Below are positions 1-64,000 of a stretch of DNA of 64,000 nucleotides, piece by piece. The stretch spans positions 23,159 to 87,158 of the forward strand of contig CASECZ010000004.1 of assembly GCA_949286725.1 (NCBI GenBank). Direction: 5' to 3'. The translations under genes and the position numbers were made by a program. How positions within the stretch are numbered: position 1 is the first letter of the stretch; the number at the start of each line of letters is the position of its first letter. The notes beneath the pieces were generated by a model, which made no database searches, had not been told where the DNA came from, and was given only the letters and a program-made list of their open reading frames with translations. The stretch comes from an uncultured Clostridia bacterium. GTDB lineage: Bacteria; Bacillota; Clostridia; Christensenellales; CAG-917.

Positions 1-95
1 TTTTCTACCTCCAAGAATTCGTGTATATATGTGACGCGCAGAAAGCCGCTTGAAATTGGAATGCGCGGCCAGCCGCTCTGCGCCCGATTGCCTGA

Positions 96-212
96 TTAGC
101 CCTGACGCTGTTTATGGTTGGGATACTTAGGGCAAATTACCATAACTTTGCCGTTTCTTTTGATGACTTTGCACTTGTCGCACATCGGCTTGACGCTGGG
201 TCTGACTTTCAT
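96..212 (-). CDS. rpmJ: 50S ribosomal protein L36
   Basis: The last 38 aa of track ORF 96..653 ([38 protein letters not shown]) form a full-length L36 with a Cys3-His zinc motif. ATG is at 210..212. The long N-terminal extension of the track ORF overlaps infA and is Arg/Ser-rich noise. Confidence 0.9.
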
Positions 213-229
213 ATTAACCTCCAAAAAGT

Positions 230-448
230 CTATTTGTTTCTGTAAATAATTCTGCCCTTGGTGAGGTCGTAAGGCGACATTTCGATTTTGACCTTGTCGC
301 CCTCGAGAATTCTGATGTTGTTGATGCGCAGTTTCCCGCCGAGATACGCCAGGATGACGTGACCGTTGGAGAGTTGCACCTTGAACTGGGTCTTGGGCAG
401 GACCTCGATTACTTTGCCTTCGGTTTCGATTACATCTTCTTTGGACAT
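230..448 (-). CDS. infA: translation initiation factor IF-1
   Basis: 72-aa [44 protein letters not shown]..., a typical S1-fold IF-1. It sits between map/KOW and rpmJ. Confidence 0.95.
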
Positions 449-456
449 AAAACTCC

Positions 457-723
457 TTATTTTGCGTTTTTGTCGTAGAGTTTGAGCGCGCTGTACAGTT
501 CGGTGTCGAACACTTGCGCTCCCAGCTCCAATTTTTCGGCAATGCGTTCGAGCCTGTCGCCCGTCGCACGCAGATGTCTGACGTTTTTGAGCTTCGCGTT
601 GCGTATGCGCCTGAGGTCCCCGTCGGCAATCCGCACGAACGTTTCGTCGACAACCTCTACCACAACGAAATATCTTCCTTCGTCGCGGCCGGATTTGGAA
701 TATACGATGTCACCTTTTTTCAT
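457..723 (-). CDS. KOW domain-containing RNA-binding protein (small protein between map and infA)
   Basis: Track ORF 457..843 trimmed to the internal ATG at 723 ([40 protein letters not shown]...). The sequence TGATG gives a 1-nt overlap between this start and the map stop. The 40-aa upstream extension overlaps map. Confidence 0.7.
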
Positions 724-1466
724 CAAAGCGTCAATATCTCCGCTCCGTTCTCGGTGAGCGCAACCGTGTTCTCGTAATGCGCCGAGGGCTGTCCGTCCAG
801 CGTGACGCAGGTCCAGTCGTCGTCCAACGTCGTCACCTGCCACGTTCCCGCGTTCACCATCGGTTCGATGGCGAGCACAAGACCCGTTTCCAGCCTTACG
901 CCGTGTCCCGCTCTGCCGAAGTTCGGCACCTGCGGGTCCTCGTGCATCTGTCTGCCTATCCCGTGACCGACCATCGCGCGTACTATCGAAAAGCCTCTCG
1001 ACTCGTTGTACTCCTGTATCGCGTGGGAGATGTCACCCAGCCTGCTGCCGGCACGGAACTGTTCCACTCCGACGAAAAAACTCTCGCGCGTGGTTTCGAC
1101 AAGCCTCTTCTTCTCTTCGGAAACCTCTCCGACGAGAAAGGTTCTTGCCGCATCCGACTGCCATCCGTTGAGTATCGCGCCCACGTCGACGCCGATAATC
1201 ATACCCTCTTCCAGTCTCCTGTGGCTCGGTATCCCGTGCACGACCACCTCGTCGATAGAGGTACATATCGAGGCGGGAAATCCGCCGTAGCCGAGGAAGG
1301 AAGGCTGCGCGTTGTGTTTTTTGATGTAATCGTAGGCGTACTCGTCCAGTTTCTTGGTGCTGACGCCCGGTTTGACCTTTTCTTCAAGATAGAGGAGCAG
1401 GTCGCGGAGTATTGCTCCCGATTTTCTCATAAGCTCGATTTCGGACTTGCTTTTGAGAATTATCAT
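723..1466 (-). CDS. map: type I methionine aminopeptidase
   Basis: 247 aa, MIILKSKSEIELMRKSG...GHGIGRQMHEDPQVPNF...EPM... with metal-ligand motifs. Its ATGA start overlaps the adk stop. Confidence 0.95.
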   Translation of the reverse strand: MIILKSKSEIELMRKSGAILRDLLLYLEEKVKPGVSTKKLDEYAYDYIKKHNAQPSFLGYGGFPASICTSIDEVVVHGIPSHRRLEEGMIIGVDVGAILNGWQSDAARTFLVGEVSEEKKRLVETTRESFFVGVEQFRAGSRLGDISHAIQEYNESRGFSIVRAMVGHGIGRQMHEDPQVPNFGRAGHGVRLETGLVLAIEPMVNAGTWQVTTLDDDWTCVTLDGQPSAHYENTVALTENGAEILTL

Positions 1467-2083
1467 TCGAGCACCTTCTTTATTTTGGCGAAATCCTCTT
1501 CAATCGTTCCCGTCGCGTCGATGTCGATCAGAATGCCCTTTTCGGCATAATATCCGATGAGGGGCTCGGTCTGCGCGCGGTACACGTCCAGTCTGGCGCG
1601 CACCGTTTCGGGTTTGTCGTCGTCGCGAATAAAGAGTTTCTTGCCGCATTTCGGGCAAACCTCGCTGCCGTTCAGCGTCGAGGTGTGACAGGTTGCCCCG
1701 CACACGCATACGCGCCTTCCCGACAATCTCGCGACTATCACGTCGAACCCGACCACGATGTTGATTGCGATGTCGATTTTCGCCACTTTGTCGAGGGCTT
1801 CCGCCTGCGCTATCGTGCGGGGAAAGCCGTCGAGTACGTAGCCGTTTGCGGCGTCGGGCTGCGCCAGCCTGTCCGCCACTATGCCGATGACGACTTCGTC
1901 GGGCACGAGCGCGCCCTTGTCGATGTACGACTTGGCAAGCGTGCCCAACTCGGTGCCTTGCTTGATATTCATACGGAGAATATCGCCCGTGGAGATGTGA
2001 GGGATCCCGTATTCTTTTGCGATGAGTGCGGATTGAGTGCCTTTGCCTGCGCCCGGAGCACCCAGCATTACGATATTCTTCAT
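1463..2083 (-). CDS. adk: adenylate kinase
   Basis: 206 aa with P-loop GAPGAGKGTQ and a Cys-containing lid (CVCGATCH...CPKCG). It follows secY as in Firmicutes spc operons. Confidence 0.95.
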   Translation of the reverse strand: MKNIVMLGAPGAGKGTQSALIAKEYGIPHISTGDILRMNIKQGTELGTLAKSYIDKGALVPDEVVIGIVADRLAQPDAANGYVLDGFPRTIAQAEALDKVAKIDIAINIVVGFDVIVARLSGRRVCVCGATCHTSTLNGSEVCPKCGKKLFIRDDDKPETVRARLDVYRAQTEPLIGYYAEKGILIDIDATGTIEEDFAKIKKVLE

Positions 2084-2093
2084 ACTGACCTCA

Positions 2094-3398
2094 CTATTTC
2101 AGGAAGCCCTTGTAATGTTTCATCATTATCTGGGATTCCAGCTGTTTGTTGAATTCGAGTGCCACCGACACGACGATGAGCAATCCCGTTGCGGAGAACG
2201 CGGAGTTGAAAGGCAGCGCGCCGCCGTCGGACAGAGCCTGGAAGATGAAGGTAGGCACGAGCGCGATTACCATAAGGAAGAACGCGCCGAACAGCGTCAC
2301 GCGGTTGCTTATCTTTTTGAGGAAGTCGCTGGTGGGTTTGCCTGCGCGGATTCCGGGGATAAAACCGCCGTACTGCTGGATGTTTTTGCTGACGTCTTCG
2401 GGGTTGAACTGTATCTGCGCGTAGAAGTACGAGAAGAACAGAATGAAGAGCGCGAGCAATACGTAATAGACCCAGGTACCGGAGCCCATATGGGTGCTGT
2501 ACCACAGATACGCTTCGCTTTCACGGGCGAACAGCGCCATAATCATCTGGGGGAACATCAGAAGGGAGGAGGCGAAAATGATGGGCATAACGCCGCTGCC
2601 GTTGATTCTGATGGGAATGTAGGTGGTCTGACCGCCGTACATTTTGTTTCCCTTTATCTGCTTGCTGTACTGCACCGTCACGCGTCTTTCCGCGAGGTCC
2701 ATAAAGACGATGAACGCGAATATCGCGAAAACGATGAGTATGAAGCCGATGATGTTCCAGATGTAGGTCCACTGCTGTCCGACCATCTTGAACGCGGTCG
2801 CCATAGTGGTGCCTGCGGTGGACAGAATGCCGATGAAGATGATGAGCGACGTGCCGTTGCCCACACCGTATTCGGTGATTCTTTCGCCCAGCCACATGAC
2901 CATCGTGCTGCCCGCCATCAGAATGATGATGATGCAAGCCATAGTGAGATAGGGAGCGTCCCAACCCGTTTCGAAGGGGAAGACGGAGTTGATGTTCGCT
3001 TTCCAGCCGATGACAACGCCGATACCCTGAATGGCGGCGAGAACGAGCGCGAAATAACGAGTAATCTGCGTGATTTTGCGTCTGCCCGCGTCACCCTCTT
3101 TGGACAGCTTCTCCAACTTCGGAATGACCAAAGTGAGAAGTTGCATAATGATGAACGCATTGATGAACGGCAGTATGCCGAGTGAGAACAGCGTGGCGTT
3201 CTGCAAGGAGCCGCCCGTGATGGTGGACAGAATGCTCAGAAAATCGTCACTCGTAAAATAACTCGCAACTGCGGTGCTGTCGATACCCGGGACGGGAATG
3301 TAGCAGCCTATTCTGTAAACCAGGAGCATAAGGAGAGTCAGAAAAATCTTTATCCTTATCTCTTTGGTCATCAACGCGTTTTTCAGAGTCTCAAACAT
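2094..3398 (-). CDS. secY: preprotein translocase subunit SecY
   Basis: 434-aa polytopic membrane protein (MFETLKNALMTKEIRIKIFLTLLMLLVYRIG...) between rplO and adk. Confidence 0.95.
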   Translation of the reverse strand: MFETLKNALMTKEIRIKIFLTLLMLLVYRIGCYIPVPGIDSTAVASYFTSDDFLSILSTITGGSLQNATLFSLGILPFINAFIIMQLLTLVIPKLEKLSKEGDAGRRKITQITRYFALVLAAIQGIGVVIGWKANINSVFPFETGWDAPYLTMACIIIILMAGSTMVMWLGERITEYGVGNGTSLIIFIGILSTAGTTMATAFKMVGQQWTYIWNIIGFILIVFAIFAFIVFMDLAERRVTVQYSKQIKGNKMYGGQTTYIPIRINGSGVMPIIFASSLLMFPQMIMALFARESEAYLWYSTHMGSGTWVYYVLLALFILFFSYFYAQIQFNPEDVSKNIQQYGGFIPGIRAGKPTSDFLKKISNRVTLFGAFFLMVIALVPTFIFQALSDGGALPFNSAFSATGLLIVVSVALEFNKQLESQIMMKHYKGFLK

Positions 3399-3400
3399 TA

Positions 3401-3847
3401 TTAAAGTACCTCAGCTTTGCCGCCTGCCTTTTCGATTTTCTCAATGGCGGAACCGGTAAACTTGTTCGCCTGCACGGTGACTTTCTTTTCGAGAGTGCCG
3501 TTTCCGAGGACTTTGAGTCCGTAAGGCTCCACAATCTTTATGATACCGGCTGCGACGAGTTGGTCGATACCCACGACCGCACCGTCTTCGAATCTGTTGA
3601 ATACGTCGACGTTGACAATGTTGTAAACGTGCGCGAATCTCTTATTGTTGAAGCCCTTTTTCGGGATTCTTCTCGTGAGGGGCATCTGTCCGCCTTCGAA
3701 GTTGGGACGTACGCCGCCACCGCTTCTCGCCCACTGACCTTTGTGACCGCGGGTGGAAGTCTTGCCGGTGCCGCTGCCGATGCCGCGACCCACTCTCTTG
3801 GAGGCAGTTCTTGCGCCTTCCGCGCCTTTGAGTTCCTGAATGTTCAT
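3401..3847 (-). CDS. rplO: 50S ribosomal protein L15
   Basis: 148 aa, [38 protein letters not shown]...; synteny. Confidence 0.95.
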
Positions 3848-3858
3848 AGTTACCTCCG

Positions 3859-4065
3859 TCAGATTTCCTCCACCTTGACAAGGTGGGAAACTTTCTTGAT
3901 CATACCTCTGACAACAGCGTCATCCTTGAACGTGTTGGAGCTGCCGACCTTGTGAAGACCGAGAGCTTCGACGTTCGCCTTCTGGTTTTTCAGACAGGCG
4001 ATGGTGCTCTTGACGAGGGTGACTTTAATCATTTTTGCTTCTTCGGTTTTCTTTGCTGCTGCCAT
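3859..4065 (-). CDS. rpmD: 50S ribosomal protein L30 (with short N-terminal Ala/Lys extension)
   Basis: 68 aa. The core [30 protein letters not shown] is L30. ATG 4065 is preceded by GGAGG (4069..4073); the alternative internal ATG at 4032 lacks an RBS. Confidence 0.9.
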
Positions 4066-4073
4066 AATTCCTC

Positions 4074-4589
4074 CTAGCCTTCGACGTCAACGCCGCGAAG
4101 TTTGGCAATCTGCTCCGCACTTCTCAGAGCGCACAGACCGTCAAGAGTGGCTTTCGCACAGTTGATGGGGTTGTTGGAGCCGATGGACTTCGTTCTGATG
4201 TTCTTCACACCCGCGACTTCGAGTACCGCACGGACGGGACCGCCCGCGATAACGCCGGTACCTTCTTCGGCGGGAAGAAGAATGACCTGACCGCGACCGA
4301 ACTTGCCGATGATTTGGTGAGGTATGGTAGTATCTTTGAGAGCGATGGTGGTCATGCTGCGCTTTGCAAGCTGAGTTGCCTTCTCGATTGCTTCGGGAAC
4401 TTCCGCAGCCTTGCCCATTCCGAGACCGACTTTGCCGTTTTCGTCACCGACGACCACGAGTGCGCTGAAACGCATGTTTCTGCCGCCCTTGACAACCTTG
4501 GTAACACGGTTGACCGCAATGAGTTTCTTGGTGAGACCGTCGTTCTCTTCTCTGTTTCTGTCGTTTCTTCTATTATCGCGTTCTGCCAT
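4074..4589 (-). CDS. rpsE: 30S ribosomal protein S5
   Basis: 171 aa, ...[27 protein letters not shown]...; synteny; RBS GGAGG. Confidence 0.95.
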
Positions 4590-4597
4590 AACTCCTC

Positions 4598-4966
4598 CTA
4601 GAACTCAAGTCCGGCCTCTCTCGCGCCGGTGGCAAGCGCTTCGACTCTGCCGGTGTAGATGTAACCGCCGCGGTCGAAAACGACTTCTTTGATGCCGAGA
4701 GCGAGCGCCTTCTTCGCAACGGCTTCGCCGACTGCTTTCGCCGCCTGACTCTTGGTCATTTTGGCAACCGCTTTGGCGATGTCCTTTTCGAGAGTGGACG
4801 CGGCGCAGAGGGTGACGCCCTTTACGTCGTCAATAACCTGAGCATAGATGTGGTTGGTGCTTCTGTACACGCACAGTCTGGGACGTTCGGCGGTGCCGGA
4901 AACCTTCTTTCTGACTCTTGCGTGGCGTATAACGCGGTCTGCGTTCTTATCTTTCTTGATTATCAT
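4598..4966 (-). CDS. rplR: 50S ribosomal protein L18
   Basis: 122 aa, ...[20 protein letters not shown]...[16 protein letters not shown]... Confidence 0.95.
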
Positions 4967-4977
4967 AGTCTCACCTC

Positions 4978-5517
4978 TTATTTACCGGCAGTCTTGCCTT
5001 CCTTGTGGATGACGACCTCGTCCTTGTAGTGGATGCCGTATCCGTGATAAGGCTCGACGGGTTTGGTTGCCTTGATGGTCGCTGCGGTCTGACCGACCTT
5101 CTGACGGTCGATACCCTTGACCACGATTTCCAAAGGACCTGCCATTGCGAAAGTGATGCCTTCGGGAGCGTCGATTTCAACGGGGTGAGAGAAACCGATG
5201 TTCATCGTGAGTTTGTTTGCGGTGGCGGTTACTTTGTAACCGACGCCTGCCACAACGAGGTTTTTCTCAAAGCCTTTGGTCACGCCCGTAACCATATTGT
5301 TGATGAGGGCGCGGTAAAGGCCGTGAAGTGCGCGGTGGTCCTTGTCGTCGCTGTGACGCTTGACGAGGATGTGACCGTCTTCGAGGACTACGTCGATGGA
5401 ACTGTCGACTTTCTGCGTGAGCGTGCCGAGGGGGCCTTTGACGGTGACGAGATTGTCGGTGTTGTCGAAGGTGACGCCTGCGGGCAACGCGATGGGTGCT
5501 CTACCTATACGAGACAT
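4978..5517 (-). CDS. rplF: 50S ribosomal protein L6
   Basis: Track ORF 4978..5535 trimmed to [15 protein letters not shown]... (ATG 5517), which has an AAGGAGGG RBS immediately upstream. Confidence 0.93.
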
Positions 5518-5528
5518 AGTAACCCTCC

Positions 5529-5924
5529 TTACCACACATAAGCGAGCACTTCGCCGCCGATGTGCTGCTCTCTGGCCTCTTTGTCGGTAAGAATGCCCTT
5601 GGAGGTGGACAGAATGGCGATGCCCATTCCGTTCAGGACCTTGGGAAGGTTATCGACGCCTGTGTAAACGCGGAGACCGGGGGTGGATACTCTCTTGAGA
5701 CCCGTCACGACTCTCTGACCTTTGACGGGACCGTACTTCAAGGTGATGAGTATATCGTTCTGAACGGGGTTCTCGACGATTTCATAGCCCTTGATGTACC
5801 CTTCTCTGACGAGTATGTCTGCTATGGAAACTTTGACCTTGCTGGCAGGAACGGTAACCGTTTCGTGCTTTGCAGTCAGAGCGTTTCTTATTCTTGTCAA
5901 CATATCTGCAATAGGGTCTGTCAT
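5529..5924 (-). CDS. rpsH: 30S ribosomal protein S8
   Basis: 131 aa, [15 protein letters not shown]...; RBS GGAGG. Confidence 0.95.
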
Positions 5925-5934
5925 ATATGCCTCC

Positions 5935-6120
5935 TTACCAGCTTGCCTTTCTGACTCCGGGAATCTGACCTTTGTAGGCGAGATTGCGGAAGCAGACTCT
6001 GCAAATGCCGTACTTTCTCAACACGGCGTGAGGACGTCCGCAGATGCGGCAACGGGTGTACTCGCGCGTCGAGAATTTCTGTGGTCTTTGTTGCTTGTTT
6101 TTCATTGAAGTTTTGGCCAT
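5935..6120 (-). CDS. rpsN: 30S ribosomal protein S14, type Z (zinc-binding short form)
   Basis: 61 aa with [20 protein letters not shown] (two CxxC pairs). Confidence 0.95.
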
Positions 6121-6132
6121 AAGTCTGTCTCC

Positions 6133-6729
6133 TTACTTCGCAAAAGGCATACCCAGCAATCTGAGCAGTTCGCGTGCTTCTTCGTCGGTCTTCGCGGTCG
6201 TGACGATGCAGATGTCGAAACCGCGGACTTTCTCGATTTGGTCGTACGCGATTTCGGGGAATATCAGCTGTTCCTTGACGCCGAGGGCGTAGTTGCCTCT
6301 GCCGTCGAAGGACTTTGCCGATACGCCGCGGAAGTCGCGGACGCGGGGAAGCGCGATGGAGATGAACTTGTCGAGGAAGTCGTACATTCTCTCGCCGCGG
6401 AGAGTGACTTTCGCGCCGACGTTCATACCCTCTCTGACCTTGAAGTTCGCAACGCTCTTCTTGGCGGTGGTGACAACGGGCTTCTGACCTGCGATTTGCT
6501 TCAACTCTTCGACAGCAATATTCAAAGACTTGCTGTTATCCTTGCAATCACCGAGGCCCATGTTGAGCACGATTTTTTCCAGACGAGGAACTTCGTTGAT
6601 GTTCTTGTAACCGAAATGCTTTACAAGAGCGGGCACAACCTCGTCGCGGTATTGCGCTCTCATTCTATATCTTTCAGCATTTTGATCGGTTGCAGTTGCT
6701 TTAGCAACCTGATTTTTCTTTTCTGCCAC
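6133..6729 (-). CDS. rplE: 50S ribosomal protein L5 (about 20-aa N-terminal extension)
   Basis: 198 aa. A GTG start at 6729 follows GGAGG. The L5 core starts around [21 protein letters not shown].... Confidence 0.9.
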
Positions 6730-6747
6730 GATATTACCTCCGTGATA

Positions 6748-7155
6748 TTAGTCTTTTTTCTCGGACTTGGAAGCGGTCTTTTTCTTTGCCGCTTTCTTTG
6801 CTGCTTTCTTCGCAGAGGACTTCTTCTCGTCGAGAGACGCACCGCACTTCGCGCAGACGCGGACGGACTTGACCTTGCCGTTCGCCTCTTCCTTGATGTG
6901 ACGGACTCTCACGACGCCGCCGCACTCGTCGCAGATGTGCATGACGTTGCTGCTGTCGATGGTGCCTTCCTGTTTGAGGATGCCGCCCTTGTCCTGTGCG
7001 TTTCTGGGCTTTTTGCTCTTGGAAATGATATTGACGCCTTCGACGTAAATTCTGCCGCTGTCGGGATTGACTGCGAGAACTTTGCCGGCCTTGCCTTTAT
7101 CCTTGCCTGCGATAACCATTACGTTGTCGCCTTTTCTGACATTCAAATTCGCCAT
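6748..7155 (-). CDS. rplX: 50S ribosomal protein L24, zinc-ribbon (C+) form with Lys-rich C-terminal tail
   Basis: 135 aa. The KOW core is RKGDNVMVIAGKDKGKAGKV. It is followed by CDEC...(24 aa)...CAKC and the tail KKSSAKKAAKKAAKKKTASKSEKKD. Confidence 0.93.
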   Translation of the reverse strand: MANLNVRKGDNVMVIAGKDKGKAGKVLAVNPDSGRIYVEGVNIISKSKKPRNAQDKGGILKQEGTIDSSNVMHICDECGGVVRVRHIKEEANGKVKSVRVCAKCGASLDEKKSSAKKAAKKAAKKKTASKSEKKD

Positions 7156-7164
7156 TTTGTCCTC

Positions 7165-7533
7165 CTACAGCACTTCGGGAGCCAGCGAGATTATCTTCAT
7201 ATAATCTTTGTCGCGCAACTCTCTTGCGATTGGCCCGAAGATACGGGTGCCCTGAGGCTGTTTCTGGTTGTCGATGATGACTGCCGCGTTGTCGTCGAAC
7301 TTGATATAGCTGCCATCCGCGCGCTGAATGCCCTTGTGGGTGCGCACGATGACCGCCTTGACGACGTCGCCTTTCTTCACCTTGCCGCCGGGGATGGCCG
7401 TCTTGACGGACGCGACGATAACGTCGCCGATGTTTCCGCTTCTGCGGAAAGAACCGCCGAGAACTCTGATACACATGATTTCTTTCGCTCCGCTGTTGTC
7501 AGCGACTTTAAGCCTTGTTTGTGGTTGTATCAT
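7165..7533 (-). CDS. rplN: 50S ribosomal protein L14
   Basis: 122 aa, [27 protein letters not shown]... Confidence 0.95.
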
Positions 7534-7543
7534 AGCGCCCTCC

Positions 7544-7798
7544 TTATTTGGCCTTCTCGATTATCTCGACAAGGCGCCAGCACTTTTCTTTGGACAGCGG
7601 ACGGGTTTCCGCTACCAGCACTTTGTCGCCGATACCGCACTCGTTGTTTTCGTCGTGCGCTTTCAGCTTCTTGGTGCGACTGATGATTTTCTTGTACAGC
7701 GGGTGCTTTACGCGTTCGGTGATGGCAACGACGATGGTCTTGTCCATCTTGTCGCTCACGACGATACCCACTCTTTCTTTTCTGAGATTTCTTTCCAT
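7544..7798 (-). CDS. rpsQ: 30S ribosomal protein S17
   Basis: 84 aa, ...[32 protein letters not shown]... Confidence 0.95.
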
Positions 7799-7813
7799 AA
7801 GACCCTCCGTTTA

Positions 7814-8032
7814 TCAGCCCTTGTTTCCGTCGTTCTTCGCACGGGCGATTTCTCTTTGACGGATTACGGTCTTGACGCGCGCTATATCGCGTCTGGTCTC
7901 GACCAACACCATAGGATTGGTGAGCTGATTGGTGGCATTCTTGAAGCGGAGGAAGAAGAGTTCCGACTTCAATTCGTTGAGCTTGTTCTGAAGCTCTTTA
8001 TCTGTCATTTCCAAAACTTGTTTAGATTTCAT
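7814..8032 (-). CDS. rpmC: 50S ribosomal protein L29
   Basis: 72 aa, ...[25 protein letters not shown]...; its ATGA start overlaps the rplP stop. Confidence 0.93.
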
Positions 8033-8463
8033 TCTTCACCGCCTTCGGCATCCATATCGGCCTTGGAAACACATTTGCACTTGACGGGCAGTTTGTGCAT
8101 TGCAAGACGGAGTGCCTCTTTTGCTATTGCTTCGTCAACGCCGGCGATTTCGAACATCACGCGACCGGGCTTGACGACGGCGACCCAGTATTCGGGAGAA
8201 CCTTTACCGCTACCCATACGGGTTTCGGCAGGTTTCTTGGTTACGGGCTTGTGGGGGAAGATGTCCACCCAGACCTGACCGCCACGACGGATATATCTGG
8301 TCATTGCCACACGGGCTGCTTCGATTTGATTGGAGGTTATCCAGCCGGGTTCGAGTGCGACGAGGCCGTATTCGCCGTATGCGATGACGTTGCCTTTGTT
8401 CGCCTTACCCTTCATCCTTCCGCGGAATTGACGGCGTCTTTTAACGCGTTTGGGCATCAACAT
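8029..8463 (-). CDS. rplP: 50S ribosomal protein L16
   Basis: 144 aa, [19 protein letters not shown]... Confidence 0.95.
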
Positions 8464-9125
8464 TATTGATTTCCTCCTTCAATAGGATTTTTGCCAAGGA
8501 CTTCGCCCTTGTATATCCAGCATTTGACGCCGATTGCGCCGAACGTGGTGTGGGCAGTGGCAACGCCGTATTCGATGTCGGCACGGAGAGTCTGAAGAGG
8601 AATGGAACCCTCGTGATAACTCTCGCTGCGGGCGATTTCCGCGCCGTCCAGTCTGCCGGACACCTTGGTCTTGACGCCCTTCGCGCCGGCTTTCATCGCT
8701 CTTGCCATGGCCTGTTTCATACTGCGGCGGAAAGAAGCTCTGTTTTCCAGCTGTTTTGCGATGGACTCCGCAACGAGCTGAGCGTCTGCATCGGGATGTT
8801 TGACTTCCATGATGTTGATGCTGACTTTCTTGCCCGCCGTCGTGAGTTTCTGAACTTCCTTCATGATCTCTTCGACGCCTGCTCCGCCCTTACCGATGAG
8901 GACTGCGGGACGCGCGGTGTAAATACCCACCACGACTTTGTCCGCCGCGCGCTCGATGGTGATTTTGGAGATCGCGGTGTCGTAGTATTTCTTCTTTATG
9001 AATCTACGGATTTTGTCATCCTCGACGAGGTTGTCCGCGAAATGCTTTTTATCGGCATACCATTTGGCTTCCCAGGGTCTGATGATACCAATTCTGAGTC
9101 CGTTGGGGTCGACTTTCTGTCCCAT
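8463..9125 (-). CDS. rpsC: 30S ribosomal protein S3
   Basis: 220 aa, [24 protein letters not shown]... Confidence 0.95.
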
Positions 9126-9136
9126 TGTAAACCTCC

Positions 9137-9526
9137 TTATGCGTTCGCGCTGTCAAGAATGACGGTGATGTGGCTGGTGCGTTTGTTGATACGGAATGCT
9201 CTGCCTTGTGCTCTGGGCATGATGCGTTTGAGCGTGGGGCCGTCGTTTGCGTAGCACTCTGCGACAACCAGGTCGTTTCTGGAAAGGTTCTGGTTGTTTT
9301 CCGCATTGGCTGCCGCGCTGTTGACGAGCTTGTACAGTATCTCGCTTGCCGCCTTGGGGGTGTTCTCCAAAATCGCGAGAGCCTCGACGACGGGTTTGCC
9401 TTTGATGATGTCCAGCACTATTCTGACCTTGAAGGGAGAAATTCTGACGAATTTTGCCGTTGCTCTCGGTCTGTTGTCCGCCTTTGCCTGACGGTCGAGA
9501 GCTTTCTGTTTACTTCTTGTAGCCAT
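9137..9526 (-). CDS. rplV: 50S ribosomal protein L22
   Basis: 129 aa, ...[25 protein letters not shown]... Confidence 0.95.
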
Positions 9527-9534
9527 ACTTCCTC

Positions 9535-9813
9535 CTATTTCTTACCGGTGGTCTTGTCGCCCGCGTGACCTCTGAAAGTACGCGTGGGAGAGAACTCGCC
9601 GAGTTTGCAGCCGACCATATCTTCGGTGATATAGACGGGCACATGCTGACGTCCGTTGTGGACGGCGATGGTGTGACCGACCATTTCGGGGAAGATTGTC
9701 GAGGAGCGAGACCAAGTCTTTACGGGACGGATGTCGCCGCTCGCGTTCATCGCATTTATTCTTTTCATAAGCCTTTCTTCAACATAAGGCCCTTTCTTTA
9801 CGCTTCTACTCAT
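9535..9813 (-). CDS. rpsS: 30S ribosomal protein S19
   Basis: 92 aa, [19 protein letters not shown]...[17 protein letters not shown]... Confidence 0.95.
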
Positions 9814-9823
9814 TTAATCCTCC

Positions 9824-10651
<828 letters not shown>

Positions 10652-10664
10652 ATCCGTATTCTCC

Positions 10665-10955
10665 TTATGCCATGCTCTCGAAGAACTCGATTGCCTTGCT
10701 GTCGGCGGTCAGGGTGACGATTGCCTTCTTGAAGGAAGAAGTTCTGCCTTCGTGGCGACCCATTCTCTTGACCTTGCCGTCGTAATTCGCTGTGTTGACC
10801 TTTGCGACCTTGACGCCGAAGATTTCCTCCACCGCAGCCTTTATCTGAGTCTTGTTGGCGGATTTGAGAACTTTGAAGGTGTATCTCTTTTCGGGAATAC
10901 CGTCATAGCTCTTCTCGGAAAGTACGGGCGAAATGATAATGTCGTACGCTGTCAT
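10665..10955 (-). CDS. rplW: 50S ribosomal protein L23
   Basis: 96 aa, ...[23 protein letters not shown]...; its ATGA start overlaps the rplD stop. Confidence 0.95.
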
Positions 10956-11572
10956 TGTGCTGCCTCCTCGAGTTTTTTGATAGCACCCTTGGTGATGACG
11001 AGGTTGCGGGTGGCAACGATATCGTACACATTGAGCAGTCTGACCTCTTCGAGAGAAACGGTGGGGATGTTTCTGCTTGCGCGCAGAGCTTCCTCATCGT
11101 ATTCCTCGACGACGAACAGGGTCTTGCCGTTGAGTTTGAGTGCTTCAACCGCCTCGGCAACCAGTTTGGTCTTGGGTTCGGCAAGTGCGAACTTGTCGAG
11201 CACGACCACCTGCTCCTGACGGATTTTCTCGGAAAGTGCGGAATAGAAGGCCGCCTTTCTCATGCTCTTGTTGACTTTCTGGGAGAAGTCGCGGGGTTTC
11301 TTCGCGAACACCACGCCGCCGCCGACGTACTGAGGGGCGACGATGCTGCCCTGACGTGCGCGACCGGTGCCCTTCTGACGGTAAGGCTTTGCGCCGCCGC
11401 CGCGGACTTCGCTTCTGGTGAGTGCGCTCATCGTGCCCTGACGCTTGTTGGCAAGCTGTGCCACGACAACCTGATGAATGAGAGCCTCGTTATATTCGCA
11501 ACCGAAGACTGCGTCGCTGACTTCGATGCTACCGGCGGATTTGCCGGCCATATTCAGAACTTTCAGTTTCAT
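10952..11572 (-). CDS. rplD: 50S ribosomal protein L4
   Basis: 206 aa, ...[33 protein letters not shown]... Confidence 0.95.
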
Positions 11573-11584
11573 ATCTACCTCCGA

Positions 11585-12214
11585 CTAACCCTTGATGGAA
11601 TTCTTGACGACTACCACTCCACCCTTCGGGCCGGGGATTGCGCCTTTGATGAGCAACAGGTTTCTCGCCTTGTCAACGCGTGCGACGGTAAGGTTTTGGA
11701 CGGTGACCTTCTCGTGACCCCACTGACCGGGCATGTGCTTGTTCTTGAAAACTCTCGAAGGAGAAGAACACGCACCCATGGAACCTACGCCTCTGTGATA
11801 GCCGGAGCCGTGTGCCATAGGTCCTCTGTGCTGGTTCCATCTCTGGATGACACCCGAAAAACCGTGACCTTTGGAAGTGCCGGTGACGTCGACTTTGTCG
11901 CCTTCGGTGAACATGTCGCAGGTCAGTTCCTGTCCGAGCGCGTAGGCTGCACAGTTAGCGAAACGGAGTTCACGAAGATAACGCTTGACGCTGACGCCCG
12001 CCTTCTTGAAGTGGCCGGCAACGGGTTTGTTTACTCTTGTTTCTTTGATGGAGCCGAAACCGACCTGCACGGCGTCGTAACCGTCGTTTTCCGCGGTCTT
12101 GATCTGCACTACGGTGCAGGGACCCGCTTCTACGACCGTGACGGGGATAACCTTGCCGTCAGCCGTGAAAATCTGGCTCATTCCGAGTTTTTTTCCGATG
12201 ATTGCTTTATCCAT
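11585..12214 (-). CDS. rplC: 50S ribosomal protein L3
   Basis: 209 aa, ...[28 protein letters not shown]... Confidence 0.95.
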
Positions 12215-12242
12215 GTAAAGTTCATCCTCCTTTTATTTTCCG

Positions 12243-12551
12243 TCAGAGTTTGATGGAAATATCGACACCGGCAGGAAGGTCGAGCTTCATGAGAGAGTCA
12301 ACCGTCTTGGAGGTGGGATTGAATATATCTATCAAACGCTTGTGAGTTCTGAGTTCGAATTGCTCGCGGCTGTCCTTGTACTTGTGAGTGGCGCGCAGAA
12401 TGGTGACGATTTCCTTCTCGGTGGGGAGAGGGATGGGACCGGAAACCTTCGTGCCCGTCTTCTTCACGGTTTCGACTATTTTCTCTGCCGAAAGGTCGAT
12501 GAGATTGTGGTCGTACGCTTTGAGTTTAATTCTGATTTTTTGACCAGCCAT
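12243..12551 (-). CDS. rpsJ: 30S ribosomal protein S10
   Basis: 102 aa, [26 protein letters not shown]...; first gene of the operon; RBS AGGAGG. Confidence 0.95.
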
Positions 12552-12655
12552 TATATAAGCCTCCTGAATATAAACACTTGTCCGTGTGTGTCTTATATTT
12601 TTTTTCCGCCGAAAAGACGGCGAAAAACACGTGCCTGCGGGGGCACAGCGTGACT

Positions 12656-12684
12656 ATGATATAATTTTGAAAAACCTTTGTCAA
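12656..12684 (-). promoter_or_regulatory. sigma-70-like promoter of the S10 operon (TTGACA-17-TATCAT), with an AT-rich UP-like tract at 12685..12775
   Basis: On the minus strand the -35 TTGACA is at 12679..12684 and the -10 TATCAT at 12656..12661, with a 17-nt spacer. The structured leader to rpsJ is about 100 nt. Confidence 0.6.
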
Positions 12685-12887
12685 GCAAAATTTACACGAT
12701 TTTCCGCGGATTTTGTAATATTGTATTAAAATAATTTTTCCAAACTACATATTGTATATATTATATACGCGCACACAACGTGTTTGCCCCGTTTCCCGAC
12801 AGTGCCGAGACACGCTACCGAGATGCGCGACCGCGTACTCTCGCACCCTCCCGCTCCCGCGCAACCGCATGTCGGCGAAGATCGGTA

Positions 12888-12917
12888 TTGACACTTTTCG
12901 ACGGTTTTTGATAAAAT
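12888..12917 (+). promoter_or_regulatory. sigma-70-like promoter of the MFS gene (TTGACA-18-TAAAAT with TGn extended -10)
   Basis: -35 TTGACA at 12888..12893; TG at 12909..12910 followed by TAAAAT at 12912..12917; RBS GGGGGA at about 12928; ATG at 12941. Confidence 0.55.
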
Positions 12918-12940
12918 GGTCGCGTTAGGGGGAATTCGTT

Positions 12941-14446
12941 ATGTCGGTTTCTGCGGATGCAAAGGTCAAAACCACGCCGCTGGGCGGCAAAGTCTGGTTC
13001 TGCGCGCTTTTCTTCGGACTCATCGGTCAGATTGCCTGGATTGTCGAAAATATGTATTTTGCCAAGTTCATGCAGGATGAGTTCGTGGACGAGGCGTGGG
13101 CGACGACGCTTATGGTCGCGCTGTCTGCAATTGCGGCAACAGCCGCAACCGTGGTTACGGGTGCGATATGCGACAAAACGGGCAAACGCGCCTCGTTCGT
13201 TTCGTGGGGGTTCATCGTATGGGGGCTCACCATAATGGTGTTCGCGCTCTTTCCCATCGACTACTCTCCCGAGCAACTCAACGGGCTGGTGGCGGGCATC
13301 GTCATTATGGACTGCGTGATGTCCTGGGTGGGGTCCTCCGCCAACGACGCCGCCTTCAATACGTGGGTCACGGACATGACGGACACGACCAACCGCGGCA
13401 AACTGGACACCATTCTTTCCATGATGCCCGTGTTTGCAATGGTAATCGTTTTCGTCGGGCTCGACAGCCTGACCGCGAAGGGCACGGAAAACTGGTGGCT
13501 GTTCTTCGTCATTCTGGGTGCCGTTCCCATCGTAAGCGGCATACTGGGACTGTTTGTCCTGCGCGACAAACCCGATATTCCCAAAAACCCCAACCCGCAC
13601 TTTGCCAAAGACCTCATATACGGTTTTCGTCCTTCCGTCATCAAAAAGAACAAGATGATTTACATCGCACTTGCGGGCTCGGGCATTGCGGGCGCAAGCA
13701 TGCAGGTGTATATGTCCTATCTCATCAACTTCGTCGAGCGCACCCTGGGCATGAGGGACTATGTCGTGCCGCTCGGCGTGATAATCGTGTGCGCGGCGGC
13801 GATTGCGGGATTGCTCGGGTTTCTGATGGACAAATTCGGCAAATTCCATTTCTACATTCCCATCGTCATACTGAGCGTGCTCGGCACACTCTCGATATAT
13901 CTGCTCAAATTCGTGCCCGCAAGCGCCATACTCGGCATACTCATAGTGGTCGGCATAGTGACGATGGCGTCCGAACTCAGCATAAGCGGGCTGTTCGTGT
14001 CCTCCTTCCGTGACTACATACCCAAAGGCAAAGAGGGTTGTTTCCAGGGCATAAGGATGTTCCTGTTCGTTATGCTGCCGATGATAATCGGACCCGCCAT
14101 AAGCAACGCGATAATCGACAAATACGGCTGGTACACCGCAGACCCGCTCACGGGCGAGGTTATGCTCAACTACCCGTACGAAATGTTCCTGGGCGCGGCG
14201 ATAGTGTCCGTGTTCACCATAATCCCCGCAATCATCGTCATGCGCAAGGAACCCGAACTGCGCGCACGGCTGATTGCCGAACGCGACGCCGCAAACGCGA
14301 CCGAAACAGGCGACAGCACCGACGATGTTTCGGACTTCGTGACAGACCAACCCGAGAACGCGAAGGAGATCGCCGTCGACATTGCCCCCGAAAGCGACAA
14401 CGTCGCCCAAACGGCGGACACCCCGACCGACGACGACAAGGCGTGA
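12941..14446 (+). CDS. MFS-type transporter (about 12 predicted TM segments) with a roughly 60-aa acidic C-terminal tail
   Basis: 501 aa made of hydrophobic helices (WFCALFFGLIGQIAWIVENMYF..., FVILGAVPIVSGILGLFVL..., etc.). The tail is ERDAANATETGDSTDDVSDFVTDQPENAKE...DDDKA. The antisense 546-aa ORF is His/Arg/Gly-rich noise. Confidence 0.8.
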   Translation: MSVSADAKVKTTPLGGKVWFCALFFGLIGQIAWIVENMYFAKFMQDEFVDEAWATTLMVALSAIAATAATVVTGAICDKTGKRASFVSWGFIVWGLTIMVFALFPIDYSPEQLNGLVAGIVIMDCVMSWVGSSANDAAFNTWVTDMTDTTNRGKLDTILSMMPVFAMVIVFVGLDSLTAKGTENWWLFFVILGAVPIVSGILGLFVLRDKPDIPKNPNPHFAKDLIYGFRPSVIKKNKMIYIALAGSGIAGASMQVYMSYLINFVERTLGMRDYVVPLGVIIVCAAAIAGLLGFLMDKFGKFHFYIPIVILSVLGTLSIYLLKFVPASAILGILIVVGIVTMASELSISGLFVSSFRDYIPKGKEGCFQGIRMFLFVMLPMIIGPAISNAIIDKYGWYTADPLTGEVMLNYPYEMFLGAAIVSVFTIIPAIIVMRKEPELRARLIAERDAANATETGDSTDDVSDFVTDQPENAKEIAVDIAPESDNVAQTADTPTDDDKA

Positions 14447-14499
14447 AGGCAACACGTTGGCAATGCAATCCTTTTAATAGATAACGAAAAGGAATAACG

Positions 14500-14531
14500 A
14501 AAAGCGGCGGCTCAACGAGCCGCCGCTTTTC
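14500..14531. terminator. bidirectional rho-independent terminator (MFS gene / hisIE)
   Basis: 10-bp GC stem gcggcggctc/gagccgccgc (14504..14513 and 14518..14527), loop aacg, flanked by an A-run and a T-run. Confidence 0.8.
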
Positions 14532-14552
14532 TCATCCTCCCCAATCAAACGA

Positions 14553-15200
14553 CTATTTCATCCTCTCCTGCTTGACTTTTTTGTCCACGACATGACGTTT
14601 TTCGAGTTCCGCCGTTATGTCGCGGGGCGTAATGCCCATCTCCACCATGAGCACCATGACGTGATATGCAAGGTCGGCAATCTCGAACACGGTTTCCTCT
14701 TTGCTGCCGCCTTTGCCCGCGACGATGACTTCGGTGCTCTCCTCGCCTACTTTTTTCAGAATTTTGTCCATGCCCTTTTCAAAGAGATACGTGGTGTACG
14801 ACCCGTCCTTTGGGTCGGTCTTTCTCCCTTCGATGAGGTTGTACAACGCCTCGTACGAGAACTGCTTGTACCCTTCCGAAATCCAGACGGGATTGTGGAA
14901 ACAACTTTCCTCGCCCGTATGACAGGCGGGTCCGTCCTTGACGACTTCGACGACGAGCGCGTCGTAATCGCAGTCTGCGGTGATGGCGACGATGTGCTGA
15001 TAATTGCCGCTCGTTTCGCCTTTCAGCCACAGCTGTTTGCGTGAACGGCTGTAAAAACAGGTCAGCCCTTTTTCTATGCTGATGTTCAGACTTTCGCGGT
15101 TCATATACGCAAGCGTCAGCACCTCTTTGGTGTAGTGGTCCACCACTACCGCGGGTATCAATCCTTTATCGTCGAATTTAAGTTTGTCAACCGAAACCAT
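14553..15200 (-). CDS. hisIE: bifunctional phosphoribosyl-AMP cyclohydrolase / phosphoribosyl-ATP pyrophosphatase
   Basis: 215 aa. N-terminal HisI motifs (...[19 protein letters not shown]...CHTGEESCF) and a C-terminal HisE helix bundle (...[22 protein letters not shown]...). Last gene of the his operon. Confidence 0.92.
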
Positions 15201-15261
15201 ATTTTATCTCCCGATTTTGATTTTTCAAGTTATTGTTTTGTGATTTATCCTCGTGCGAGTT

Positions 15262-16020
15262 TCACAGACGCACGGGTACTCCGTTTGCGGCAAGCAGGTT
15301 TTTCAAGTCGCGGATGTCCACCTTCTTGAAGTGGAAAATTCCCGCCGCAAGTCCCGCGTCCACGCCGCGCACTTCGTCGAACAGTCTGACGAAATCCTCC
15401 GCGCAACCAGCGCCGCCCGACGCGATTACGGGTATCTTCACCCTGTCGCACACGGCGGACAACATTTCGATGTCGAAGCCGTCGCGCACGCCGTCGGTGT
15501 CTATGCTGTTGAGCACGATTTCCCCCGCGCCCTCTTCCTGTCCGCGGTACGCCCACTCCACGGCGTCTATGCCCGTGGGCACTCTGCCGCCTTTCGCGAA
15601 CACTTCGAATTTGCCGTCAACGCGCTTGGCGTCTATGGACAGCACCACGCACTGATTGCCGTATTTCTTCGCCGCTTCGCCCACAAGGTCGGGGTTTGCA
15701 ATCGCCCCCGAATTCACGCTCACTTTGTCCGCTCCGCATTTCAGCACGCGGTCGAAATCGTCTATGCCGTTTATGCCACCGCCCACGGTCAGAGGTATGA
15801 ACACCTCGGACGCCACGGCGACCAGCGTGTCCGCAAACAGTTTGCGTCCCGCATACGACGCCGTTATGTCGTAAAACACCAGTTCGTCCGCGCCCGACAT
15901 GTTGTAAAACCTTGCCAGTTCCACGGGGTCCGCCACGTCCTGCAATCCTTCGAACTTCGTGCCTTTCACCACTCTGCCGTCCTTGACGTCCAGGCAAGGG
16001 ATAATTCTTTTTGCGAGCAT
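15262..16020 (-). CDS. hisF: imidazole glycerol phosphate synthase, cyclase subunit
   Basis: 252 aa, MLAKRIIPCLDVKDGRVVKG... Confidence 0.95.
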   Translation of the reverse strand: MLAKRIIPCLDVKDGRVVKGTKFEGLQDVADPVELARFYNMSGADELVFYDITASYAGRKLFADTLVAVASEVFIPLTVGGGINGIDDFDRVLKCGADKVSVNSGAIANPDLVGEAAKKYGNQCVVLSIDAKRVDGKFEVFAKGGRVPTGIDAVEWAYRGQEEGAGEIVLNSIDTDGVRDGFDIEMLSAVCDRVKIPVIASGGAGCAEDFVRLFDEVRGVDAGLAAGIFHFKKVDIRDLKNLLAANGVPVRL

Positions 16021-16740
16021 TCAGTCCTCCTTTGCCGCCGCAAGCGCGTCGGCCAGCGTCAGCGCACCCGCATACATGGCTTTGCCGAGTATGGCACCGT
16101 ATATGCCCATCTTCCGCAGCGTCACGATTTCGTCCGCGCGGGTAATTCCGCCCGACGCCACGATTTTCAGACCGTCTATGCGCGACAGTTTCTCGTACGC
16201 GTCGATGTTGGTGCCGCCGAGAGTGCCGTCGCGGGAGATGTCCGTGAATATCACGCAGTCCACGCCCGCGTTGCGCAGTTGCGCGCAAAACGCGTATGCG
16301 TCCTTGTCCGTCAAGGTCTTCCAGCCGTGTATTGCCACTTTGCCGTCCTTTGCGTCCACGCCGACGGCTATCTTGTCGCCGAAACGGCGCACCGCCGAAA
16401 TGACGAACTCGGGATTTTCGACCGCGACCGTGCCCAGTATCACTCTGCCCGCGCCCGCGCCGATATACTCTTCTATGCGTCTTTCGTCGCGTATGCCGCC
16501 GCCCACTTCGAGGAGCATATCCAGTTCGGACGCCACGCGCGAAATAAAACGGAAGTTGACGGGCGTCCCTTTCAGCGCACCGTCCAGGTCAACCATATGG
16601 ATGCACTCGGCACCCGTTTCCCTGAAACTCCGCGCCGTGGCGAAGGGGTCGTCGCCGTACACCGTCATTCTGTCGTAGTCGCCCTCGGTCAGGCGCACCA
16701 CTTTACCGTCGCGCAAATCTATTGCGGGAAACAACTTCAT
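16021..16740 (-). CDS. hisA: ProFAR isomerase (1-(5-phosphoribosyl)-5-[(5-phosphoribosylamino)methylideneamino]imidazole-4-carboxamide isomerase)
   Basis: Track ORF 16021..16758 trimmed to MKLFPAIDLRDGKVVRL (ATG 16740). Its ATGA start overlaps the hisH stop. Confidence 0.93.
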   Translation of the reverse strand: MKLFPAIDLRDGKVVRLTEGDYDRMTVYGDDPFATARSFRETGAECIHMVDLDGALKGTPVNFRFISRVASELDMLLEVGGGIRDERRIEEYIGAGAGRVILGTVAVENPEFVISAVRRFGDKIAVGVDAKDGKVAIHGWKTLTDKDAYAFCAQLRNAGVDCVIFTDISRDGTLGGTNIDAYEKLSRIDGLKIVASGGITRADEIVTLRKMGIYGAILGKAMYAGALTLADALAAAKED

Positions 16741-17357
16741 TTCGCGCCCTCCTTGCATATATCGGCAAAAGCGCGCAGAATGTCAAGACCGGTTTCGCCG
16801 CTCTTTTCGGGGTGGAACTGCGTTCCGTACACATTCCCGCGAGCCACAACGCCCGTCACGGACACTCCGTAGTCGCTGACGGCAACCGTATCTTCGGCGC
16901 AACCCGTCGCGTAATAGGAATGCACGTAATACACGAAGTCGCCTTCGTTTATCCGCGCAAGCAAGGGGCACGGTTTGAGAATGTGCAGCGAATTCCAGCC
17001 CATATGCGGCACTTTCATATCCGCGGGCAAGTCGAAAGGCACCACGTCGCCGCGAATCAGCCCCAACCCTTCGTGCTCGCCGTACTCGAAACTGCGGTCG
17101 AACAACATCTGCATTCCGAGGCAGATTCCGAGCAAAGGCTTGCCCGCTTCGACCTGTTCGCGCAATACGGGTTCAAGCCCCGTGGCGCGCAGTTTCGCGC
17201 GGGCGTCCGCAAACGCTCCCACGCCGGGCAGAATTATTCCGTCGGCGGCGCGCAGGTCCTCTGCGTCGCCCGTCACGCGCGCCTCGGCTCCGATATATCT
17301 CAGCGAGCAAGTCAGCGAAAACAGATTGCCCACTCCGTAATCTACAACGGCTATCAT
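16737..17357 (-). CDS. hisH: imidazole glycerol phosphate synthase, glutamine amidotransferase subunit
   Basis: Track ORF 16737..17426 trimmed to MIAVVDYGVGNLFSL (ATG 17357). The catalytic GICLGMQ motif is present. The upstream extension overlaps hisB. Confidence 0.93.
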   Translation of the reverse strand: MIAVVDYGVGNLFSLTCSLRYIGAEARVTGDAEDLRAADGIILPGVGAFADARAKLRATGLEPVLREQVEAGKPLLGICLGMQMLFDRSFEYGEHEGLGLIRGDVVPFDLPADMKVPHMGWNSLHILKPCPLLARINEGDFVYYVHSYYATGCAEDTVAVSDYGVSVTGVVARGNVYGTQFHPEKSGETGLDILRAFADICKEGAK

Positions 17358-17358
17358 A

Positions 17359-17949
17359 TCACAGAATTCCTTTCGTGCTGGGCAGTCTGTCGGCGTTCTT
17401 CGCGTCCACCGAGCACGCCTCGGCAACCGCTCTGCCGAACGCCTTGAACACCGCCTCGACGATGTGGTGCACGTTCGTGCCGTACAGTTTCTTTATGTGC
17501 AAAGTCACCTCGGCGGCACGCGCAAACGCCGCGAAAAACTCGTTTATGAGTTCGGTGTCGAGGTCGCCCACCTTGTATTCGTCGGGGAAAGCGACGTCGA
17601 AGTTGAGATACGTCCTGCCGCTGAAATCCAGCGCGACGAGCACGAGCGCCTCGTCCATGGGCAGAATGACGTCGCCGTAACGGCGTATGCCCTTCTTGTC
17701 GCCGAGTGCTTCGGCAAACGCCTTTCCGAGGCAAATTCCCACGTCCTCGACGGAGTGGTGGAAGTCCACTTCCTTGTCGCCGACGCACACGAGCGACAGG
17801 TCGAACGACCCGTGCTTTGCGAACTGCTCCAACATATGGTCGAAGAAGAAGCTGCCCGACTTGACGTCGTACGCGCCCTTGCCGTCGACGTTGAGCGCAA
17901 GGGTTATGTCCGTTTCGGTCGTTTTTCTCGAAATTTGCGATTTTCTCAT
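17359..17949 (-). CDS. hisB: imidazoleglycerol-phosphate dehydratase
   Basis: 196 aa, ...RKTTETDITLALNVDGKG...HHIVEAVFKAFGRA...; monofunctional, with no phosphatase domain. Confidence 0.93.
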   Translation of the reverse strand: MRKSQISRKTTETDITLALNVDGKGAYDVKSGSFFFDHMLEQFAKHGSFDLSLVCVGDKEVDFHHSVEDVGICLGKAFAEALGDKKGIRRYGDVILPMDEALVLVALDFSGRTYLNFDVAFPDEYKVGDLDTELINEFFAAFARAAEVTLHIKKLYGTNVHHIVEAVFKAFGRAVAEACSVDAKNADRLPSTKGIL

Positions 17950-19046
17950 ATGCCTTTCTCCTTGAAAACCTTTTTGATTGCGGCAATCAACGCCGCCGTC
18001 TGCTCCGCCGAGCCCACGGTTATGCGCACGTACGGCGCAAGTTTCGCGTCCGAAAGAAACCTCACCAGCACGCCTTCTTTTTTGAGCGCGAGATAAAGTT
18101 CCTTTCCGCCTATCGACGGGTACCCCGCAAGCACGAAGTTGGCAAGCGAAGGCGTGACGGAAAAGCCGAGTTCCGTCAGTTCGCCTTTCAGCCTTTCGCG
18201 CTCTTTCGCAACCGCCGCCGTCGTTGAGGCAAAATACTCTTCGTCCCCGATTGCAGCCGCGCCCGCCAGTATGCTCAGGCGGTTGAGGTTGTAGGGGTTG
18301 AAACTGTATTTCATCATATTGAGGTCCCTCACGATTTCGGGGCTCGCCAGCGCGAAACCTACCCTGCCGCCCGCAAGCTGTCGTGACTTGGACATAGTCT
18401 GCACGACGATGAGATTGTCGAACTCGTCAAGCAACCCGACGACGCTCTCCGCACCGAAATCGCAGTATGCCTCGTCGACGACGACAAGTCTGTTCTTATT
18501 TGCGCAAAGCAGCTTTTTTATGTCCGAAACAGGCAGATAAATGCCTGTTTGTGCGTTCGGGTTTGCAATCACGATGTTTTCGGACACATTTGCCAACGCG
18601 TCGACGTCCACACTCAGATCATCACGCACGGGGACGGGATTGGCGGCAATTCCCAGCACCTCGCAGAACACGGGATAGAACCCGTAACCCACTTCGGGGA
18701 ACGCCATGCCCTTGTCTTTGCCGCAAAATGCCTGAAAGATGAAGGACAGCACCTCGTCGGAACCGTTGCCGACGAACACCTGTTCTTTGTCCATTCCTTT
18801 TGCGCCTCGGGCTTGCAACACCCGCGTGAAGTGTTCGGCAATCGCCTCCACCAGCACGTCCGCCGTGGGGTCGGAATACAGGTTGAGTTTTTCCGCCTCT
18901 TCTTTACCGAGTGCGGCAATCACCGCGGGCGACGGAGGAAATGGCGACTCGTTGGTGTTGAGTTTCACGTAACTGCGGTCCTGCGGTTGTTCGCCGGGCA
19001 CGTACGGGTCGAGCGCGGCAAACCTTTCGTCCAGAAATCTGCTCAT
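17946..19046 (-). CDS. hisC: histidinol-phosphate aminotransferase
   Basis: 366 aa, LNTNESPFPPSP...TMSKSRQLAGGRVGFA (PLP-Lys motif). ATGA overlaps link it to both neighbours. Confidence 0.92.
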   Translation of the reverse strand: MSRFLDERFAALDPYVPGEQPQDRSYVKLNTNESPFPPSPAVIAALGKEEAEKLNLYSDPTADVLVEAIAEHFTRVLQARGAKGMDKEQVFVGNGSDEVLSFIFQAFCGKDKGMAFPEVGYGFYPVFCEVLGIAANPVPVRDDLSVDVDALANVSENIVIANPNAQTGIYLPVSDIKKLLCANKNRLVVVDEAYCDFGAESVVGLLDEFDNLIVVQTMSKSRQLAGGRVGFALASPEIVRDLNMMKYSFNPYNLNRLSILAGAAAIGDEEYFASTTAAVAKERERLKGELTELGFSVTPSLANFVLAGYPSIGGKELYLALKKEGVLVRFLSDAKLAPYVRITVGSAEQTAALIAAIKKVFKEKGI

Positions 19047-20317
19047 TTTCTTCTCGCCTCCGCTGACCTTGCGTGCGCTTGCAGCCCTTCGCTTTCCGCA
19101 AACGTCACTATATCGTTTATTGCGCCGTCGAACCCTTCGGCGGTGTAATAAATATATGAGGATTTCTTGACGAAATCGTCCACCGAAAGGGGCGACGAGA
19201 ACTTCGCACTCCCGCCCGTGGGCAGGGTGTGATTGGGTCCCGCATAGTAGTCACCCGCCGCTTCGGGAGTGTTGTAACCCAGAAATATCGACCCCGCATT
19301 GCGTATCTTTTTCAAGAGGTCGAAAGGATTTTTCACGCAGAGTTCGAGGTGCTCGGGTGCGATTGCGTTGGAGATTTCCACCGCCTGTCCGAGGCTCTCC
19401 GCGATTATGATTTTGCCACAGTTGTCGACGGACGCCCGTGCGATTTCCCTGCGCGGCAAATCGGCAAGGCGCACTTCTATGCGCTCGGCAACCTTCTTTG
19501 CCAGTTCTTCGTCGGCGGTGACAAGCACGGCACTTGCGAGTTTGTCGTGTTCTGCCTGCGACAGCAGGTCGGCGGCAACCGTATCGGCGTCCGCGCCCTC
19601 GTCTGCAATCACGAGGATTTCGCTCGGTCCTGCGACCATGTCGATGCCCACGGTGCCGAACACCTGCTTTTTGGCAAGTGCCACGAATATGTTGCCGGGA
19701 CCCGTTATCTTGTCGACGGCAGGAACGCTCTCCGTCCCGAAGGCAAGCGCGGCAATCGCACCCGCTCCGCCGATTTTGAAAATTCTGTCCACGCCGGCTA
19801 TGCGTGCCGCCGCCAGGATTTCGTCGCGCACGCGTCCCTCTTTGTCGGGGGGCGTCGCCATAACGATTTCGTCCACGCCCGCCACCTTTGCGGGAACGGC
19901 GTTCATCAGCACCGTGCTGGGATAACTCGCCGTGCCGCCCGGTACGTATATTCCGACACGGGCAAGCGGAGCGTATTTCTGCCCCAGCACCGTGCCGTCG
20001 GCGCGCTTGATTTCGAACCCGTCGTGCAACTGCATTTTGTGAAATTCGACAATGTTCGCCGCCGCGCGTTGAAGCATTGCCTTGTAGTCTTCCGACACGC
20101 GCTCCCACGCGGAATTCTTCTCTTCTTCGGTCACTTCCAGAGCGTCGAGGGTCACGCCGTCGAATTTTTTCGCAAAACGGAAAAGCGCCGCGTCGCCGTC
20201 CGCTCTCACCTCCGCGATTATGCCTTTGACCGTGTTTTCGTACTCACCGTAATCTTCGATTTTGCGGTTGAGCACGTCGTCGACGGTTATGTCTTTCATT
20301 TTGAGAATCTTAATCAT
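19043..20317 (-). CDS. hisD: histidinol dehydrogenase
   Basis: Track ORF 19043..20662 (539 aa) trimmed to MIKILKMKDITVDD... (ATG 20317; ATGA overlap with the hisG stop). Motifs ...VPGGTASYPSTVLM...QAEHD... are present. The 115-aa Arg-rich extension overlaps hisG. Confidence 0.92.
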   Translation of the reverse strand: MIKILKMKDITVDDVLNRKIEDYGEYENTVKGIIAEVRADGDAALFRFAKKFDGVTLDALEVTEEEKNSAWERVSEDYKAMLQRAAANIVEFHKMQLHDGFEIKRADGTVLGQKYAPLARVGIYVPGGTASYPSTVLMNAVPAKVAGVDEIVMATPPDKEGRVRDEILAAARIAGVDRIFKIGGAGAIAALAFGTESVPAVDKITGPGNIFVALAKKQVFGTVGIDMVAGPSEILVIADEGADADTVAADLLSQAEHDKLASAVLVTADEELAKKVAERIEVRLADLPRREIARASVDNCGKIIIAESLGQAVEISNAIAPEHLELCVKNPFDLLKKIRNAGSIFLGYNTPEAAGDYYAGPNHTLPTGGSAKFSSPLSVDDFVKKSSYIYYTAEGFDGAINDIVTFAESEGLQAHARSAEARRK

Positions 20318-20934
20318 TGTTTCACCTCGCCGAGTTTGCGGACGATATCGTTGATTTCCTTTTCCTTGAACTTGTACGACGTCTTGTTGGCAATCAGCCT
20401 TGCGCTGACGGGGAAAATCTCCTCGGTGACTTTCAGATGGTTTTCTTTGAGCGTCGTCCCCGTCTCCACTATGTCGACGATGACGTCGGACATATTGAGC
20501 AAGGGTGCGAGTTCTATCGACCCATAGAGTTTGATGACGTCGATTTCGCGGTTGGTGCTCATATAGTACCTGCGCGCGATGTTGGGGAATTTCGTCGCGA
20601 CGACGACGGGACGCCCCGTATCCTCGACATAATTCTCCTTCGCCGCCACGCACATTCTGCATTTGCCGATGCCGAGGTCCAGAAGTTCGTATACGTCGGC
20701 GCCGCTTTCGAGCAGGATATCCTTGCCCACCACGCCTATGTCAGCCGCGCCGTACTCGACGTAAATGGGAACGTCGGACGGCTTGACCAGAAAATATTTC
20801 ACTCCGCTTTCGGCGTTTTCGAACACCAGTTTGCGGCTTTCGTCCATAAGTTCGCTGACGGTATAGCCGCTCTTTTCGAGCAATTTGTATGCCTTGTTAC
20901 CCAGTCTGCCTTTGGGAAGTGCAATGCTTACCAT
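20314..20934 (-). CDS. hisG: ATP phosphoribosyltransferase, short (HisZ-dependent) form
   Basis: Trimmed to MVSIALPKGRLGNKAYKLLE (ATG 20934). At 206 aa it lacks the C-terminal regulatory domain, and it sits next to hisZ. Confidence 0.92.
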   Translation of the reverse strand: MVSIALPKGRLGNKAYKLLEKSGYTVSELMDESRKLVFENAESGVKYFLVKPSDVPIYVEYGAADIGVVGKDILLESGADVYELLDLGIGKCRMCVAAKENYVEDTGRPVVVATKFPNIARRYYMSTNREIDVIKLYGSIELAPLLNMSDVIVDIVETGTTLKENHLKVTEEIFPVSARLIANKTSYKFKEKEINDIVRKLGEVKQ

Positions 20935-20935
20935 A

Positions 20936-21880
20936 TCACGCCTCCTTGCCCGCACGGGGATAATACGCGTTGAGGTCGCCGAGGGAGAGCGCAAATCCCA
21001 TCGCCTTGATGTCCTTGCCTATTCTCGCGAGCAAACCGTCGTAACGTCCGCCCGAAAGAATGAGTTTGGGCACGCGCCGCACGTATCCCTGGAATATGAC
21101 GCCGTTGTAGTAATCGATGTCGTTCAGCACGCTGAAATCCAGTCTTACGCGGTCGAAGAAGGGCGTGGAACGCAGTTCGTCGCAGAGTGCGGAAAGTTCG
21201 TTGACGGCTGCGACGGTTTCTTCGGTGTCGGCAAGCGATTTCGCAAGCGCGAGCGCGTCTTCGAAGTTCGTACCCGCGGACGCCAGCGCGGCGAGTTTCT
21301 TCACCGCATTCTCGTCCGACCCGACGGCAGCCGCCGCAATGTCGTGCGCGTTGCGCGAACGCAGACACTCCAACACGGCTTTTTTCGCGGTGGGTCCGTT
21401 TACGCCGCAGGCGTCGAGCAACCCAGACACGAACCCCATATGCGACACGGCAAAGACGAACTCGTCATCGATGGTGGCAAGCGATTTCACCGCAAGGGAA
21501 CATATCTCGATGGTCGTTGCGTTGTCGAAGTTGCCTATGCATTCCAACCCCATCTGGTTGATTTCCTTGAAATCCGACCCGCCGCGTTCCGTCCTGTAAA
21601 CGCTCTCACGGTAGTACAGTTTTTCGCAACCGCTCTCGCCTATCTGTACGTTTTTGACTATGCTGAGCGTGACGTCGGGCTTCAACGCCATGAGTTTGCC
21701 GCCGAATCCCTGGAAGGTCAGCACGGATTCGCTGCCGAGAAAGTTCTTGTTTTCGAGATACAGCGAATATTCCTCGAACTTGCGCATCTTGTAGAGGCGG
21801 TAACCGTTGTCCTCGAAGAGTTTGCCGAGTTCGAGATAGGTTCTCTCGTCTTTTGGTAGGGTGCAGGTGTCAATCAACAT
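20936..21880 (-). CDS. hisZ: ATP phosphoribosyltransferase regulatory subunit (HisRS paralogue)
   Basis: 314 aa, class-II aaRS-like (...YKMRKFEEYSLY...LMALKPDVTLSIV...YYRESVYR...GGRYDGL), immediately upstream of short hisG. Confidence 0.85.
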   Translation of the reverse strand: MLIDTCTLPKDERTYLELGKLFEDNGYRLYKMRKFEEYSLYLENKNFLGSESVLTFQGFGGKLMALKPDVTLSIVKNVQIGESGCEKLYYRESVYRTERGGSDFKEINQMGLECIGNFDNATTIEICSLAVKSLATIDDEFVFAVSHMGFVSGLLDACGVNGPTAKKAVLECLRSRNAHDIAAAAVGSDENAVKKLAALASAGTNFEDALALAKSLADTEETVAAVNELSALCDELRSTPFFDRVRLDFSVLNDIDYYNGVIFQGYVRRVPKLILSGGRYDGLLARIGKDIKAMGFALSLGDLNAYYPRAGKEA

Positions 21881-22154
21881 CTTTGTCGTCCTCCGTCATG
21901 AGCGATTTCAGAACCTTGCTGTATCCGCCGCTTCCGTGTTGAATGCACCGGGATACGCGGCTCAACGTCGCGGACGAGATGTCCGTCTTCTCGATTATGC
22001 GGTTGTAAGTGTCGCCGCCGAGCAACAGCTGCGCGCATTCCACGCGCTGTTCCATCTTCTCGATTTCGGCGTAGGTGCAGAGGTCCTCGAAAAGCATACG
22101 GAACTCATCTTCCGATTTCAGTTTTGACAGTACCTCGAAAAGTTTCAAAGTCAT
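21870..22154 (-). CDS. TrpR-like YerC/YecD-family DNA-binding protein; candidate his-operon regulator
   Basis: The last 94 aa of track ORF 21870..22544 (MTLKLFEVLSKLKSEDEFRMLFEDLCTYAEIEKMEQRVECAQLLLGGDTYNRIIEKTDISSATLSRVSRCIQHGSGGY...). ATG 22154 has an AAGGAG RBS. The 3' end overlaps the hisZ start by 11 nt. Confidence 0.75.
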   Translation of the reverse strand: MTLKLFEVLSKLKSEDEFRMLFEDLCTYAEIEKMEQRVECAQLLLGGDTYNRIIEKTDISSATLSRVSRCIQHGSGGYSKVLKSLMTEDDKDVD

Positions 22155-22197
22155 ATTCAACTCCTTGGGCAAAGCCGTAAGACGAATTACGCAAACA

Positions 22198-22226
22198 ATT
22201 ATACATTCACGCTTTAAAGTTGTAAA
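22198..22226 (-). promoter_or_regulatory. sigma-70-like promoter of the yerC-like/his operon (TTTACA-17-TATAAT)
   Basis: On the minus strand the -35 is at 22221..22226 and the -10 at 22198..22203. The spacer contains the perfect palindrome CTTTAAAG (22212..22219). Confidence 0.6.
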
Positions 22227-22320
22227 GTGTTTTGCAATAAAATTCTTTAACAATTTAATTCGGTGAAGTGGCGGTATATATCGCGCGGGCGCGTCATAGT
22301 GTAATATGCGAGGTGTATAT

Positions 22321-23289
22321 ATGGCGTTCAGAAAGATAGTGGTGATTATGAGCGGGGGCGGAAGCACCGGTCTTGTCAAAATGTCGGGAAGTTTCGACGG
22401 ACTCAACAAGGTCAAAGGCGAGTGCAAATGCGACCTGGCGGGCGGTGAAAGCAAACTGTACGTGCTCGCCGACGAAATCACGGAAATCACGCTTGACAGC
22501 GACAAAAACACGTTTGAAATGCCGATTGCGGCAAAAAACGACATTTACTGTCTGTTGACGACGGGCGGAAAAACTTTGATAGGCAGTTCTGGCGGACGCG
22601 CCGACAGGCGACAACTCGAAGGGCGCATCGACCTGTACAAGCGCGAGAAAACAAAGCAGGCGAAGGCTCGTCGCGAAAGCCTTGCGCGCGAACGGGAAGC
22701 CGAGCGCAGGGAGCGCGTCGAAAGGCAAACCGAAAACGAGGAGGCGTTCGCCGCTCCGTCATCGGACGACGGAAAAGATGGGGCGTACCAACCGCAGGCA
22801 CCGCGACGCGAGGAAGGTTTGCGTCGGGCACAGGCACAGAATTCCGCCCGCGAGGAGCGCTCCGTGCCCTCCCCTTTTGCCGATTTGCAGGCAACGGGCA
22901 AGGCGCGCAACTCCGACGACGGATACGTCAATTCCGTACTGCGCGGCGGCGTCACTTACGACGGCACCAATTTTTATAAGGCGATAAAGCCGCAACTGGA
23001 CGAGATGTTCGTGCGGTATCCCGCCGAGGAGAGGCTGAACGCCGTCGTGCCCAACTCCAAATGGGTGCGCATCGACGTCGATGACGACGACTACTATGTG
23101 CTGGGCGTGCTCTTCGACCTCTCGGAGCCGACGTTCATATGTTACGGAATACCGGGCGTACGCACGGTCGCACCTCCCTCCGAAATCGCGGACGTCAGCG
23201 TGTGGCTCCCCCTCGACAACGCGCACTCGGACGGCGCGGGCTTCTGGGTCATATACCAGTCGGCGCACAACGGAAAATGCATAAGGTGA
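22321..23289 (+). CDS. hypothetical protein with a central Arg/Glu-rich low-complexity segment
   Basis: Track ORF 22306..23289. ATG 22321 is preferred because GAGGTG lies 5 nt upstream. Conserved-looking N- and C-terminal domains flank RRQLEGRIDLYKREKTKQAKARRESLAREREAERRERVERQTENEE. I recognise no family. Confidence 0.55.
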   Translation: MAFRKIVVIMSGGGSTGLVKMSGSFDGLNKVKGECKCDLAGGESKLYVLADEITEITLDSDKNTFEMPIAAKNDIYCLLTTGGKTLIGSSGGRADRRQLEGRIDLYKREKTKQAKARRESLAREREAERRERVERQTENEEAFAAPSSDDGKDGAYQPQAPRREEGLRRAQAQNSAREERSVPSPFADLQATGKARNSDDGYVNSVLRGGVTYDGTNFYKAIKPQLDEMFVRYPAEERLNAVVPNSKWVRIDVDDDDYYVLGVLFDLSEPTFICYGIPGVRTVAPPSEIADVSVWLPLDNAHSDGAGFWVIYQSAHNGKCIR

Positions 23290-23366
23290 ACGAGGCGGGA
23301 GTATAATTCAATCGGTCTGCCGAACGGACAAGCGACGCAGACGCGTAAACGAGTTCCCGTCAATGG

Positions 23367-23396
23367 AAAAACCGCCGTGGCACGGCGGTTTTTTTT
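23367..23396. terminator. bidirectional rho-independent terminator (orphan gene / rsmA)
   Basis: aaaaaccgccgtggcacggcggtttttttt: a 7-9-bp GC stem with an A-run upstream and a T-run downstream. Confidence 0.8.
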
Positions 23397-23414
23397 CGCG
23401 AAAAATTGCGACCG

Positions 23415-24254
23415 TCAATGCTTGTCCATAAGGTGGGCAAGCCTTACGAAATCGTCAAGCGACAGCGCCTCTCCCCTGACCGTGGGGGAAAATCCGAGTT
23501 CGCCGACAAGACGTGTTCCTTCTTCCTTGGGCGTAACGAAAGAGGCTTGCAGGTTATTGACAAGCGTCTTGCGACGCATTGCGAACGCCGCTCTTATCAG
23601 CTTTTTGACGCGCGGCACGTCCTCTGCCGCTATCTTGTCGCGTTCGCGGTCTATGCGCACGACGGCGCTGTCCACGTTGGGAGAGGGACGGAACATCTCG
23701 CGTCCGACGGTACGCGTCAATTTTGCCGAGCCGAACATCTGCACGGCAAGAGTTACCGCGGCATAATCGGCAGTGCCCGTTGCGGCACGGAAACGGTCGG
23801 CAACCTCTTTCTGCACCATAACGGTCAACGACCGCACATCGAGAGTGCTTTCGATAAACCGCATAACGAGCGGCGTCGTTACGTAGTAAGGCAGGTTTGC
23901 CACCACTTTGAAAGGTCCGTCGCCCACTATCGCGCGCAGTTCGTCGTCACCGAGTTTCAGCACGTCGCGGAATACGACCTCGACGTTGTCGAGCCCCTGC
24001 AAGGAAAGGGAAAGAACGGGTTGCAAAGCGGTGTCCACCTCGAAGGATATCACCTTTGCCGCTCTTGCGGCAAGACGCGAAGTGAGCGTACCCGCACCCG
24101 TGCCGACTTCCACCACCACGTCGTCCTTCGTGACGCCGCTGTCGGCGACTATGGCATCGAGCAGATTGGTGTCGAATATGAAATTCTGCCCCAACGCTTT
24201 GTTGAAGCGGAACCCGCTCGCTTTCAGAAGTTCGGCAATATTTCTGTTTTCCAT
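23415..24254 (-). CDS. rsmA: 16S rRNA (adenine1518/1519-N6)-dimethyltransferase
   Basis: Track ORF 23415..24422 trimmed to MENRNIAELLKASGFRFNKALGQNFIFDTNLL (ATG 24254). The SAM motif VVEVGTGAGTLT is present. Confidence 0.9.
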   Translation of the reverse strand: MENRNIAELLKASGFRFNKALGQNFIFDTNLLDAIVADSGVTKDDVVVEVGTGAGTLTSRLAARAAKVISFEVDTALQPVLSLSLQGLDNVEVVFRDVLKLGDDELRAIVGDGPFKVVANLPYYVTTPLVMRFIESTLDVRSLTVMVQKEVADRFRAATGTADYAAVTLAVQMFGSAKLTRTVGREMFRPSPNVDSAVVRIDRERDKIAAEDVPRVKKLIRAAFAMRRKTLVNNLQASFVTPKEEGTRLVGELGFSPTVRGEALSLDDFVRLAHLMDKH

Positions 24255-24433
24255 ATTTTCCCTTTGCGTACCGCGTATAAGGCGGTCGCCCTTGCACAAA
24301 TTATCGGTGTACCGAAGACAAAAAGTCGAAGTACAAAAGATGAGCGGACCCTGTCCGCACGATAAAGCAGGGGGAAGAAAACATTTTTCGTACTTCTGCT
24401 TTAATCGCCGACAACGGAGCAATCCGAAGTCAT

Positions 24434-24460
24434 AAAGGAGTGAACATTGTTCACTCCTTT
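24434..24460 (-). terminator. strong hairpin between the radical SAM gene and rsmA (possible terminator/attenuator)
   Basis: Perfect 12-bp stem aaaggagtgaac/gttcactccttt with a 3-nt loop. On the minus strand it is followed only by UUUAU, so termination efficiency is uncertain. Confidence 0.4.
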
Positions 24461-24466
24461 CACTTT

Positions 24467-25108
24467 TCAGTACTCATCGTTTTCGCTGACGAGCGGGCGC
24501 ACGCGGAACTTCGCTCCCACGCTTTCGGCGCACGCTCTGCACGCTTCGATTTCCTTTGCGCCTATGCAGTCGACGACGGTCATCGCCGTATCTATGCCCG
24601 CTTCGACGCACTGACGGGTGAAGGTGAGCATGGCGTCAAACCCCGCTTCGCCGAACTCGCTGTGGCACATCGACTGATACTTCTCGGCGTTGCTGGCGTT
24701 CAGGGACACGGACACGTGGTCGATGACGGGCGCGATGATTGTTGCCGCGTTGTCAACGCCGTTGATAAGGTTTGCCTGTCCGTTGGTGTTGATACGCGTT
24801 GCCGCCCCGCGGGATTTGAGATACCGCGCGACCTCGACGAGAACGGGCAAAGCGCAGGTCGGCTCGCCGAAGCCGCAGAACACGACTTCTTTGTACGCCG
24901 AAAGGTCCTTTCGGTCGAGCATTGCCACGACTTCCGCCGCGGTGGGCTCGTCGTCCAGCCAGAGGGGATTGCCGTTCACACCGTCCTTGAAGTTGCGTAT
25001 GCAAAAATCGCAGCTGTTGGAACAGCGGTTCGTCAGATTGATGTAAAGACTGTCTTTGAATTCGTATAATACCGTTTGCATTGTCACAATACGCAGTTTA
25101 ACCGTCAT
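24467..25108 (-). CDS. TatD-associated radical SAM protein
   Basis: 213 aa with the CxxxCxxC cluster motif in LTNRCSNSCDFCIRNF. Its ATGA start overlaps the tatD stop (the alternative ATG 25081 gives MQTVLYEF...). From memory it matches the TatD-linked rSAM family (TIGR04038). Confidence 0.8.
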   Translation of the reverse strand: MTVKLRIVTMQTVLYEFKDSLYINLTNRCSNSCDFCIRNFKDGVNGNPLWLDDEPTAAEVVAMLDRKDLSAYKEVVFCGFGEPTCALPVLVEVARYLKSRGAATRINTNGQANLINGVDNAATIIAPVIDHVSVSLNASNAEKYQSMCHSEFGEAGFDAMLTFTRQCVEAGIDTAMTVVDCIGAKEIEACRACAESVGAKFRVRPLVSENDEY

Positions 25109-25881
25109 TTCAGCCTGTTAAACAGCCTCTTTGCGTTCTCCGTAGTAATATCTTCCACCTCGGCGCGTTGCAAGCCGAGCACTTCCGCCGCCTTGTCGGC
25201 GACAAGATTGACGTACTTCGGGAAGTTGGTCTGTCCGCGATACGGCACGGGTGTCATGTACGGACAATCCGTTTCGAGCAACAGTCTGTCGCGCGGCACG
25301 GCAAGCAGGGCTTCGAGGTTGCGACGGGCGTTCTTGAAGGTTATCGCTCCGCCGAACGCGAAGTAAGCGTCGAACTTGCCGAACACGGGCACCATTTCCG
25401 CCGAGCCCGAATAGCAGTGCAACAACACACCGTACGTCAGTTTGTCCGCGTTGTCCGCGAGAATGCGCCTGCAATCCTCGTAGGCGTCCCGCACGTGCAG
25501 ACACACGGGCAGTTTGAGAAACCGCGCCAGTTCCAGCTGCTCGGCAAAGACTTTTTTCTGAGTTTCGCGGGGACTTAAATCGTAATAATAATCCAACCCT
25601 ATTTCGCCTATCGCCACGACCTTGGGGTTGCCGTTCGCAAGCGAAACGAATTCGTCGTATACGTCCTGCGTTGCCGCGCTTGCATCGTGCGGGTGCATGC
25701 CGACCGTGCAGTAGACGTCGGCAAAACGCGCCGCAAGTTGCGCTCCTTCGCGCGACGACGGCTCGTCGTAACCCACGGTTATGACGCTTTCCAGACCGTC
25801 CGCTTCAAGGGAGGCAATGATGTTTTCCGTCTCCCCTGCCAGTCGCTCGTCGGTCAGGTGACAATGGGTGTCTATGAGCAT
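25105..25881 (-). CDS. tatD: TatD-family metal-dependent hydrolase/DNase
   Basis: Track ORF 25105..25959 trimmed to MLIDTHCHLTDERL (ATG 25881, 1-nt overlap with the metG stop). HxH and later His/Asp ligands are present. Confidence 0.88.
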   Translation of the reverse strand: MLIDTHCHLTDERLAGETENIIASLEADGLESVITVGYDEPSSREGAQLAARFADVYCTVGMHPHDASAATQDVYDEFVSLANGNPKVVAIGEIGLDYYYDLSPRETQKKVFAEQLELARFLKLPVCLHVRDAYEDCRRILADNADKLTYGVLLHCYSGSAEMVPVFGKFDAYFAFGGAITFKNARRNLEALLAVPRDRLLLETDCPYMTPVPYRGQTNFPKYVNLVADKAAEVLGLQRAEVEDITTENAKRLFNRLK

Positions 25882-27857
25882 CAGCAGACCTCGCTGCCCG
25901 CGGGTACGGCTTTTTCGGGCGAAACGAGCACGACGTCGCCATCCGCGCTCACCGCGCACAACAGCATACCCTGGCTCTCTATGCCGCGAAGTTTGGCGGG
26001 ACGGAGGTTGGCGACGACGACAACCTGTTTGCCGACCATCTCTTCGGGGGTGTAGTATTTCGCGATGCCGCTGACTATGGTGCGCACTTCGTCGCCCATT
26101 CCGACGGTGAATTTGAGCAGTTTGTCTGCCTTCTCGACCTTCTCGGCGGTGAGGATGTGCCCGACTTTCAGTTTGATTTCCTTAAACTGCGCTATATCGA
26201 TGAGCGTTGCCACTCCTTCGGGTTTCTCCTCCGCGGCAGGTGCGGCGGGTGCCGCCTGCGGTGCGGGTGCGGCTGCCGATTTTCTTTCTTCGTACATTGC
26301 GTTCACCTTCTCGGTTATTTCTTTCACGTCTGCCCTTGCGAACAGGATTTCGGGTTTGTCGGTGACTTTCGTGCCGTCGGGCAACAGTCCGAATTCGCCG
26401 AGTTTGTCGAACGGACGTGCCGTCGCGCCGAACTGCGCCAGCACTTTGCCCGCCAGAGTGGGCATGCAGCACGCAAGCATGGACGACCCTATGACTATGC
26501 TCTCCGCCAGGTTGTACAACACGGTGGCGAGCCTGTCTTTCTTGCTCTCGTCGCGCGCAAGCACCCACGGAGCGGTTTCGTCGATGTACTTGTTCGCGCG
26601 GCGGAATATGCTCATTATTTCGGCGACTGCGTCCGCGACGCGGAACTCGTCGACCTTCTTGCAGACTTTGGCGTACGCGCCCGTTACGACGGCTTTCAGC
26701 TCCTCGTCCACGGCTTCGCAGACGCCCTTGTTCTCAACTACGCCGCCGAAGTACTTGTTGCTCATCGCAACCGTGCGGCTTGCGAGGTTGCCGTACACGT
26801 TGGCAAGGTCGCTGTTGACGGTCTCCGCCACGAGCTCCCACCCGATGAGACCGTCGTTGTCAAACGGCATGGACGACAGCAGGAAGTAACGCACGGGGTC
26901 CACTCCGAAGAATTTCACGAGGTCGTCTGCGTACATCACGTTGCCTTTGGACTTGGACATCTTGCCGCCGTCCTGCAACAGCCACGGATGACCGAAAACC
27001 TGTTTGGGAAGAGATTCGCCGAGTGCCATAAGGAAAATCGGCCAGTATATGGTGTGGAAACGCACGATATCCTTGCCGATGACGTGCACGTCGGCGGGCC
27101 AGTACTTCTTGTAACGCGCGTCGCTCTTGCCGCCGCACTTGTAGCCCAGCCCCGTGATGTAGTTTGTGAGCGCGTCGAGCCAGACGTAAACCACGTGTTT
27201 GGGGTCGGACTTGACGGGAATGCCCCAGCTGAACGAAGTGCGAGACACGCAGAGGTCCTGCAAACCGGGTTTCAGGAAGTTGTTGACCATCTCGTTCTTT
27301 CTGGAAACGGGCACGATGAAATCGGGGTGCTCGTCGTAGTATTTCATAAGTTTGTCGGCATACTTGCTCATGCGGAAGAAATACGCCTCCTCTTCGGCGA
27401 GTTTGACCTCTCTGCCGCAGTCGGGGCACTTGCCGTCGACCAGCTGACTCTCCGTCCAGAAGGACTCGCAGGGGGTGCAGTACCAGCCTTTGTAGGCGCC
27501 CTTGTATATGTCGCCCTGCGCGAGCAGTTTTTCGAATATCTCCTGCACTTCCTTTTCGTGGTAGTCGTCGGTGGTGCGGATAAACTTGTCGTAGGACGTA
27601 TCCATCAAATCCCAGATGCTCTTTATCTCGGCGGCAACGCCGTCCACGAACTTTTTGGGGGTTATGCCCGCCGCCTCGGCTTTGAGTTCGATTTTTTCGC
27701 CGTGTTCGTCGGTGCCCGTCTGGAATACGACGTCGCACCCCTGCGCGCGTCTGAACCGCGCAAGAAAGTCCGTCAGCACGATTTCGTACGTGTTGCCGAT
27801 GTGGGGTTTGCCCGACGTATAGGCGATTGCCGTTGTGATGTAATACTTCTTCGACAT
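25881..27857 (-). CDS. metG: methionine--tRNA ligase with C-terminal EMAP/Trbp111-like tRNA-binding domain
   Basis: 658 aa with HIGN (HIGH-type) and KMSKS motifs, a zinc knuckle CTPCESF...CPDCG, and the C-terminal ...GHILTAEKVEKADKLLKFTVGMGDEVRTIVSGI.... Confidence 0.95.
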   Translation of the reverse strand: MSKKYYITTAIAYTSGKPHIGNTYEIVLTDFLARFRRAQGCDVVFQTGTDEHGEKIELKAEAAGITPKKFVDGVAAEIKSIWDLMDTSYDKFIRTTDDYHEKEVQEIFEKLLAQGDIYKGAYKGWYCTPCESFWTESQLVDGKCPDCGREVKLAEEEAYFFRMSKYADKLMKYYDEHPDFIVPVSRKNEMVNNFLKPGLQDLCVSRTSFSWGIPVKSDPKHVVYVWLDALTNYITGLGYKCGGKSDARYKKYWPADVHVIGKDIVRFHTIYWPIFLMALGESLPKQVFGHPWLLQDGGKMSKSKGNVMYADDLVKFFGVDPVRYFLLSSMPFDNDGLIGWELVAETVNSDLANVYGNLASRTVAMSNKYFGGVVENKGVCEAVDEELKAVVTGAYAKVCKKVDEFRVADAVAEIMSIFRRANKYIDETAPWVLARDESKKDRLATVLYNLAESIVIGSSMLACCMPTLAGKVLAQFGATARPFDKLGEFGLLPDGTKVTDKPEILFARADVKEITEKVNAMYEERKSAAAPAPQAAPAAPAAEEKPEGVATLIDIAQFKEIKLKVGHILTAEKVEKADKLLKFTVGMGDEVRTIVSGIAKYYTPEEMVGKQVVVVANLRPAKLRGIESQGMLLCAVSADGDVVLVSPEKAVPAGSEVC

Positions 27858-27920
27858 AAATACCTCTCTGCGCCCGCGTTAGCCCGCGAAACGCGCCGTG
27901 TACACGCATACACTCAAAAT

Positions 27921-27949
27921 ATTATACAACCTTTGAATATTTTTGTAAA
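27921..27949 (-). promoter_or_regulatory. sigma-70-like promoter of metG-tatD (TTTACA-17-TATAAT)
   Basis: On the minus strand the -35 is at 27944..27949 and the -10 at 27921..27926. The leader is about 60 nt, too short for a T-box. Confidence 0.55.
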
Positions 27950-27997
27950 CGAAAATTACGGGCGCATACCCGCGCGACGGCACAAATAAAATATGGT

Positions 27998-28705
27998 ATG
28001 AACGCTGCATTTACCGTGCTTACGCTCGTGTCGCTCGTGCTGATGACGTTCACCGCGCCCGCCGCCGCCCTGCCCACGATGATAGAAGGCGTCCGCAACG
28101 CAATTCTGCTGACGCTCAAACTCACCGCAATCTATGCGGTGTGGCTGTCCGTGCTCAAAATGATGCAGGCAACGGGTCTCGACGCCAAACTCTCGCACGG
28201 CTTGCGCCCCGTCATACGCAGACTGTTCAAAGGCGAAAGCGAGGAGAGTTACAACCATATCTCCGTCAACCTTGCGTCCAATATGCTGGGAATGGGCGGC
28301 GCGACGACACCCGCGGGCATCAACGCAATGGCGAGCATGTGCCGCGAGGAAGGCAAAGCCACGGACAATATGCTGCTTCTGCTCGTCATCAACGCAACGT
28401 CCATTCAGATTGTGCCCGCAACGGTCATAGCCCTGCGCGCGGCGGCGAACAGCTCCGACGCGGCGTCCATATTCCTGCCCACGCTTATTGCCACCACCTG
28501 CGCCACCCTGACGGGCGTTATTCTTTGCAAACTGTTCTCGATGAAAGACCGCGGCAAATCCGCAAAGACGTCAACCGCCGCCGTCGGCGCACCTGTTGAC
28601 GCAACCCGCGTGCACCGTTCCGCACTTTCCTCTGCAAGAACCGCTTTCGGTAAATTCGCGGGCAAGTTCCGCCGCACCCGTCGCAACGACCCGACAAAAC
28701 CATGA
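27998..28705 (+). CDS. spmA: spore maturation protein A (nucleoside-recognition/Gate domain membrane protein)
   Basis: 235 aa, ...EGVRNAILLTLKLTAIYAVWLSVLKMMQATGL...NMLGMGGATTPAGINAM...; paired with spmB through an ATGA overlap. Confidence 0.8.
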   Translation: MNAAFTVLTLVSLVLMTFTAPAAALPTMIEGVRNAILLTLKLTAIYAVWLSVLKMMQATGLDAKLSHGLRPVIRRLFKGESEESYNHISVNLASNMLGMGGATTPAGINAMASMCREEGKATDNMLLLLVINATSIQIVPATVIALRAAANSSDAASIFLPTLIATTCATLTGVILCKLFSMKDRGKSAKTSTAAVGAPVDATRVHRSALSSARTAFGKFAGKFRRTRRNDPTKP

Positions 28706-29208
28706 GCCTCTACCTTCTGCCCGCCATTCTGGTTTTCACGCTCGTTTACGCCCTCTTCAAGAGGGTGAAAATTTACGACTGTTTTCTGGACGGCGCGAAG
28801 GAAAGCGTATCGCTCTCTCTCACGATATTCCCCTACATCGCGGCAATATTCGTTTGCATCGAACTCTTCCGTGCGAGCGGACTTGCCGCCAAAGTTTCGG
28901 ATGTACTCGCCGTGCCCCTCGGGTATCTCGGCATACCGTCGGAGCTTGCCGAACTCATACTGCTCGTTCCCCTTTCGGGAAACGGTGCAATTGCTCTGCT
29001 CGAAAAGATAATATCCGACTACGGCGTGGACAGTTATATCGCGAGATGCGCCGCGACGATTGCGGGAGCGTCGGAGACAATTTTTTACATATCGGCAGTT
29101 TATTTCTCGAAATGCAAGGTAAAAAACCTGCGTTATGCAATTCCCGTCGCGCTGTTCTCCTCTTTTTTCGGAATGGTGATTGCCTGTGCGCTGTGCCGCG
29201 TGATGTGA
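28702..29208 (+). CDS. spmB: spore maturation protein B
   Basis: 168 aa, MSLYLLPAILVFTLVYALFKRVKIYDCFLDGAKES...PLSGNGAIALL... Confidence 0.8.
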   Translation: MSLYLLPAILVFTLVYALFKRVKIYDCFLDGAKESVSLSLTIFPYIAAIFVCIELFRASGLAAKVSDVLAVPLGYLGIPSELAELILLVPLSGNGAIALLEKIISDYGVDSYIARCAATIAGASETIFYISAVYFSKCKVKNLRYAIPVALFSSFFGMVIACALCRVM

Positions 29209-29257
29209 AACGCGAAAGCCGCACGGGCGGAAAAAACGCCCGAAAAAACATAAACGA

Positions 29258-29280
29258 AACCCGCCTCGAAGGCGGGTTTT
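29258..29280. terminator. bidirectional rho-independent terminator (spmB / XRE-cupin gene)
   Basis: aaacccgcctcgaaggcgggtttt: stem cccgcc/ggcggg with a 5-nt loop, flanked by A and T runs. Confidence 0.75.
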
Positions 29281-29331
29281 GCAATGCGCCAACGTGCGCC
29301 CCTTTGCGGGCGTAGAAAAGCCGTGGTCGCG

Positions 29332-29883
29332 TCACTCGTTGATGACGGTGAGGAATTTCGCGGGGTTGCCGCCCATCGCAAGTTGCGCGTGCGGATAGGA
29401 GGGGTCGAAGTAGATACTGTCGCCCGCCCGCAGGAAATATTCCTTGTTGTCGACTATGACGCGCAGTTCGCCTTCCAGGACGTAGTTGAATTCCTGCCCG
29501 CCGTGCACCACCAGTTCGGGAGCGTCGGTAGGGGCAATCGTGACGAGCATGGGGCTCATCGTCTTGTTCTTGAAATCTCCGCCCAGCGACGTGAAGGAAT
29601 AGCCTTCGTAACGCTTGATGGACGGGCCTTTGCCGTCGTACACGACGTTGACCTTGTCCTTGGAAGGCAGAAATCCTTGCAGCACGTAAGTGGGCTCGGT
29701 GTCCATTATGGACGCGAACTTGTAAATCAGGTTGATGGGAATCTCGCTCTCGCCGCTCTCATATGCCACGTATTCCGCCTCGTCAATGTCGAGCAGTTCC
29801 GCCATTTTCGCGGTGGAATAGTCCGAGAACGTGCGCAGTTCCTGCAACCGTTTGGATATTGCTTCGATGTCTTTGCTGTGCAT
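29332..29883 (-). CDS. XRE-family HTH transcriptional regulator with C-terminal cupin domain
   Basis: 183 aa. The N-terminal HTH is ISKRLQELRTFSDYSTAKMAELLDIDEAEYVAYESG. The C-terminal cupin strands are HGGQEFNYVLEGELRVIVDNKEYFLRAGDSIYFD. Confidence 0.8.
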   Translation of the reverse strand: MHSKDIEAISKRLQELRTFSDYSTAKMAELLDIDEAEYVAYESGESEIPINLIYKFASIMDTEPTYVLQGFLPSKDKVNVVYDGKGPSIKRYEGYSFTSLGGDFKNKTMSPMLVTIAPTDAPELVVHGGQEFNYVLEGELRVIVDNKEYFLRAGDSIYFDPSYPHAQLAMGGNPAKFLTVINE

Positions 29884-29890
29884 TTTTACC

Positions 29891-30085
29891 TCACAGAACG
29901 GCGTTGAGTTTCTTGACCAACTCGTCTACGTCGATACCGTGCACTGCGGCGGCTTCTTCTATGGTTTCGCCGTGTGCAAGCATGCAATGCAGGCAATGCA
30001 TGCCGCTCTCCTGCAACACCGTGGCGAGTTTTTCGGAATCGCCCTGTTGAAGTGCGTCGATGATGAGCATGTCTTTGGTTATCAT
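29891..30085 (-). CDS. DUF1858-like small protein (hybrid-cluster-protein-associated redox disulfide-type domain)
   Basis: 64 aa, MITKDMLIIDALQQ...GMHCLHCMLAHGETIEEAAAVHGIDVDELVKKLN; strong GGAGG RBS. Confidence 0.65.
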   Translation of the reverse strand: MITKDMLIIDALQQGDSEKLATVLQESGMHCLHCMLAHGETIEEAAAVHGIDVDELVKKLNAVL

Positions 30086-30134
30086 AACTACCTCCGTTAT
30101 TGGATTGAATTTCTCTTTGCAGGGGCGTCCTGCG

Positions 30135-31187
30135 TCAGAACAGCCCCAGGAAATGGCATACGAGTACGCTTATTATTCCCAGCCCGACCAGCACCGTAAA
30201 CAGCACTTTCGGTATGGATACTGGCGTCTTGCCCGTGGATTTGCCCGTCCGTCCGTTGACGAGAAAACTGTACAGTTTGTCGCGGAATTTATAACCGCAC
30301 ACCCACACGGGCAAAAGCATGTAGTTGAATTTTATGTCGGAATACTGCGCGGACACGTTCAGATATCCGACGTGGTCGTATTTGTATTGCGCAAGAATGG
30401 ACGCTCTGAGGTCCGCCTCCATTATGTCGCGCGCCGTGCCGAAGGAGTTGTCGAGAGAGTCGTTGTATCTCTCTGCGGAGAAGCCCGCAAGGTACTCTCT
30501 TCTGTACTGCTCGGACGTGACGGTGTCGAACGGCAGGATTTTTTCCATCTCGGGTTGCGTAAGGCGCGAACTTGCCTCGACGACTATGTCGGAATAGTTT
30601 TTGCCGTAACTGCCGCTTATGTTGAACCAACGCGTGCGTGTTTCGACGCGCGAGTTCCCTTTGGCGTCGCGCACGGTCACGTAATAGTCCTCGCCCAGCT
30701 GACCGTCGTATGTGGCAAACGTGTTTGCCGCGAACACGAAGGAAGGCACGTATATTCCCTTGAAGTGCTCTGCCTTGAAGTTCTTTTTCAGCTTGGTAGG
30801 CGCATACAGACGGCGTTTGAGCCATTTTTTGCCCGCTTCGAGAGCCTTGTCGCGCGGCAGAATGAAAGGCAGAATGCTGTCGGGTTTGAGCCCCGCAAGT
30901 TGTTCCTTGCGCACGATGTTGGTCGCGCCGCAGAAAGGACACTCCGTCGTGGTGGCGAAGTTCTCCATCTCCACGGTGGCACCGCAGTTGGGGCACTCGT
31001 AACTCGACGACCCTTCCACGACGTCGCCTTCCGCGCGCTCGCTTATGAAGTCGCGCTTTGCGACTATGTGCTTCTCGACGACCTTCTTGGTGTCGCAATA
31101 GTCGCAATGCAACGCCCCCATTGCAGGGTCGTACACCATATCCGCCCCGCAACCGGGACACTTGACTACCGATACGGTTTCAGCCAT
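30135..31187 (-). CDS. YdjG-like zinc-ribbon membrane protein (two N-terminal zinc ribbons, one C-terminal TM helix)
   Basis: 350 aa with CPGCG...CDYC and CPNCG...CPFCG, and the C-terminal TM segment VLFTVLVGLGIISVLVCHFLGLF. It lies directly downstream of the SPFH gene. Confidence 0.7.
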   Translation of the reverse strand: MAETVSVVKCPGCGADMVYDPAMGALHCDYCDTKKVVEKHIVAKRDFISERAEGDVVEGSSSYECPNCGATVEMENFATTTECPFCGATNIVRKEQLAGLKPDSILPFILPRDKALEAGKKWLKRRLYAPTKLKKNFKAEHFKGIYVPSFVFAANTFATYDGQLGEDYYVTVRDAKGNSRVETRTRWFNISGSYGKNYSDIVVEASSRLTQPEMEKILPFDTVTSEQYRREYLAGFSAERYNDSLDNSFGTARDIMEADLRASILAQYKYDHVGYLNVSAQYSDIKFNYMLLPVWVCGYKFRDKLYSFLVNGRTGKSTGKTPVSIPKVLFTVLVGLGIISVLVCHFLGLF

Positions 31188-31190
31188 AAA

Positions 31191-32312
31191 TTACTTTATT
31201 TTCGCGCCGCACTCGGGGCAGAATTTCACGCCCGCTTTCACGTCGGCACCGCACTTGGGGCACTTTGCCGCAAGTGATTGTCCGCACTCGGGGCAGAACT
31301 TTGCTTTTGCGGACACCGCAGCACCGCATTTGGAGCAGACGGTCTTGCCTGCTGGCACGTTCTTTGCGCCGCACTCGGGGCAGAACTTGGCGTCCGCATG
31401 CATTTCCGCACCGCATTTTGCGCATTTGGCTTTCGGGGTACTCTTGCCCGCCGCGTCGAGGTTGTCGGCGAACTGCCCTGCCATTCTCGCGCCGAGACCG
31501 AGACCCATTCCCGCCGCCGCGAACATACCGCCGGAACCGGGGTTGCGTGCCGCGTCGCGCATTGCCTGCACGGACTCGTACTGCGCGTATTCGGACATCT
31601 TGTCGCCGAACACGCCGAGCGTGGTGCGCTGATCCATGGCTTTCTCGACGGCCTCGGGCAGCTTGAAGTTGCGGATGATAATCTGATCGACCGCAAGTCC
31701 CAGCGTGCCGAAACGGGCGCAGGCGTGGTCACGCGCCGTGTCGCCGAGTTCGAGATAGTTCGCCGCGAGATCGAGCGCGGGGATCTGGCATTCGCCGAGC
31801 AGATCCGTAAGCTCGGCAAGCACGATGCTGCGCAGATAGTCGGTGATGTCTTCCGTGGAATAGGAATGTATGGTGCCGAAACACTCGCGCATGAATTTCG
31901 CGGGGTCGCACACGTGGAAACTGTATTCGCCGTGTCCCATGACCCTTATCATGCCGAAGTCCTTGTCGCGCATCATAATGGGATTTGCGGTGCCCCATTT
32001 CATACCTATGAACTGTTTGAGGCTGACAAAGTAAACGTCGGACTTGATGGGCATGTCGAAGCCGTATTTCCAAGCGCCGAGTTTGGACAGAATGGGCGTG
32101 TTGTCGGGGGTTATCTTCCAGGTGCCCGCCGTGAAAACGTCGGCAATCTGACCTTCCGTAACGAATATCGCCGCCTGCGATTCGCGCACGACGATCTGCG
32201 AGCCTTTCATTATCTCGTATCTGTCGGGCACGGGAAATTTATAGACCATCGTCGAGGAATCCTGTTCCGTCCAGGCGATGACTTTCAGTAAGTTCTTTTT
32301 AATGAATCCCAT
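31191..32312 (-). CDS. SPFH/band-7-like protein (YdjI-like) with three C-terminal zinc-ribbon repeats
   Basis: 373 aa, MGFIKKNLLKVIAWTEQDSSTMVYKFP...IVVRESQAAIFVTEGQIADVF.... The tail is KCAKCGAEMHADAKFCPECGAK / CSKCGAAVSAKAKFCPECGQS / CPKCGADVKAGVKFCPECGAK. Confidence 0.75.
   Translation of the reverse strand: MGFIKKNLLKVIAWTEQDSSTMVYKFPVPDRYEIMKGSQIVVRESQAAIFVTEGQIADVFTAGTWKITPDNTPILSKLGAWKYGFDMPIKSDVYFVSLKQFIGMKWGTANPIMMRDKDFGMIRVMGHGEYSFHVCDPAKFMRECFGTIHSYSTEDITDYLRSIVLAELTDLLGECQIPALDLAANYLELGDTARDHACARFGTLGLAVDQIIIRNFKLPEAVEKAMDQRTTLGVFGDKMSEYAQYESVQAMRDAARNPGSGGMFAAAGMGLGLGARMAGQFADNLDAAGKSTPKAKCAKCGAEMHADAKFCPECGAKNVPAGKTVCSKCGAAVSAKAKFCPECGQSLAAKCPKCGADVKAGVKFCPECGAKIK
31207..31384 (-). 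repeat. three divergent DNA repeats encoding the zinc-ribbon units of the SPFH protein tail
   Basis: The core ccgcactcggggcagaa recurs at 31207..31223, 31283..31299 and 31368..31384, with periods of 76 and 85 nt. Confidence 0.8.
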
Positions 32313-32330
32313 ATGAACCTCCGTTTATAT

Positions 32331-32358
32331 ATTATAACATATCGGCGTCAAAATTCAA
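32331..32358 (-). promoter_or_regulatory. sigma-70-like promoter of the SPFH operon (TTGAAT-16-TGtTATAAT)
   Basis: On the minus strand the -35 is at 32353..32358 and the extended -10 TATAAT at 32331..32336. It abuts the 3' end of the AEC gene. Confidence 0.55.
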
Positions 32359-32361
32359 TAT

Positions 32362-33396
32362 CTATTGAAACAACAGCATGAGCACCGGAATGGTGATTAT
32401 GCAAAGCAAAGTGGACAACAAAATCGTGTTCGCCGCCGTCTTCTGGTCCGCACCGTAGATTTCGGCGAGGTTGAGGTTTATCGACGCGGACGGCATGCCC
32501 GACAATATGACCAGCGCGATGCGCATCATGCTGTCCATCTCAAAGGGCAACAACACAACGTACATCACCAGCGGGAACACCAGTATCTTTATCAGCGTTG
32601 CGACGTACACCCTCTTGTCCGTGAACAAATCCTTGACGGGAGCGACGGCAAAGCGCATGCCCAGAATTATCATGCACATGGGTGCCGTCATATCCGCAAG
32701 ATAGCCGATTATCTTTATGAGTGCCACAGGCAGACTGTCGAGCGTAACTTTGCCGAAGAACAGCGGCAACGCAACGAACAACGTCAACATCTGCGGGTTG
32801 AGAATTGCTTTTTTCAGACTGACGTACTTCTTGTCGCCCGTGAGAACGTACGACCCCACCGTCCAGCACATGAGGTTCATCGACACTATGTAGACCGCGG
32901 AATAAGCAATCGCCTCCGGATTGGACGGAAACAGCATCTGCAAAACGGGCACGCCGAAGAATCCCACGTTGCCGAAAGTGGCGGCAAGCGTCATAACCCT
33001 GTACGCTCTGCCACGCACGGTCGACGTTATGAGCGCGTTGAGGTCGGGCTCGTAGGTCAGCGTATGCCCGCCTATATACCCTTCCGCAATCAGCATCGCG
33101 CTGTCCTCGGGCTTGTCGAACTTCTTTGCCAGTATCAGCCACAGTATGCAGAACAGCGCGCCCTGCGCAAGCATGGACACCCCGAAAACTATGGCGAGAT
33201 TTATGGCAAGCGAGGGACTGTATTCCACCTGCAAAAAGGAGCGCAACGACAAAAACGGCTGGCAAACGTAAAGCAACAGCGCGGAAAAATAGGCAATGGA
33301 AGAAGGCTTGACCACCTTGGCTTTCATCAGTATAAATCCGGGAATTGCCATTGCGACCAGCAAAAGCACGTTTACGGCTGTGGTGGTGAAATCCAT
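32362..33396 (-). CDS. AEC (auxin efflux carrier) family transporter
   Basis: Track ORF 32362..33474 trimmed to MDFTTTAVNVLLLVAMAIPGFILMK (ATG 33396, RBS AAGGAGAGGG). The 344-aa product has about 10 TM helices. Confidence 0.85.
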   Translation of the reverse strand: MDFTTTAVNVLLLVAMAIPGFILMKAKVVKPSSIAYFSALLLYVCQPFLSLRSFLQVEYSPSLAINLAIVFGVSMLAQGALFCILWLILAKKFDKPEDSAMLIAEGYIGGHTLTYEPDLNALITSTVRGRAYRVMTLAATFGNVGFFGVPVLQMLFPSNPEAIAYSAVYIVSMNLMCWTVGSYVLTGDKKYVSLKKAILNPQMLTLFVALPLFFGKVTLDSLPVALIKIIGYLADMTAPMCMIILGMRFAVAPVKDLFTDKRVYVATLIKILVFPLVMYVVLLPFEMDSMMRIALVILSGMPSASINLNLAEIYGADQKTAANTILLSTLLCIITIPVLMLLFQ

Positions 33397-33421
33397 ACCC
33401 TCTCCTTTTGCGTTTTTTCTT

Positions 33422-33450
33422 ATTATACGGGCGACGCGCTCATAAATCAA
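33422..33450 (-). promoter_or_regulatory. sigma-70-like promoter of the AEC transporter gene (TTGATT-17-TATAAT)
   Basis: On the minus strand the -35 is at 33445..33450 and the -10 at 33422..33427, just downstream of the giant-gene terminator. Confidence 0.55.
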
Positions 33451-33480
33451 GCGCGCGGTGCAGATTTCCTTCAACGCATA

Positions 33481-33505
33481 AAAAACGGAGGGCTTGTGCC
33501 CTCCG
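33481..33505 (-). terminator. rho-independent terminator of the giant gene
   Basis: 8-bp stem cggagggc/gccctccg (33486..33493 and 33498..33505) with a 4-nt loop. On the minus strand it is followed by TTTTT (33481..33485). It lies 31 nt after the stop codon. Confidence 0.8.
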
Positions 33506-33535
33506 CTTTCCGTTGTTGTAAAGCCCGTACAACCG

Positions 33536-36500
33536 TCAGACCGTAACCGTGGAAGCCGTACCTTTGATTTGCGCCTTGGGAACGGTGATATATCTCGGGC
33601 TTTCCGCAGTGCCTACGTTGACCGTCTCGGTGTCGAGAACTCTGCCTGCCGCGTCGATGACCGCACCCACGTAAGGAGTGAGGTTGTATTCAACCGACCT
33701 GTCCGCAATCTTCGGTATGGTGTAGGTTTCCTCGGTAGATGCAAACGTCACGTAATACTTTGCTTCGCTTGCGTCGCCGTTGTACTTGACCGTTGCGGTG
33801 CCGTGCCACACGACGTAGACGCTGTATCCGTTAACCGTGGTCTTGGTCGTAAGCGTCGTACCCGCCTTCAGGCTTGTCGTGGTATCGGTCAGTTTAACCG
33901 CAGGCACGCTGAGTTTGATGCTGAGACGCTGACCGTTGCCGATCTGCAACGCCGCACGTCCTTCGCCGCCGGTCTTGGCAAGGTCGACCGTCATATTGAG
34001 CGTGGTAGGCATCGCAACCGCGATGTAGCTGTAATCCGTCGTATAGTCGCCGCCGTCAACTTTGGCGAACGTTCCGTCGGCGTAGGTGTATTTGCTGAAA
34101 TACACTTTGTAACCCTTGGGCAGGCTCTGCGTCGCCGCGTCGTAAGGATTGATGGTGTGCGTTTCGTTGGATACACCGAACGTTGTGCTGCCGACTTCGG
34201 TGCCGAACGTGAACCCTTCGGTTCCGCCCTTGATGCCTTCAATCTTGGTGACGAGCACTCTGTAGACGTTGAATTCGATTGCGTATTCCTGCGTGCTGCC
34301 GTCGGGACCGGTGAGCAATGCGGTGAGTTCGGCTATACCGCCGAGATAGTTGACCTTCATCGTGCTGGTCTTCCATTCGAGCTTGTAAGACGCATCGGCT
34401 TCGCTGTAAGTCTGCAAGTTGCCGTTGTCATAGTTGACGGCGAGCGTGTCGGGCAACTTGTTCTTGAAGGAAACCATGCTGAAATCGTAAGGATTGATGA
34501 TTTCTTTCTGCAAATCGGTTATGACCGTGTTCATACCGTCGGCAAGTCCCGTTACGTTGTGCGAAACGACTTCCGCCATCGCCTTTCTGACGGTTTGCTT
34601 TTTGATGGTGAGTGTGGTTTCTTCCTTACCCGCCGCCGCGTCGTTTCTGCCGATTTCGAGAGCATTGACTTCGATGGCCAGCGTATAAGTGCCGCCCTGA
34701 TAATCCATACCGATGGTCGCGAAGTCGCATTTGACGCCGACACCCGCAATTTGTTTGCCATCGGCAGTAACCAGCGTTGCGGTCGTGGGGAAGAATTCCT
34801 CACTGAGTTTGATACCGCTGAACGGATCGAAGTGATAGGTCTGCGTGTCAATATCGAAGTAGTTGAGATAACCGTCTTCGGTACCGTTGGTTGCGAAGTT
34901 ACCGTCGGTTGCGAAAGCTATGCGCGTTACAACTGCGCTTTCGCCCTCGCCTTCCGTAACCTTCCTGACGTTCTTGCTCTCTTTGAAGTCGTCCGCACTG
35001 AACAGAATGTTCACCGCCGTTGCATCTTCGAAATTGAGCGGTACGCTTACGCTGACTTCTTTGGACGCCGCACCACTCTGCTTGATAATCGCAGAAGTGT
35101 TCCTGACGCCGCCCGCGTAGGTGTAGGTAAGACCCGCATGATCCCAACGGCTGACGGTAATCGTATCTGCCGCCGTGTAGACGAACACATACTCACCATC
35201 TTTTACGAGCGAATACGTTCTGGTCGACTCGTCGTAATCGTAGCGGTTGCCGCCCAACACTTTGTATGCGTACTGTTTGTACACGCTGTCCGCAGCTTCG
35301 TAATCCGCATATTTGACGAACTTGCCGTCGACGAAGTACACGAAGTCGTTTTTGTAACCGTCATTGTTGAACGGAGTGACGGACTCGTACGCGTTGAAGT
35401 TGTAACGAAGCGTTACGAGATCGTCCGCCGCGATGGTGGAGTTGTAACGCGTGATACGCACTGCCTTGAAGGTGATGCCGATGTTCAGAGTGCCCACAAC
35501 AAGGTCTGCGTTCTTGATTTCGAGTTGCACGTTGGTTTCCGACGTCGTATTGCTGGAGAAGTCCGCGGGCAGAGTCACTTTGTCCTCTTTCACGGAAACG
35601 TCATACTCCACGCTTGCGTTGGATCCCGCGAAGGTGAGCACTATGCTGTCAAACGGATTGCCTTTGCCGAACATGGCTCCCTCTTTGTATTCGAAGGAGT
35701 TGTAGAAGGTTATCGCGGTGGGCAGCCCGGTGTCTCTGTCGTAAGACACTTCGATGACCTGTCCGTTCTCGCCCTCGCCGAAGTTGGTGTAGGTGCGGAC
35801 GATCGTCGAGAATCTGCGCACTTCGCCGATGAACGTGTATCCGTCGGGGACGAACTCGGAGTCGGCTATCGTACGTGCTATGACGATCATGGGTACGGTG
35901 TAATTGTAGACCGTGCCGTTCTCGTCGGTGAACGTGATGGCGAAGTCGTCATTGCGGTACCCCTCGACGGGAAGTGCCGCATCGTTGCCCCACTCCACGG
36001 TGCCCCAGTTGACGTTGAGCGTCTTGGTCGTGCCGTCGGATACCGTCACTTCGAGGGTCTTGGGCAGCGTTGCGACGAATGCAGCGTAGCTCGCCCACTT
36101 GTAAGGATCGACGATTATCGTGCGATATGCGGGGTCGTTGATCTTGGAGGCGGACGACGTGCTGTTTTCGCCGAGCACGTTGTTGATCGCGTCGGAGACT
36201 TCGCCGTTTGCCGCAAGCGTGACCATGACGGGATATTCCGCATTGCCCGCGGCGGACTTCACGGTAAGCAGCGCCGTATCGACGTCCGCTTCCGCGTCGT
36301 ATTTGAATCCGTTCCAATCGAAGGTCGCGAACGTCTCCTCACCCGTCACGGCGTTGACGACGGTGCCCGTGGTGGGCAGCGCGCCGTACAACTGTGCCGA
36401 GCTTTCGATTGTGTATTCCAGATAGCCCTCGTTGCCCATATAGGCCTCGGAGCCGTCGTTGAAGTTCATTGCCACCGCCTTGGGTGCGTCGGTGACCGCA

Positions 36501-39500
36501 TCGGGCAGATCTGCGTTATCGGCCACGGGAGGATCGGTCGCCTCAATCAGTATGCGTACGTTGAGAGGCTGACGTACCGTCACCGCTCCTACCGTCTCGT
36601 CGGCATTGACGAAGCCGACAGCATCCATCATGCCGTAAACAACGTTGCCCGTCTTGCTGTCAAGCGAACGGTACACGTAGTACTCGCCCACGTACAGCGT
36701 CAGGGTCACGTCGAGACCACGCCAGTATTCGACATCACCGTCCGCATTGGTAATCGCCTTGATTGCCGCGTCGAGCGCAGTCCTGTCCACACTTTCCCAG
36801 TCGATGTACAGACCGTTGAAGGACTTGTTGCTGGTGTATCTGCCGCTTACCGTAGTGTAAGTGGTGCTCAGGTACTCGAACAGCGACTTGCCGCCAATCA
36901 ACGCATCTATCGTGTTGCCCTTGTAGCTCTCGAAGTTCTTGACGGTAACGGTGTTGTCGTTATTTGCGAATCTCGTCACGGAACTAATCGCGGCACGTTT
37001 GATGGTGACGGGATAAGTCGCGCTTGCGGTTGCCGCATAACCCCATTGATACGAGAAGCCGATGTTGAGCGTGGTCTGTCCCGCATTGCCCTCTTCGTCG
37101 AACGCACCGTCGAAGCCGTACTTATAAGTCGAGGTATCCCAGGTTATCACACCGACGGGGAAGTTCCTTCCCGTGGGCAATTTGTTGGGATCGATGACGA
37201 GATAGGTCAATCCGTTCGTTTCGTCTTTGATTGTCTCGCCTTCTATCACGGCTGCGGTAAACGCGGGATACAGTTTGTATTTGCCGCCGTCCGCATTGGG
37301 TATCAACGCTCCTTCCGCATCTTTTGCTGTAAGCTCTTCAATACTGCCGTCGGTCTTCTTCAACACCGCAACCAGTCCGTTGCCCTCTTCGTCGGTCAAC
37401 TGCGTCGCAAAGGTGCGCGTGCCGCCCGTCAGGAACTTGATTCTGACAATGTCGGGCAACGCCTGCATCTTGCCTGCAGTCGTCATATCGAGTTCGAGTT
37501 TGGACTGCGTATAGGTGCCGTCATCGTCGGGATCCGCATACGCATAGATGTTGCTGAACGCATAGTCATTCGTGATATACACGGGGATTGCCGCTACGAC
37601 ATTATTGAGTGCGTAACCGTAGACATAGCCCGCAAGTCTTCTGCCGTCAGTTGCGTCAACACCGGCAGCCGTCAGGTCGACAGATGCAGCATCCCATACA
37701 ACTGTGGTGCCGTTTGCACTGGTCTGACTGTTCGGGAAAGTCACGTTTGCGGTGAGAGGCAACACTTCGGCAAGGCTTGTACCGTTAAGCGTGATTTCCT
37801 GCGTGGAGCCGTTGTCGAAAGTGATCTGACCTTTGCGTGTTGCGGGATCGCTGATTACAATTTCTGTCTTATCACCAACTATTCCGTTGTTATTGACAAG
37901 CGTCGCGGTATCCGCTTCAACAAATCCCAACAGACCTTTATTATTGCCGTCGGTATTACCAAGCAATGACAGAGGATTGATAGTGAGAATCATACTATCG
38001 CGGAAGCTGTCAAGTCCGTTTTTGCTGCTTGTACCGTTCGTTACGTTCTTGCCGCCCGCCGCCGTCTTTGAAACGTTGACCATCAGTTCGAGCGCCTGAA
38101 TGCCGGGCGTCACCGTAGTGGACACTCCGTAATCGGAAGCATTGGGCGAGAGGTCGATATAAATGTTCAGCGAAGGATTAGGCACGCTCGGATCATACGA
38201 TGCAAATGCCAGAGGCAACAGAGAACCTATGATGATGCCGAGGTTGCCCACGCTGTCGCCTGCTGCGCCGGTTGCAGCGCCAACCAACGAGTCATCAACG
38301 CCGAGCAATCCGCCGTACAGTACGTATTGCAGGAGTGCGACGGGTATATCCGTTACATAAGGTTTGAGGAAGTTGACCTTCTCTTGTGTCGTAGAATATG
38401 ACGCAAGTCTTGTCATAAGGCTCTCGCCGTTGGCGTTCTTCTTGACAATATTATTACTAAATTCAAGCACGCCTCCGCTGACGTCGTGGATAGGAGTCCC
38501 CCAAATGGAGGCAGGCCACGGACCCGTGAAATAATAGTACGACGTTGCGTACGAACCCATTGAATCAGGATTGGGGAAGAAGAACGCACTCGAACTTCTG
38601 CTGTCCGTGAAGGAAGCAATCAGGTTCAGCACTATCGTGTACACCATTATCAGCAATTCGTTGAAAGCGTCTTTGCCGAATTCGATCTTTATGGAGATGA
38701 ACTTGCTGTCCTCATCCTTGTCAGAGAATTCGCTGACGGTCTTCATTCCGCTGAGATAAGGCTGATAGCCGTTGCTGTTGAAGAGGTTGAGCGTGATCTT
38801 CTGGATGAGTCCGTCGAGTTTAGGTTCATAACTCATATCCAGCGCGGAAGTCGCGTCCGTCGTCACATCATCACTTGCGGACACCGCACCGGGGAAGTCG
38901 GGCGTAGTGCTTGCGGAAGAATAATTCCATTCGGCACTATCGGCATCGCTGTAAGCGAAACTAAAGAGCTGACTTCCTCCACCTACCATACTTGCAAGGT
39001 TGATAGGATCACCGAGTATGGTGCCGACCAAACTATTGACCGTGCCGTTAGCAACGTCGAGATCCTGGATCAGGATGTTGTTGTTTCCAAAATGAACTTT
39101 TGCCGTAAACGCACCGCTGCCCGGTCCGCGATCGGGATGGGTTATCGAAAGGTCAAGTACAAGATGATAATCAGGCACACCGTTGCCTATCGAACTCGTC
39201 TTGCGTACACCGGTCAAAGTCACGGCACTTGCTCCGTTATTGCCGTATTTTGCAATTTGGTTGTACACATACGTGTTCTCTGCCGTCATCGACACAAAGT
39301 CGGTATTCTTTTCGAGCGTCAAAGCAAGCGCAGGACTGAGCCCGTCGAGAACGTTCTGGATGAGCGTCATAAGGCCCGCCGTCTTGGAGTATGTGAGACC
39401 GGCGTATCCGATGGACACTTCGCCAACTATGCCTTCGACGTCGATGCGTTTTTCAAGAGCAAGCCCGATGTCGCTTATGCTCAGTTGCAGACCCGTGGAC

Positions 39501-42500
39501 GCCTTATCCACAACAGCTTCGAGCGAAATCTGCGAAATGCCGTTGTCGTCGAGCGCGAGGTTGAGCGCGAGTTTCTGAATGGGAGGCAGATATCCTGCGA
39601 TATCGTCGCCGAGCATACCGAACACCACTCCGAGCAGATTGCTGTCGAGTTCGAGACCGATGGAGCCTTCCGCAATGTTTATCGCAAGCGATACGCCTTC
39701 GATGACGTCGCCCGTTTCGGCTTTGTCGCCGTCGGGAGTTTCGTCAGCGGAAGTTGCGGCGGAATCGTCGCTGTTGTCCGCTGCGGAATTGTCAAACGCG
39801 GAGCCGATGTTTGCACCGAGCAGACCGGTTATACCCTGGAACTTGATCTTGCCGAGGCCGAGACCGCTTGCGTCGATGTAGATCGCATCGGAGAATATGG
39901 TGCCGTTGGTGCCGAGCGTGTAGATGTTGCCCGTCTTGGTCAGTCTGGACGAACCGAGGTAGTACAGCGTCAGGAACTGGCTGTTGAAGGGCTCTCCGAG
40001 ACGGATATCGACTTTGAGGTCGCTGAACAGGATACCGCCGATACCGTAGTTGATGATTGCACCGAGGTCGATATCCGCGGTGATGTCGATAAGCAGGTTG
40101 ACGTCGTTTTCTGCAAACACGACGTCCACACCGGGCGTGAATTTGTAATACTGCACGCCGTCCGTGATCGACGCAGCGTCGGTAACCGCTTCGTAAGTTT
40201 CGGATCCGTCTGCCGCGGAAGTCTTGAAGTAAACCGTGCCGCCGCCGTTCACCCAGTTCAGAGCATCGTCCTTGGAGACGGGTGAATAGTAGCTCTGCAG
40301 GCTTTCGGAGAACAGGCTGACGTTTTCGCCGAGCACGCCGAGCAACAGATCGGTTATGAGCTTGATGCCCCAACCCGCAAGCGAATCGTCATACAGCACG
40401 TTGCCCGCTTCGAGGCCTTTTGACGTCATACTGAGTTGCAGGAATGCATCCGCGCTGATGTAGATGTCGTTTGCGATCTTGCCGGTAGTGATATTGTAGA
40501 ATTCCTTGTAATCCGCAAACGTATCGCTATCGTCGAATATGGGCTTGGTTCCGAGCACGATTTCGTTGATATCTATGGAACCCGTGAAGTCCTCCGCGAA
40601 TTTCGCGTTGAGGCTGAGACGCGCACCGTCGCGGCTGCTGCCGTATGCTGCGAGCATTATGTCGCCGAGGTCGGGCAGGACGACGTCCGTCGCCAGTTCG
40701 GGATCCGCTTCGCTGATCTTTGCGATGAGCGAGTTGATAACCATCGTGGTGAGCTGCATCGAGAAGTAACCGGGGTTGATGAGAACGCCGAGATACGCGA
40801 ACTCGTGCAGAGTCATGGCGATGGCATCGGTTATGGTAGCGGTGGAAGCGTCGTCGGAAGAGGTGCTGCCCGCGCCGATGACGTCATACACGCCGCTGAG
40901 TTTTTCTTCAAGCAATGCAACCAGTCCGAGGTCGGTTATGGCAACTTTGACGCCCTCGCCGAGCATACCGCTGAGGTCCACGTAAACGGAATCGTTCACA
41001 AGCGACACTTCGAGCATATTGGTATCGGACAGAACGCCTTTGGTCGAATAACGCTTGACGGACAGTTTTACCTGCATATTGCCGAGGTCCGCAACGTCGA
41101 TGAATGCGTCGATTGCCACGTTGCAGTACGGATACTTGCTGTTGCCGAGTTCGCCGATGATGTTGACGACCAGCTCGCTGCTTGCGATATCCGCGCCGGT
41201 CTCTTTCATGATGAGTCCGAGGATGATGTCAAGCAGTTCGCTGAGGTCGATTGCCTCACCGGGTTCGCCGTAGAAGGACACGTCGAGGTTGGTGCTGAGA
41301 CGCAGTTTTGCTTCCGCCACGTTGACGGCGGGTTTTTCTTCCGTCACGAATTCCTGGAAATCGGGAGCGGAGAACTCGTCGTTGATACGTATGCCGAGCT
41401 CGCCTATCGTCAGCGCCAGATTGACGTCGCCGAGGCAGAGATATTGTCCCTCGATCTTCGTGGGATCGAGGTCGTAACGCTTGCCGGAGTAAGTCCAATC
41501 CTTATCGGTTCTGTGCATCAGCAGTTCGATCTGCGACACAAGCATCTTGGTTCCCGTCGCATAAGTGACGGTATCGTTGTGGCCCTGATAATCCGTAAGT
41601 TCCTTGGGCACATCGCCGTACAAACCGGAAGTATTATTCTCCGTCCAGGCATTTGCATAAGGATTGGCAACGTCGTTGAAATCGAGATTGCCGTCCTGAT
41701 CTATAACGAGATCATAACGTTTGCCCAGCCAGATGACGTCGCTTGCCGCATAAGGAACGAGCGCATATTTGGAGGTAGACAACACGATATCGTTGCCGCC
41801 TGCGATATATTTGCCGTCCACGCCCTTGGTAACCGTGGGCAGCTCTGCAAGATATGCGTCAAGGTCGGTTATACCGTAAAGTTTCTCGGCTATGTATCTG
41901 TCGTTTTCGTTGTTGGCGGAAATCTCGTCTTTGGAGATTACGGTTTCCATACCGCTCATAAAGCCGACCTGAACCTGAATGGAAGGCGTGCCGCCGAACA
42001 GGATGTTGATACCGCTGGTATCCGAGCCGTCGGTGACTTTGATGAGAGGCAGATAGCCGTAACTCTCTTCGTTGAAATCGGGCACGAAATTCTTGATGAG
42101 ATTTTCGAGCAGATTTTGCGCGAGGCCGACACTCAACATATCGTTGGCGAACAGCACCTGACCGAGGATCATATCGAACACGCCCCAGACGTCTTCGGGC
42201 AACAAACCGGTGTTCGCATTGCCCACGTCGATTCCGAGATCGTTCTCGCCGAGAGACGGTGCACCGACAACCGGTTCATCTGCCGCCGCTGCGTCGGAAG
42301 CCTGTTCCTCAGTGGCACTTTCCTCTTTCGCCAAAGACTCGATGAGCGTCATAATGGGCAGACCTTCAAGGTAGATGTTCTGACCGAGGAAGTCTCCGAG
42401 CGTTGCGTTGCCCGTTTCGATAAGTTCGCCGAGTTTGTTACCGGAAATGTACACGTTGGCATTGAGTTCGGGGGTGATTTCCAGCCAGATGCGCAGAGGC

Positions 42501-45500
42501 TCTTCCGCAAGGTTCGGATCACCCTCTTCTATTCTGTCACCGTGATAGTTGGTGTCATAGTAGAATTCAATGTATGCCTTTGTTCCCGCAAGCAACGGAA
42601 GTATGGCGTCGACGGACAGTTCCGCACCGCTGGTGAGAGTGGGCAGCGCACCGATAAGTTCCTCCGCATTGAGCTGGAGATAAACCTTGAGAGTGCCGCC
42701 GATATAGCTCATGAATTCCGCCTGATTTCTCGCAAGCGAGGCAAGCAGGAACTTGAAGTAGTTGTTGGTCACGCCGTCTTTGAGCGTCATGAGTTTGCTC
42801 AGCTGTTCCGTCCAGTTGATTATATCGCTGAATTTGAGACTGATATCGAGGCTGAACGAGAGTTCCAGCGTGCGAATGTCGCCGAGCATCGAGAAGATAT
42901 CGAGGCTTCCGCCGCCGAGCAAATCACCGAGGTTGAGACTGAGCAGCTCGACGTAATCGCTGAACAGGGTGTAATCCATATACACGCCGTTGCCGTCCAA
43001 CACGTAACCGCCCTTTGCGGTGTCGTCTCTGACGTACAGTTTACCGTACTGACCGTCGATTGCCGTAACGACGGTGCCTTCGCCTCTGGTGTACGCAAGA
43101 GGCACACCGTTATAGGAAGCGGCATCGAAGACCGCCATTTCGGTCCTTTCCGTCGTGTAATAGTAGCGGTAGTAGTAGACGGTGGTGCCGTCGGTCACCG
43201 TATCGCCGACCTGAATCTGTCTGTAACCGTCGGGTATGAGTGCGTAACGCTCGGAGAGCGCATAATCGCTGGTCTGATTGATGAGTTTCTTGCCCACTTC
43301 GGTATTCTTGACGTAAGAGCCTTTGCCTTCGCCGACGTTGACGTAACCCTTCTCGGTGCCGTCCTTGGCGTATGAGCCGTTGCCCTCGCCGACATAGGTG
43401 TACATACCGTAGTAGTAAATGTAATCCTTGGACTCGGATTTGATTCTGTCTTCGTTGAGAGCCGCGAAGTCTTCTTCGCTGCCGAAGTCGATCTGCATAC
43501 CCTGAGACGGATTCTCGTTGTTGAAGAGATTGAGCGTAAGAGCGATGTCGAGCAGACCTTTTTCGCCCGTCTCGTCGAAGAGCGTCGCACCTATCGTGAT
43601 ATCATACGGATCGAGGTCGATCTGCGCATTGATGACGATGTTGGGCAGATATTCCTCGAACGCCGCGCCCGTGTTGGGAGCGACCATATTGACGATGAGT
43701 TTGATGAAGCCCGCGCTGGCTTTGAGCGCAAGCGAACGGGTGTAGAAGTTGAGCAGACCGTACGCACCGCTGGGATCGCCGACGTTGACGCCGCCGCTGC
43801 GCGCGTCGGACGCAGTCGTCGCTTCGTCGGATTCGGAGGACGTGAGCCCGCCGAGGATTTCACCCAGATCGAGTTTGTCTGCAAGCAGATCTTCAATGCT
43901 GTATGCGGACAGGTCGATCTTGAACTTGGCACCGCTGCCAAGCAGCCAGGTGAGATCGGCGTAAAGCGCCGCGCCGGAATCGGGATCGTTCTCGTAATAC
44001 AGACCGATGATATGAGTAAGCGTACCGTCCGTCTGTTCTCTGCGCCACGCGTCGATTGCAAGACCCACGTTCTTGAAATACAAGGACTTGATGGTATCGT
44101 CGCTGGAATAATCGAGCGTTGCGTTGAGCCTGATTTCGAACAGTATTTCCGCCGAGTAGTTGTTGGCGACGTTGAAGTTTGCGTTGAGTTCGCCAAGAAT
44201 ACCGCCGAGAACCTGATCCATTTCGGCAGACGACGCGGTGTAACGGTAGTACGTGCCGTTTGCGTCGAGCACGTAATGACCGTCGACGAACGCATACTTA
44301 TCGGCGGGAAGCGTAGAGGAACCCGTCTTTTCCATCCATTCGTCCGCAGTGAGATACAGCGCGTACTGACCGAGTTTGAGGCTGCCGCGGAGCGTCAGGC
44401 TGATGCTGTACAGTTCCTCGGTGTCGACGTACTTGATCTTGTTGCTGGGATATACTTTTTCGTCGGTAAGTTCGCCGTATTCTTTGACGCTGACGAAGTT
44501 GTTGCCGACACGCACGAAGTACACTTCGGCTTTGTCGAACGCCTCTGCGGACACCGCGGTGTTGGCACCGTAACGGTCTTCGTAGACGGCTTTCGTCACG
44601 ATTTCGAGCGTCGCGGGATCGAGATACAGGGTGCTGTCGACCGCGTTGTAAGCTTCCGCGTCGATTGCGCCTTTGTAGTTGACGAAATAGTCGGGTTTGG
44701 AGATGAGGCTTTCGGCTTCCTTCACGTCATAGTTGCCATTGCCCTCGCCGACGTTGATGTAACTTTCGTGAGAAAGTTTGTCGCCACGGTACACACGGTC
44801 CTCGGTGATGGGCACGTACACCGTGTAGTTCTTGTCGACGACGTTGACGAGCAGATAGTAAGTTCCATCGTACGCCCCGACGGCATCCACTTTGTTGTAG
44901 GTACCGTTGTAAGTGTACGCATTACTGTTGACGATGGGATAGAACTCCCCTCTGTAATAGAGGTACGCGTTATCATTCGCATCCGCCGTTGCGTCGGGCG
45001 TGAACTGATACATCGGATTCGCGACGTAACTGCCTTCGCCGTCGGCGACGGAGATGTATTCGTAATGTGTCGCATCGGTGGTGGGAAGCTGAATTGCAAG
45101 ACCGATCTTGTATTCCCACAGATACAGACCAATTTCGATGACGGGTTTTCTGGTATCGGTGGCGTAAATGACGTATACGTCGGTGCCGAGTTCGCTGTAA
45201 GTGTCACCCTCCGCGTCTTTGACGTAGAAGACGTAAGTGTCGTTCAGTGCCGCGATAGCGTTGCCGGAGTGTCTTTCCGCTCTGATCCAATCCGTTCTGT
45301 TGGCGTCTGCGGACGAAACGTATGCGTCGTCAACCTTAATATAAGTGTCCAAAGTAACTATGTTGTAGCGCGTAACGTCGCCCGCGTCCTCCGTCCACAG
45401 CGTAAACTCGCCGGCGCTGGGCTGATAATACAGACCGTCCGCCGCTTCCTCGATGGTAAATCTGGTGTTCGCGTAATCAATCTGATTGTGCTCCGCATTC

Positions 45501-48500
45501 GCCACCGTGACGAAACGGTAGTTGTTGAAGTCGGTGTTGATCGTGACGTAAGACTGGTTGTTCTGTTCACCGAGGTCGATTTGCGCACCGGTGAGCAGGA
45601 AAAGCAGGTTGTTTATGATGTCCGCCTGGGTCAGCAAACGGATATAGCTGGACGTTATCTGAATGCCGTACAAGAACGCACCGATATACGCCGCGATTTC
45701 GGAGCTGATGAGAGGCAGGTCGAGGTCGACGTCCACCTGGATGGGCAGGGACAGACCGCCGTCATCTTCGTCGGCTGCCACGGCTTCGCTCACCGCGCCT
45801 TCCGCCGAGGAATCGCCCATGAGGTCGTCGATGAAGGTCTTCAATTCGTCGATCTTGATCTGGATGCCGGGCTGACCGAAGTAGCTCAGGTCGATGAACA
45901 GACCGTTGTTGGAGCCCTTGATGCCGTTCTCGTTGGGCAGGAACTCGCTGTCGTCCTCGCCGCTTATGAGATACACGCCGAGTATCTTGTGTGCTCCGCC
46001 GCCTTCGAAGTCGGGATCGTAAGTGATGATTTCGATGGATGCGTTGATGTAGTCGAGCAACATTTCGAGACCGAGGTCGGCTGCGACGTTCTCGTTGTCG
46101 ATGATTGCGCTGAGCAATTGAATGAAGCCGATGAGGTCGAGGTCGCCTTCGGGAATTTCGAAGTCGGGTATGTTGCTGCCGAGCTGACGCATCAACTGGA
46201 TGAATCCGCCCAGTCTGAATTCAATCGAAACGGAAAGGTCGATCTTGCGTTCGACGTCGCCGTCGTTGTTGGACATGGAGTTGATTGCCGCCTTGATCTC
46301 CTGGGTCGCATCGGGGAACAGATAGTTGAGCAAAGGAGTGAGGTCGACTTCCGCGTCATGGTCGAACAACAGGTCGAGCGAAATGGTTTCGTTGAGTTTG
46401 ATGTTGTCGATATCGTTGAAGTACTTGTATTCGTTGAGTTCTTCGACGGTCAGCGTGTATTCGCGCTGAGAGGTGAAGTACACGTCGAGGTTGTTGACCG
46501 CAAGCATGAGGTCGAGTTTCATGTCGTGAGCCTGCGGGTTGGCTTGCGTGCCGGCCTGCCACGCGTAGATGACCTCGTCGGTAATCGAAACGGTATTATC
46601 GTCTTTGGTATAAACGTAACTGTTGTCTTCCGAGTTCTTGGTCACTTCGTATCTTGCATATCTGGCAAGATTTTCCGCAATGTCGGAAGTGCCCATTGCA
46701 CGGTAACCGTCATCCGTGGGAGTGTACATACCCGCGGCATCCGCGAAGAACACGTAATACTTGCCGCCCTCGACGATCTGGTCGGAAGTGACGGGCAGGT
46801 AACGCTCGCCTTCGAGTTCGAGGTGTGCGCCGATTTCCACGCTCACGCCGTCGTTGAGGTCGATTGCGACGTCGAGACTGCCGAGCAGGTCGTCGTAAAT
46901 GAAGTCACCGAGTTCGTAATCGCCGAGTTTGACGAGCGAGAGCGCGTAACGCAACACTGCATTGCCGATGGAAATGGCAAGTCTTCTGTTGCTGATAAGC
47001 AACTGCGCGACTTTTTCTTCCGTGGTCAGGTTGTCCGCCGTACTCACGGTTTCGTCCGCAGACACCGCTTCGCTTGCGGAAGCGGAAGGAATTTCGACGT
47101 CGTCGTAGATGGAACCGTCGAGCAGGTCGCCGAGGAGGTCGTCGAGATATTCGGATATCATCGTGAGTTTGACCGCAAGCTTGGGCAGACCGAAGAAGGA
47201 CAGGTCGAGGTAGAGCATGTCACGCATATAGTACGCGGCAAGCCACTGCACTTCCGCCCCGACTTCGGAGGACAGGTTGAACACTCTCAACACGATTTCC
47301 GAATTGGTGATTTCGTTCATGTCGAGCATTACGGAAGCGTCGATACGGAAATGCGCCGAAGAACTGCCCTTCGCGGTAGCGGGCATTTCAACGACGATGT
47401 CGCCGATGTCGCCGAGCAGGAAGGATAGCATTTCGCCGAAGTTGATCTTGCCTTCCGTGATGCCGAGATTGAATTCGACGGACGCGCCGACCGTCACGAC
47501 GGAGTCGTAGAACGGCAACAGAGGCACTTTCACGTCGGGATCGTGTTTGTCAACGCCTTTCAGGATATATTCAGGCAGCAACTGGTTGTTGCCGAACGCG
47601 AGGTCGAGACCGCCGAGTTTGAGCCCGATGTCGATTGCGTCGATGTTGATGTTTACGCCGAGATAGTATTCTCTAAGTCTGGTATAAGGATCGAATTCAC
47701 GGAACAACGTACCGTTGTCGTCCTGAACATAGCCGTACAGTCTGACGTACCTGTCGTTTTCGATCTCATAATATCTGTCGTTATATCTAATGTAATAAGT
47801 TTTACCTTCTTCAATGGAAGTGGCGATGTTGTAGGACTGACCGTCCTTGACATAGAACAGATAATCGTCCGCGGTCAGATACAGATCGCTTCCGTCCACT
47901 TTTTCGACGAGTTTGATGTAGTCGCCCTGCACACCGTACTTGGAGGCAAGAGCAAACTCCTCGTTTTCGTAGGAGGTGTAACGGTGTCCTTTCGGATAGG
48001 TCGTTTCATCGCCGAGTGAATCGGATATGTCTTTGTAGTTGTACTTGCCGAGGTCGACGTCGAGGCTGAGCTGCAATGTGTCGAAAATATCCGAAATGCC
48101 GCCGAGATCTGGCACCAGCGTCGCAAGCACGAGGCTGACAATCGCTTTGGTGATGACGATTTGGAACGTCGTGCTGGAATACACCAGCGAGATCATGGCA
48201 TTTCTTGCGGCATCCGCGTCGCCGTCGGCAACGGACACTGCGGAATCGGACGCCGACGCGGCTCCGCCGGTCGCATCCTGACCGAGTTGCGCCGCTTCGA
48301 GCACGAATTGCAGGAAGTTGGGCACGTAAGAATAGTTGCCGACTATATCAAAGATATCGGTGCCGTCGAGATACAGGTCGCCGCGATACAGATAGATACC
48401 GCCGAGGATCTTTTCTTCGCCGTTTTCGTCATACACCACGTTACCCTGTGCGTCGAGTTCCATGAGTTCGAGCGCGAGTTCGATTGCCATAAGGTCGCTG

Positions 48501-51500
48501 CCGCTCAGGAACTTGACGAAGTCGGGAGTGTCGCCGAGCAAAGCGTCGATTGCAAGTTTGGTCGGATCCGCCGCGAGGGACACGCGGAAGCCGACGCCGT
48601 CGTAGAACGCGCTCTGCGTCTTGAGTTCGAGCACGAGGTCTTCGATCCAGGAGCTGACGAGAGATCCGAGGTTATAACTGTCGGATGCGGTGGATTCGAA
48701 GTACAGGATACCGCCGAGTCCCACGGTTATTCTCTGACCCTGCAACAAGTCGGTGTCGTAATCGACAAAGTCTTCGTTGCCCGTGAGTTTGAGTATGCCG
48801 TAAATGTACTGTGTGAGGTCCACGTAGCCGTTCTTTTCCTGTTCGCCGACCACAGAAGCGTTCTCGGTTGCGAAATCGAGTTCTATGCCCGATTTGGCTT
48901 CGACGTTGACGGTAAAGCCCGTCGCGGCGATGACTTCCACGCCGAGAGACAGTCCGCCGTTGCTGAGGTCGATGTAGAGCCTGCTTGCTTCGTCGAGGTC
49001 GTAGCTGTCGAAGTCAACGCTTTCGTTGCCCGTGATGAGCGCGGCAACAGCGGCGATGAGGTTGGTGTTGAAGTATGCCGAGAGAGCCAGACCGCCCGTC
49101 AGTATGTTCTGCGCGTCGTCGGGGGTGCCCGTCATTATCGAAGAACTGAGAGCGAGTTTTCTCACCAGCGCGGTCACTATGTCGAGAAGGCTCTGAGCGT
49201 CGATGCCCTCTTCACCGGCTTCGCCGGACTGCTCTTCCGCGGAAACGGCTTCCGTGCTTGCGGGGGTTTCGGGATCGGGATCGAACACGCCCAGTTTGTC
49301 GAGCATTTCGATGAGGTTGAGTTTGATCTTGGGTCCGCCGAGGCTCGCCGCGCCGCCGTCACCTTGCAGGTCGGCGTAGAGTATGCCATCGCTGAGATAC
49401 AGCGCAAGCATTGCCTCTCTGGCGCTGTCGGGGTTGAATACGAACTGTATTCCGAGTTGCAGTGCGTCTCGGAGAATTGTGATTATGTCGAGATTGTCGA
49501 ACACGCCGTCGGAGAAGTTGCCCGCCAGCAGCTGATCGAAGTTGATCGCGGTAAGGTCGAGCGCGCCCGTCAGTATGATATCGAAATTGTCGTCAATCGG
49601 GTCGTTCAAAGCAAGGTCGAGACCGAGCGCGTTGAGCAACGTGGTCACGAGCACGTTGAGGTCGCCCAGTTCGAGACCGCCGATTGCGTCCTTGATGGAC
49701 TGCATATTGAGAATTTCGCCGACGAGCTGCGAGAGGTTGAGAGGCTGACGCACCCACGTGCCGGTGGGATTCTGAACGTACGTACCGTCGGAAAGTCTGA
49801 TATAACGCTCGCTTGCGGGATACTTATTTGCCTCCTTGTCGGAGAGCTCCTGATAAGTTGCGCTTGCGGAGTACGACACGTTGAGGGTGATGTCGAAACG
49901 CACGACGCTGCTCTGCTTGTAGCTGTTGAAGTCTTTGAGAGTGCCGTCCGCTTCTTCGGTCGCGTTCTTGATTACGTTGCTGATGTCCTCGTTCTTGGAC
50001 ATACCGACGCTGGGCTTGACAATGGACAAGCCGAGACCCACGAAGCCCGCGTCGACGTCGAGGTTGAGCGAAGGCGCCGAGAAGTCGATGTCGAGTTCCG
50101 CATTGGGATTGAGGGTTTCGATGATGTTCGAAATCTCTTCCGCCTGATCGCCCGCGAGCGCGGAAATGAGCGTCGTGAGCAATTCCTTGGTAATAATGAG
50201 GCTGAGGTGATTTTCGCTGATATTGAACAGCACTTCCAACGGGTCGGAAGCTTGCTCGCCTTCTGCCGCGGCAACTGCGGAGGACGCGCCGTTCGCACTG
50301 CTGTTGTCACCCGTGTTTCCGGACATGAATTCGGCAATCTTCTGCGAAATCAGAGCGGCAAACGCGGTGTTTTCGATGGTGAAGGGGTTGGAGAACAACA
50401 CGCCGGTCACCCAGATCTGAGAACCGCGCAGATAAATGCCGAGTATGTCTTTGTCGTTGTCGAGACGGTCGGTCAGTTGCAACACGATTTCCGTCTCGGT
50501 GGGATTGATAAGATTGATGTTCGCACCCACGTACACGTTGGCGTCGAGTCTGAGGTCGTTGGAGATTTCCAGACCGAGGGCGAATTCCAGCTCCGAAACG
50601 AGCGCGGAGATGAGATCGCCGATGGGCAGTTCGTTGTTCTCGAAGTTGTCGGTATTGCCGAGTCTGACGTCAAGTTCGACGTTCGTGCTGACGGACAGCC
50701 ATTCGAGGCCGTCGTAGATGCTCTTGTATTCCTGCTCCGCAAAGTTGTCGGGCAGGACGGAATATTCGTCGCCGAAACCTACCTGGAGGTCGGACAACTC
50801 AATCCCGACGATGAAGGGATTGACGCCCAGCGAAAGCTGAATCTTGAACGGTCCGTCGCCGTACCACAGGGACACGAAGCTGTTTTCGGGAACGAGTTCG
50901 ACGAAGTTGTCGGGCAAGGTGATTGCGGGAGAACCGTCCTCGTTGGTGACGAAGGTGTTGAGGATGAACGTCACGAATTGCGCACCGAGATTGATCTTCG
51001 CGGTGCTGTTATCCATATAAATTCCGTTAATGACGTTACCTATAATATTCTGAATTATATCCAAAACATTGCTGTCTGTGCCTTCTTCGACAACGACTTC
51101 GTCCGCGGTCGTTGCAGCGGGAGTATCTTCACTATCCGAAGACGCAAGCAGAGTCGCCAGGTCGAGGTTGGGTATTTTGAGTTTGAAGTTGTTGAGCAGT
51201 CCGTCTTCCGCAGAGGAGATATAAACGTTGCTGCCGTTTTCGCCGCCGACGAGATAGACCGCGAGCAAGGGCGTCGAACCGTCGGTTATGGCACCGTCGT
51301 AGATTTCCAGAGCGATGTCGGAGTGCGAAAGGATATAATTGATGTCGGCGATGTTCGCGGCGTTGAATCTGATGTTCGCCGCAATACGGAAGCTTATCGA
51401 GGTCGATACGTTTCTGTCAATGCCGAATTTCAAGACTATCTGCGCAATCAAGGACTTAATCTGCGCGTTGACTGCGGGGTCTTGCGAAATCTGCGTATCT

Positions 51501-54500
51501 TCGAGGAAGGCGGAAATCCACTCGCCCACCGTCATCTCGTTTTCGGCGTCTGCAAGCGCGGAGAGGTTGATGGCGCCCTGAATGCTGAGATACACGCTCT
51601 CTTGCAGGACAAACGCGATGTTGCCTTTTTCGTCTTCGGAAACCGCACCGATCGTCGCATAGCCGCCGAACTGCGCCGCAGTCTCTTCGGAGATGACGAC
51701 CTGCTGTGCCGCTTTTTGAGCAAGGGCAACGCCGATTGCGTCGATGTAGATATTCAGGTTCGCGTCTTCGCCGATGCCCACGTTGACGTCAAGCAGCTTG
51801 CCGTCGGTGTCGGTGACGCCGATCTGCGTCCAGTCGACGGCGATCATCGCGCTGATTTCGGGCAGCGAGATGCCGACGAGATTGACCAGCAGTTCGGTGA
51901 GACCCTGCACCAGTTCGATGGTCATACCCTTGGAGGTAATCTGCAATGCGAAGAGCAACGCGTTTTTGTCGGTTGCTTTGCCCGCATCGGAATCGGGGCT
52001 TACCGCCTCCGCAGTCGTGACGCCTGCGCCTTCGTTGCCGCTGCCGCTGTCTGCGAGCAGGGACATGATGAGCGAAACTATGTCGACGTCGAGTGCGACG
52101 GGCGCGATGCCGAGCGCGTTTGCGTCAACGTAAAGTTTGCCGTCCTTGTAATAGATGGCGATACGGGGGGACGTGCCGTCGTCGAGCACGAGCGAAAGTT
52201 CCGTGCCGTTGACGTAGTCCGCGGGCAGCGTCTGACCGAGGAAGTCCGCGAGAATGGGAGCAAGGTCGACCTTCGCTTTGAGCGAGAGACCGTAGTCCAG
52301 AGTTATGTTTTCGCCGACTTCGATGGAGCCGAAGTCTTCGGGCAGTTTGATTTCGCCCGCGTTGATCTGACCGCCGATGCCCGCGCCGAGAGAGAGGTAG
52401 ACATAGGGATTGGCGAAGAAATCGGAGAACTGCTCCTCGTCGGGAGCGGTTATGTAATTGATGTCGTTGACGGCGCAGTTGATGCCGCCGATGCTGACGC
52501 CCATGTCGAACACGTCGCCCACGCCGAGCGCGACTTCGAGTTCGAGTTCGGTGAGGTTGAGACCGTCTTTCAACGTGATGCTGATGCCGCTGCCGTCGTC
52601 GATCGTAAGATCGCCGCCGTCCGCGCCTTCGATGGTGAGACCTTTGACGTCAAGCAATGCAAACAGCTGAGAAATCAATCCCGTTGCAAGATATACGTCG
52701 ATGTAGGTGTCGCCGATGCGAACTCCCGCAAGAGCCGCTATCAACAGACCCATGACGTCGATGGAAGAATTTTCTTCCGCCGCGGAAACCGCCTGAGAAC
52801 CCGCAGGCTGTTCCGGGAACAGACCGGCAAGCATGGGACCGATGTCCATCTTGACCGCCATGCCGCCGAGCAGAGCTTCGTCCGTCTTGATGTAAAGCAC
52901 ACCCTGCATCAGCCACAGTTCGAGAGGTGCCGAACCGTCGGAAACTTCGAGTGCGATGTGGAAGTTGGAAGAGGTGATGAGCGAAGCAACGGAGCCGGAA
53001 CCCGCGATGAGGTCGCCGAGTCCGCCGAGTTCCGCCTGAATGACGAGCGTCGCGTCTGCGCCGAAAGCCTCGGTGAACGCCGCCATAACGGTGAGAATGA
53101 GGTCGGTGCCGTTGTCGTATTTGATGTCCGCGAGTTTGCTTGCGTCGGCAGAAATGTTGACGCCGATTTCGAGACCGAAGCCTATTGTGTCGACGTTCTT
53201 GAATAGCGTGGAAATATCCGCATTGTCGAGGTCGGCAAGCACGGCACGCAACTCGTCAAAGCTCACGAGAGGTATGTATTTGCCCGCTTCGTTGGCGGCT
53301 CTGCAATCGGCAATGGTCTGATCGAACAATTCGGAATCGCGCACGGAGCCGAACTGCGCAGCGATGTTGACGCCGAGACCCGCAACAGTGGTGTTGTCCA
53401 CGCCGAGGTTGACGCCGAGGTCGAAGTTCTTGAGTGCGCCAAAGCCGTCGTTGGTGTATTCGAGTTTCACGTCGCCTACGATCGGGATCTTCGCGCCCGC
53501 GTTATCGCCCGTGAACACGAGACCGAAGATGTAGTCGAGAATGGACTGCGTCAGCGTAACGGTAACGCCCTGAATATTGAAGATGTTACCGTCCATATTG
53601 ACGTCGATGTTGTTGATGATCGCGACGATGAGTCCGATGGTGTCCTGAATGGCGGCACCGTTGTCGTCGGCGGTCACGCCGCGAACGATGTCACCTTCGG
53701 CAATCGCCTGCTCGGCACGCGCCACGTAGTCGGCAACGGCTTCCTGCTCGGATGCGGAAAGACCGGAAATGCCGTCCTTTATAGTTGTGATGAGCTGATC
53801 GATGAGGTCGCCGAGAACGGCGTTGAGGTTGAGCCCCGTGACCTTGAACATACCCGTGCCGAGTATGCCGCTGAGGTCGACGTAGAGAGCCTGATCCGCA
53901 CCGACGTAAGCGATGCGTGCGCGCACCTGACCCTGTTGCCCCGTCAGTTCGACGACGAGGTTGGTCTGTGCGGAATCGCGCATATTGAGTCCGCCCTTGA
54001 CGGTTATGTTGAGCCCCTGATTGAGGTCGTCAAAGACGATTTCCTTGGTTTTGAGCGCTTCGGGAAGTTCGGAATAACCGGGAATGAGACCGGAAATGAG
54101 CGTACCGAACGCGCCGACGATGCTGTCGACGGTGTGGGTGCCCTGTTTGAGAAGTACGTCGAGTCCGATCGTCAGATCGAAGGTGAGGAGGGAATATTCA
54201 CCGAGCGAAGTGATGTCGAGGCCTCTGCCGCCCGCACTCTCGGGTTCCCCTTCGGGAGCCTTGGCGTCGGTGAGATACAACGCGTTGTTGATGACGGGAG
54301 TGCCGTAATTGATGGTACGTGCGCCGAGACTGAGGTCGAGCTGGCTCTGAATGATGCCGTAGGAACCTTCCAGCGCCGTGCCGGTGGTATCGAACGCCAT
54401 ACCCACGTCAAAGGACGAGGAAAGCAACCTGTCGTTTTTGATTTCGGAAACGAGGTAGAGAGAAACGGATTCGGGAACGAGCGCCGCAAGCATGTTGAGG

Positions 54501-55306
54501 TCTATGCCGATGACGTCGTTGACAAGAGTCACGATATCCGTGGGAATGAGACCGCCGGGAGCGAACAGACCCGTGATGAGCGTCCACAACAGAGTGGGAA
54601 TCGCCATCGGAATTTCCAGACGCTGAGAACCGTCGGCAAGAGTGTACACGCGGGATTCGCCCATCAGGGCGATGAAAATGCTTTCGAGCGAGCCGAGGTC
54701 GAGATTGAGCCCCGCAAGCTGGGAAATGAGATCACCGACGTCGATACCGAGCAGTTTATCGAGCAAAAGCTCGGAAAAATCGGAACTGCCGAACGCATCG
54801 CTGAGAGTCGAGATAATCGCCGTCATGTCGATGTCGTCGGTCTTGACCGCCGTGGCACCCTTCTTGATGCCCGTGCAATCGTAGACTATCGTCGAGTCGA
54901 AATAGTAAAAACCGATGAGCATTTTGGACAGCGTGCCGTCGAGTTCCGCCCGCCACAATTCCATCCTCATTTCGGAATTGGCGTCGTTTTCGGGATCGAT
55001 GGCCATCTGGAACCGCAAGGCGAAAGACTTGTTGTTCCTGTCGCGTATGTAGTCGAGATAGAGGAGCGCGTCGGCATTTATGTAGCCGTCCTGCCCTTCT
55101 CCCGAATTCAACGCCGCTTCCTTGAAGATGGCGTAGGCTTCCGCAGCCGAGACGATATCCGGCGTCGCCTCGACAGAACTGTCGGGGGGTGTCGGAATGG
55201 TCGGTATGTTACTTCCGCTGTTGGTGGTAGTGTTGCAAGCGACGAGAGCGCCCGTCACCAAGCACAACATCAACACGAAAAGCAACGCAACTTTTAGTCT
55301 TCTCAT
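33536..55306 (-). CDS. giant (7,256 aa) putative surface lipoprotein: lipobox signal peptide, about 14 divergent beta-rich modules separated by acidic linkers, and a C-terminal Ig-like domain array; family unknown
   Basis: Uninterrupted 21,771-nt ORF. ATG 55306 follows AGGAGGG. The N-terminus MRRLKVALLFVLMLCLVTGALVAC carries the lipobox LVAC. GC3 codon bias is consistent throughout. The gene has its own promoter and is bracketed by terminators. Confidence 0.9.
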   Translation of the reverse strand: MRRLKVALLFVLMLCLVTGALVACNTTTNSGSNIPTIPTPPDSSVEATPDIVSAAEAYAIFKEAALNSGEGQDGYINADALLYLDYIRDRNNKSFALRFQMAIDPENDANSEMRMELWRAELDGTLSKMLIGFYYFDSTIVYDCTGIKKGATAVKTDDIDMTAIISTLSDAFGSSDFSELLLDKLLGIDVGDLISQLAGLNLDLGSLESIFIALMGESRVYTLADGSQRLEIPMAIPTLLWTLITGLFAPGGLIPTDIVTLVNDVIGIDLNMLAALVPESVSLYLVSEIKNDRLLSSSFDVGMAFDTTGTALEGSYGIIQSQLDLSLGARTINYGTPVINNALYLTDAKAPEGEPESAGGRGLDITSLGEYSLLTFDLTIGLDVLLKQGTHTVDSIVGAFGTLISGLIPGYSELPEALKTKEIVFDDLNQGLNITVKGGLNMRDSAQTNLVVELTGQQGQVRARIAYVGADQALYVDLSGILGTGMFKVTGLNLNAVLGDLIDQLITTIKDGISGLSASEQEAVADYVARAEQAIAEGDIVRGVTADDNGAAIQDTIGLIVAIINNIDVNMDGNIFNIQGVTVTLTQSILDYIFGLVFTGDNAGAKIPIVGDVKLEYTNDGFGALKNFDLGVNLGVDNTTVAGLGVNIAAQFGSVRDSELFDQTIADCRAANEAGKYIPLVSFDELRAVLADLDNADISTLFKNVDTIGFGLEIGVNISADASKLADIKYDNGTDLILTVMAAFTEAFGADATLVIQAELGGLGDLIAGSGSVASLITSSNFHIALEVSDGSAPLELWLMQGVLYIKTDEALLGGMAVKMDIGPMLAGLFPEQPAGSQAVSAAEENSSIDVMGLLIAALAGVRIGDTYIDVYLATGLISQLFALLDVKGLTIEGADGGDLTIDDGSGISITLKDGLNLTELELEVALGVGDVFDMGVSIGGINCAVNDINYITAPDEEQFSDFFANPYVYLSLGAGIGGQINAGEIKLPEDFGSIEVGENITLDYGLSLKAKVDLAPILADFLGQTLPADYVNGTELSLVLDDGTSPRIAIYYKDGKLYVDANALGIAPVALDVDIVSLIMSLLADSGSGNEGAGVTTAEAVSPDSDAGKATDKNALLFALQITSKGMTIELVQGLTELLVNLVGISLPEISAMIAVDWTQIGVTDTDGKLLDVNVGIGEDANLNIYIDAIGVALAQKAAQQVVISEETAAQFGGYATIGAVSEDEKGNIAFVLQESVYLSIQGAINLSALADAENEMTVGEWISAFLEDTQISQDPAVNAQIKSLIAQIVLKFGIDRNVSTSISFRIAANIRFNAANIADINYILSHSDIALEIYDGAITDGSTPLLAVYLVGGENGSNVYISSAEDGLLNNFKLKIPNLDLATLLASSDSEDTPAATTADEVVVEEGTDSNVLDIIQNIIGNVINGIYMDNSTAKINLGAQFVTFILNTFVTNEDGSPAITLPDNFVELVPENSFVSLWYGDGPFKIQLSLGVNPFIVGIELSDLQVGFGDEYSVLPDNFAEQEYKSIYDGLEWLSVSTNVELDVRLGNTDNFENNELPIGDLISALVSELEFALGLEISNDLRLDANVYVGANINLINPTETEIVLQLTDRLDNDKDILGIYLRGSQIWVTGVLFSNPFTIENTAFAALISQKIAEFMSGNTGDNSSANGASSAVAAAEGEQASDPLEVLFNISENHLSLIITKELLTTLISALAGDQAEEISNIIETLNPNAELDIDFSAPSLNLDVDAGFVGLGLSIVKPSVGMSKNEDISNVIKNATEEADGTLKDFNSYKQSSVVRFDITLNVSYSASATYQELSDKEANKYPASERYIRLSDGTYVQNPTGTWVRQPLNLSQLVGEILNMQSIKDAIGGLELGDLNVLVTTLLNALGLDLALNDPIDDNFDIILTGALDLTAINFDQLLAGNFSDGVFDNLDIITILRDALQLGIQFVFNPDSAREAMLALYLSDGILYADLQGDGGAASLGGPKIKLNLIEMLDKLGVFDPDPETPASTEAVSAEEQSGEAGEEGIDAQSLLDIVTALVRKLALSSSIMTGTPDDAQNILTGGLALSAYFNTNLIAAVAALITGNESVDFDSYDLDEASRLYIDLSNGGLSLGVEVIAATGFTVNVEAKSGIELDFATENASVVGEQEKNGYVDLTQYIYGILKLTGNEDFVDYDTDLLQGQRITVGLGGILYFESTASDSYNLGSLVSSWIEDLVLELKTQSAFYDGVGFRVSLAADPTKLAIDALLGDTPDFVKFLSGSDLMAIELALELMELDAQGNVVYDENGEEKILGGIYLYRGDLYLDGTDIFDIVGNYSYVPNFLQFVLEAAQLGQDATGGAASASDSAVSVADGDADAARNAMISLVYSSTTFQIVITKAIVSLVLATLVPDLGGISDIFDTLQLSLDVDLGKYNYKDISDSLGDETTYPKGHRYTSYENEEFALASKYGVQGDYIKLVEKVDGSDLYLTADDYLFYVKDGQSYNIATSIEEGKTYYIRYNDRYYEIENDRYVRLYGYVQDDNGTLFREFDPYTRLREYYLGVNINIDAIDIGLKLGGLDLAFGNNQLLPEYILKGVDKHDPDVKVPLLPFYDSVVTVGASVEFNLGITEGKINFGEMLSFLLGDIGDIVVEMPATAKGSSSAHFRIDASVMLDMNEITNSEIVLRVFNLSSEVGAEVQWLAAYYMRDMLYLDLSFFGLPKLAVKLTMISEYLDDLLGDLLDGSIYDDVEIPSASASEAVSADETVSTADNLTTEEKVAQLLISNRRLAISIGNAVLRYALSLVKLGDYELGDFIYDDLLGSLDVAIDLNDGVSVEIGAHLELEGERYLPVTSDQIVEGGKYYVFFADAAGMYTPTDDGYRAMGTSDIAENLARYARYEVTKNSEDNSYVYTKDDNTVSITDEVIYAWQAGTQANPQAHDMKLDLMLAVNNLDVYFTSQREYTLTVEELNEYKYFNDIDNIKLNETISLDLLFDHDAEVDLTPLLNYLFPDATQEIKAAINSMSNNDGDVERKIDLSVSIEFRLGGFIQLMRQLGSNIPDFEIPEGDLDLIGFIQLLSAIIDNENVAADLGLEMLLDYINASIEIITYDPDFEGGGAHKILGVYLISGEDDSEFLPNENGIKGSNNGLFIDLSYFGQPGIQIKIDELKTFIDDLMGDSSAEGAVSEAVAADEDDGGLSLPIQVDVDLDLPLISSEIAAYIGAFLYGIQITSSYIRLLTQADIINNLLFLLTGAQIDLGEQNNQSYVTINTDFNNYRFVTVANAEHNQIDYANTRFTIEEAADGLYYQPSAGEFTLWTEDAGDVTRYNIVTLDTYIKVDDAYVSSADANRTDWIRAERHSGNAIAALNDTYVFYVKDAEGDTYSELGTDVYVIYATDTRKPVIEIGLYLWEYKIGLAIQLPTTDATHYEYISVADGEGSYVANPMYQFTPDATADANDNAYLYYRGEFYPIVNSNAYTYNGTYNKVDAVGAYDGTYYLLVNVVDKNYTVYVPITEDRVYRGDKLSHESYINVGEGNGNYDVKEAESLISKPDYFVNYKGAIDAEAYNAVDSTLYLDPATLEIVTKAVYEDRYGANTAVSAEAFDKAEVYFVRVGNNFVSVKEYGELTDEKVYPSNKIKYVDTEELYSISLTLRGSLKLGQYALYLTADEWMEKTGSSTLPADKYAFVDGHYVLDANGTYYRYTASSAEMDQVLGGILGELNANFNVANNYSAEILFEIRLNATLDYSSDDTIKSLYFKNVGLAIDAWRREQTDGTLTHIIGLYYENDPDSGAALYADLTWLLGSGAKFKIDLSAYSIEDLLADKLDLGEILGGLTSSESDEATTASDARSGGVNVGDPSGAYGLLNFYTRSLALKASAGFIKLIVNMVAPNTGAAFEEYLPNIVINAQIDLDPYDITIGATLFDETGEKGLLDIALTLNLFNNENPSQGMQIDFGSEEDFAALNEDRIKSESKDYIYYYGMYTYVGEGNGSYAKDGTEKGYVNVGEGKGSYVKNTEVGKKLINQTSDYALSERYALIPDGYRQIQVGDTVTDGTTVYYYRYYYTTERTEMAVFDAASYNGVPLAYTRGEGTVVTAIDGQYGKLYVRDDTAKGGYVLDGNGVYMDYTLFSDYVELLSLNLGDLLGGGSLDIFSMLGDIRTLELSFSLDISLKFSDIINWTEQLSKLMTLKDGVTNNYFKFLLASLARNQAEFMSYIGGTLKVYLQLNAEELIGALPTLTSGAELSVDAILPLLAGTKAYIEFYYDTNYHGDRIEEGDPNLAEEPLRIWLEITPELNANVYISGNKLGELIETGNATLGDFLGQNIYLEGLPIMTLIESLAKEESATEEQASDAAAADEPVVGAPSLGENDLGIDVGNANTGLLPEDVWGVFDMILGQVLFANDMLSVGLAQNLLENLIKNFVPDFNEESYGYLPLIKVTDGSDTSGINILFGGTPSIQVQVGFMSGMETVISKDEISANNENDRYIAEKLYGITDLDAYLAELPTVTKGVDGKYIAGGNDIVLSTSKYALVPYAASDVIWLGKRYDLVIDQDGNLDFNDVANPYANAWTENNTSGLYGDVPKELTDYQGHNDTVTYATGTKMLVSQIELLMHRTDKDWTYSGKRYDLDPTKIEGQYLCLGDVNLALTIGELGIRINDEFSAPDFQEFVTEEKPAVNVAEAKLRLSTNLDVSFYGEPGEAIDLSELLDIILGLIMKETGADIASSELVVNIIGELGNSKYPYCNVAIDAFIDVADLGNMQVKLSVKRYSTKGVLSDTNMLEVSLVNDSVYVDLSGMLGEGVKVAITDLGLVALLEEKLSGVYDVIGAGSTSSDDASTATITDAIAMTLHEFAYLGVLINPGYFSMQLTTMVINSLIAKISEADPELATDVVLPDLGDIMLAAYGSSRDGARLSLNAKFAEDFTGSIDINEIVLGTKPIFDDSDTFADYKEFYNITTGKIANDIYISADAFLQLSMTSKGLEAGNVLYDDSLAGWGIKLITDLLLGVLGENVSLFSESLQSYYSPVSKDDALNWVNGGGTVYFKTSAADGSETYEAVTDAASITDGVQYYKFTPGVDVVFAENDVNLLIDITADIDLGAIINYGIGGILFSDLKVDIRLGEPFNSQFLTLYYLGSSRLTKTGNIYTLGTNGTIFSDAIYIDASGLGLGKIKFQGITGLLGANIGSAFDNSAADNSDDSAATSADETPDGDKAETGDVIEGVSLAINIAEGSIGLELDSNLLGVVFGMLGDDIAGYLPPIQKLALNLALDDNGISQISLEAVVDKASTGLQLSISDIGLALEKRIDVEGIVGEVSIGYAGLTYSKTAGLMTLIQNVLDGLSPALALTLEKNTDFVSMTAENTYVYNQIAKYGNNGASAVTLTGVRKTSSIGNGVPDYHLVLDLSITHPDRGPGSGAFTAKVHFGNNNILIQDLDVANGTVNSLVGTILGDPINLASMVGGGSQLFSFAYSDADSAEWNYSSASTTPDFPGAVSASDDVTTDATSALDMSYEPKLDGLIQKITLNLFNSNGYQPYLSGMKTVSEFSDKDEDSKFISIKIEFGKDAFNELLIMVYTIVLNLIASFTDSRSSSAFFFPNPDSMGSYATSYYYFTGPWPASIWGTPIHDVSGGVLEFSNNIVKKNANGESLMTRLASYSTTQEKVNFLKPYVTDIPVALLQYVLYGGLLGVDDSLVGAATGAAGDSVGNLGIIIGSLLPLAFASYDPSVPNPSLNIYIDLSPNASDYGVSTTVTPGIQALELMVNVSKTAAGGKNVTNGTSSKNGLDSFRDSMILTINPLSLLGNTDGNNKGLLGFVEADTATLVNNNGIVGDKTEIVISDPATRKGQITFDNGSTQEITLNGTSLAEVLPLTANVTFPNSQTSANGTTVVWDAASVDLTAAGVDATDGRRLAGYVYGYALNNVVAAIPVYITNDYAFSNIYAYADPDDDGTYTQSKLELDMTTAGKMQALPDIVRIKFLTGGTRTFATQLTDEEGNGLVAVLKKTDGSIEELTAKDAEGALIPNADGGKYKLYPAFTAAVIEGETIKDETNGLTYLVIDPNKLPTGRNFPVGVITWDTSTYKYGFDGAFDEEGNAGQTTLNIGFSYQWGYAATASATYPVTIKRAAISSVTRFANNDNTVTVKNFESYKGNTIDALIGGKSLFEYLSTTYTTVSGRYTSNKSFNGLYIDWESVDRTALDAAIKAITNADGDVEYWRGLDVTLTLYVGEYYVYRSLDSKTGNVVYGMMDAVGFVNADETVGAVTVRQPLNVRILIEATDPPVADNADLPDAVTDAPKAVAMNFNDGSEAYMGNEGYLEYTIESSAQLYGALPTTGTVVNAVTGEETFATFDWNGFKYDAEADVDTALLTVKSAAGNAEYPVMVTLAANGEVSDAINNVLGENSTSSASKINDPAYRTIIVDPYKWASYAAFVATLPKTLEVTVSDGTTKTLNVNWGTVEWGNDAALPVEGYRNDDFAITFTDENGTVYNYTVPMIVIARTIADSEFVPDGYTFIGEVRRFSTIVRTYTNFGEGENGQVIEVSYDRDTGLPTAITFYNSFEYKEGAMFGKGNPFDSIVLTFAGSNASVEYDVSVKEDKVTLPADFSSNTTSETNVQLEIKNADLVVGTLNIGITFKAVRITRYNSTIAADDLVTLRYNFNAYESVTPFNNDGYKNDFVYFVDGKFVKYADYEAADSVYKQYAYKVLGGNRYDYDESTRTYSLVKDGEYVFVYTAADTITVSRWDHAGLTYTYAGGVRNTSAIIKQSGAASKEVSVSVPLNFEDATAVNILFSADDFKESKNVRKVTEGEGESAVVTRIAFATDGNFATNGTEDGYLNYFDIDTQTYHFDPFSGIKLSEEFFPTTATLVTADGKQIAGVGVKCDFATIGMDYQGGTYTLAIEVNALEIGRNDAAAGKEETTLTIKKQTVRKAMAEVVSHNVTGLADGMNTVITDLQKEIINPYDFSMVSFKNKLPDTLAVNYDNGNLQTYSEADASYKLEWKTSTMKVNYLGGIAELTALLTGPDGSTQEYAIEFNVYRVLVTKIEGIKGGTEGFTFGTEVGSTTFGVSNETHTINPYDAATQSLPKGYKVYFSKYTYADGTFAKVDGGDYTTDYSYIAVAMPTTLNMTVDLAKTGGEGRAALQIGNGQRLSIKLSVPAVKLTDTTTSLKAGTTLTTKTTVNGYSVYVVWHGTATVKYNGDASEAKYYVTFASTEETYTIPKIADRSVEYNLTPYVGAVIDAAGRVLDTETVNVGTAESPRYITVPKAQIKGTASTVTV
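33539..37790 (-). other. C-terminal region of about 1,400 aa of tandem Ig-like (Big_4-like) beta-sandwich domains in the giant protein
   Basis: There are at least 7 occurrences of the pattern LP-x-T/K-h-x-V-x(3-8)-G-x(3-8)-h-x-V-x-W. Examples are LPLTANVTFPNSQTSANGTTVVWD, LPKTLEVTVSDGTTKTLNVNWGTVEW, LPDTLAVNYDNGNLQTY...KLEW and LPTTGTVVNAVTGEETFATFDW. Confidence 0.55.
38147..53887 (-). repeat. region of about 14 divergent protein modules (254-645 aa each) within the giant gene, each ending in a [LVI][YF][VIL][DKS]-type strand motif followed by an acidic Ala/Ser/Thr/Asp/Glu linker
   Basis: Motif codons lie at 53870..53887, 52880..52897, 52118..52135, 51209..51226, 50420..50437, 49364..49381, 48359..48376, 47198..47215, 45884..45901, 43949..43966, 42437..42454, 40970..40987, 39866..39883 and 38147..38164. 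Similarity is at protein level only; I saw no near-identical DNA repeats. Confidence 0.7.
55235..55306 (-). other. type II (lipoprotein) signal peptide with lipobox L-V-A-C (Cys24)
   Basis: N-region MRRLK, hydrophobic core VALLFVLMLCLVTGA, and lipobox LVA|C, followed by the Thr/Ser/Pro-rich tether NTTTNSGSNIPTIPTPPDSS. Confidence 0.8.
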
Positions 55307-55366
55307 AGTTTCCCTCCTATGCTTCCCTTACGCGTATAACGCGCCCATAGACTAATATACATTTGA

Positions 55367-55396
55367 ATTATACGCACGGAGTGCGTCCGAATTCAA
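55367..55396 (-). promoter_or_regulatory. sigma-70-like promoter of the giant gene (TTGAAT-18-TATAAT) with a palindrome in the spacer
   Basis: On the minus strand the -35 is at 55391..55396 and the -10 at 55367..55372. The inverted repeat ACGCAC-gga-GTGCGT occupies 55372..55386. The roughly 55-nt leader has a second small hairpin at 55331..55343. Confidence 0.55.
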
Positions 55397-55459
55397 GCCG
55401 TTAATTATATTTAACGAAACATTAAAAACGAATTTTCGACGCGGATTTTGATTTAGGCA

Positions 55460-55484
55460 AAAAAAATAAGCCCTAAAAGGGCTT
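55460..55484 (-). terminator. rho-independent terminator of the PIG-L deacetylase gene (insulates the giant gene from upstream transcription)
   Basis: Minus strand reads aagccc-uuuua-gggcuu followed by a 6-U run (AUUUUUU; plus-strand A-run 55461..55466, i.e. aaaaaat to 55467), 59 nt after the stop at 55543. Confidence 0.7.
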
Positions 55485-55542
55485 AAATTTTGTTTTAACG
55501 TCTTTCGACACCTTCGGAAAATTTCTCTTTTTCCGTCCGAAA

Positions 55543-56340
55543 TTATTTGTGCCAGATGTCGCGACACAGCGACGAAACGAAATCCGCCACCATTCTTTCG
55601 GCAAAATCGTCCAGGGTTTCGCCGTGTGCGAGCGACGTCATGTCGACGGCGTAAATCACGGACTCGGACACGTCGTTCTCGTGACTGTGTCCGAAGGTGG
55701 CGTTAGCGTTGCGCCGCGCTTGCGCGGCGATATCGTATCTTTTGGCGGCGTTCTGCGTCTCGAATTCGTCCATCAAAGCGGCGGCGAGCGCGTCGTAACC
55801 GCTGACGTCCAGCGCGACCTTGTCGCGGTCGGCAAGCCAATCCAGCCCTCGCCACACCTCGCAACCGTAAATTTTGCGCGGTTTTTCGTCCTCGTTCAGC
55901 AAATTCACCGCCTTTATCGCGGCGACGCAGGCTGCGACGTGGGTGGGATGCGCGTCGAAAGGATTGTGAAGATAAAGCGTTTCGACGCTCGGATATTGTC
56001 GGAGAATTTCCGCCAGTTCCCCGACGAGCGAATCCGAACACTCCTTGACCTCCGCCGAACTTTTCTCCAACAACCAAAGGGCGGTATAACCGCCCTTTGC
56101 GGCTACTCTCTTCTGTTCCGCCGTGCGCAGTTCCGCCATATCCTCGTCACTCACTCCCGCATACTGCGGCGCACGGGGACAGCCTCCGCCGTCGGTGAGC
56201 ACCACGGCGACGAATCCCCCTTTGCCGTAACAGTCGGCAATTCCTTTCAATGCGAACATCTCCGTGTCGTCCTTGTGGGCGGACACCGCAATGCATTTCA
56301 CGGGAGCATTGCCGAACCCGTCGGGTACGTATTTTTCCAT
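55543..56340 (-). CDS. PIG-L/LmbE-family N-acetylglucosaminyl deacetylase
   Basis: 265 aa with the AHxDD motif (VSAHKDDTE) and later HPTH and Asp/His ligands. RBS GGAGG. No signal peptide. Confidence 0.75.
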   Translation of the reverse strand: MEKYVPDGFGNAPVKCIAVSAHKDDTEMFALKGIADCYGKGGFVAVVLTDGGGCPRAPQYAGVSDEDMAELRTAEQKRVAAKGGYTALWLLEKSSAEVKECSDSLVGELAEILRQYPSVETLYLHNPFDAHPTHVAACVAAIKAVNLLNEDEKPRKIYGCEVWRGLDWLADRDKVALDVSGYDALAAALMDEFETQNAAKRYDIAAQARRNANATFGHSHENDVSESVIYAVDMTSLAHGETLDDFAERMVADFVSSLCRDIWHK

Positions 56341-56414
56341 AGACCTCCTGCGACCGTGCCGCCGAAACGCCGCGGGTCGCCCGTTTCAACGCTTTTCTGC
56401 GTTCTTCGTATTGT

Positions 56415-56427
56415 ACACGATACGTGT
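56415..56427. promoter_or_regulatory. operator-like inverted repeat ACACgataCGTGT (site 1 of 3)
   Basis: ACAC-N5-GTGT with a conserved C before GTGT. It abuts/overlaps a candidate -10 TACAAT (minus strand, 56410..56415) upstream of the deacetylase gene. Confidence 0.5.
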
Positions 56428-56468
56428 TTTGTGCAAGTCTTAACCGAACTCGTTTTGCCTCGCAGAAA

Positions 56469-56481
56469 ACACAATTCGTGT
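56469..56481. promoter_or_regulatory. operator-like inverted repeat ACACaattCGTGT (site 2 of 3)
   Basis: Same 13-nt pattern, 54 nt from site 1. Confidence 0.5.
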
Positions 56482-56542
56482 ATTTTCCATTATTTTCCAG
56501 GCATATTTTGCGCCTGTACAGAGGTTTTGCCGCTCTTTTGAT

Positions 56543-56555
56543 ACACTTATCGTGT
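56543..56555. promoter_or_regulatory. operator-like inverted repeat ACACttatCGTGT (site 3 of 3)
   Basis: Same 13-nt pattern, 74 nt from site 2 and 28 nt downstream of the stop of the 56583 gene. Confidence 0.5.
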
Positions 56556-56582
56556 TTTATTTCGAAATCGGCGCTTTTGCGT

Positions 56583-57467
56583 TTATTCGAATATTTTGCC
56601 TAGAGACTCGTCGTCGAGGGCGAAGTTTTCGGGCACGGCGATTATGCTCCATTTCTCCGTCATCGTCGCGCTTTCGCCCGTTGCGAGCTTATGCAGGGGC
56701 GAGAGCCACTCCACTTCGAGAATGTGTTCGTTGGTGTAACTTTCGAAATTACACCAGAAATCGCCGTATATGCCTGCGGCGGGGAGACACTCCCATTTGA
56801 CCGCCTTGTCGCCCACCGCGTAGTAAGCGCGACCTTTGCGGGTGAACGCGCCTATCTTGATGGCTTCGGGTCTGTCGGTCTGTCGCAGCGTGAGAAATTT
56901 TTTGCCGACGCGCAGTCTTTCGTCCTCGGGATCGTTGTAAGGCCAGCTCACGACGTTCTGCACGGGGTTGAGGTCGTCCGTCGGCTCGTTGAGCGGAAGC
57001 ACCATCGTGCCGCCCTTTGCCGATACCGTGAGCCCCCACACGGCAAGTTCGCGCGCGGCGCCTTTGTTCGTCACCGTGTTGCGCACCGTGAGCGTGCCGT
57101 CCTCCGCGAGGTCCAGCGCGAGTTCGTAGTCCAGGTTTTTGGCGACACGACAGGCAAAGCGTCCTCCGTACTGCGTCGTTTCGTATTCGACGGGGACGTT
57201 GTCGGGCGTGTACGTTTCGAGGTCCTCGGGCGACTTCCACACGCGGTGACCGCCGTAGAGATACCACAGCGTGCCTTTGCCGAAATTCTCGTCGAAGTAT
57301 TCGCCGCCTTTGTTGACGTTGCGCGCGATATCCTCGTTCATGAAGTTGAAGTTCTCCGTGCCGAAGTAGATGATGCGGGGACCCACGTCCACCGTGACAA
57401 GAACTTTTACGCCTCCGCGATAAAACTCGACGCATTTGCCGTAATTTGCGTACGATACGATATTCAT
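56583..57467 (-). CDS. hypothetical beta-sandwich protein (possibly DUF4380 / aldose-epimerase-like), co-located with GH20
   Basis: Track ORF 56583..57482 trimmed to MNIVSYANYGKCVEF (ATG 57467 after AAGGAGG). The family assignment is from weak recollection only. Confidence 0.6.
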   Translation of the reverse strand: MNIVSYANYGKCVEFYRGGVKVLVTVDVGPRIIYFGTENFNFMNEDIARNVNKGGEYFDENFGKGTLWYLYGGHRVWKSPEDLETYTPDNVPVEYETTQYGGRFACRVAKNLDYELALDLAEDGTLTVRNTVTNKGAARELAVWGLTVSAKGGTMVLPLNEPTDDLNPVQNVVSWPYNDPEDERLRVGKKFLTLRQTDRPEAIKIGAFTRKGRAYYAVGDKAVKWECLPAAGIYGDFWCNFESYTNEHILEVEWLSPLHKLATGESATMTEKWSIIAVPENFALDDESLGKIFE

Positions 57468-57533
57468 TGTGCCTCCTTGCAATACGCCCGCTCGAAAGCG
57501 GGCGAAAAATGAAAAATTCCGTTTTTTCGGAAA

Positions 57534-59078
57534 TTATTTTTTCTTTTTCGGGCGCATTCCTATGCTGCGCCAGTTCCTTGCGGACGACGCATCTATGCGC
57601 GACATGTTTTTGAGCTGGAACGCCACCGTCTCGACAATGCCTTTGACGAAGGACGGGTTGCTGTCGCCTATGGATGTGTAGTTTATGCCCATCGCACGCA
57701 ACATCTTTATCACCTTGCGCAGTCTTTCGGCGAAGACGGAATAATTCTTCTGCGGCGCGCTCCATCCGCTTTCGGCGACCGCCGCCGCTCGCGGGAACAT
57801 CATCGAGAAGAGTTTTTCCGCGCTGTCGATGTGTTCCGCCCACAAAGTGCATTCCACGCCCGTCACGAACGCCTCCGCACCCTCGCCGAACTCGGCAAGG
57901 CACGGCTCGAACTCGTAAGCGGCTTTCAGCGAGGAATAGCCGTAAGGCTGGTCGAGATAATAGGGATTGTGTCTGCTGACGATGACGCGACGTCCTTCCT
58001 CGCGCACCGCCGCGGCGACCTCGCGCGCGGACTTCGCGCCGGGTTTCCAGTACTGAATGACGGCATTCTTGTCCAGCATTCCCGACAGCAGAGCCTCGTT
58101 CCACACCACGGGCGTTTTGCCGAGTTCTTCGAGCATATCCGTGACTTTGCAGGTGAAATAACCTTGCAGTTTTTCGTAGTCGGCAAGTCCTTCCTTTTCC
58201 ATAAGAGCGCGACAACGCTCGCATTTTGCCCATTCGAGTTTTGCCACTTCGTCGCCGCCTATGTGGAAGTACTTGCACGGGAACAGTTTCGCCACGTCGC
58301 CGAGAATGTTGCGTACGGCTTCGTACGTCTCGTCCTTGCCTGCGCACAGTATTTCCGAGAAAATGCCGAATTTCGTCGCCACTTCGACGGGTTTGCCCGA
58401 ACACGAAAGTTCCGGATACGCCGAAACCACGGCACGCGTATGACCCGGGAGGTCGATTTCGGGCATCACGTTGACATAGCGTTCGGCGGCATAGGACACG
58501 ATTTCGCGCACGTCGGCTTCCGTAAAGAATCCGCCGTAAGGTTTTCCGTCGCCGCAGGTCTGAGCGCGCCTGGACGCATGCTCGGTGAGCAACGGCATCT
58601 TTTCGCAGGCGATTCTGAATCCCTGGTCGTCGCTCAGGTGGAGATGAAGGTAGTTGAATTTGAAAAGCGCCATCGCGTCGATGACTTTCTTTACGACGTC
58701 GACACCGAAGAAGTGGCGACTGACGTCCATAAGAACTCCGCGGTACGGAAAGCGCGGTCTGTCGCATATTCTGCACGCCGCGATTTCTCCGTTGTCGGAG
58801 CACTCGACGAGTTGTTTGAGCGTGATTGCGGCGTGGAAAAGACCTTCCGCGTCGCCCGCAACGGCTTTTACTCCCGTATCGAAGATTTCCAGCACGTAGT
58901 CGTACTCGGTCACGCCCAGTTCGAACACGACGGTTCTGCCGTCGGGAGCCACTGTTTCGTCGAGCTCGTCGAACATGGACGATATAATCGGGACGGGTGC
59001 GAAAACGCGCACGGCGGAGTCGAAACGGAAACTGCCTTCCGCATTCTCTATCTTCAACGGTTTCGGAATGATGTTCAC
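57534..59078 (-). CDS. GH20 beta-N-acetylhexosaminidase (cytoplasmic)
   Basis: RPRFPYRGVLMDVSRHFF, NYLHLHLSDDQGFR and the catalytic FHIGGDEV are present. Start set at GTG 59078 (VNIIPKPLKIE..., RBS AAGGGGGAAGG), because the candidate promoter -10 (59131..59136) overlaps the alternative ATG 59132. The track start at 59207 is unlikely. Confidence 0.85.
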   Translation of the reverse strand: MNIIPKPLKIENAEGSFRFDSAVRVFAPVPIISSMFDELDETVAPDGRTVVFELGVTEYDYVLEIFDTGVKAVAGDAEGLFHAAITLKQLVECSDNGEIAACRICDRPRFPYRGVLMDVSRHFFGVDVVKKVIDAMALFKFNYLHLHLSDDQGFRIACEKMPLLTEHASRRAQTCGDGKPYGGFFTEADVREIVSYAAERYVNVMPEIDLPGHTRAVVSAYPELSCSGKPVEVATKFGIFSEILCAGKDETYEAVRNILGDVAKLFPCKYFHIGGDEVAKLEWAKCERCRALMEKEGLADYEKLQGYFTCKVTDMLEELGKTPVVWNEALLSGMLDKNAVIQYWKPGAKSAREVAAAVREEGRRVIVSRHNPYYLDQPYGYSSLKAAYEFEPCLAEFGEGAEAFVTGVECTLWAEHIDSAEKLFSMMFPRAAAVAESGWSAPQKNYSVFAERLRKVIKMLRAMGINYTSIGDSNPSFVKGIVETVAFQLKNMSRIDASSARNWRSIGMRPKKKK

Positions 59079-59130
59079 GGTGCCTTCCCCCTTAAAATTG
59101 CGTCCCGACAGGCGTTTCGGGCTCTTTAAC

Positions 59131-59159
59131 ATAATAGCAAATCGGAGCGGAACAGTCAA
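59131..59159 (-). promoter_or_regulatory. sigma-70-like promoter of the GH20 operon (TTGACT-17-TATTAT)
   Basis: On the minus strand the -35 is at 59154..59159 and the -10 at 59131..59136. Confidence 0.5.
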
Positions 59160-59178
59160 TACGCGGGTGCGCGCATTA

Positions 59179-59207
59179 TTGACACTCAACTGTGGTTGTG
59201 ATATCAT
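59179..59207 (+). promoter_or_regulatory. sigma-70-like promoter (TTGACA-17-TGaTATCAT) of the 59214 membrane-protein/DUF1624 operon
   Basis: -35 at 59179..59184 and extended -10 at 59199..59207. The predicted TSS lies within a few nt of the GTG at 59214. Confidence 0.55.
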
Positions 59208-59213
59208 TCGAAT

Positions 59214-59705
59214 GTGAAACTGTCGGGATGTTTATTCGGCAGCGTGCTGACAACCGCGCTCGGAATATTGTGGAAAGTCTTGAAATTCGCCGTCGAACTT
59301 GCGGCGAAAATCGTCTATTATTTCGGGCTTTACGTGCCGCTAATCTACCTTGCCTACGGCGGCATTCTTTACCTGGCGTTCGGGTTCAACCCCTTTTATC
59401 CCGACGTCGACGGCAAACTGTACATCTTCGGTTTCGCGCTGACTTTCGGGTGCTCCGTGGTCATCACGATACGCAACGTGATAGTCCGCCCCCTGCGCAA
59501 GTATTTCACGGACTCGCGCGTCATCGAATACGACACGAAAGGCAAGAACACGAAACATCTGCCCGAGGCGCCGCGCATCTACAAAAGCCGCGTGAACCCC
59601 GGCATAATCGTCTACGAATACGACAACCGCTACGACCTTTACGAACAGCGTGGCGGCGGGTTGGAACTCGTAAAGACAGAATGGAAAACGAAAAAAGGTC
59701 GCTGA
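59214..59705 (+). CDS. hypothetical membrane protein (about 3 TM helices plus a basic/Tyr-rich C-terminal domain)
   Basis: 163 aa with a GTG start. Hydrophobic segments include LFGSVLTTALGILW, YYFGLYVPLIYLAYGGILYLAF and LYIFGFALTFGCSVVI. The next gene starts 4 nt downstream. Confidence 0.55.
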   Translation: MKLSGCLFGSVLTTALGILWKVLKFAVELAAKIVYYFGLYVPLIYLAYGGILYLAFGFNPFYPDVDGKLYIFGFALTFGCSVVITIRNVIVRPLRKYFTDSRVIEYDTKGKNTKHLPEAPRIYKSRVNPGIIVYEYDNRYDLYEQRGGGLELVKTEWKTKKGR

Positions 59706-59709
59706 GGTA

Positions 59710-60612
59710 ATGACCGCAACACAGTCGCTGATTTCAGACACCAAAACGGTTCTCGTTCCCAAACGTCCCCGTTACCGCATATGGGAAATAGACTTTCTCA
59801 GGGGGTTGTGTATCATTTTGATGATACTCGACCATTTGATGATGCTGATAGGTCTGTTTTTCGGACCCGTATGGTTCGGCAACGGACACCGCGTCACCGC
59901 AACGGGCGGCGGCGCGGATTTCTGCCGCTGGTGTCTGGATTTCTATAACAGCGACACCCACGCGACCCTTCATACGATAGTACTTTTCGTCTTCTTCTCG
60001 ATATCGGGAATATCCTGCACGTTCTCGCGCTCCAACCTGCGACGCGGTTGCATACTCGCATTCGTCGCCCTGTTGTATTCGTTGGTGACCTACGCGCTGG
60101 AAAGCATAGTGTCGGGCATACTGGTCACCTTCGGCGTGCTTCACTTCTATGCGGTGTGCATTCTGCTTTACGCGCTCGTTTCCTTCCTCTGCCGAAGAAA
60201 CGCCGTGGCGATTTCCGCAGTCAGCGCGGCGATAATCGTCGTCGTGACCTGCCTGTACTTCCTGTACACGCCGCCCGCCGACACTCCGACGTGGCTGTTC
60301 TTCATATTCCCGCCCGAAAACTACTACGGCGTAAAGACGACGTTCTACTCCGTGACGGCGATGTCCCCAGGCGACCTGTTCACCCTGATACCCTGGGCGG
60401 CGTTCTTCTTTGCGGGGACGATGATTGCGCCCGTCCTGTACGCCCGAAAATACAGCCTGTTGCCCTTTTTGGACGGCAAATGGCACAAGCCCGTTTGCTT
60501 CGTCGGCAAATACGCGATTTTCTTCTATCTCGCCCACGTGCTGGTGCTGACCGCCTTGCTTATGGTGATAAGTTACCTGTTCATCACGCCGGGCAACTGG
60601 GTGCTGTTGTGA
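59710..60612 (+). CDS. DUF1624 / heparan-alpha-glucosaminide N-acetyltransferase-like membrane acyltransferase
   Basis: 300 aa. RIWEIDFLRGLCIILMILDH is the hallmark N-terminal motif, and the protein is polytopic. RBS GAGGT. Confidence 0.75.
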   Translation: MTATQSLISDTKTVLVPKRPRYRIWEIDFLRGLCIILMILDHLMMLIGLFFGPVWFGNGHRVTATGGGADFCRWCLDFYNSDTHATLHTIVLFVFFSISGISCTFSRSNLRRGCILAFVALLYSLVTYALESIVSGILVTFGVLHFYAVCILLYALVSFLCRRNAVAISAVSAAIIVVVTCLYFLYTPPADTPTWLFFIFPPENYYGVKTTFYSVTAMSPGDLFTLIPWAAFFFAGTMIAPVLYARKYSLLPFLDGKWHKPVCFVGKYAIFFYLAHVLVLTALLMVISYLFITPGNWVLL

Positions 60613-60625
60613 TGTCGAAACATTG

Positions 60626-60653
60626 AAAACGCGACCCTGCGGTCGCGTTTTTT
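60626..60653 (+). terminator. rho-independent terminator after the DUF1624 gene
   Basis: aaaacgcgacc-ctgc-ggtcgcgtttttt: an 11-bp stem followed by a T-run. Confidence 0.8.
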
Positions 60654-60762
60654 CTTTCTCCGTTTTGCGGTTTCACTTTCCGATTTTCCCCTCCCGCCGC
60701 ACTTTGCGTTCGGGTTGTCCGTCCCCGACTTCCCTATGCCGTTTGTCGGGCGGCGAACACGG

Positions 60763-61350
60763 TCACTTGCGGTGCGCGGGCGGCGCAATGCTGAGGCAGA
60801 GTCGGGGTCGTCCCGTGCTTTCGCGCACGTAACTGCACTGTTGCATAAGCCTTCTGGCGCACTTTTGCGGACGGACGATGTTTTTGATTACGATGACGAA
60901 GGGGGCCTCGCCTTCGGTTATCAGTTTGATTTTGCCGCACCCGAATATCGCCTGAACGAAATTCTGACTCACGTCGACATAGCGTATTTCGTTGAGAGGG
61001 AGCATAACGCTCTTGGTGGACAACAACCCCGCCTTGTAGACGAATTTGTCCTCTGTGATGATGATTATGCGCATATAAAAGTCGATTACGTGCAATATCA
61101 GCAGCAGCACGACGAATAGTCCGCACCCGAGCATCGCCCATTTGAGGTTTGCTTCGCTGAGGTATTTTGCGCTTCCCGCAAAGGAAGGGTCGAGGGCTTG
61201 CTCGATGGTGTCGCCGTATATCCAAAGCACGGCGATTATTCCGCCCAGAATCGCCGCAACGAACAATTCCCTGAGAAAAGTCCAGCCCGAAAAACGCGGT
61301 CTGGCGACAATCCTCTCGGTTTTGGAATAAATGCGTTCGAGTCTCCTCAT
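60763..61350 (-). CDS. bacterial PH-domain (bPH_2/YdbT-like) membrane protein
   Basis: 195 aa with two TM helices (FVAAILGGIIAVLWIY, MLGCGLFVVLLLILHVI), followed by ITEDKFVYKAGLLSTKSVMLPLNEIRYVDVSQNFVQAIFGCGKIKL. RBS GGAGGA. Confidence 0.7.
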   Translation of the reverse strand: MRRLERIYSKTERIVARPRFSGWTFLRELFVAAILGGIIAVLWIYGDTIEQALDPSFAGSAKYLSEANLKWAMLGCGLFVVLLLILHVIDFYMRIIIITEDKFVYKAGLLSTKSVMLPLNEIRYVDVSQNFVQAIFGCGKIKLITEGEAPFVIVIKNIVRPQKCARRLMQQCSYVRESTGRPRLCLSIAPPAHRK

Positions 61351-61407
61351 ATATCCTCCGCTATGAGTGTAACCTTTGCGTGCCCCCGTGTCAAGGCAGG
61401 CGGACGG

Positions 61408-63363
61408 TCAGTTTTTGTAACAGGGCGGGAAGTGCGACAGGCGCACGGAGGTGCACCCGAAGGGCACGAATACCCTTTCCACGCTCTCCTCCGAAAATTT
61501 CGGCGTCTGCGGAATTGCGGACATACCGTTGATGTCGTAGTCCCAGTTGAGGACGGCTTTGCACCGCACCGTGAGTTCGAACGGGGGCGCGTCGTGGCTG
61601 AACGGACGGTGCGAAACGGGGTTGACCGTCGTCACTTCGTCCTCGTACAGGTGGCGCACTCCTCCCACGGTCTTTTTCGCCACGACGGGCGTGAAACTCC
61701 ATTTCTTGACCGTGTTGACTTCGATGAGTTTTCTGTCGGCGGGCGAAATCTTCGCCTCGGATACCAGTTTCGACGCCATAAGCAGGCTGCCTTTGAAGAA
61801 ACTCAATGAACCGTCTCTGTTCGCGAGCGCGCAAAGCGGAATGTCGAGTTTGAGCATAAAGGTGCTGCCCGTGCGCAGTATGCACTTGACGGAGATGCCT
61901 CCTTCGCCCGTGGCGACCACCTGTCCGCCCGATATCAGGCGCATCTTGGTGTTGCGCGGCACGCGGAAATTGATGCGCACGTCTGGCTCGCCCTCCGCCT
62001 CCTCGACGCGGAACACCACGGTGTTGCGGAAGGGATAACCCGTGTCCTCCTTTATGCGGAGTTTTGCGCCGTTGACGGTTGCGGTTATTGTGCACGGCGC
62101 ATACGCAAAGAAGTTGAGCTCGTCGCCGCGTGTCATGCACAACGCCTGCATGAAGGTGGGATAAGCCGAAAGCAACGCGACCGCCCCGCGCGACAGACCT
62201 TCCCTCACGAAGGCGTTGCCCGTGGGCGAATCCTTGAAAAACTCCCTGCGACGGAGCGAACATTCCAGCTGATTGGGCATCACGATGTCCTCGACCGCGC
62301 TGACGTCGTCGAAAGCCGCCGCCCCCATAACGTTGAAAGCAATCTGTTCCAGCATATCGGCGCACGCCGCCTCACCCGTCTCTTCCAGCACGGTGACGAG
62401 GGACTCCATCATCTCGCTTGCCGCCTCGACGTCCGTCCCGCGCGAAGCGGATACGCCCGCGAGCCTTTTGTCCGCGGCGAACATACCCGTTGCGTTTCCG
62501 TGGTATTTGTCGAGGTTGGCGATGAAACGGAGAGAAAGACGTTTGAGTTCGTCGTCGCCGATGAAAGCACCGTAGGTGCAGGGATATTTGACGGCTTTGG
62601 CAAGGCTGACGCCGCTCGTTTCGACCAGTATTTGGTGCGAACGGTGTTTCCATACGGAATTGGCGTGTTCGCAGGTCAGGGTCTTGCGTTTCTGCGCGTC
62701 GGAGTTTTCGGCCTGCGTGACGGTGCGCATGGCTTTTTTGAGAGCCGTCGCGGATATCATGCGTTCGGCGGGCTTGCGGTACGGGAACTTGCTTGCGACC
62801 TTGAACCAGTCGCAACTCTTCATGCACAGCGTTCCCGCCAGTTCTTTGAGCCACTCGCCGCCTTCCGCGCGGTAAACAGTCTCTATTGCGCGGATTTCGT
62901 CGGGAATGCGCGCCCGCGAATGATACCAAAAGGGGGTGACGCTCAACGTGTCGTACTGGCACTTGAAAAACTTGCGCAAAAAAACAATCGCCCTCTCGTC
63001 GCCCGTCAGTTCGTAGTACGCGAGCACGGCTTTGACGGCTTCGATTTTGTGGGCGAGATAAGGTCTTTCGGAGGGACCGAAATCCCCGCCCTCCTTTGCG
63101 CTGTCGAATACGGCGGACATAAAGCTTTCGACCTTGTCGACAAGCCGCGCGTCGTTGAGCGCGCCCGCCAGCATAACAAGCCCTTTGAGATAACGGGGCA
63201 AGGCCTCGCCGTCCTTCCACGCACCCTGTACGAGCACGTCCGAACGGGCGCCCATTCTCTTTTGCAGGTCATTGACGAGAAGAAGCTGGTCTTTCAACCA
63301 ACCTTCGGGAACGATGCTCCCGACGGGAAGTTTTTGAAGTTTGGGTCGTTCCTCTCTCTCCAT
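61408..63363 (-). CDS. six-hairpin glycoside-hydrolase-like protein (GH127/DUF1680-like; family uncertain)
   Basis: Track ORF 61408..63432 trimmed to MEREERPKLQKLPVGSIVPEGWLKDQL (ATG 63363), giving 651 aa with no signal peptide. The overlapping Arg-rich alternative-frame ORFs were rejected. Confidence 0.6.
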   Translation of the reverse strand: MEREERPKLQKLPVGSIVPEGWLKDQLLLVNDLQKRMGARSDVLVQGAWKDGEALPRYLKGLVMLAGALNDARLVDKVESFMSAVFDSAKEGGDFGPSERPYLAHKIEAVKAVLAYYELTGDERAIVFLRKFFKCQYDTLSVTPFWYHSRARIPDEIRAIETVYRAEGGEWLKELAGTLCMKSCDWFKVASKFPYRKPAERMISATALKKAMRTVTQAENSDAQKRKTLTCEHANSVWKHRSHQILVETSGVSLAKAVKYPCTYGAFIGDDELKRLSLRFIANLDKYHGNATGMFAADKRLAGVSASRGTDVEAASEMMESLVTVLEETGEAACADMLEQIAFNVMGAAAFDDVSAVEDIVMPNQLECSLRRREFFKDSPTGNAFVREGLSRGAVALLSAYPTFMQALCMTRGDELNFFAYAPCTITATVNGAKLRIKEDTGYPFRNTVVFRVEEAEGEPDVRINFRVPRNTKMRLISGGQVVATGEGGISVKCILRTGSTFMLKLDIPLCALANRDGSLSFFKGSLLMASKLVSEAKISPADRKLIEVNTVKKWSFTPVVAKKTVGGVRHLYEDEVTTVNPVSHRPFSHDAPPFELTVRCKAVLNWDYDINGMSAIPQTPKFSEESVERVFVPFGCTSVRLSHFPPCYKN

Positions 63364-63511
63364 GAAATCCTGCCCGCGCGGTTCACGCCCGCAGGCGCGC
63401 CGCAATAAGTTTCCGTTAACACAATGTACCACAAAAACGCGCTTTTTGCAAGCCCTTCCAACAGTTTGACAAAGCCGCCGAAAAGAATTAACATATCAAC
63501 GAGGTAAAACT

Positions 63512-64000
63512 ATGAAATACGCACTGATACTGGGAGACGGCATGGCGGACTACCCCGCGCCATCGCTGGGAGGGAAAACTCCCCTTGAAGTCGCCCGCAA
63601 ACCCTATATGAACAAGTTGTCCGCAACGGGCGAAGTCGGTCTCGTCAAAACCGTGCCCGACGGATACAAACCCGGCAGCGACGTCGCCAATCTCGGCGCG
63701 CTCGGATACGACGCAAGGACCTGCTATACGGGCAGAAGTCCCCTCGAAGCCCTCTCGATAGGCATCGAGATGAAGGACGACGACGTCGCGGTGCGTACCA
63801 ACCTCGTGACGCTCGGCGATGAGTCGGATTTTGCCGACAAGACGATGAAGGACTACTCCTCGGGCGAAATCACCACGGACGAAGCGCGCGAACTCATCGC
63901 ATTTTTGCAAGAACGCCTCGGCAACGAAAAGTTCGCTTTCCACGCGGGCGTAAGTTACCGTCATTGCCTGATAATCGCGCACGGCACCACGGATATGAAG
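63512..64000 (+). CDS. apgM: cofactor-independent phosphoglycerate mutase, ApgM type (5' partial; runs off the window)
   Basis: My own translation from ATG 63512 (RBS GAGGT) gives MKYALILGDGMADYPAPSLGGKTPLEVARKPYMNKLSATGEVGLVKTVPDGYKPGSDVANLGALGYD.... It is absent from the ORF track because there is no stop within the window. Confidence 0.8.
   Translation, partial: MKYALILGDGMADYPAPSLGGKTPLEVARKPYMNKLSATGEVGLVKTVPDGYKPGSDVANLGALGYDARTCYTGRSPLEALSIGIEMKDDDVAVRTNLVTLGDESDFADKTMKDYSSGEITTDEARELIAFLQERLGNEKFAFHAGVSYRHCLIIAHGTTDMK

Follow-up and report, generated by a model that had tools for sequence, protein, structure and literature searches.

Choline-binding and cell-wall-binding repeats are extracellular, aromatic-rich beta-hairpins with Gly/Asp/Asn turns; examples of the Pfam family CW_binding_1 (PF01473) are found in LytA, CbpA, the CROPs of TcdA/TcdB, and streptococcal glucan-binding proteins. 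The Tyr-rich inserts described here are also aromatic-rich beta-hairpins with Gly/Asp/Asn turns and are predicted to be extracellular; however, they have no HMM match, no ~20-aa tandem period, and no Foldseek match to this family, and they are modelled as irregular meanders within a loop of another module instead of a solenoid array. The protein that harbors them resembles Ebh of S. aureus and SasG/Aap: it is multi-thousand-residue, predicted to be exported, composed of many repeated modules, and presumably a stalk-like adhesin with beta-rich domains distal to the anchor. In contrast to Ebh and SasG/Aap, searches of Pfam, NCBIfam, and PDB linked its modules to no described repeat, the paralogous modules are too diverged to be recognized as BLAST repeats, and anchoring is predicted to occur through a lipobox at the N-terminus instead of LPXTG. 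The calcium-binding GGxGxD turn of the RTX beta-roll joins short beta-strands, as does the G-E-G-x-G turn of a signature that recurs in the inserts. However, the inserts lack nonapeptide periodicity, the signature turn is dispensable (most species have long loops instead), and the weak match of the insert profile to the RTX-like protein P0135 (E 1.6e-5) falls on YYVD..G..V and not on the signature.

The window is a 64,000-nucleotide stretch of DNA from an uncultured Clostridia bacterium (Christensenellales). The Tyr-rich stretches described here and all four copies of the signature are located in one single minus-strand ORF, taken from the ORF list and its translation:

33536..55306, minus strand: giant ORF encoding 7,256 aa

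The N-terminus has a lipoprotein-type signal, MRRLKVALLFVLMLCLVTGALVAC. We recognized a lipobox by a positively charged n-region and a hydrophobic h-region followed by [LVI][ASTVI][GAS]C; judged by eye, L-V-A-C at aa 21-24 conforms to this pattern, and the motif is kept in those orthologues that have an intact N-terminus. About 14 Leu/Ile/Gly/Asp-rich modules, with acidic linkers between them, occupy aa ~30-5480, and the last ~1,450 aa are rich in beta-structure, Thr, and Tyr. Searches of Pfam and NCBIfam were empty apart from a marginal match to Big_4 (PF07532) at aa ~6412-6437, which passed the gathering score (23.4 bits, cut-off 22.1) and was limited to profile positions 14-39 of 59. This similarity is confined to the C-terminal region; the Tyr-rich outgrowths themselves had no match to any Big_x family. 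The ORF is a real and conserved coding region, with orthologues of 7.2-8.0 kaa (7,256-7,991 aa) at 47 species loci and low dN/dS (0.08-0.38 over all segment classes tested). We predict from these features an N-terminally lipid-anchored giant surface protein of uncultured gut Clostridia. At ~7-8 thousand residues, it takes up about 1% of the 1.65-Mb genome, and it is kept in 47 species-level genomes of these common bacteria, with neither an annotation nor a structural relative.

The Tyr-rich stretches are concentrated in the central modules:

43808..45790, minus strand: module 10 (aa ~3173-3833), the longest module, placed by the module-end motif LY.DLS..G..K and the linker positions
42293..43807, minus strand: module 11 (aa ~3834-4338)
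42962..43444, minus strand: Tyr-rich segment of module 11 (aa 3955-4115), with signature copies 3 and 4, TTVYYYRYYYTTE and GGYVLDGNGVYMDY
46532..46795, minus strand: Tyr-rich segment of module 9 (aa ~2838-2925)
47627..48034, minus strand: Tyr-rich segment of module 8 (aa ~2425-2560), with 11-13 Tyr per 100 aa
49709..49813, minus strand: in module 6, a rudimentary hairpin (aa ~1832-1866), ERYIRLSDGTYVQNPTGTWVRQP, whose position corresponds to that of the large outgrowths

Per 100 aa, the N-terminal modules (aa 1-2400) have 1-6 Tyr, whereas aa 2401-2600, 2801-2900, 3201-3700, and 3901-4100 have 10-16. The inserts contain 12.8% Y, 9.1% T, 8.9% V, and 5.7% L; the scaffold contains 4.9% Y, 15.9% L, and 8.8% I. 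Only the scaffold halves of modules 10 and 11 align to shorter modules; the Tyr-rich stretches remain unaligned. Residues 523-658 of module 10, its C-terminal scaffold half, align with residues 270-396 of module 8 (hhalign probability 92%, E 5e-7), and residues 271-458 of module 11 with residues 152-290 of module 2 (probability 93%, E 4.6e-7). An HMM built from the C-terminus of module 8 matched other module ends; BLAST between the highly diverged paralogous modules detected no repeats. The alignments bear out the proposal of an earlier sequence-only reading that the Tyr-rich stretches are insertions. That reading had also considered them absent from the short modules. The outgrowths are indeed in modules 8-11, but the short modules are not wholly free of the element, because module 6 carries a ~35-aa hairpin homologous to the third Tyr-rich segment of module 10 (10c; hhalign probability 59%, E 9e-5). 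The smaller inserts it had placed at aa 2400-2480 and 2800-2880 exist, but their positions are those listed above for modules 8 and 9; both contain many indels in the orthologue alignment.

Module 10 consists of scaffold halves and three separate Tyr-rich segments, between which lie two scaffold pieces of invariant length (aa 3386-3410 and 3631-3648):

45152..45508, minus strand: Tyr-rich segment 10a (aa 3267-3385), a beta-rich sub-domain
45077..45151, minus strand: invariant-length scaffold segment (aa 3386-3410), containing IEIGLYLWEYKIGLAIQLP
44417..45076, minus strand: Tyr-rich segment 10b (aa 3411-3630), with the hairpins of signature copies 1 and 2 and the YLYYRG hairpin, which is invariant
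44231..44362, minus strand: Tyr-rich segment 10c (aa 3649-3692), including KYAFVDGHYVLDANGTYYRYT

AlphaFold2 modelled the Tyr-rich outgrowths as beta-hairpins and meanders, with block pLDDT values mostly of 70-90, higher than those of the Leu-rich scaffold; the overall confidence was moderate (mean pLDDT 61.5, pTM 0.35). In model 2, segment 10a (residues ~92-210) has about nine short strands at block pLDDT 55-79. Segment 10b is mostly at 70-90, with dips to 39-50 near aa 3526-3545, and YLYYRGEFYPI forms a hairpin at pLDDT 82-88. Segment 10c is a three-strand meander (E496-499, E502-505, and E511-515; pLDDT 77-80), and DGHYVLDANGTYYRY belongs to a three-strand meander at pLDDT 77-80. The beta-hairpin character proposed from the sequence agrees with the strand-turn-strand predictions for module 10. 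The Tyr-rich segment of module 11, including signature copies 3 and 4, was modelled solely in model 1, at low confidence.

The signature occurs at the following sites:

45017..45058, minus strand: signature copy 1, YISVADGEGSYVAN (aa 3417-3430, exact mapping)
44720..44761, minus strand: signature copy 2, YINVGEGNGNYDVK (aa 3516-3529, exact mapping)
43304..43402, minus strand: signature copies 3 and 4, YTYVGEGNGSYAKD from aa 3969 (43361..43402) and YVNVGEGKGSYVKN from aa 3988 (43304..43345)

All four 14-aa copies were found where the sequence-only reading had placed them, and the five hairpin-like strings that it quoted (5/5) are present in the translation. The expression Y..V[GA][ED]G.G.Y has exactly four matches in the 7,256-aa protein, all at these sites; composition alone predicts 0.0003 matches in the whole protein and 0.00015 in the inserts. 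When the insert residues were shuffled 20,000 times, the maximum was a single match, reached in 0.005% of the shuffles. AlphaFold2 folded both copies in module 10 into hairpins that turn at (V/A)-G/D-E-G-x-G: strands E239-244 and E252-262 around turn 245-251 for copy 1 (pLDDT ~75), and strands E330-343 and E351-357 around turn 344-350 for copy 2 (pLDDT ~70 dropping to ~50). The signature is probably a Gly-rich tight turn joining two Tyr-bearing strands and not a motif by which a known repeat family binds its ligand.

The four strict copies occur together only in the lineage of the window protein. The strict motif at copies 3 and 4 is limited to this lineage (the window protein, P0055, and P0056); in orthologues, the tips at these sites are longer and of different sequence. 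Copy 2 is positionally kept as Y.YVGEG.G.Y in most closer lineages, and distant species have an enlarged tip there (about 90 aa more in L027). The tight turn of copy 1 is present in the window protein and L003-L011 only; in distant species this tip is 10-25 aa long, and about 150 aa in L043. Judging from these alignments, the signature appears to be the shortest form of a hairpin tip that runs much longer in distant species.

Every one of the 42-45 species examined has kept the Tyr-rich segments as such. Of the four insert segments of module 10, three have an occupancy of 0.95-0.97 and the fourth, the second half of 10b, has 0.57 (42 species). Across orthologues, the coefficient of variation of length is 0.21-0.44 for the inserts versus 0-0.08 for the scaffold; the scaffold segment at aa 3386-3410 has 25 aa in 42 of 42 species, with 42% identity to the window protein. 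The insert span of module 10 comprises 426 aa in the window protein versus 453-1,010 aa elsewhere. Three of the four variable segments are shortest in the window protein, the exception being the second half of 10b: 10a has 119 aa (median 166, maximum 431 in 42 species), and the first half of 10b has 105 aa and up to 283 elsewhere. The insert of module 11 has 161 aa versus 184-302 aa in other lineages. The expectation that the insertions vary among orthologues held for their length, but half of their Tyr positions stay aromatic (22 of 46 in at least 80% of 42 species). YLYYRG is invariant, as are 72 of the 426 positions of the window protein across eight lineages. The alignments point to an insert architecture with an ancient core and a variable periphery.

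The sequence-only reading had likened the hairpins to CW_binding- or glucan-binding-type aromatic repeats, grafted onto the scaffold as ligand-binding loops. The aromatic, Gly/Asp/Asn-rich composition, the predicted hairpins, and the probable extracellular location of the protein fit this kinship, as does a conserved neighborhood of amino-sugar genes (GH20 hexosaminidase, PIG-L deacetylase, and HGSNAT-like acetyltransferase). However, hmmscan against Pfam-A yielded no match to CW_binding_1, CW_binding_2 (PF04122), Flg_new (PF09479), the YD/RHS repeat (PF05593), or any other repeat family in aa 1-7256 of the window protein (E<=1), the Tyr-rich region of eight lineages (E<=10), or module 10 of 42 species (E<=1). 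PDB sequence and profile searches matched nothing; Foldseek against PDB and BFVD returned nothing at E<=0.001 (TM<=0.15 among the top PDB matches), and no choline-binding or glucan-binding protein was returned from PDB. A ~20-aa periodicity is not conserved: the autocorrelation of aromatic positions has a 42-species mean of <=0.03 at every lag, the lone signal being lag 18 in module 10 of the window protein (z 4.1), and hhalign of one insert half against the other aligned 17 columns only. The units are irregular meanders and not tandem arrays, and in most species the loops that replace the signature turn are unrelated to it. We consider membership in these families quite unlikely. Searched against 1.84 billion representative proteins, the insert profile had 15 matches, 14 of them family members or fragments; within these representatives only, the Tyr-rich segment appears to be specific to the giant-protein family.

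Two further explanations concern the way in which the inserts evolve. The outgrowths might be ligand-free structural filler that adds bulk or rigidity, with a length that drifts neutrally through slippage and duplication. Insert length varies freely, the window protein tolerates a minimal version, and no conserved surface motif was identified; constraint is also moderately relaxed, with dN/dS of 0.21-0.38 in the Tyr-rich inserts versus 0.08-0.13 in the scaffold. However, these values are well below 1, some lineages should have dispensed with a neutral filler, and the segments persist in every species examined with their invariant YLYYRG and other invariant positions, so filler of this kind seems unlikely. 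Because dN/dS is 0.2-0.4, the inserts are under purifying and not diversifying selection, which also argues against hypervariable tips that evade phages or host immunity through positive selection or frequent recombination. The strong length and sequence differences between species would fit such evasion, as would heterogeneous dS, which indicates imported tracts (in the comparison with P0055, the module 9 insert has dS 0.52 versus 0.03 in the flanking scaffold). Yet only three of 13 divergent tracts between the window protein and a 98% relative overlap Tyr-rich segments, and several Tyr-rich windows rank among the best conserved between close relatives. We regard evasion as highly improbable, and the suggestion that this is a host-adaptive variable region is weakened.

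The Tyr-rich stretches are probably family-specific beta-hairpin sub-domains that grew from one permissive mid-module loop of a giant lipid-anchored surface protein. This loop would lie immediately before the C-terminal scaffold half, and would range from a ~35-aa rudiment in module 6 through ~90-160 aa in modules 8, 9, and 11 to ~430 aa in module 10. Conserved aromatics, presumably the folding core, would hold the sub-domains folded while hairpin tips lengthen or shorten freely, with the signature string as the shortest possible tip. The signature would recur four times in the window protein because its lineage carries the most trimmed variable segments (the second half of 10b excepted). The sub-domains may extend laterally from a long modular stalk, along its central third, where they most likely serve as displayed interaction surfaces or as structural thickening; they could be aromatic-rich adhesion surfaces for glycans or other proteins, or could simply thicken and stiffen the stalk. 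That they form an undescribed ligand-binding fold on an undescribed giant surface fibre of at least 47 species, which attaches to host or dietary glycans or to partner microbes with a specificity tuned by tip length, is a speculative reading to which we give a small chance. The outgrowths are both the best-folding part of the giant protein and the part that changes size between species, and are thus a natural first handle on what it binds. They are also a clean example of a repeat module gaining sub-domains: one loop grows, its aromatic core is conserved, and its tips are free to vary. Growth probably proceeds through tip indels and, demonstrably in one lineage, through the copying of a whole Tyr-rich cassette between modules: module 10 of P0012 holds 1.5 copies of that protein's own module 9 insert (E 2e-24 and 2e-8), the result of a duplication of the module 9 segment into module 10.

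The interval 43304-45900 falls wholly inside a single minus-strand ORF (33536..55306), whose product is 7,256 aa long; residue numbers refer to this protein, in which the codon of residue i begins at nt 55306-3(i-1). GC content is ~54%. By eye, the N-terminus, MRRLKVALLFVLMLCLVTGALVAC, resembles a lipoprotein signal whose lipobox would be L-V-A-C. About 14 Leu/Ile/Gly/Asp-rich modules, each closed by an LY.DLS..G..K.K-like motif, are separated by acidic linkers with E-A-[VI]-[ST]-A-x-[DE]; module 7 (aa 2023-2352) is one of the short ones. The C-terminal ~1,450 aa are beta-rich and contain a marginal Pfam match to Big_4. Neither Pfam and NCBIfam searches with aa 1-5800 nor PDB sequence searches with the entire chain returned a match.

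The Tyr-rich elements that a sequence-only reading had listed for the central modules were all found in place. The signature Y-x-x-V-[GA]-[ED]-G-x-G-x-Y occurs exactly four times in the protein (copies 1 and 2 in module 10, copies 3 and 4 in module 11), against 0.0003 matches expected from composition; when the insert residues were shuffled 20,000 times, two matches never arose. Tyr density is 10-16 per 100 aa at aa 2401-2600, 2801-2900, 3201-3700, and 3901-4100, compared to 1-6 across the N-terminal modules (aa 1-2400). The inserts consist of 12.8% Y, 9.1% T, 8.9% V, and 5.7% L; the scaffold, i.e., the Leu-rich remainder of the modules, contains 4.9% Y, 15.9% L, and 8.8% I. At the DNA level the four signature copies are alike only as far as their preferred codons account for. 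Copies 2 and 3 share 25 of 33 nucleotides (hand count), again through shared preferred codons, and gene conversion, which was also considered, therefore has no evidence in its favor.

A self-BLAST missed the internal repeats of the protein, and profile methods were required to detect them. An HMM of module 8 matched other module ends, and hhalign paired module 8 with the C-terminal scaffold of module 10 (probability 92%, E 5e-7) and module 2 with module 11 (probability 93%, E 4.6e-7). In neither comparison did the alignment take in the Tyr-rich parts; that only the scaffold aligns between modules supports the earlier proposal of insertions grafted onto a module scaffold. Two scaffold segments of invariant length lie within module 10 (aa 3386-3410 and 3631-3648), and three Tyr-rich segments are therefore distinguished there:

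aa 3267-3385, Tyr-rich segment 10a of module 10
aa 3411-3630, Tyr-rich segment 10b of module 10
aa 3649-3692, Tyr-rich segment 10c of module 10

At the equivalent site, the short module 6 has a small hairpin (ERYIRLSDGTYVQNPTGTWVRQ) homologous to that of 10c (KYAFVDGHYVLDANGTYYRY; hhalign E 9e-5). Modules 8 and 11 carry similar [Y/F]V.D.NG.Y hairpins ahead of the C-terminal scaffold half. The outgrowths thus have one site in common and probably go back to one ancestral hairpin.

Conservation of module 10 was assessed in an alignment of 42 species, in which the Tyr-rich segments vary far more in length than the scaffold, as had been anticipated from the sequence.

Length variation and identity to the window protein in module 10 (42 species)
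Scaffold: length CV 0-0.08; identity 42-48%
Tyr-rich segments: length CV 0.21-0.44; identity 13-25%

The insert positions of the window protein are occupied in 95-97% of these species (57% for the second half of 10b), and at 22 of its 46 insert Tyr positions at least 80% of the species have an aromatic residue. Across eight lineages 72 columns are invariant, YLYYRG among them. Of the four variable segments of module 10, three are at their shortest in the window protein; its second half of 10b, at 115 aa, exceeds the median of 72. Its module 10 insert span is 426 aa, compared to 453-1,010 aa elsewhere (median 505), and its module 11 insert is 161 aa, compared to 184-302 aa.

In the window protein and the closer clade (species loci L003-L011, at least 33% identity), most turns of hairpins 1 and 2 in module 10 are short, contain Gly, and belong to the GEGNG type. 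More distant species retain the flanking strands, and their tip is 10-25 aa long (e.g., YVTGADAANHDIFNIAAGARYV), with extremes of ~150 aa in L043 and ~90 aa in L027. For copies 3 and 4, the strict motif is present only in the lineage of the window protein, and the orthologues have longer tips. From this distribution, the signature is the shortest connection within Tyr-flanked hairpins, at which the most trimmed lineage has arrived four times; that unrelated loops can take its place argues against an indispensable role in binding. BLAST and TRF detected no internal repetition in the expanded tips of L027, which leaves tandem duplication unsupported as their origin. The extra 258 aa in module 10 of the orthologue P0012 (also in P0004) are an intragenic duplication: aa 3676-3933 comprise 1.5 copies of the protein's own module 9 insert, aa 3109-3228 (52% and 49% identity, E 2e-24 and 2e-8). 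Entire Tyr-rich cassettes can thus be copied from one module to another.

An AlphaFold2 (AF2) model of 1,200 aa containing both modules was poor (pLDDT 47.5) and was left out of the fold search. Module 10 modeled alone (aa 3176-3840) reached pLDDT 61.5 and pTM 0.35. Confidence is highest in the inserts, where block pLDDT is mostly 70-90, and stays under 50 in the N-terminal scaffold (aa 3176-3261); the C-terminal scaffold, at 56-68, is modeled as long strands. Signature 1 is predicted as strand YEYISV, turn ADGEGS, and strand YVANPMYQFTP (pLDDT ~75), and signature 2 as a strand ending in SHESYIN, turn VGEGNGN, and strand YDVKEAE (~70, dropping to 50). YLYYR-G-EFYP is modeled as a hairpin (82-88), and KYAFV / HYVL / YYRYT as a three-strand meander (77-80). 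These strand-turn-strand units support the hairpin reading. Foldseek searches returned nothing at E<=0.001 from the PDB (best TM <=0.15) or BFVD; the top PDB matches, pore-forming toxins, are noise.

The structural half of the sequence-only interpretation, hairpin-rich insertions of variable length, is thus supported; the proposed kinship to cell-wall or glucan-binding repeats did not pass any of the available tests (Pfam, PDB profiles, Foldseek, and periodicity). Pfam hmmscan found no CW_binding_1/2, Flg_new, YD, or MORN match in the Tyr-rich region of eight lineages (E<=10) or in the whole module 10 of 42 species (E<=1), and no Pfam family recurred in more than two of the 42 members. PDB profile searches gave a best E of 0.93 or nothing; that match, to a GH43-like arabinofuranosidase, and a weak one to CBM74 (E~1) were dismissed as noise. 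Aromatic spacing in module 10 of the window protein shows a mild lag-18 signal (z 4.1), and no aromatic periodicity was found across species. When 1.84 billion representatives were searched exhaustively with HMMER, the insert profile matched 15 proteins at E<=0.001, and 14 of these are members or fragments of the giant-protein family. The exception, P0135, is an unrelated RTX-like protein of 605 aa (E 1.6e-5) that matches through a repeated YYVDSLGDVVTEQ.GEG.DRVY unit resembling the YYVD..GNLV stretch of 10b. We rejected it as a relative, the likeness being a short-motif coincidence (YYVD..G..V) and probably a convergent hairpin motif. With only family members found besides P0135, the Tyr-rich element is private to the giant-protein family.

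The best-supported reading is that the stretches are family-specific, Tyr-cored beta sub-domains of a giant surface lipoprotein module. They would have grown from one loop of the module and would have evolvable tips; displayed interaction surfaces or structural thickening are candidate functions. Comparisons with two close orthologues show that selection on the Tyr-rich segments is purifying and moderately relaxed, rather than diversifying.

dN/dS between the window protein and close orthologues
P0056 (90% identity): Tyr-rich 0.21; neighboring scaffold 0.125; C-terminal region 0.26
P0055 (98% identity): Tyr-rich 0.38; neighboring scaffold 0.076; C-terminal region 0.36

The very uneven dS points to recombination mosaics. 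Thirteen divergent tracts relative to P0055 are scattered along the gene, and only three overlap Tyr-rich segments. Against a 98%-identical strain (L051), short tracts reach 11-32% nucleotide divergence over a background of 0.7%, e.g., at aa 1551-1751 (nt ~50054-50656), 2851-2951, and 6651-6851. The distribution of tracts indicates that the mosaic spans the whole giant gene, the Tyr-rich parts included but not alone.

A single-sequence search recovered 10 relatives, all truncated; an alignment search recovered 240, 120 of them listed. Most of the listed matches are full-length proteins (7,256-7,991 aa), and no listed match has a name or a Pfam domain. Strain-level alleles are represented by more than 100 near-identical sequences. 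In P0005 the C-terminus, and in P0007 both termini, consist of unrelated sequence. Assembly chimeras or frameshifts are the likely cause, and these proteins are unfit as evidence for domain fusion. A scan of one genome per species found the giant protein in 47 species, mostly labeled as uncultured Clostridia, Clostridiales, or Christensenella(les) MAGs, and several under other labels, e.g., Bacteroides or Bacteroidaceae. Named sources include chicken, rabbit, roe deer, and water-buffalo rumen; isolate names suggest a human origin for other genomes. We found no description of the family in the literature.

One of the 47 genomes is a closed chromosome of 1.65 Mb, and the locus is chromosomal. 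The window and a 40%-identical orthologue share the order GH20 hexosaminidase, unknown gene, PIG-L deacetylase, giant gene, Mem_trans, Band_7/Zn-ribbon, and, further on, MetRS. Upstream of the giant gene the window contains:

55543-56340, minus strand, PIG-L family deacetylase
56583-57482, minus strand, unknown 299-aa protein
57534-59207, minus strand, GH20 hexosaminidase
59710-60612, plus strand, HGSNAT-like acetyltransferase
61408-63432, minus strand, GH127-like protein

Very long plus-strand ORFs lie opposite the giant gene (33494-37969, 40436-43375, 44012-47428, and 48161-53206). Read in register with the codons, the antisense frame is interrupted by only 11 stops over 21.8 kb, and it is almost without stops in every species examined. 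The ORF ends differ between species and the product is 18.8% Val; we rejected these ORFs as genes, and they are a by-product of codon usage, with no conserved gene.

A short acidic motif, (S)-E-A-[VI]-[ST]-A-[AD]-[DE], is present in every inter-module linker, including:

51989-52009, minus strand, linker motif at aa 1100
49232-49252, minus strand, linker motif at aa 2019
47051-47071, minus strand, linker motif at aa 2746
45767-45787, minus strand, linker motif at aa 3174
43805-43825, minus strand, linker motif at aa 3828
42275-42295, minus strand, linker motif at aa 4338

It is kept in the orthologue consensus (...GASEAITAAD...). As the rest of the linker varies, such conservation suggests that the motif is a site of processing, modification, or docking. 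Within or beside the linkers of some lineages there are Cys-rich mini-inserts, D-x-[DN]-x-[DN]-G-x-C-[DE]-x-C (e.g., HEHADLDGDGICDGCNE), which resemble small metal-binding knuckles. They occur in P0003 (aa 1129, 2438), P0004 (aa 1145, 1495, 2462; several in tandem), P0011 (aa 1145, 1495, 2462, 6493), and P0123 (aa 5913, 6345); the window protein has none, and eight Cys in total. Another Tyr-rich stretch, FVYFVDGKFVKYADYEAADSVYKQYAYKVLGGNRYDYDESTRTYSLVKDGEYVFVYT, with 13 Tyr per 100 aa, is located at aa 6601-6700 (nt ~35207-35506); it has the same hairpin style and lies outside the modules, in the C-terminal Ig-like region.
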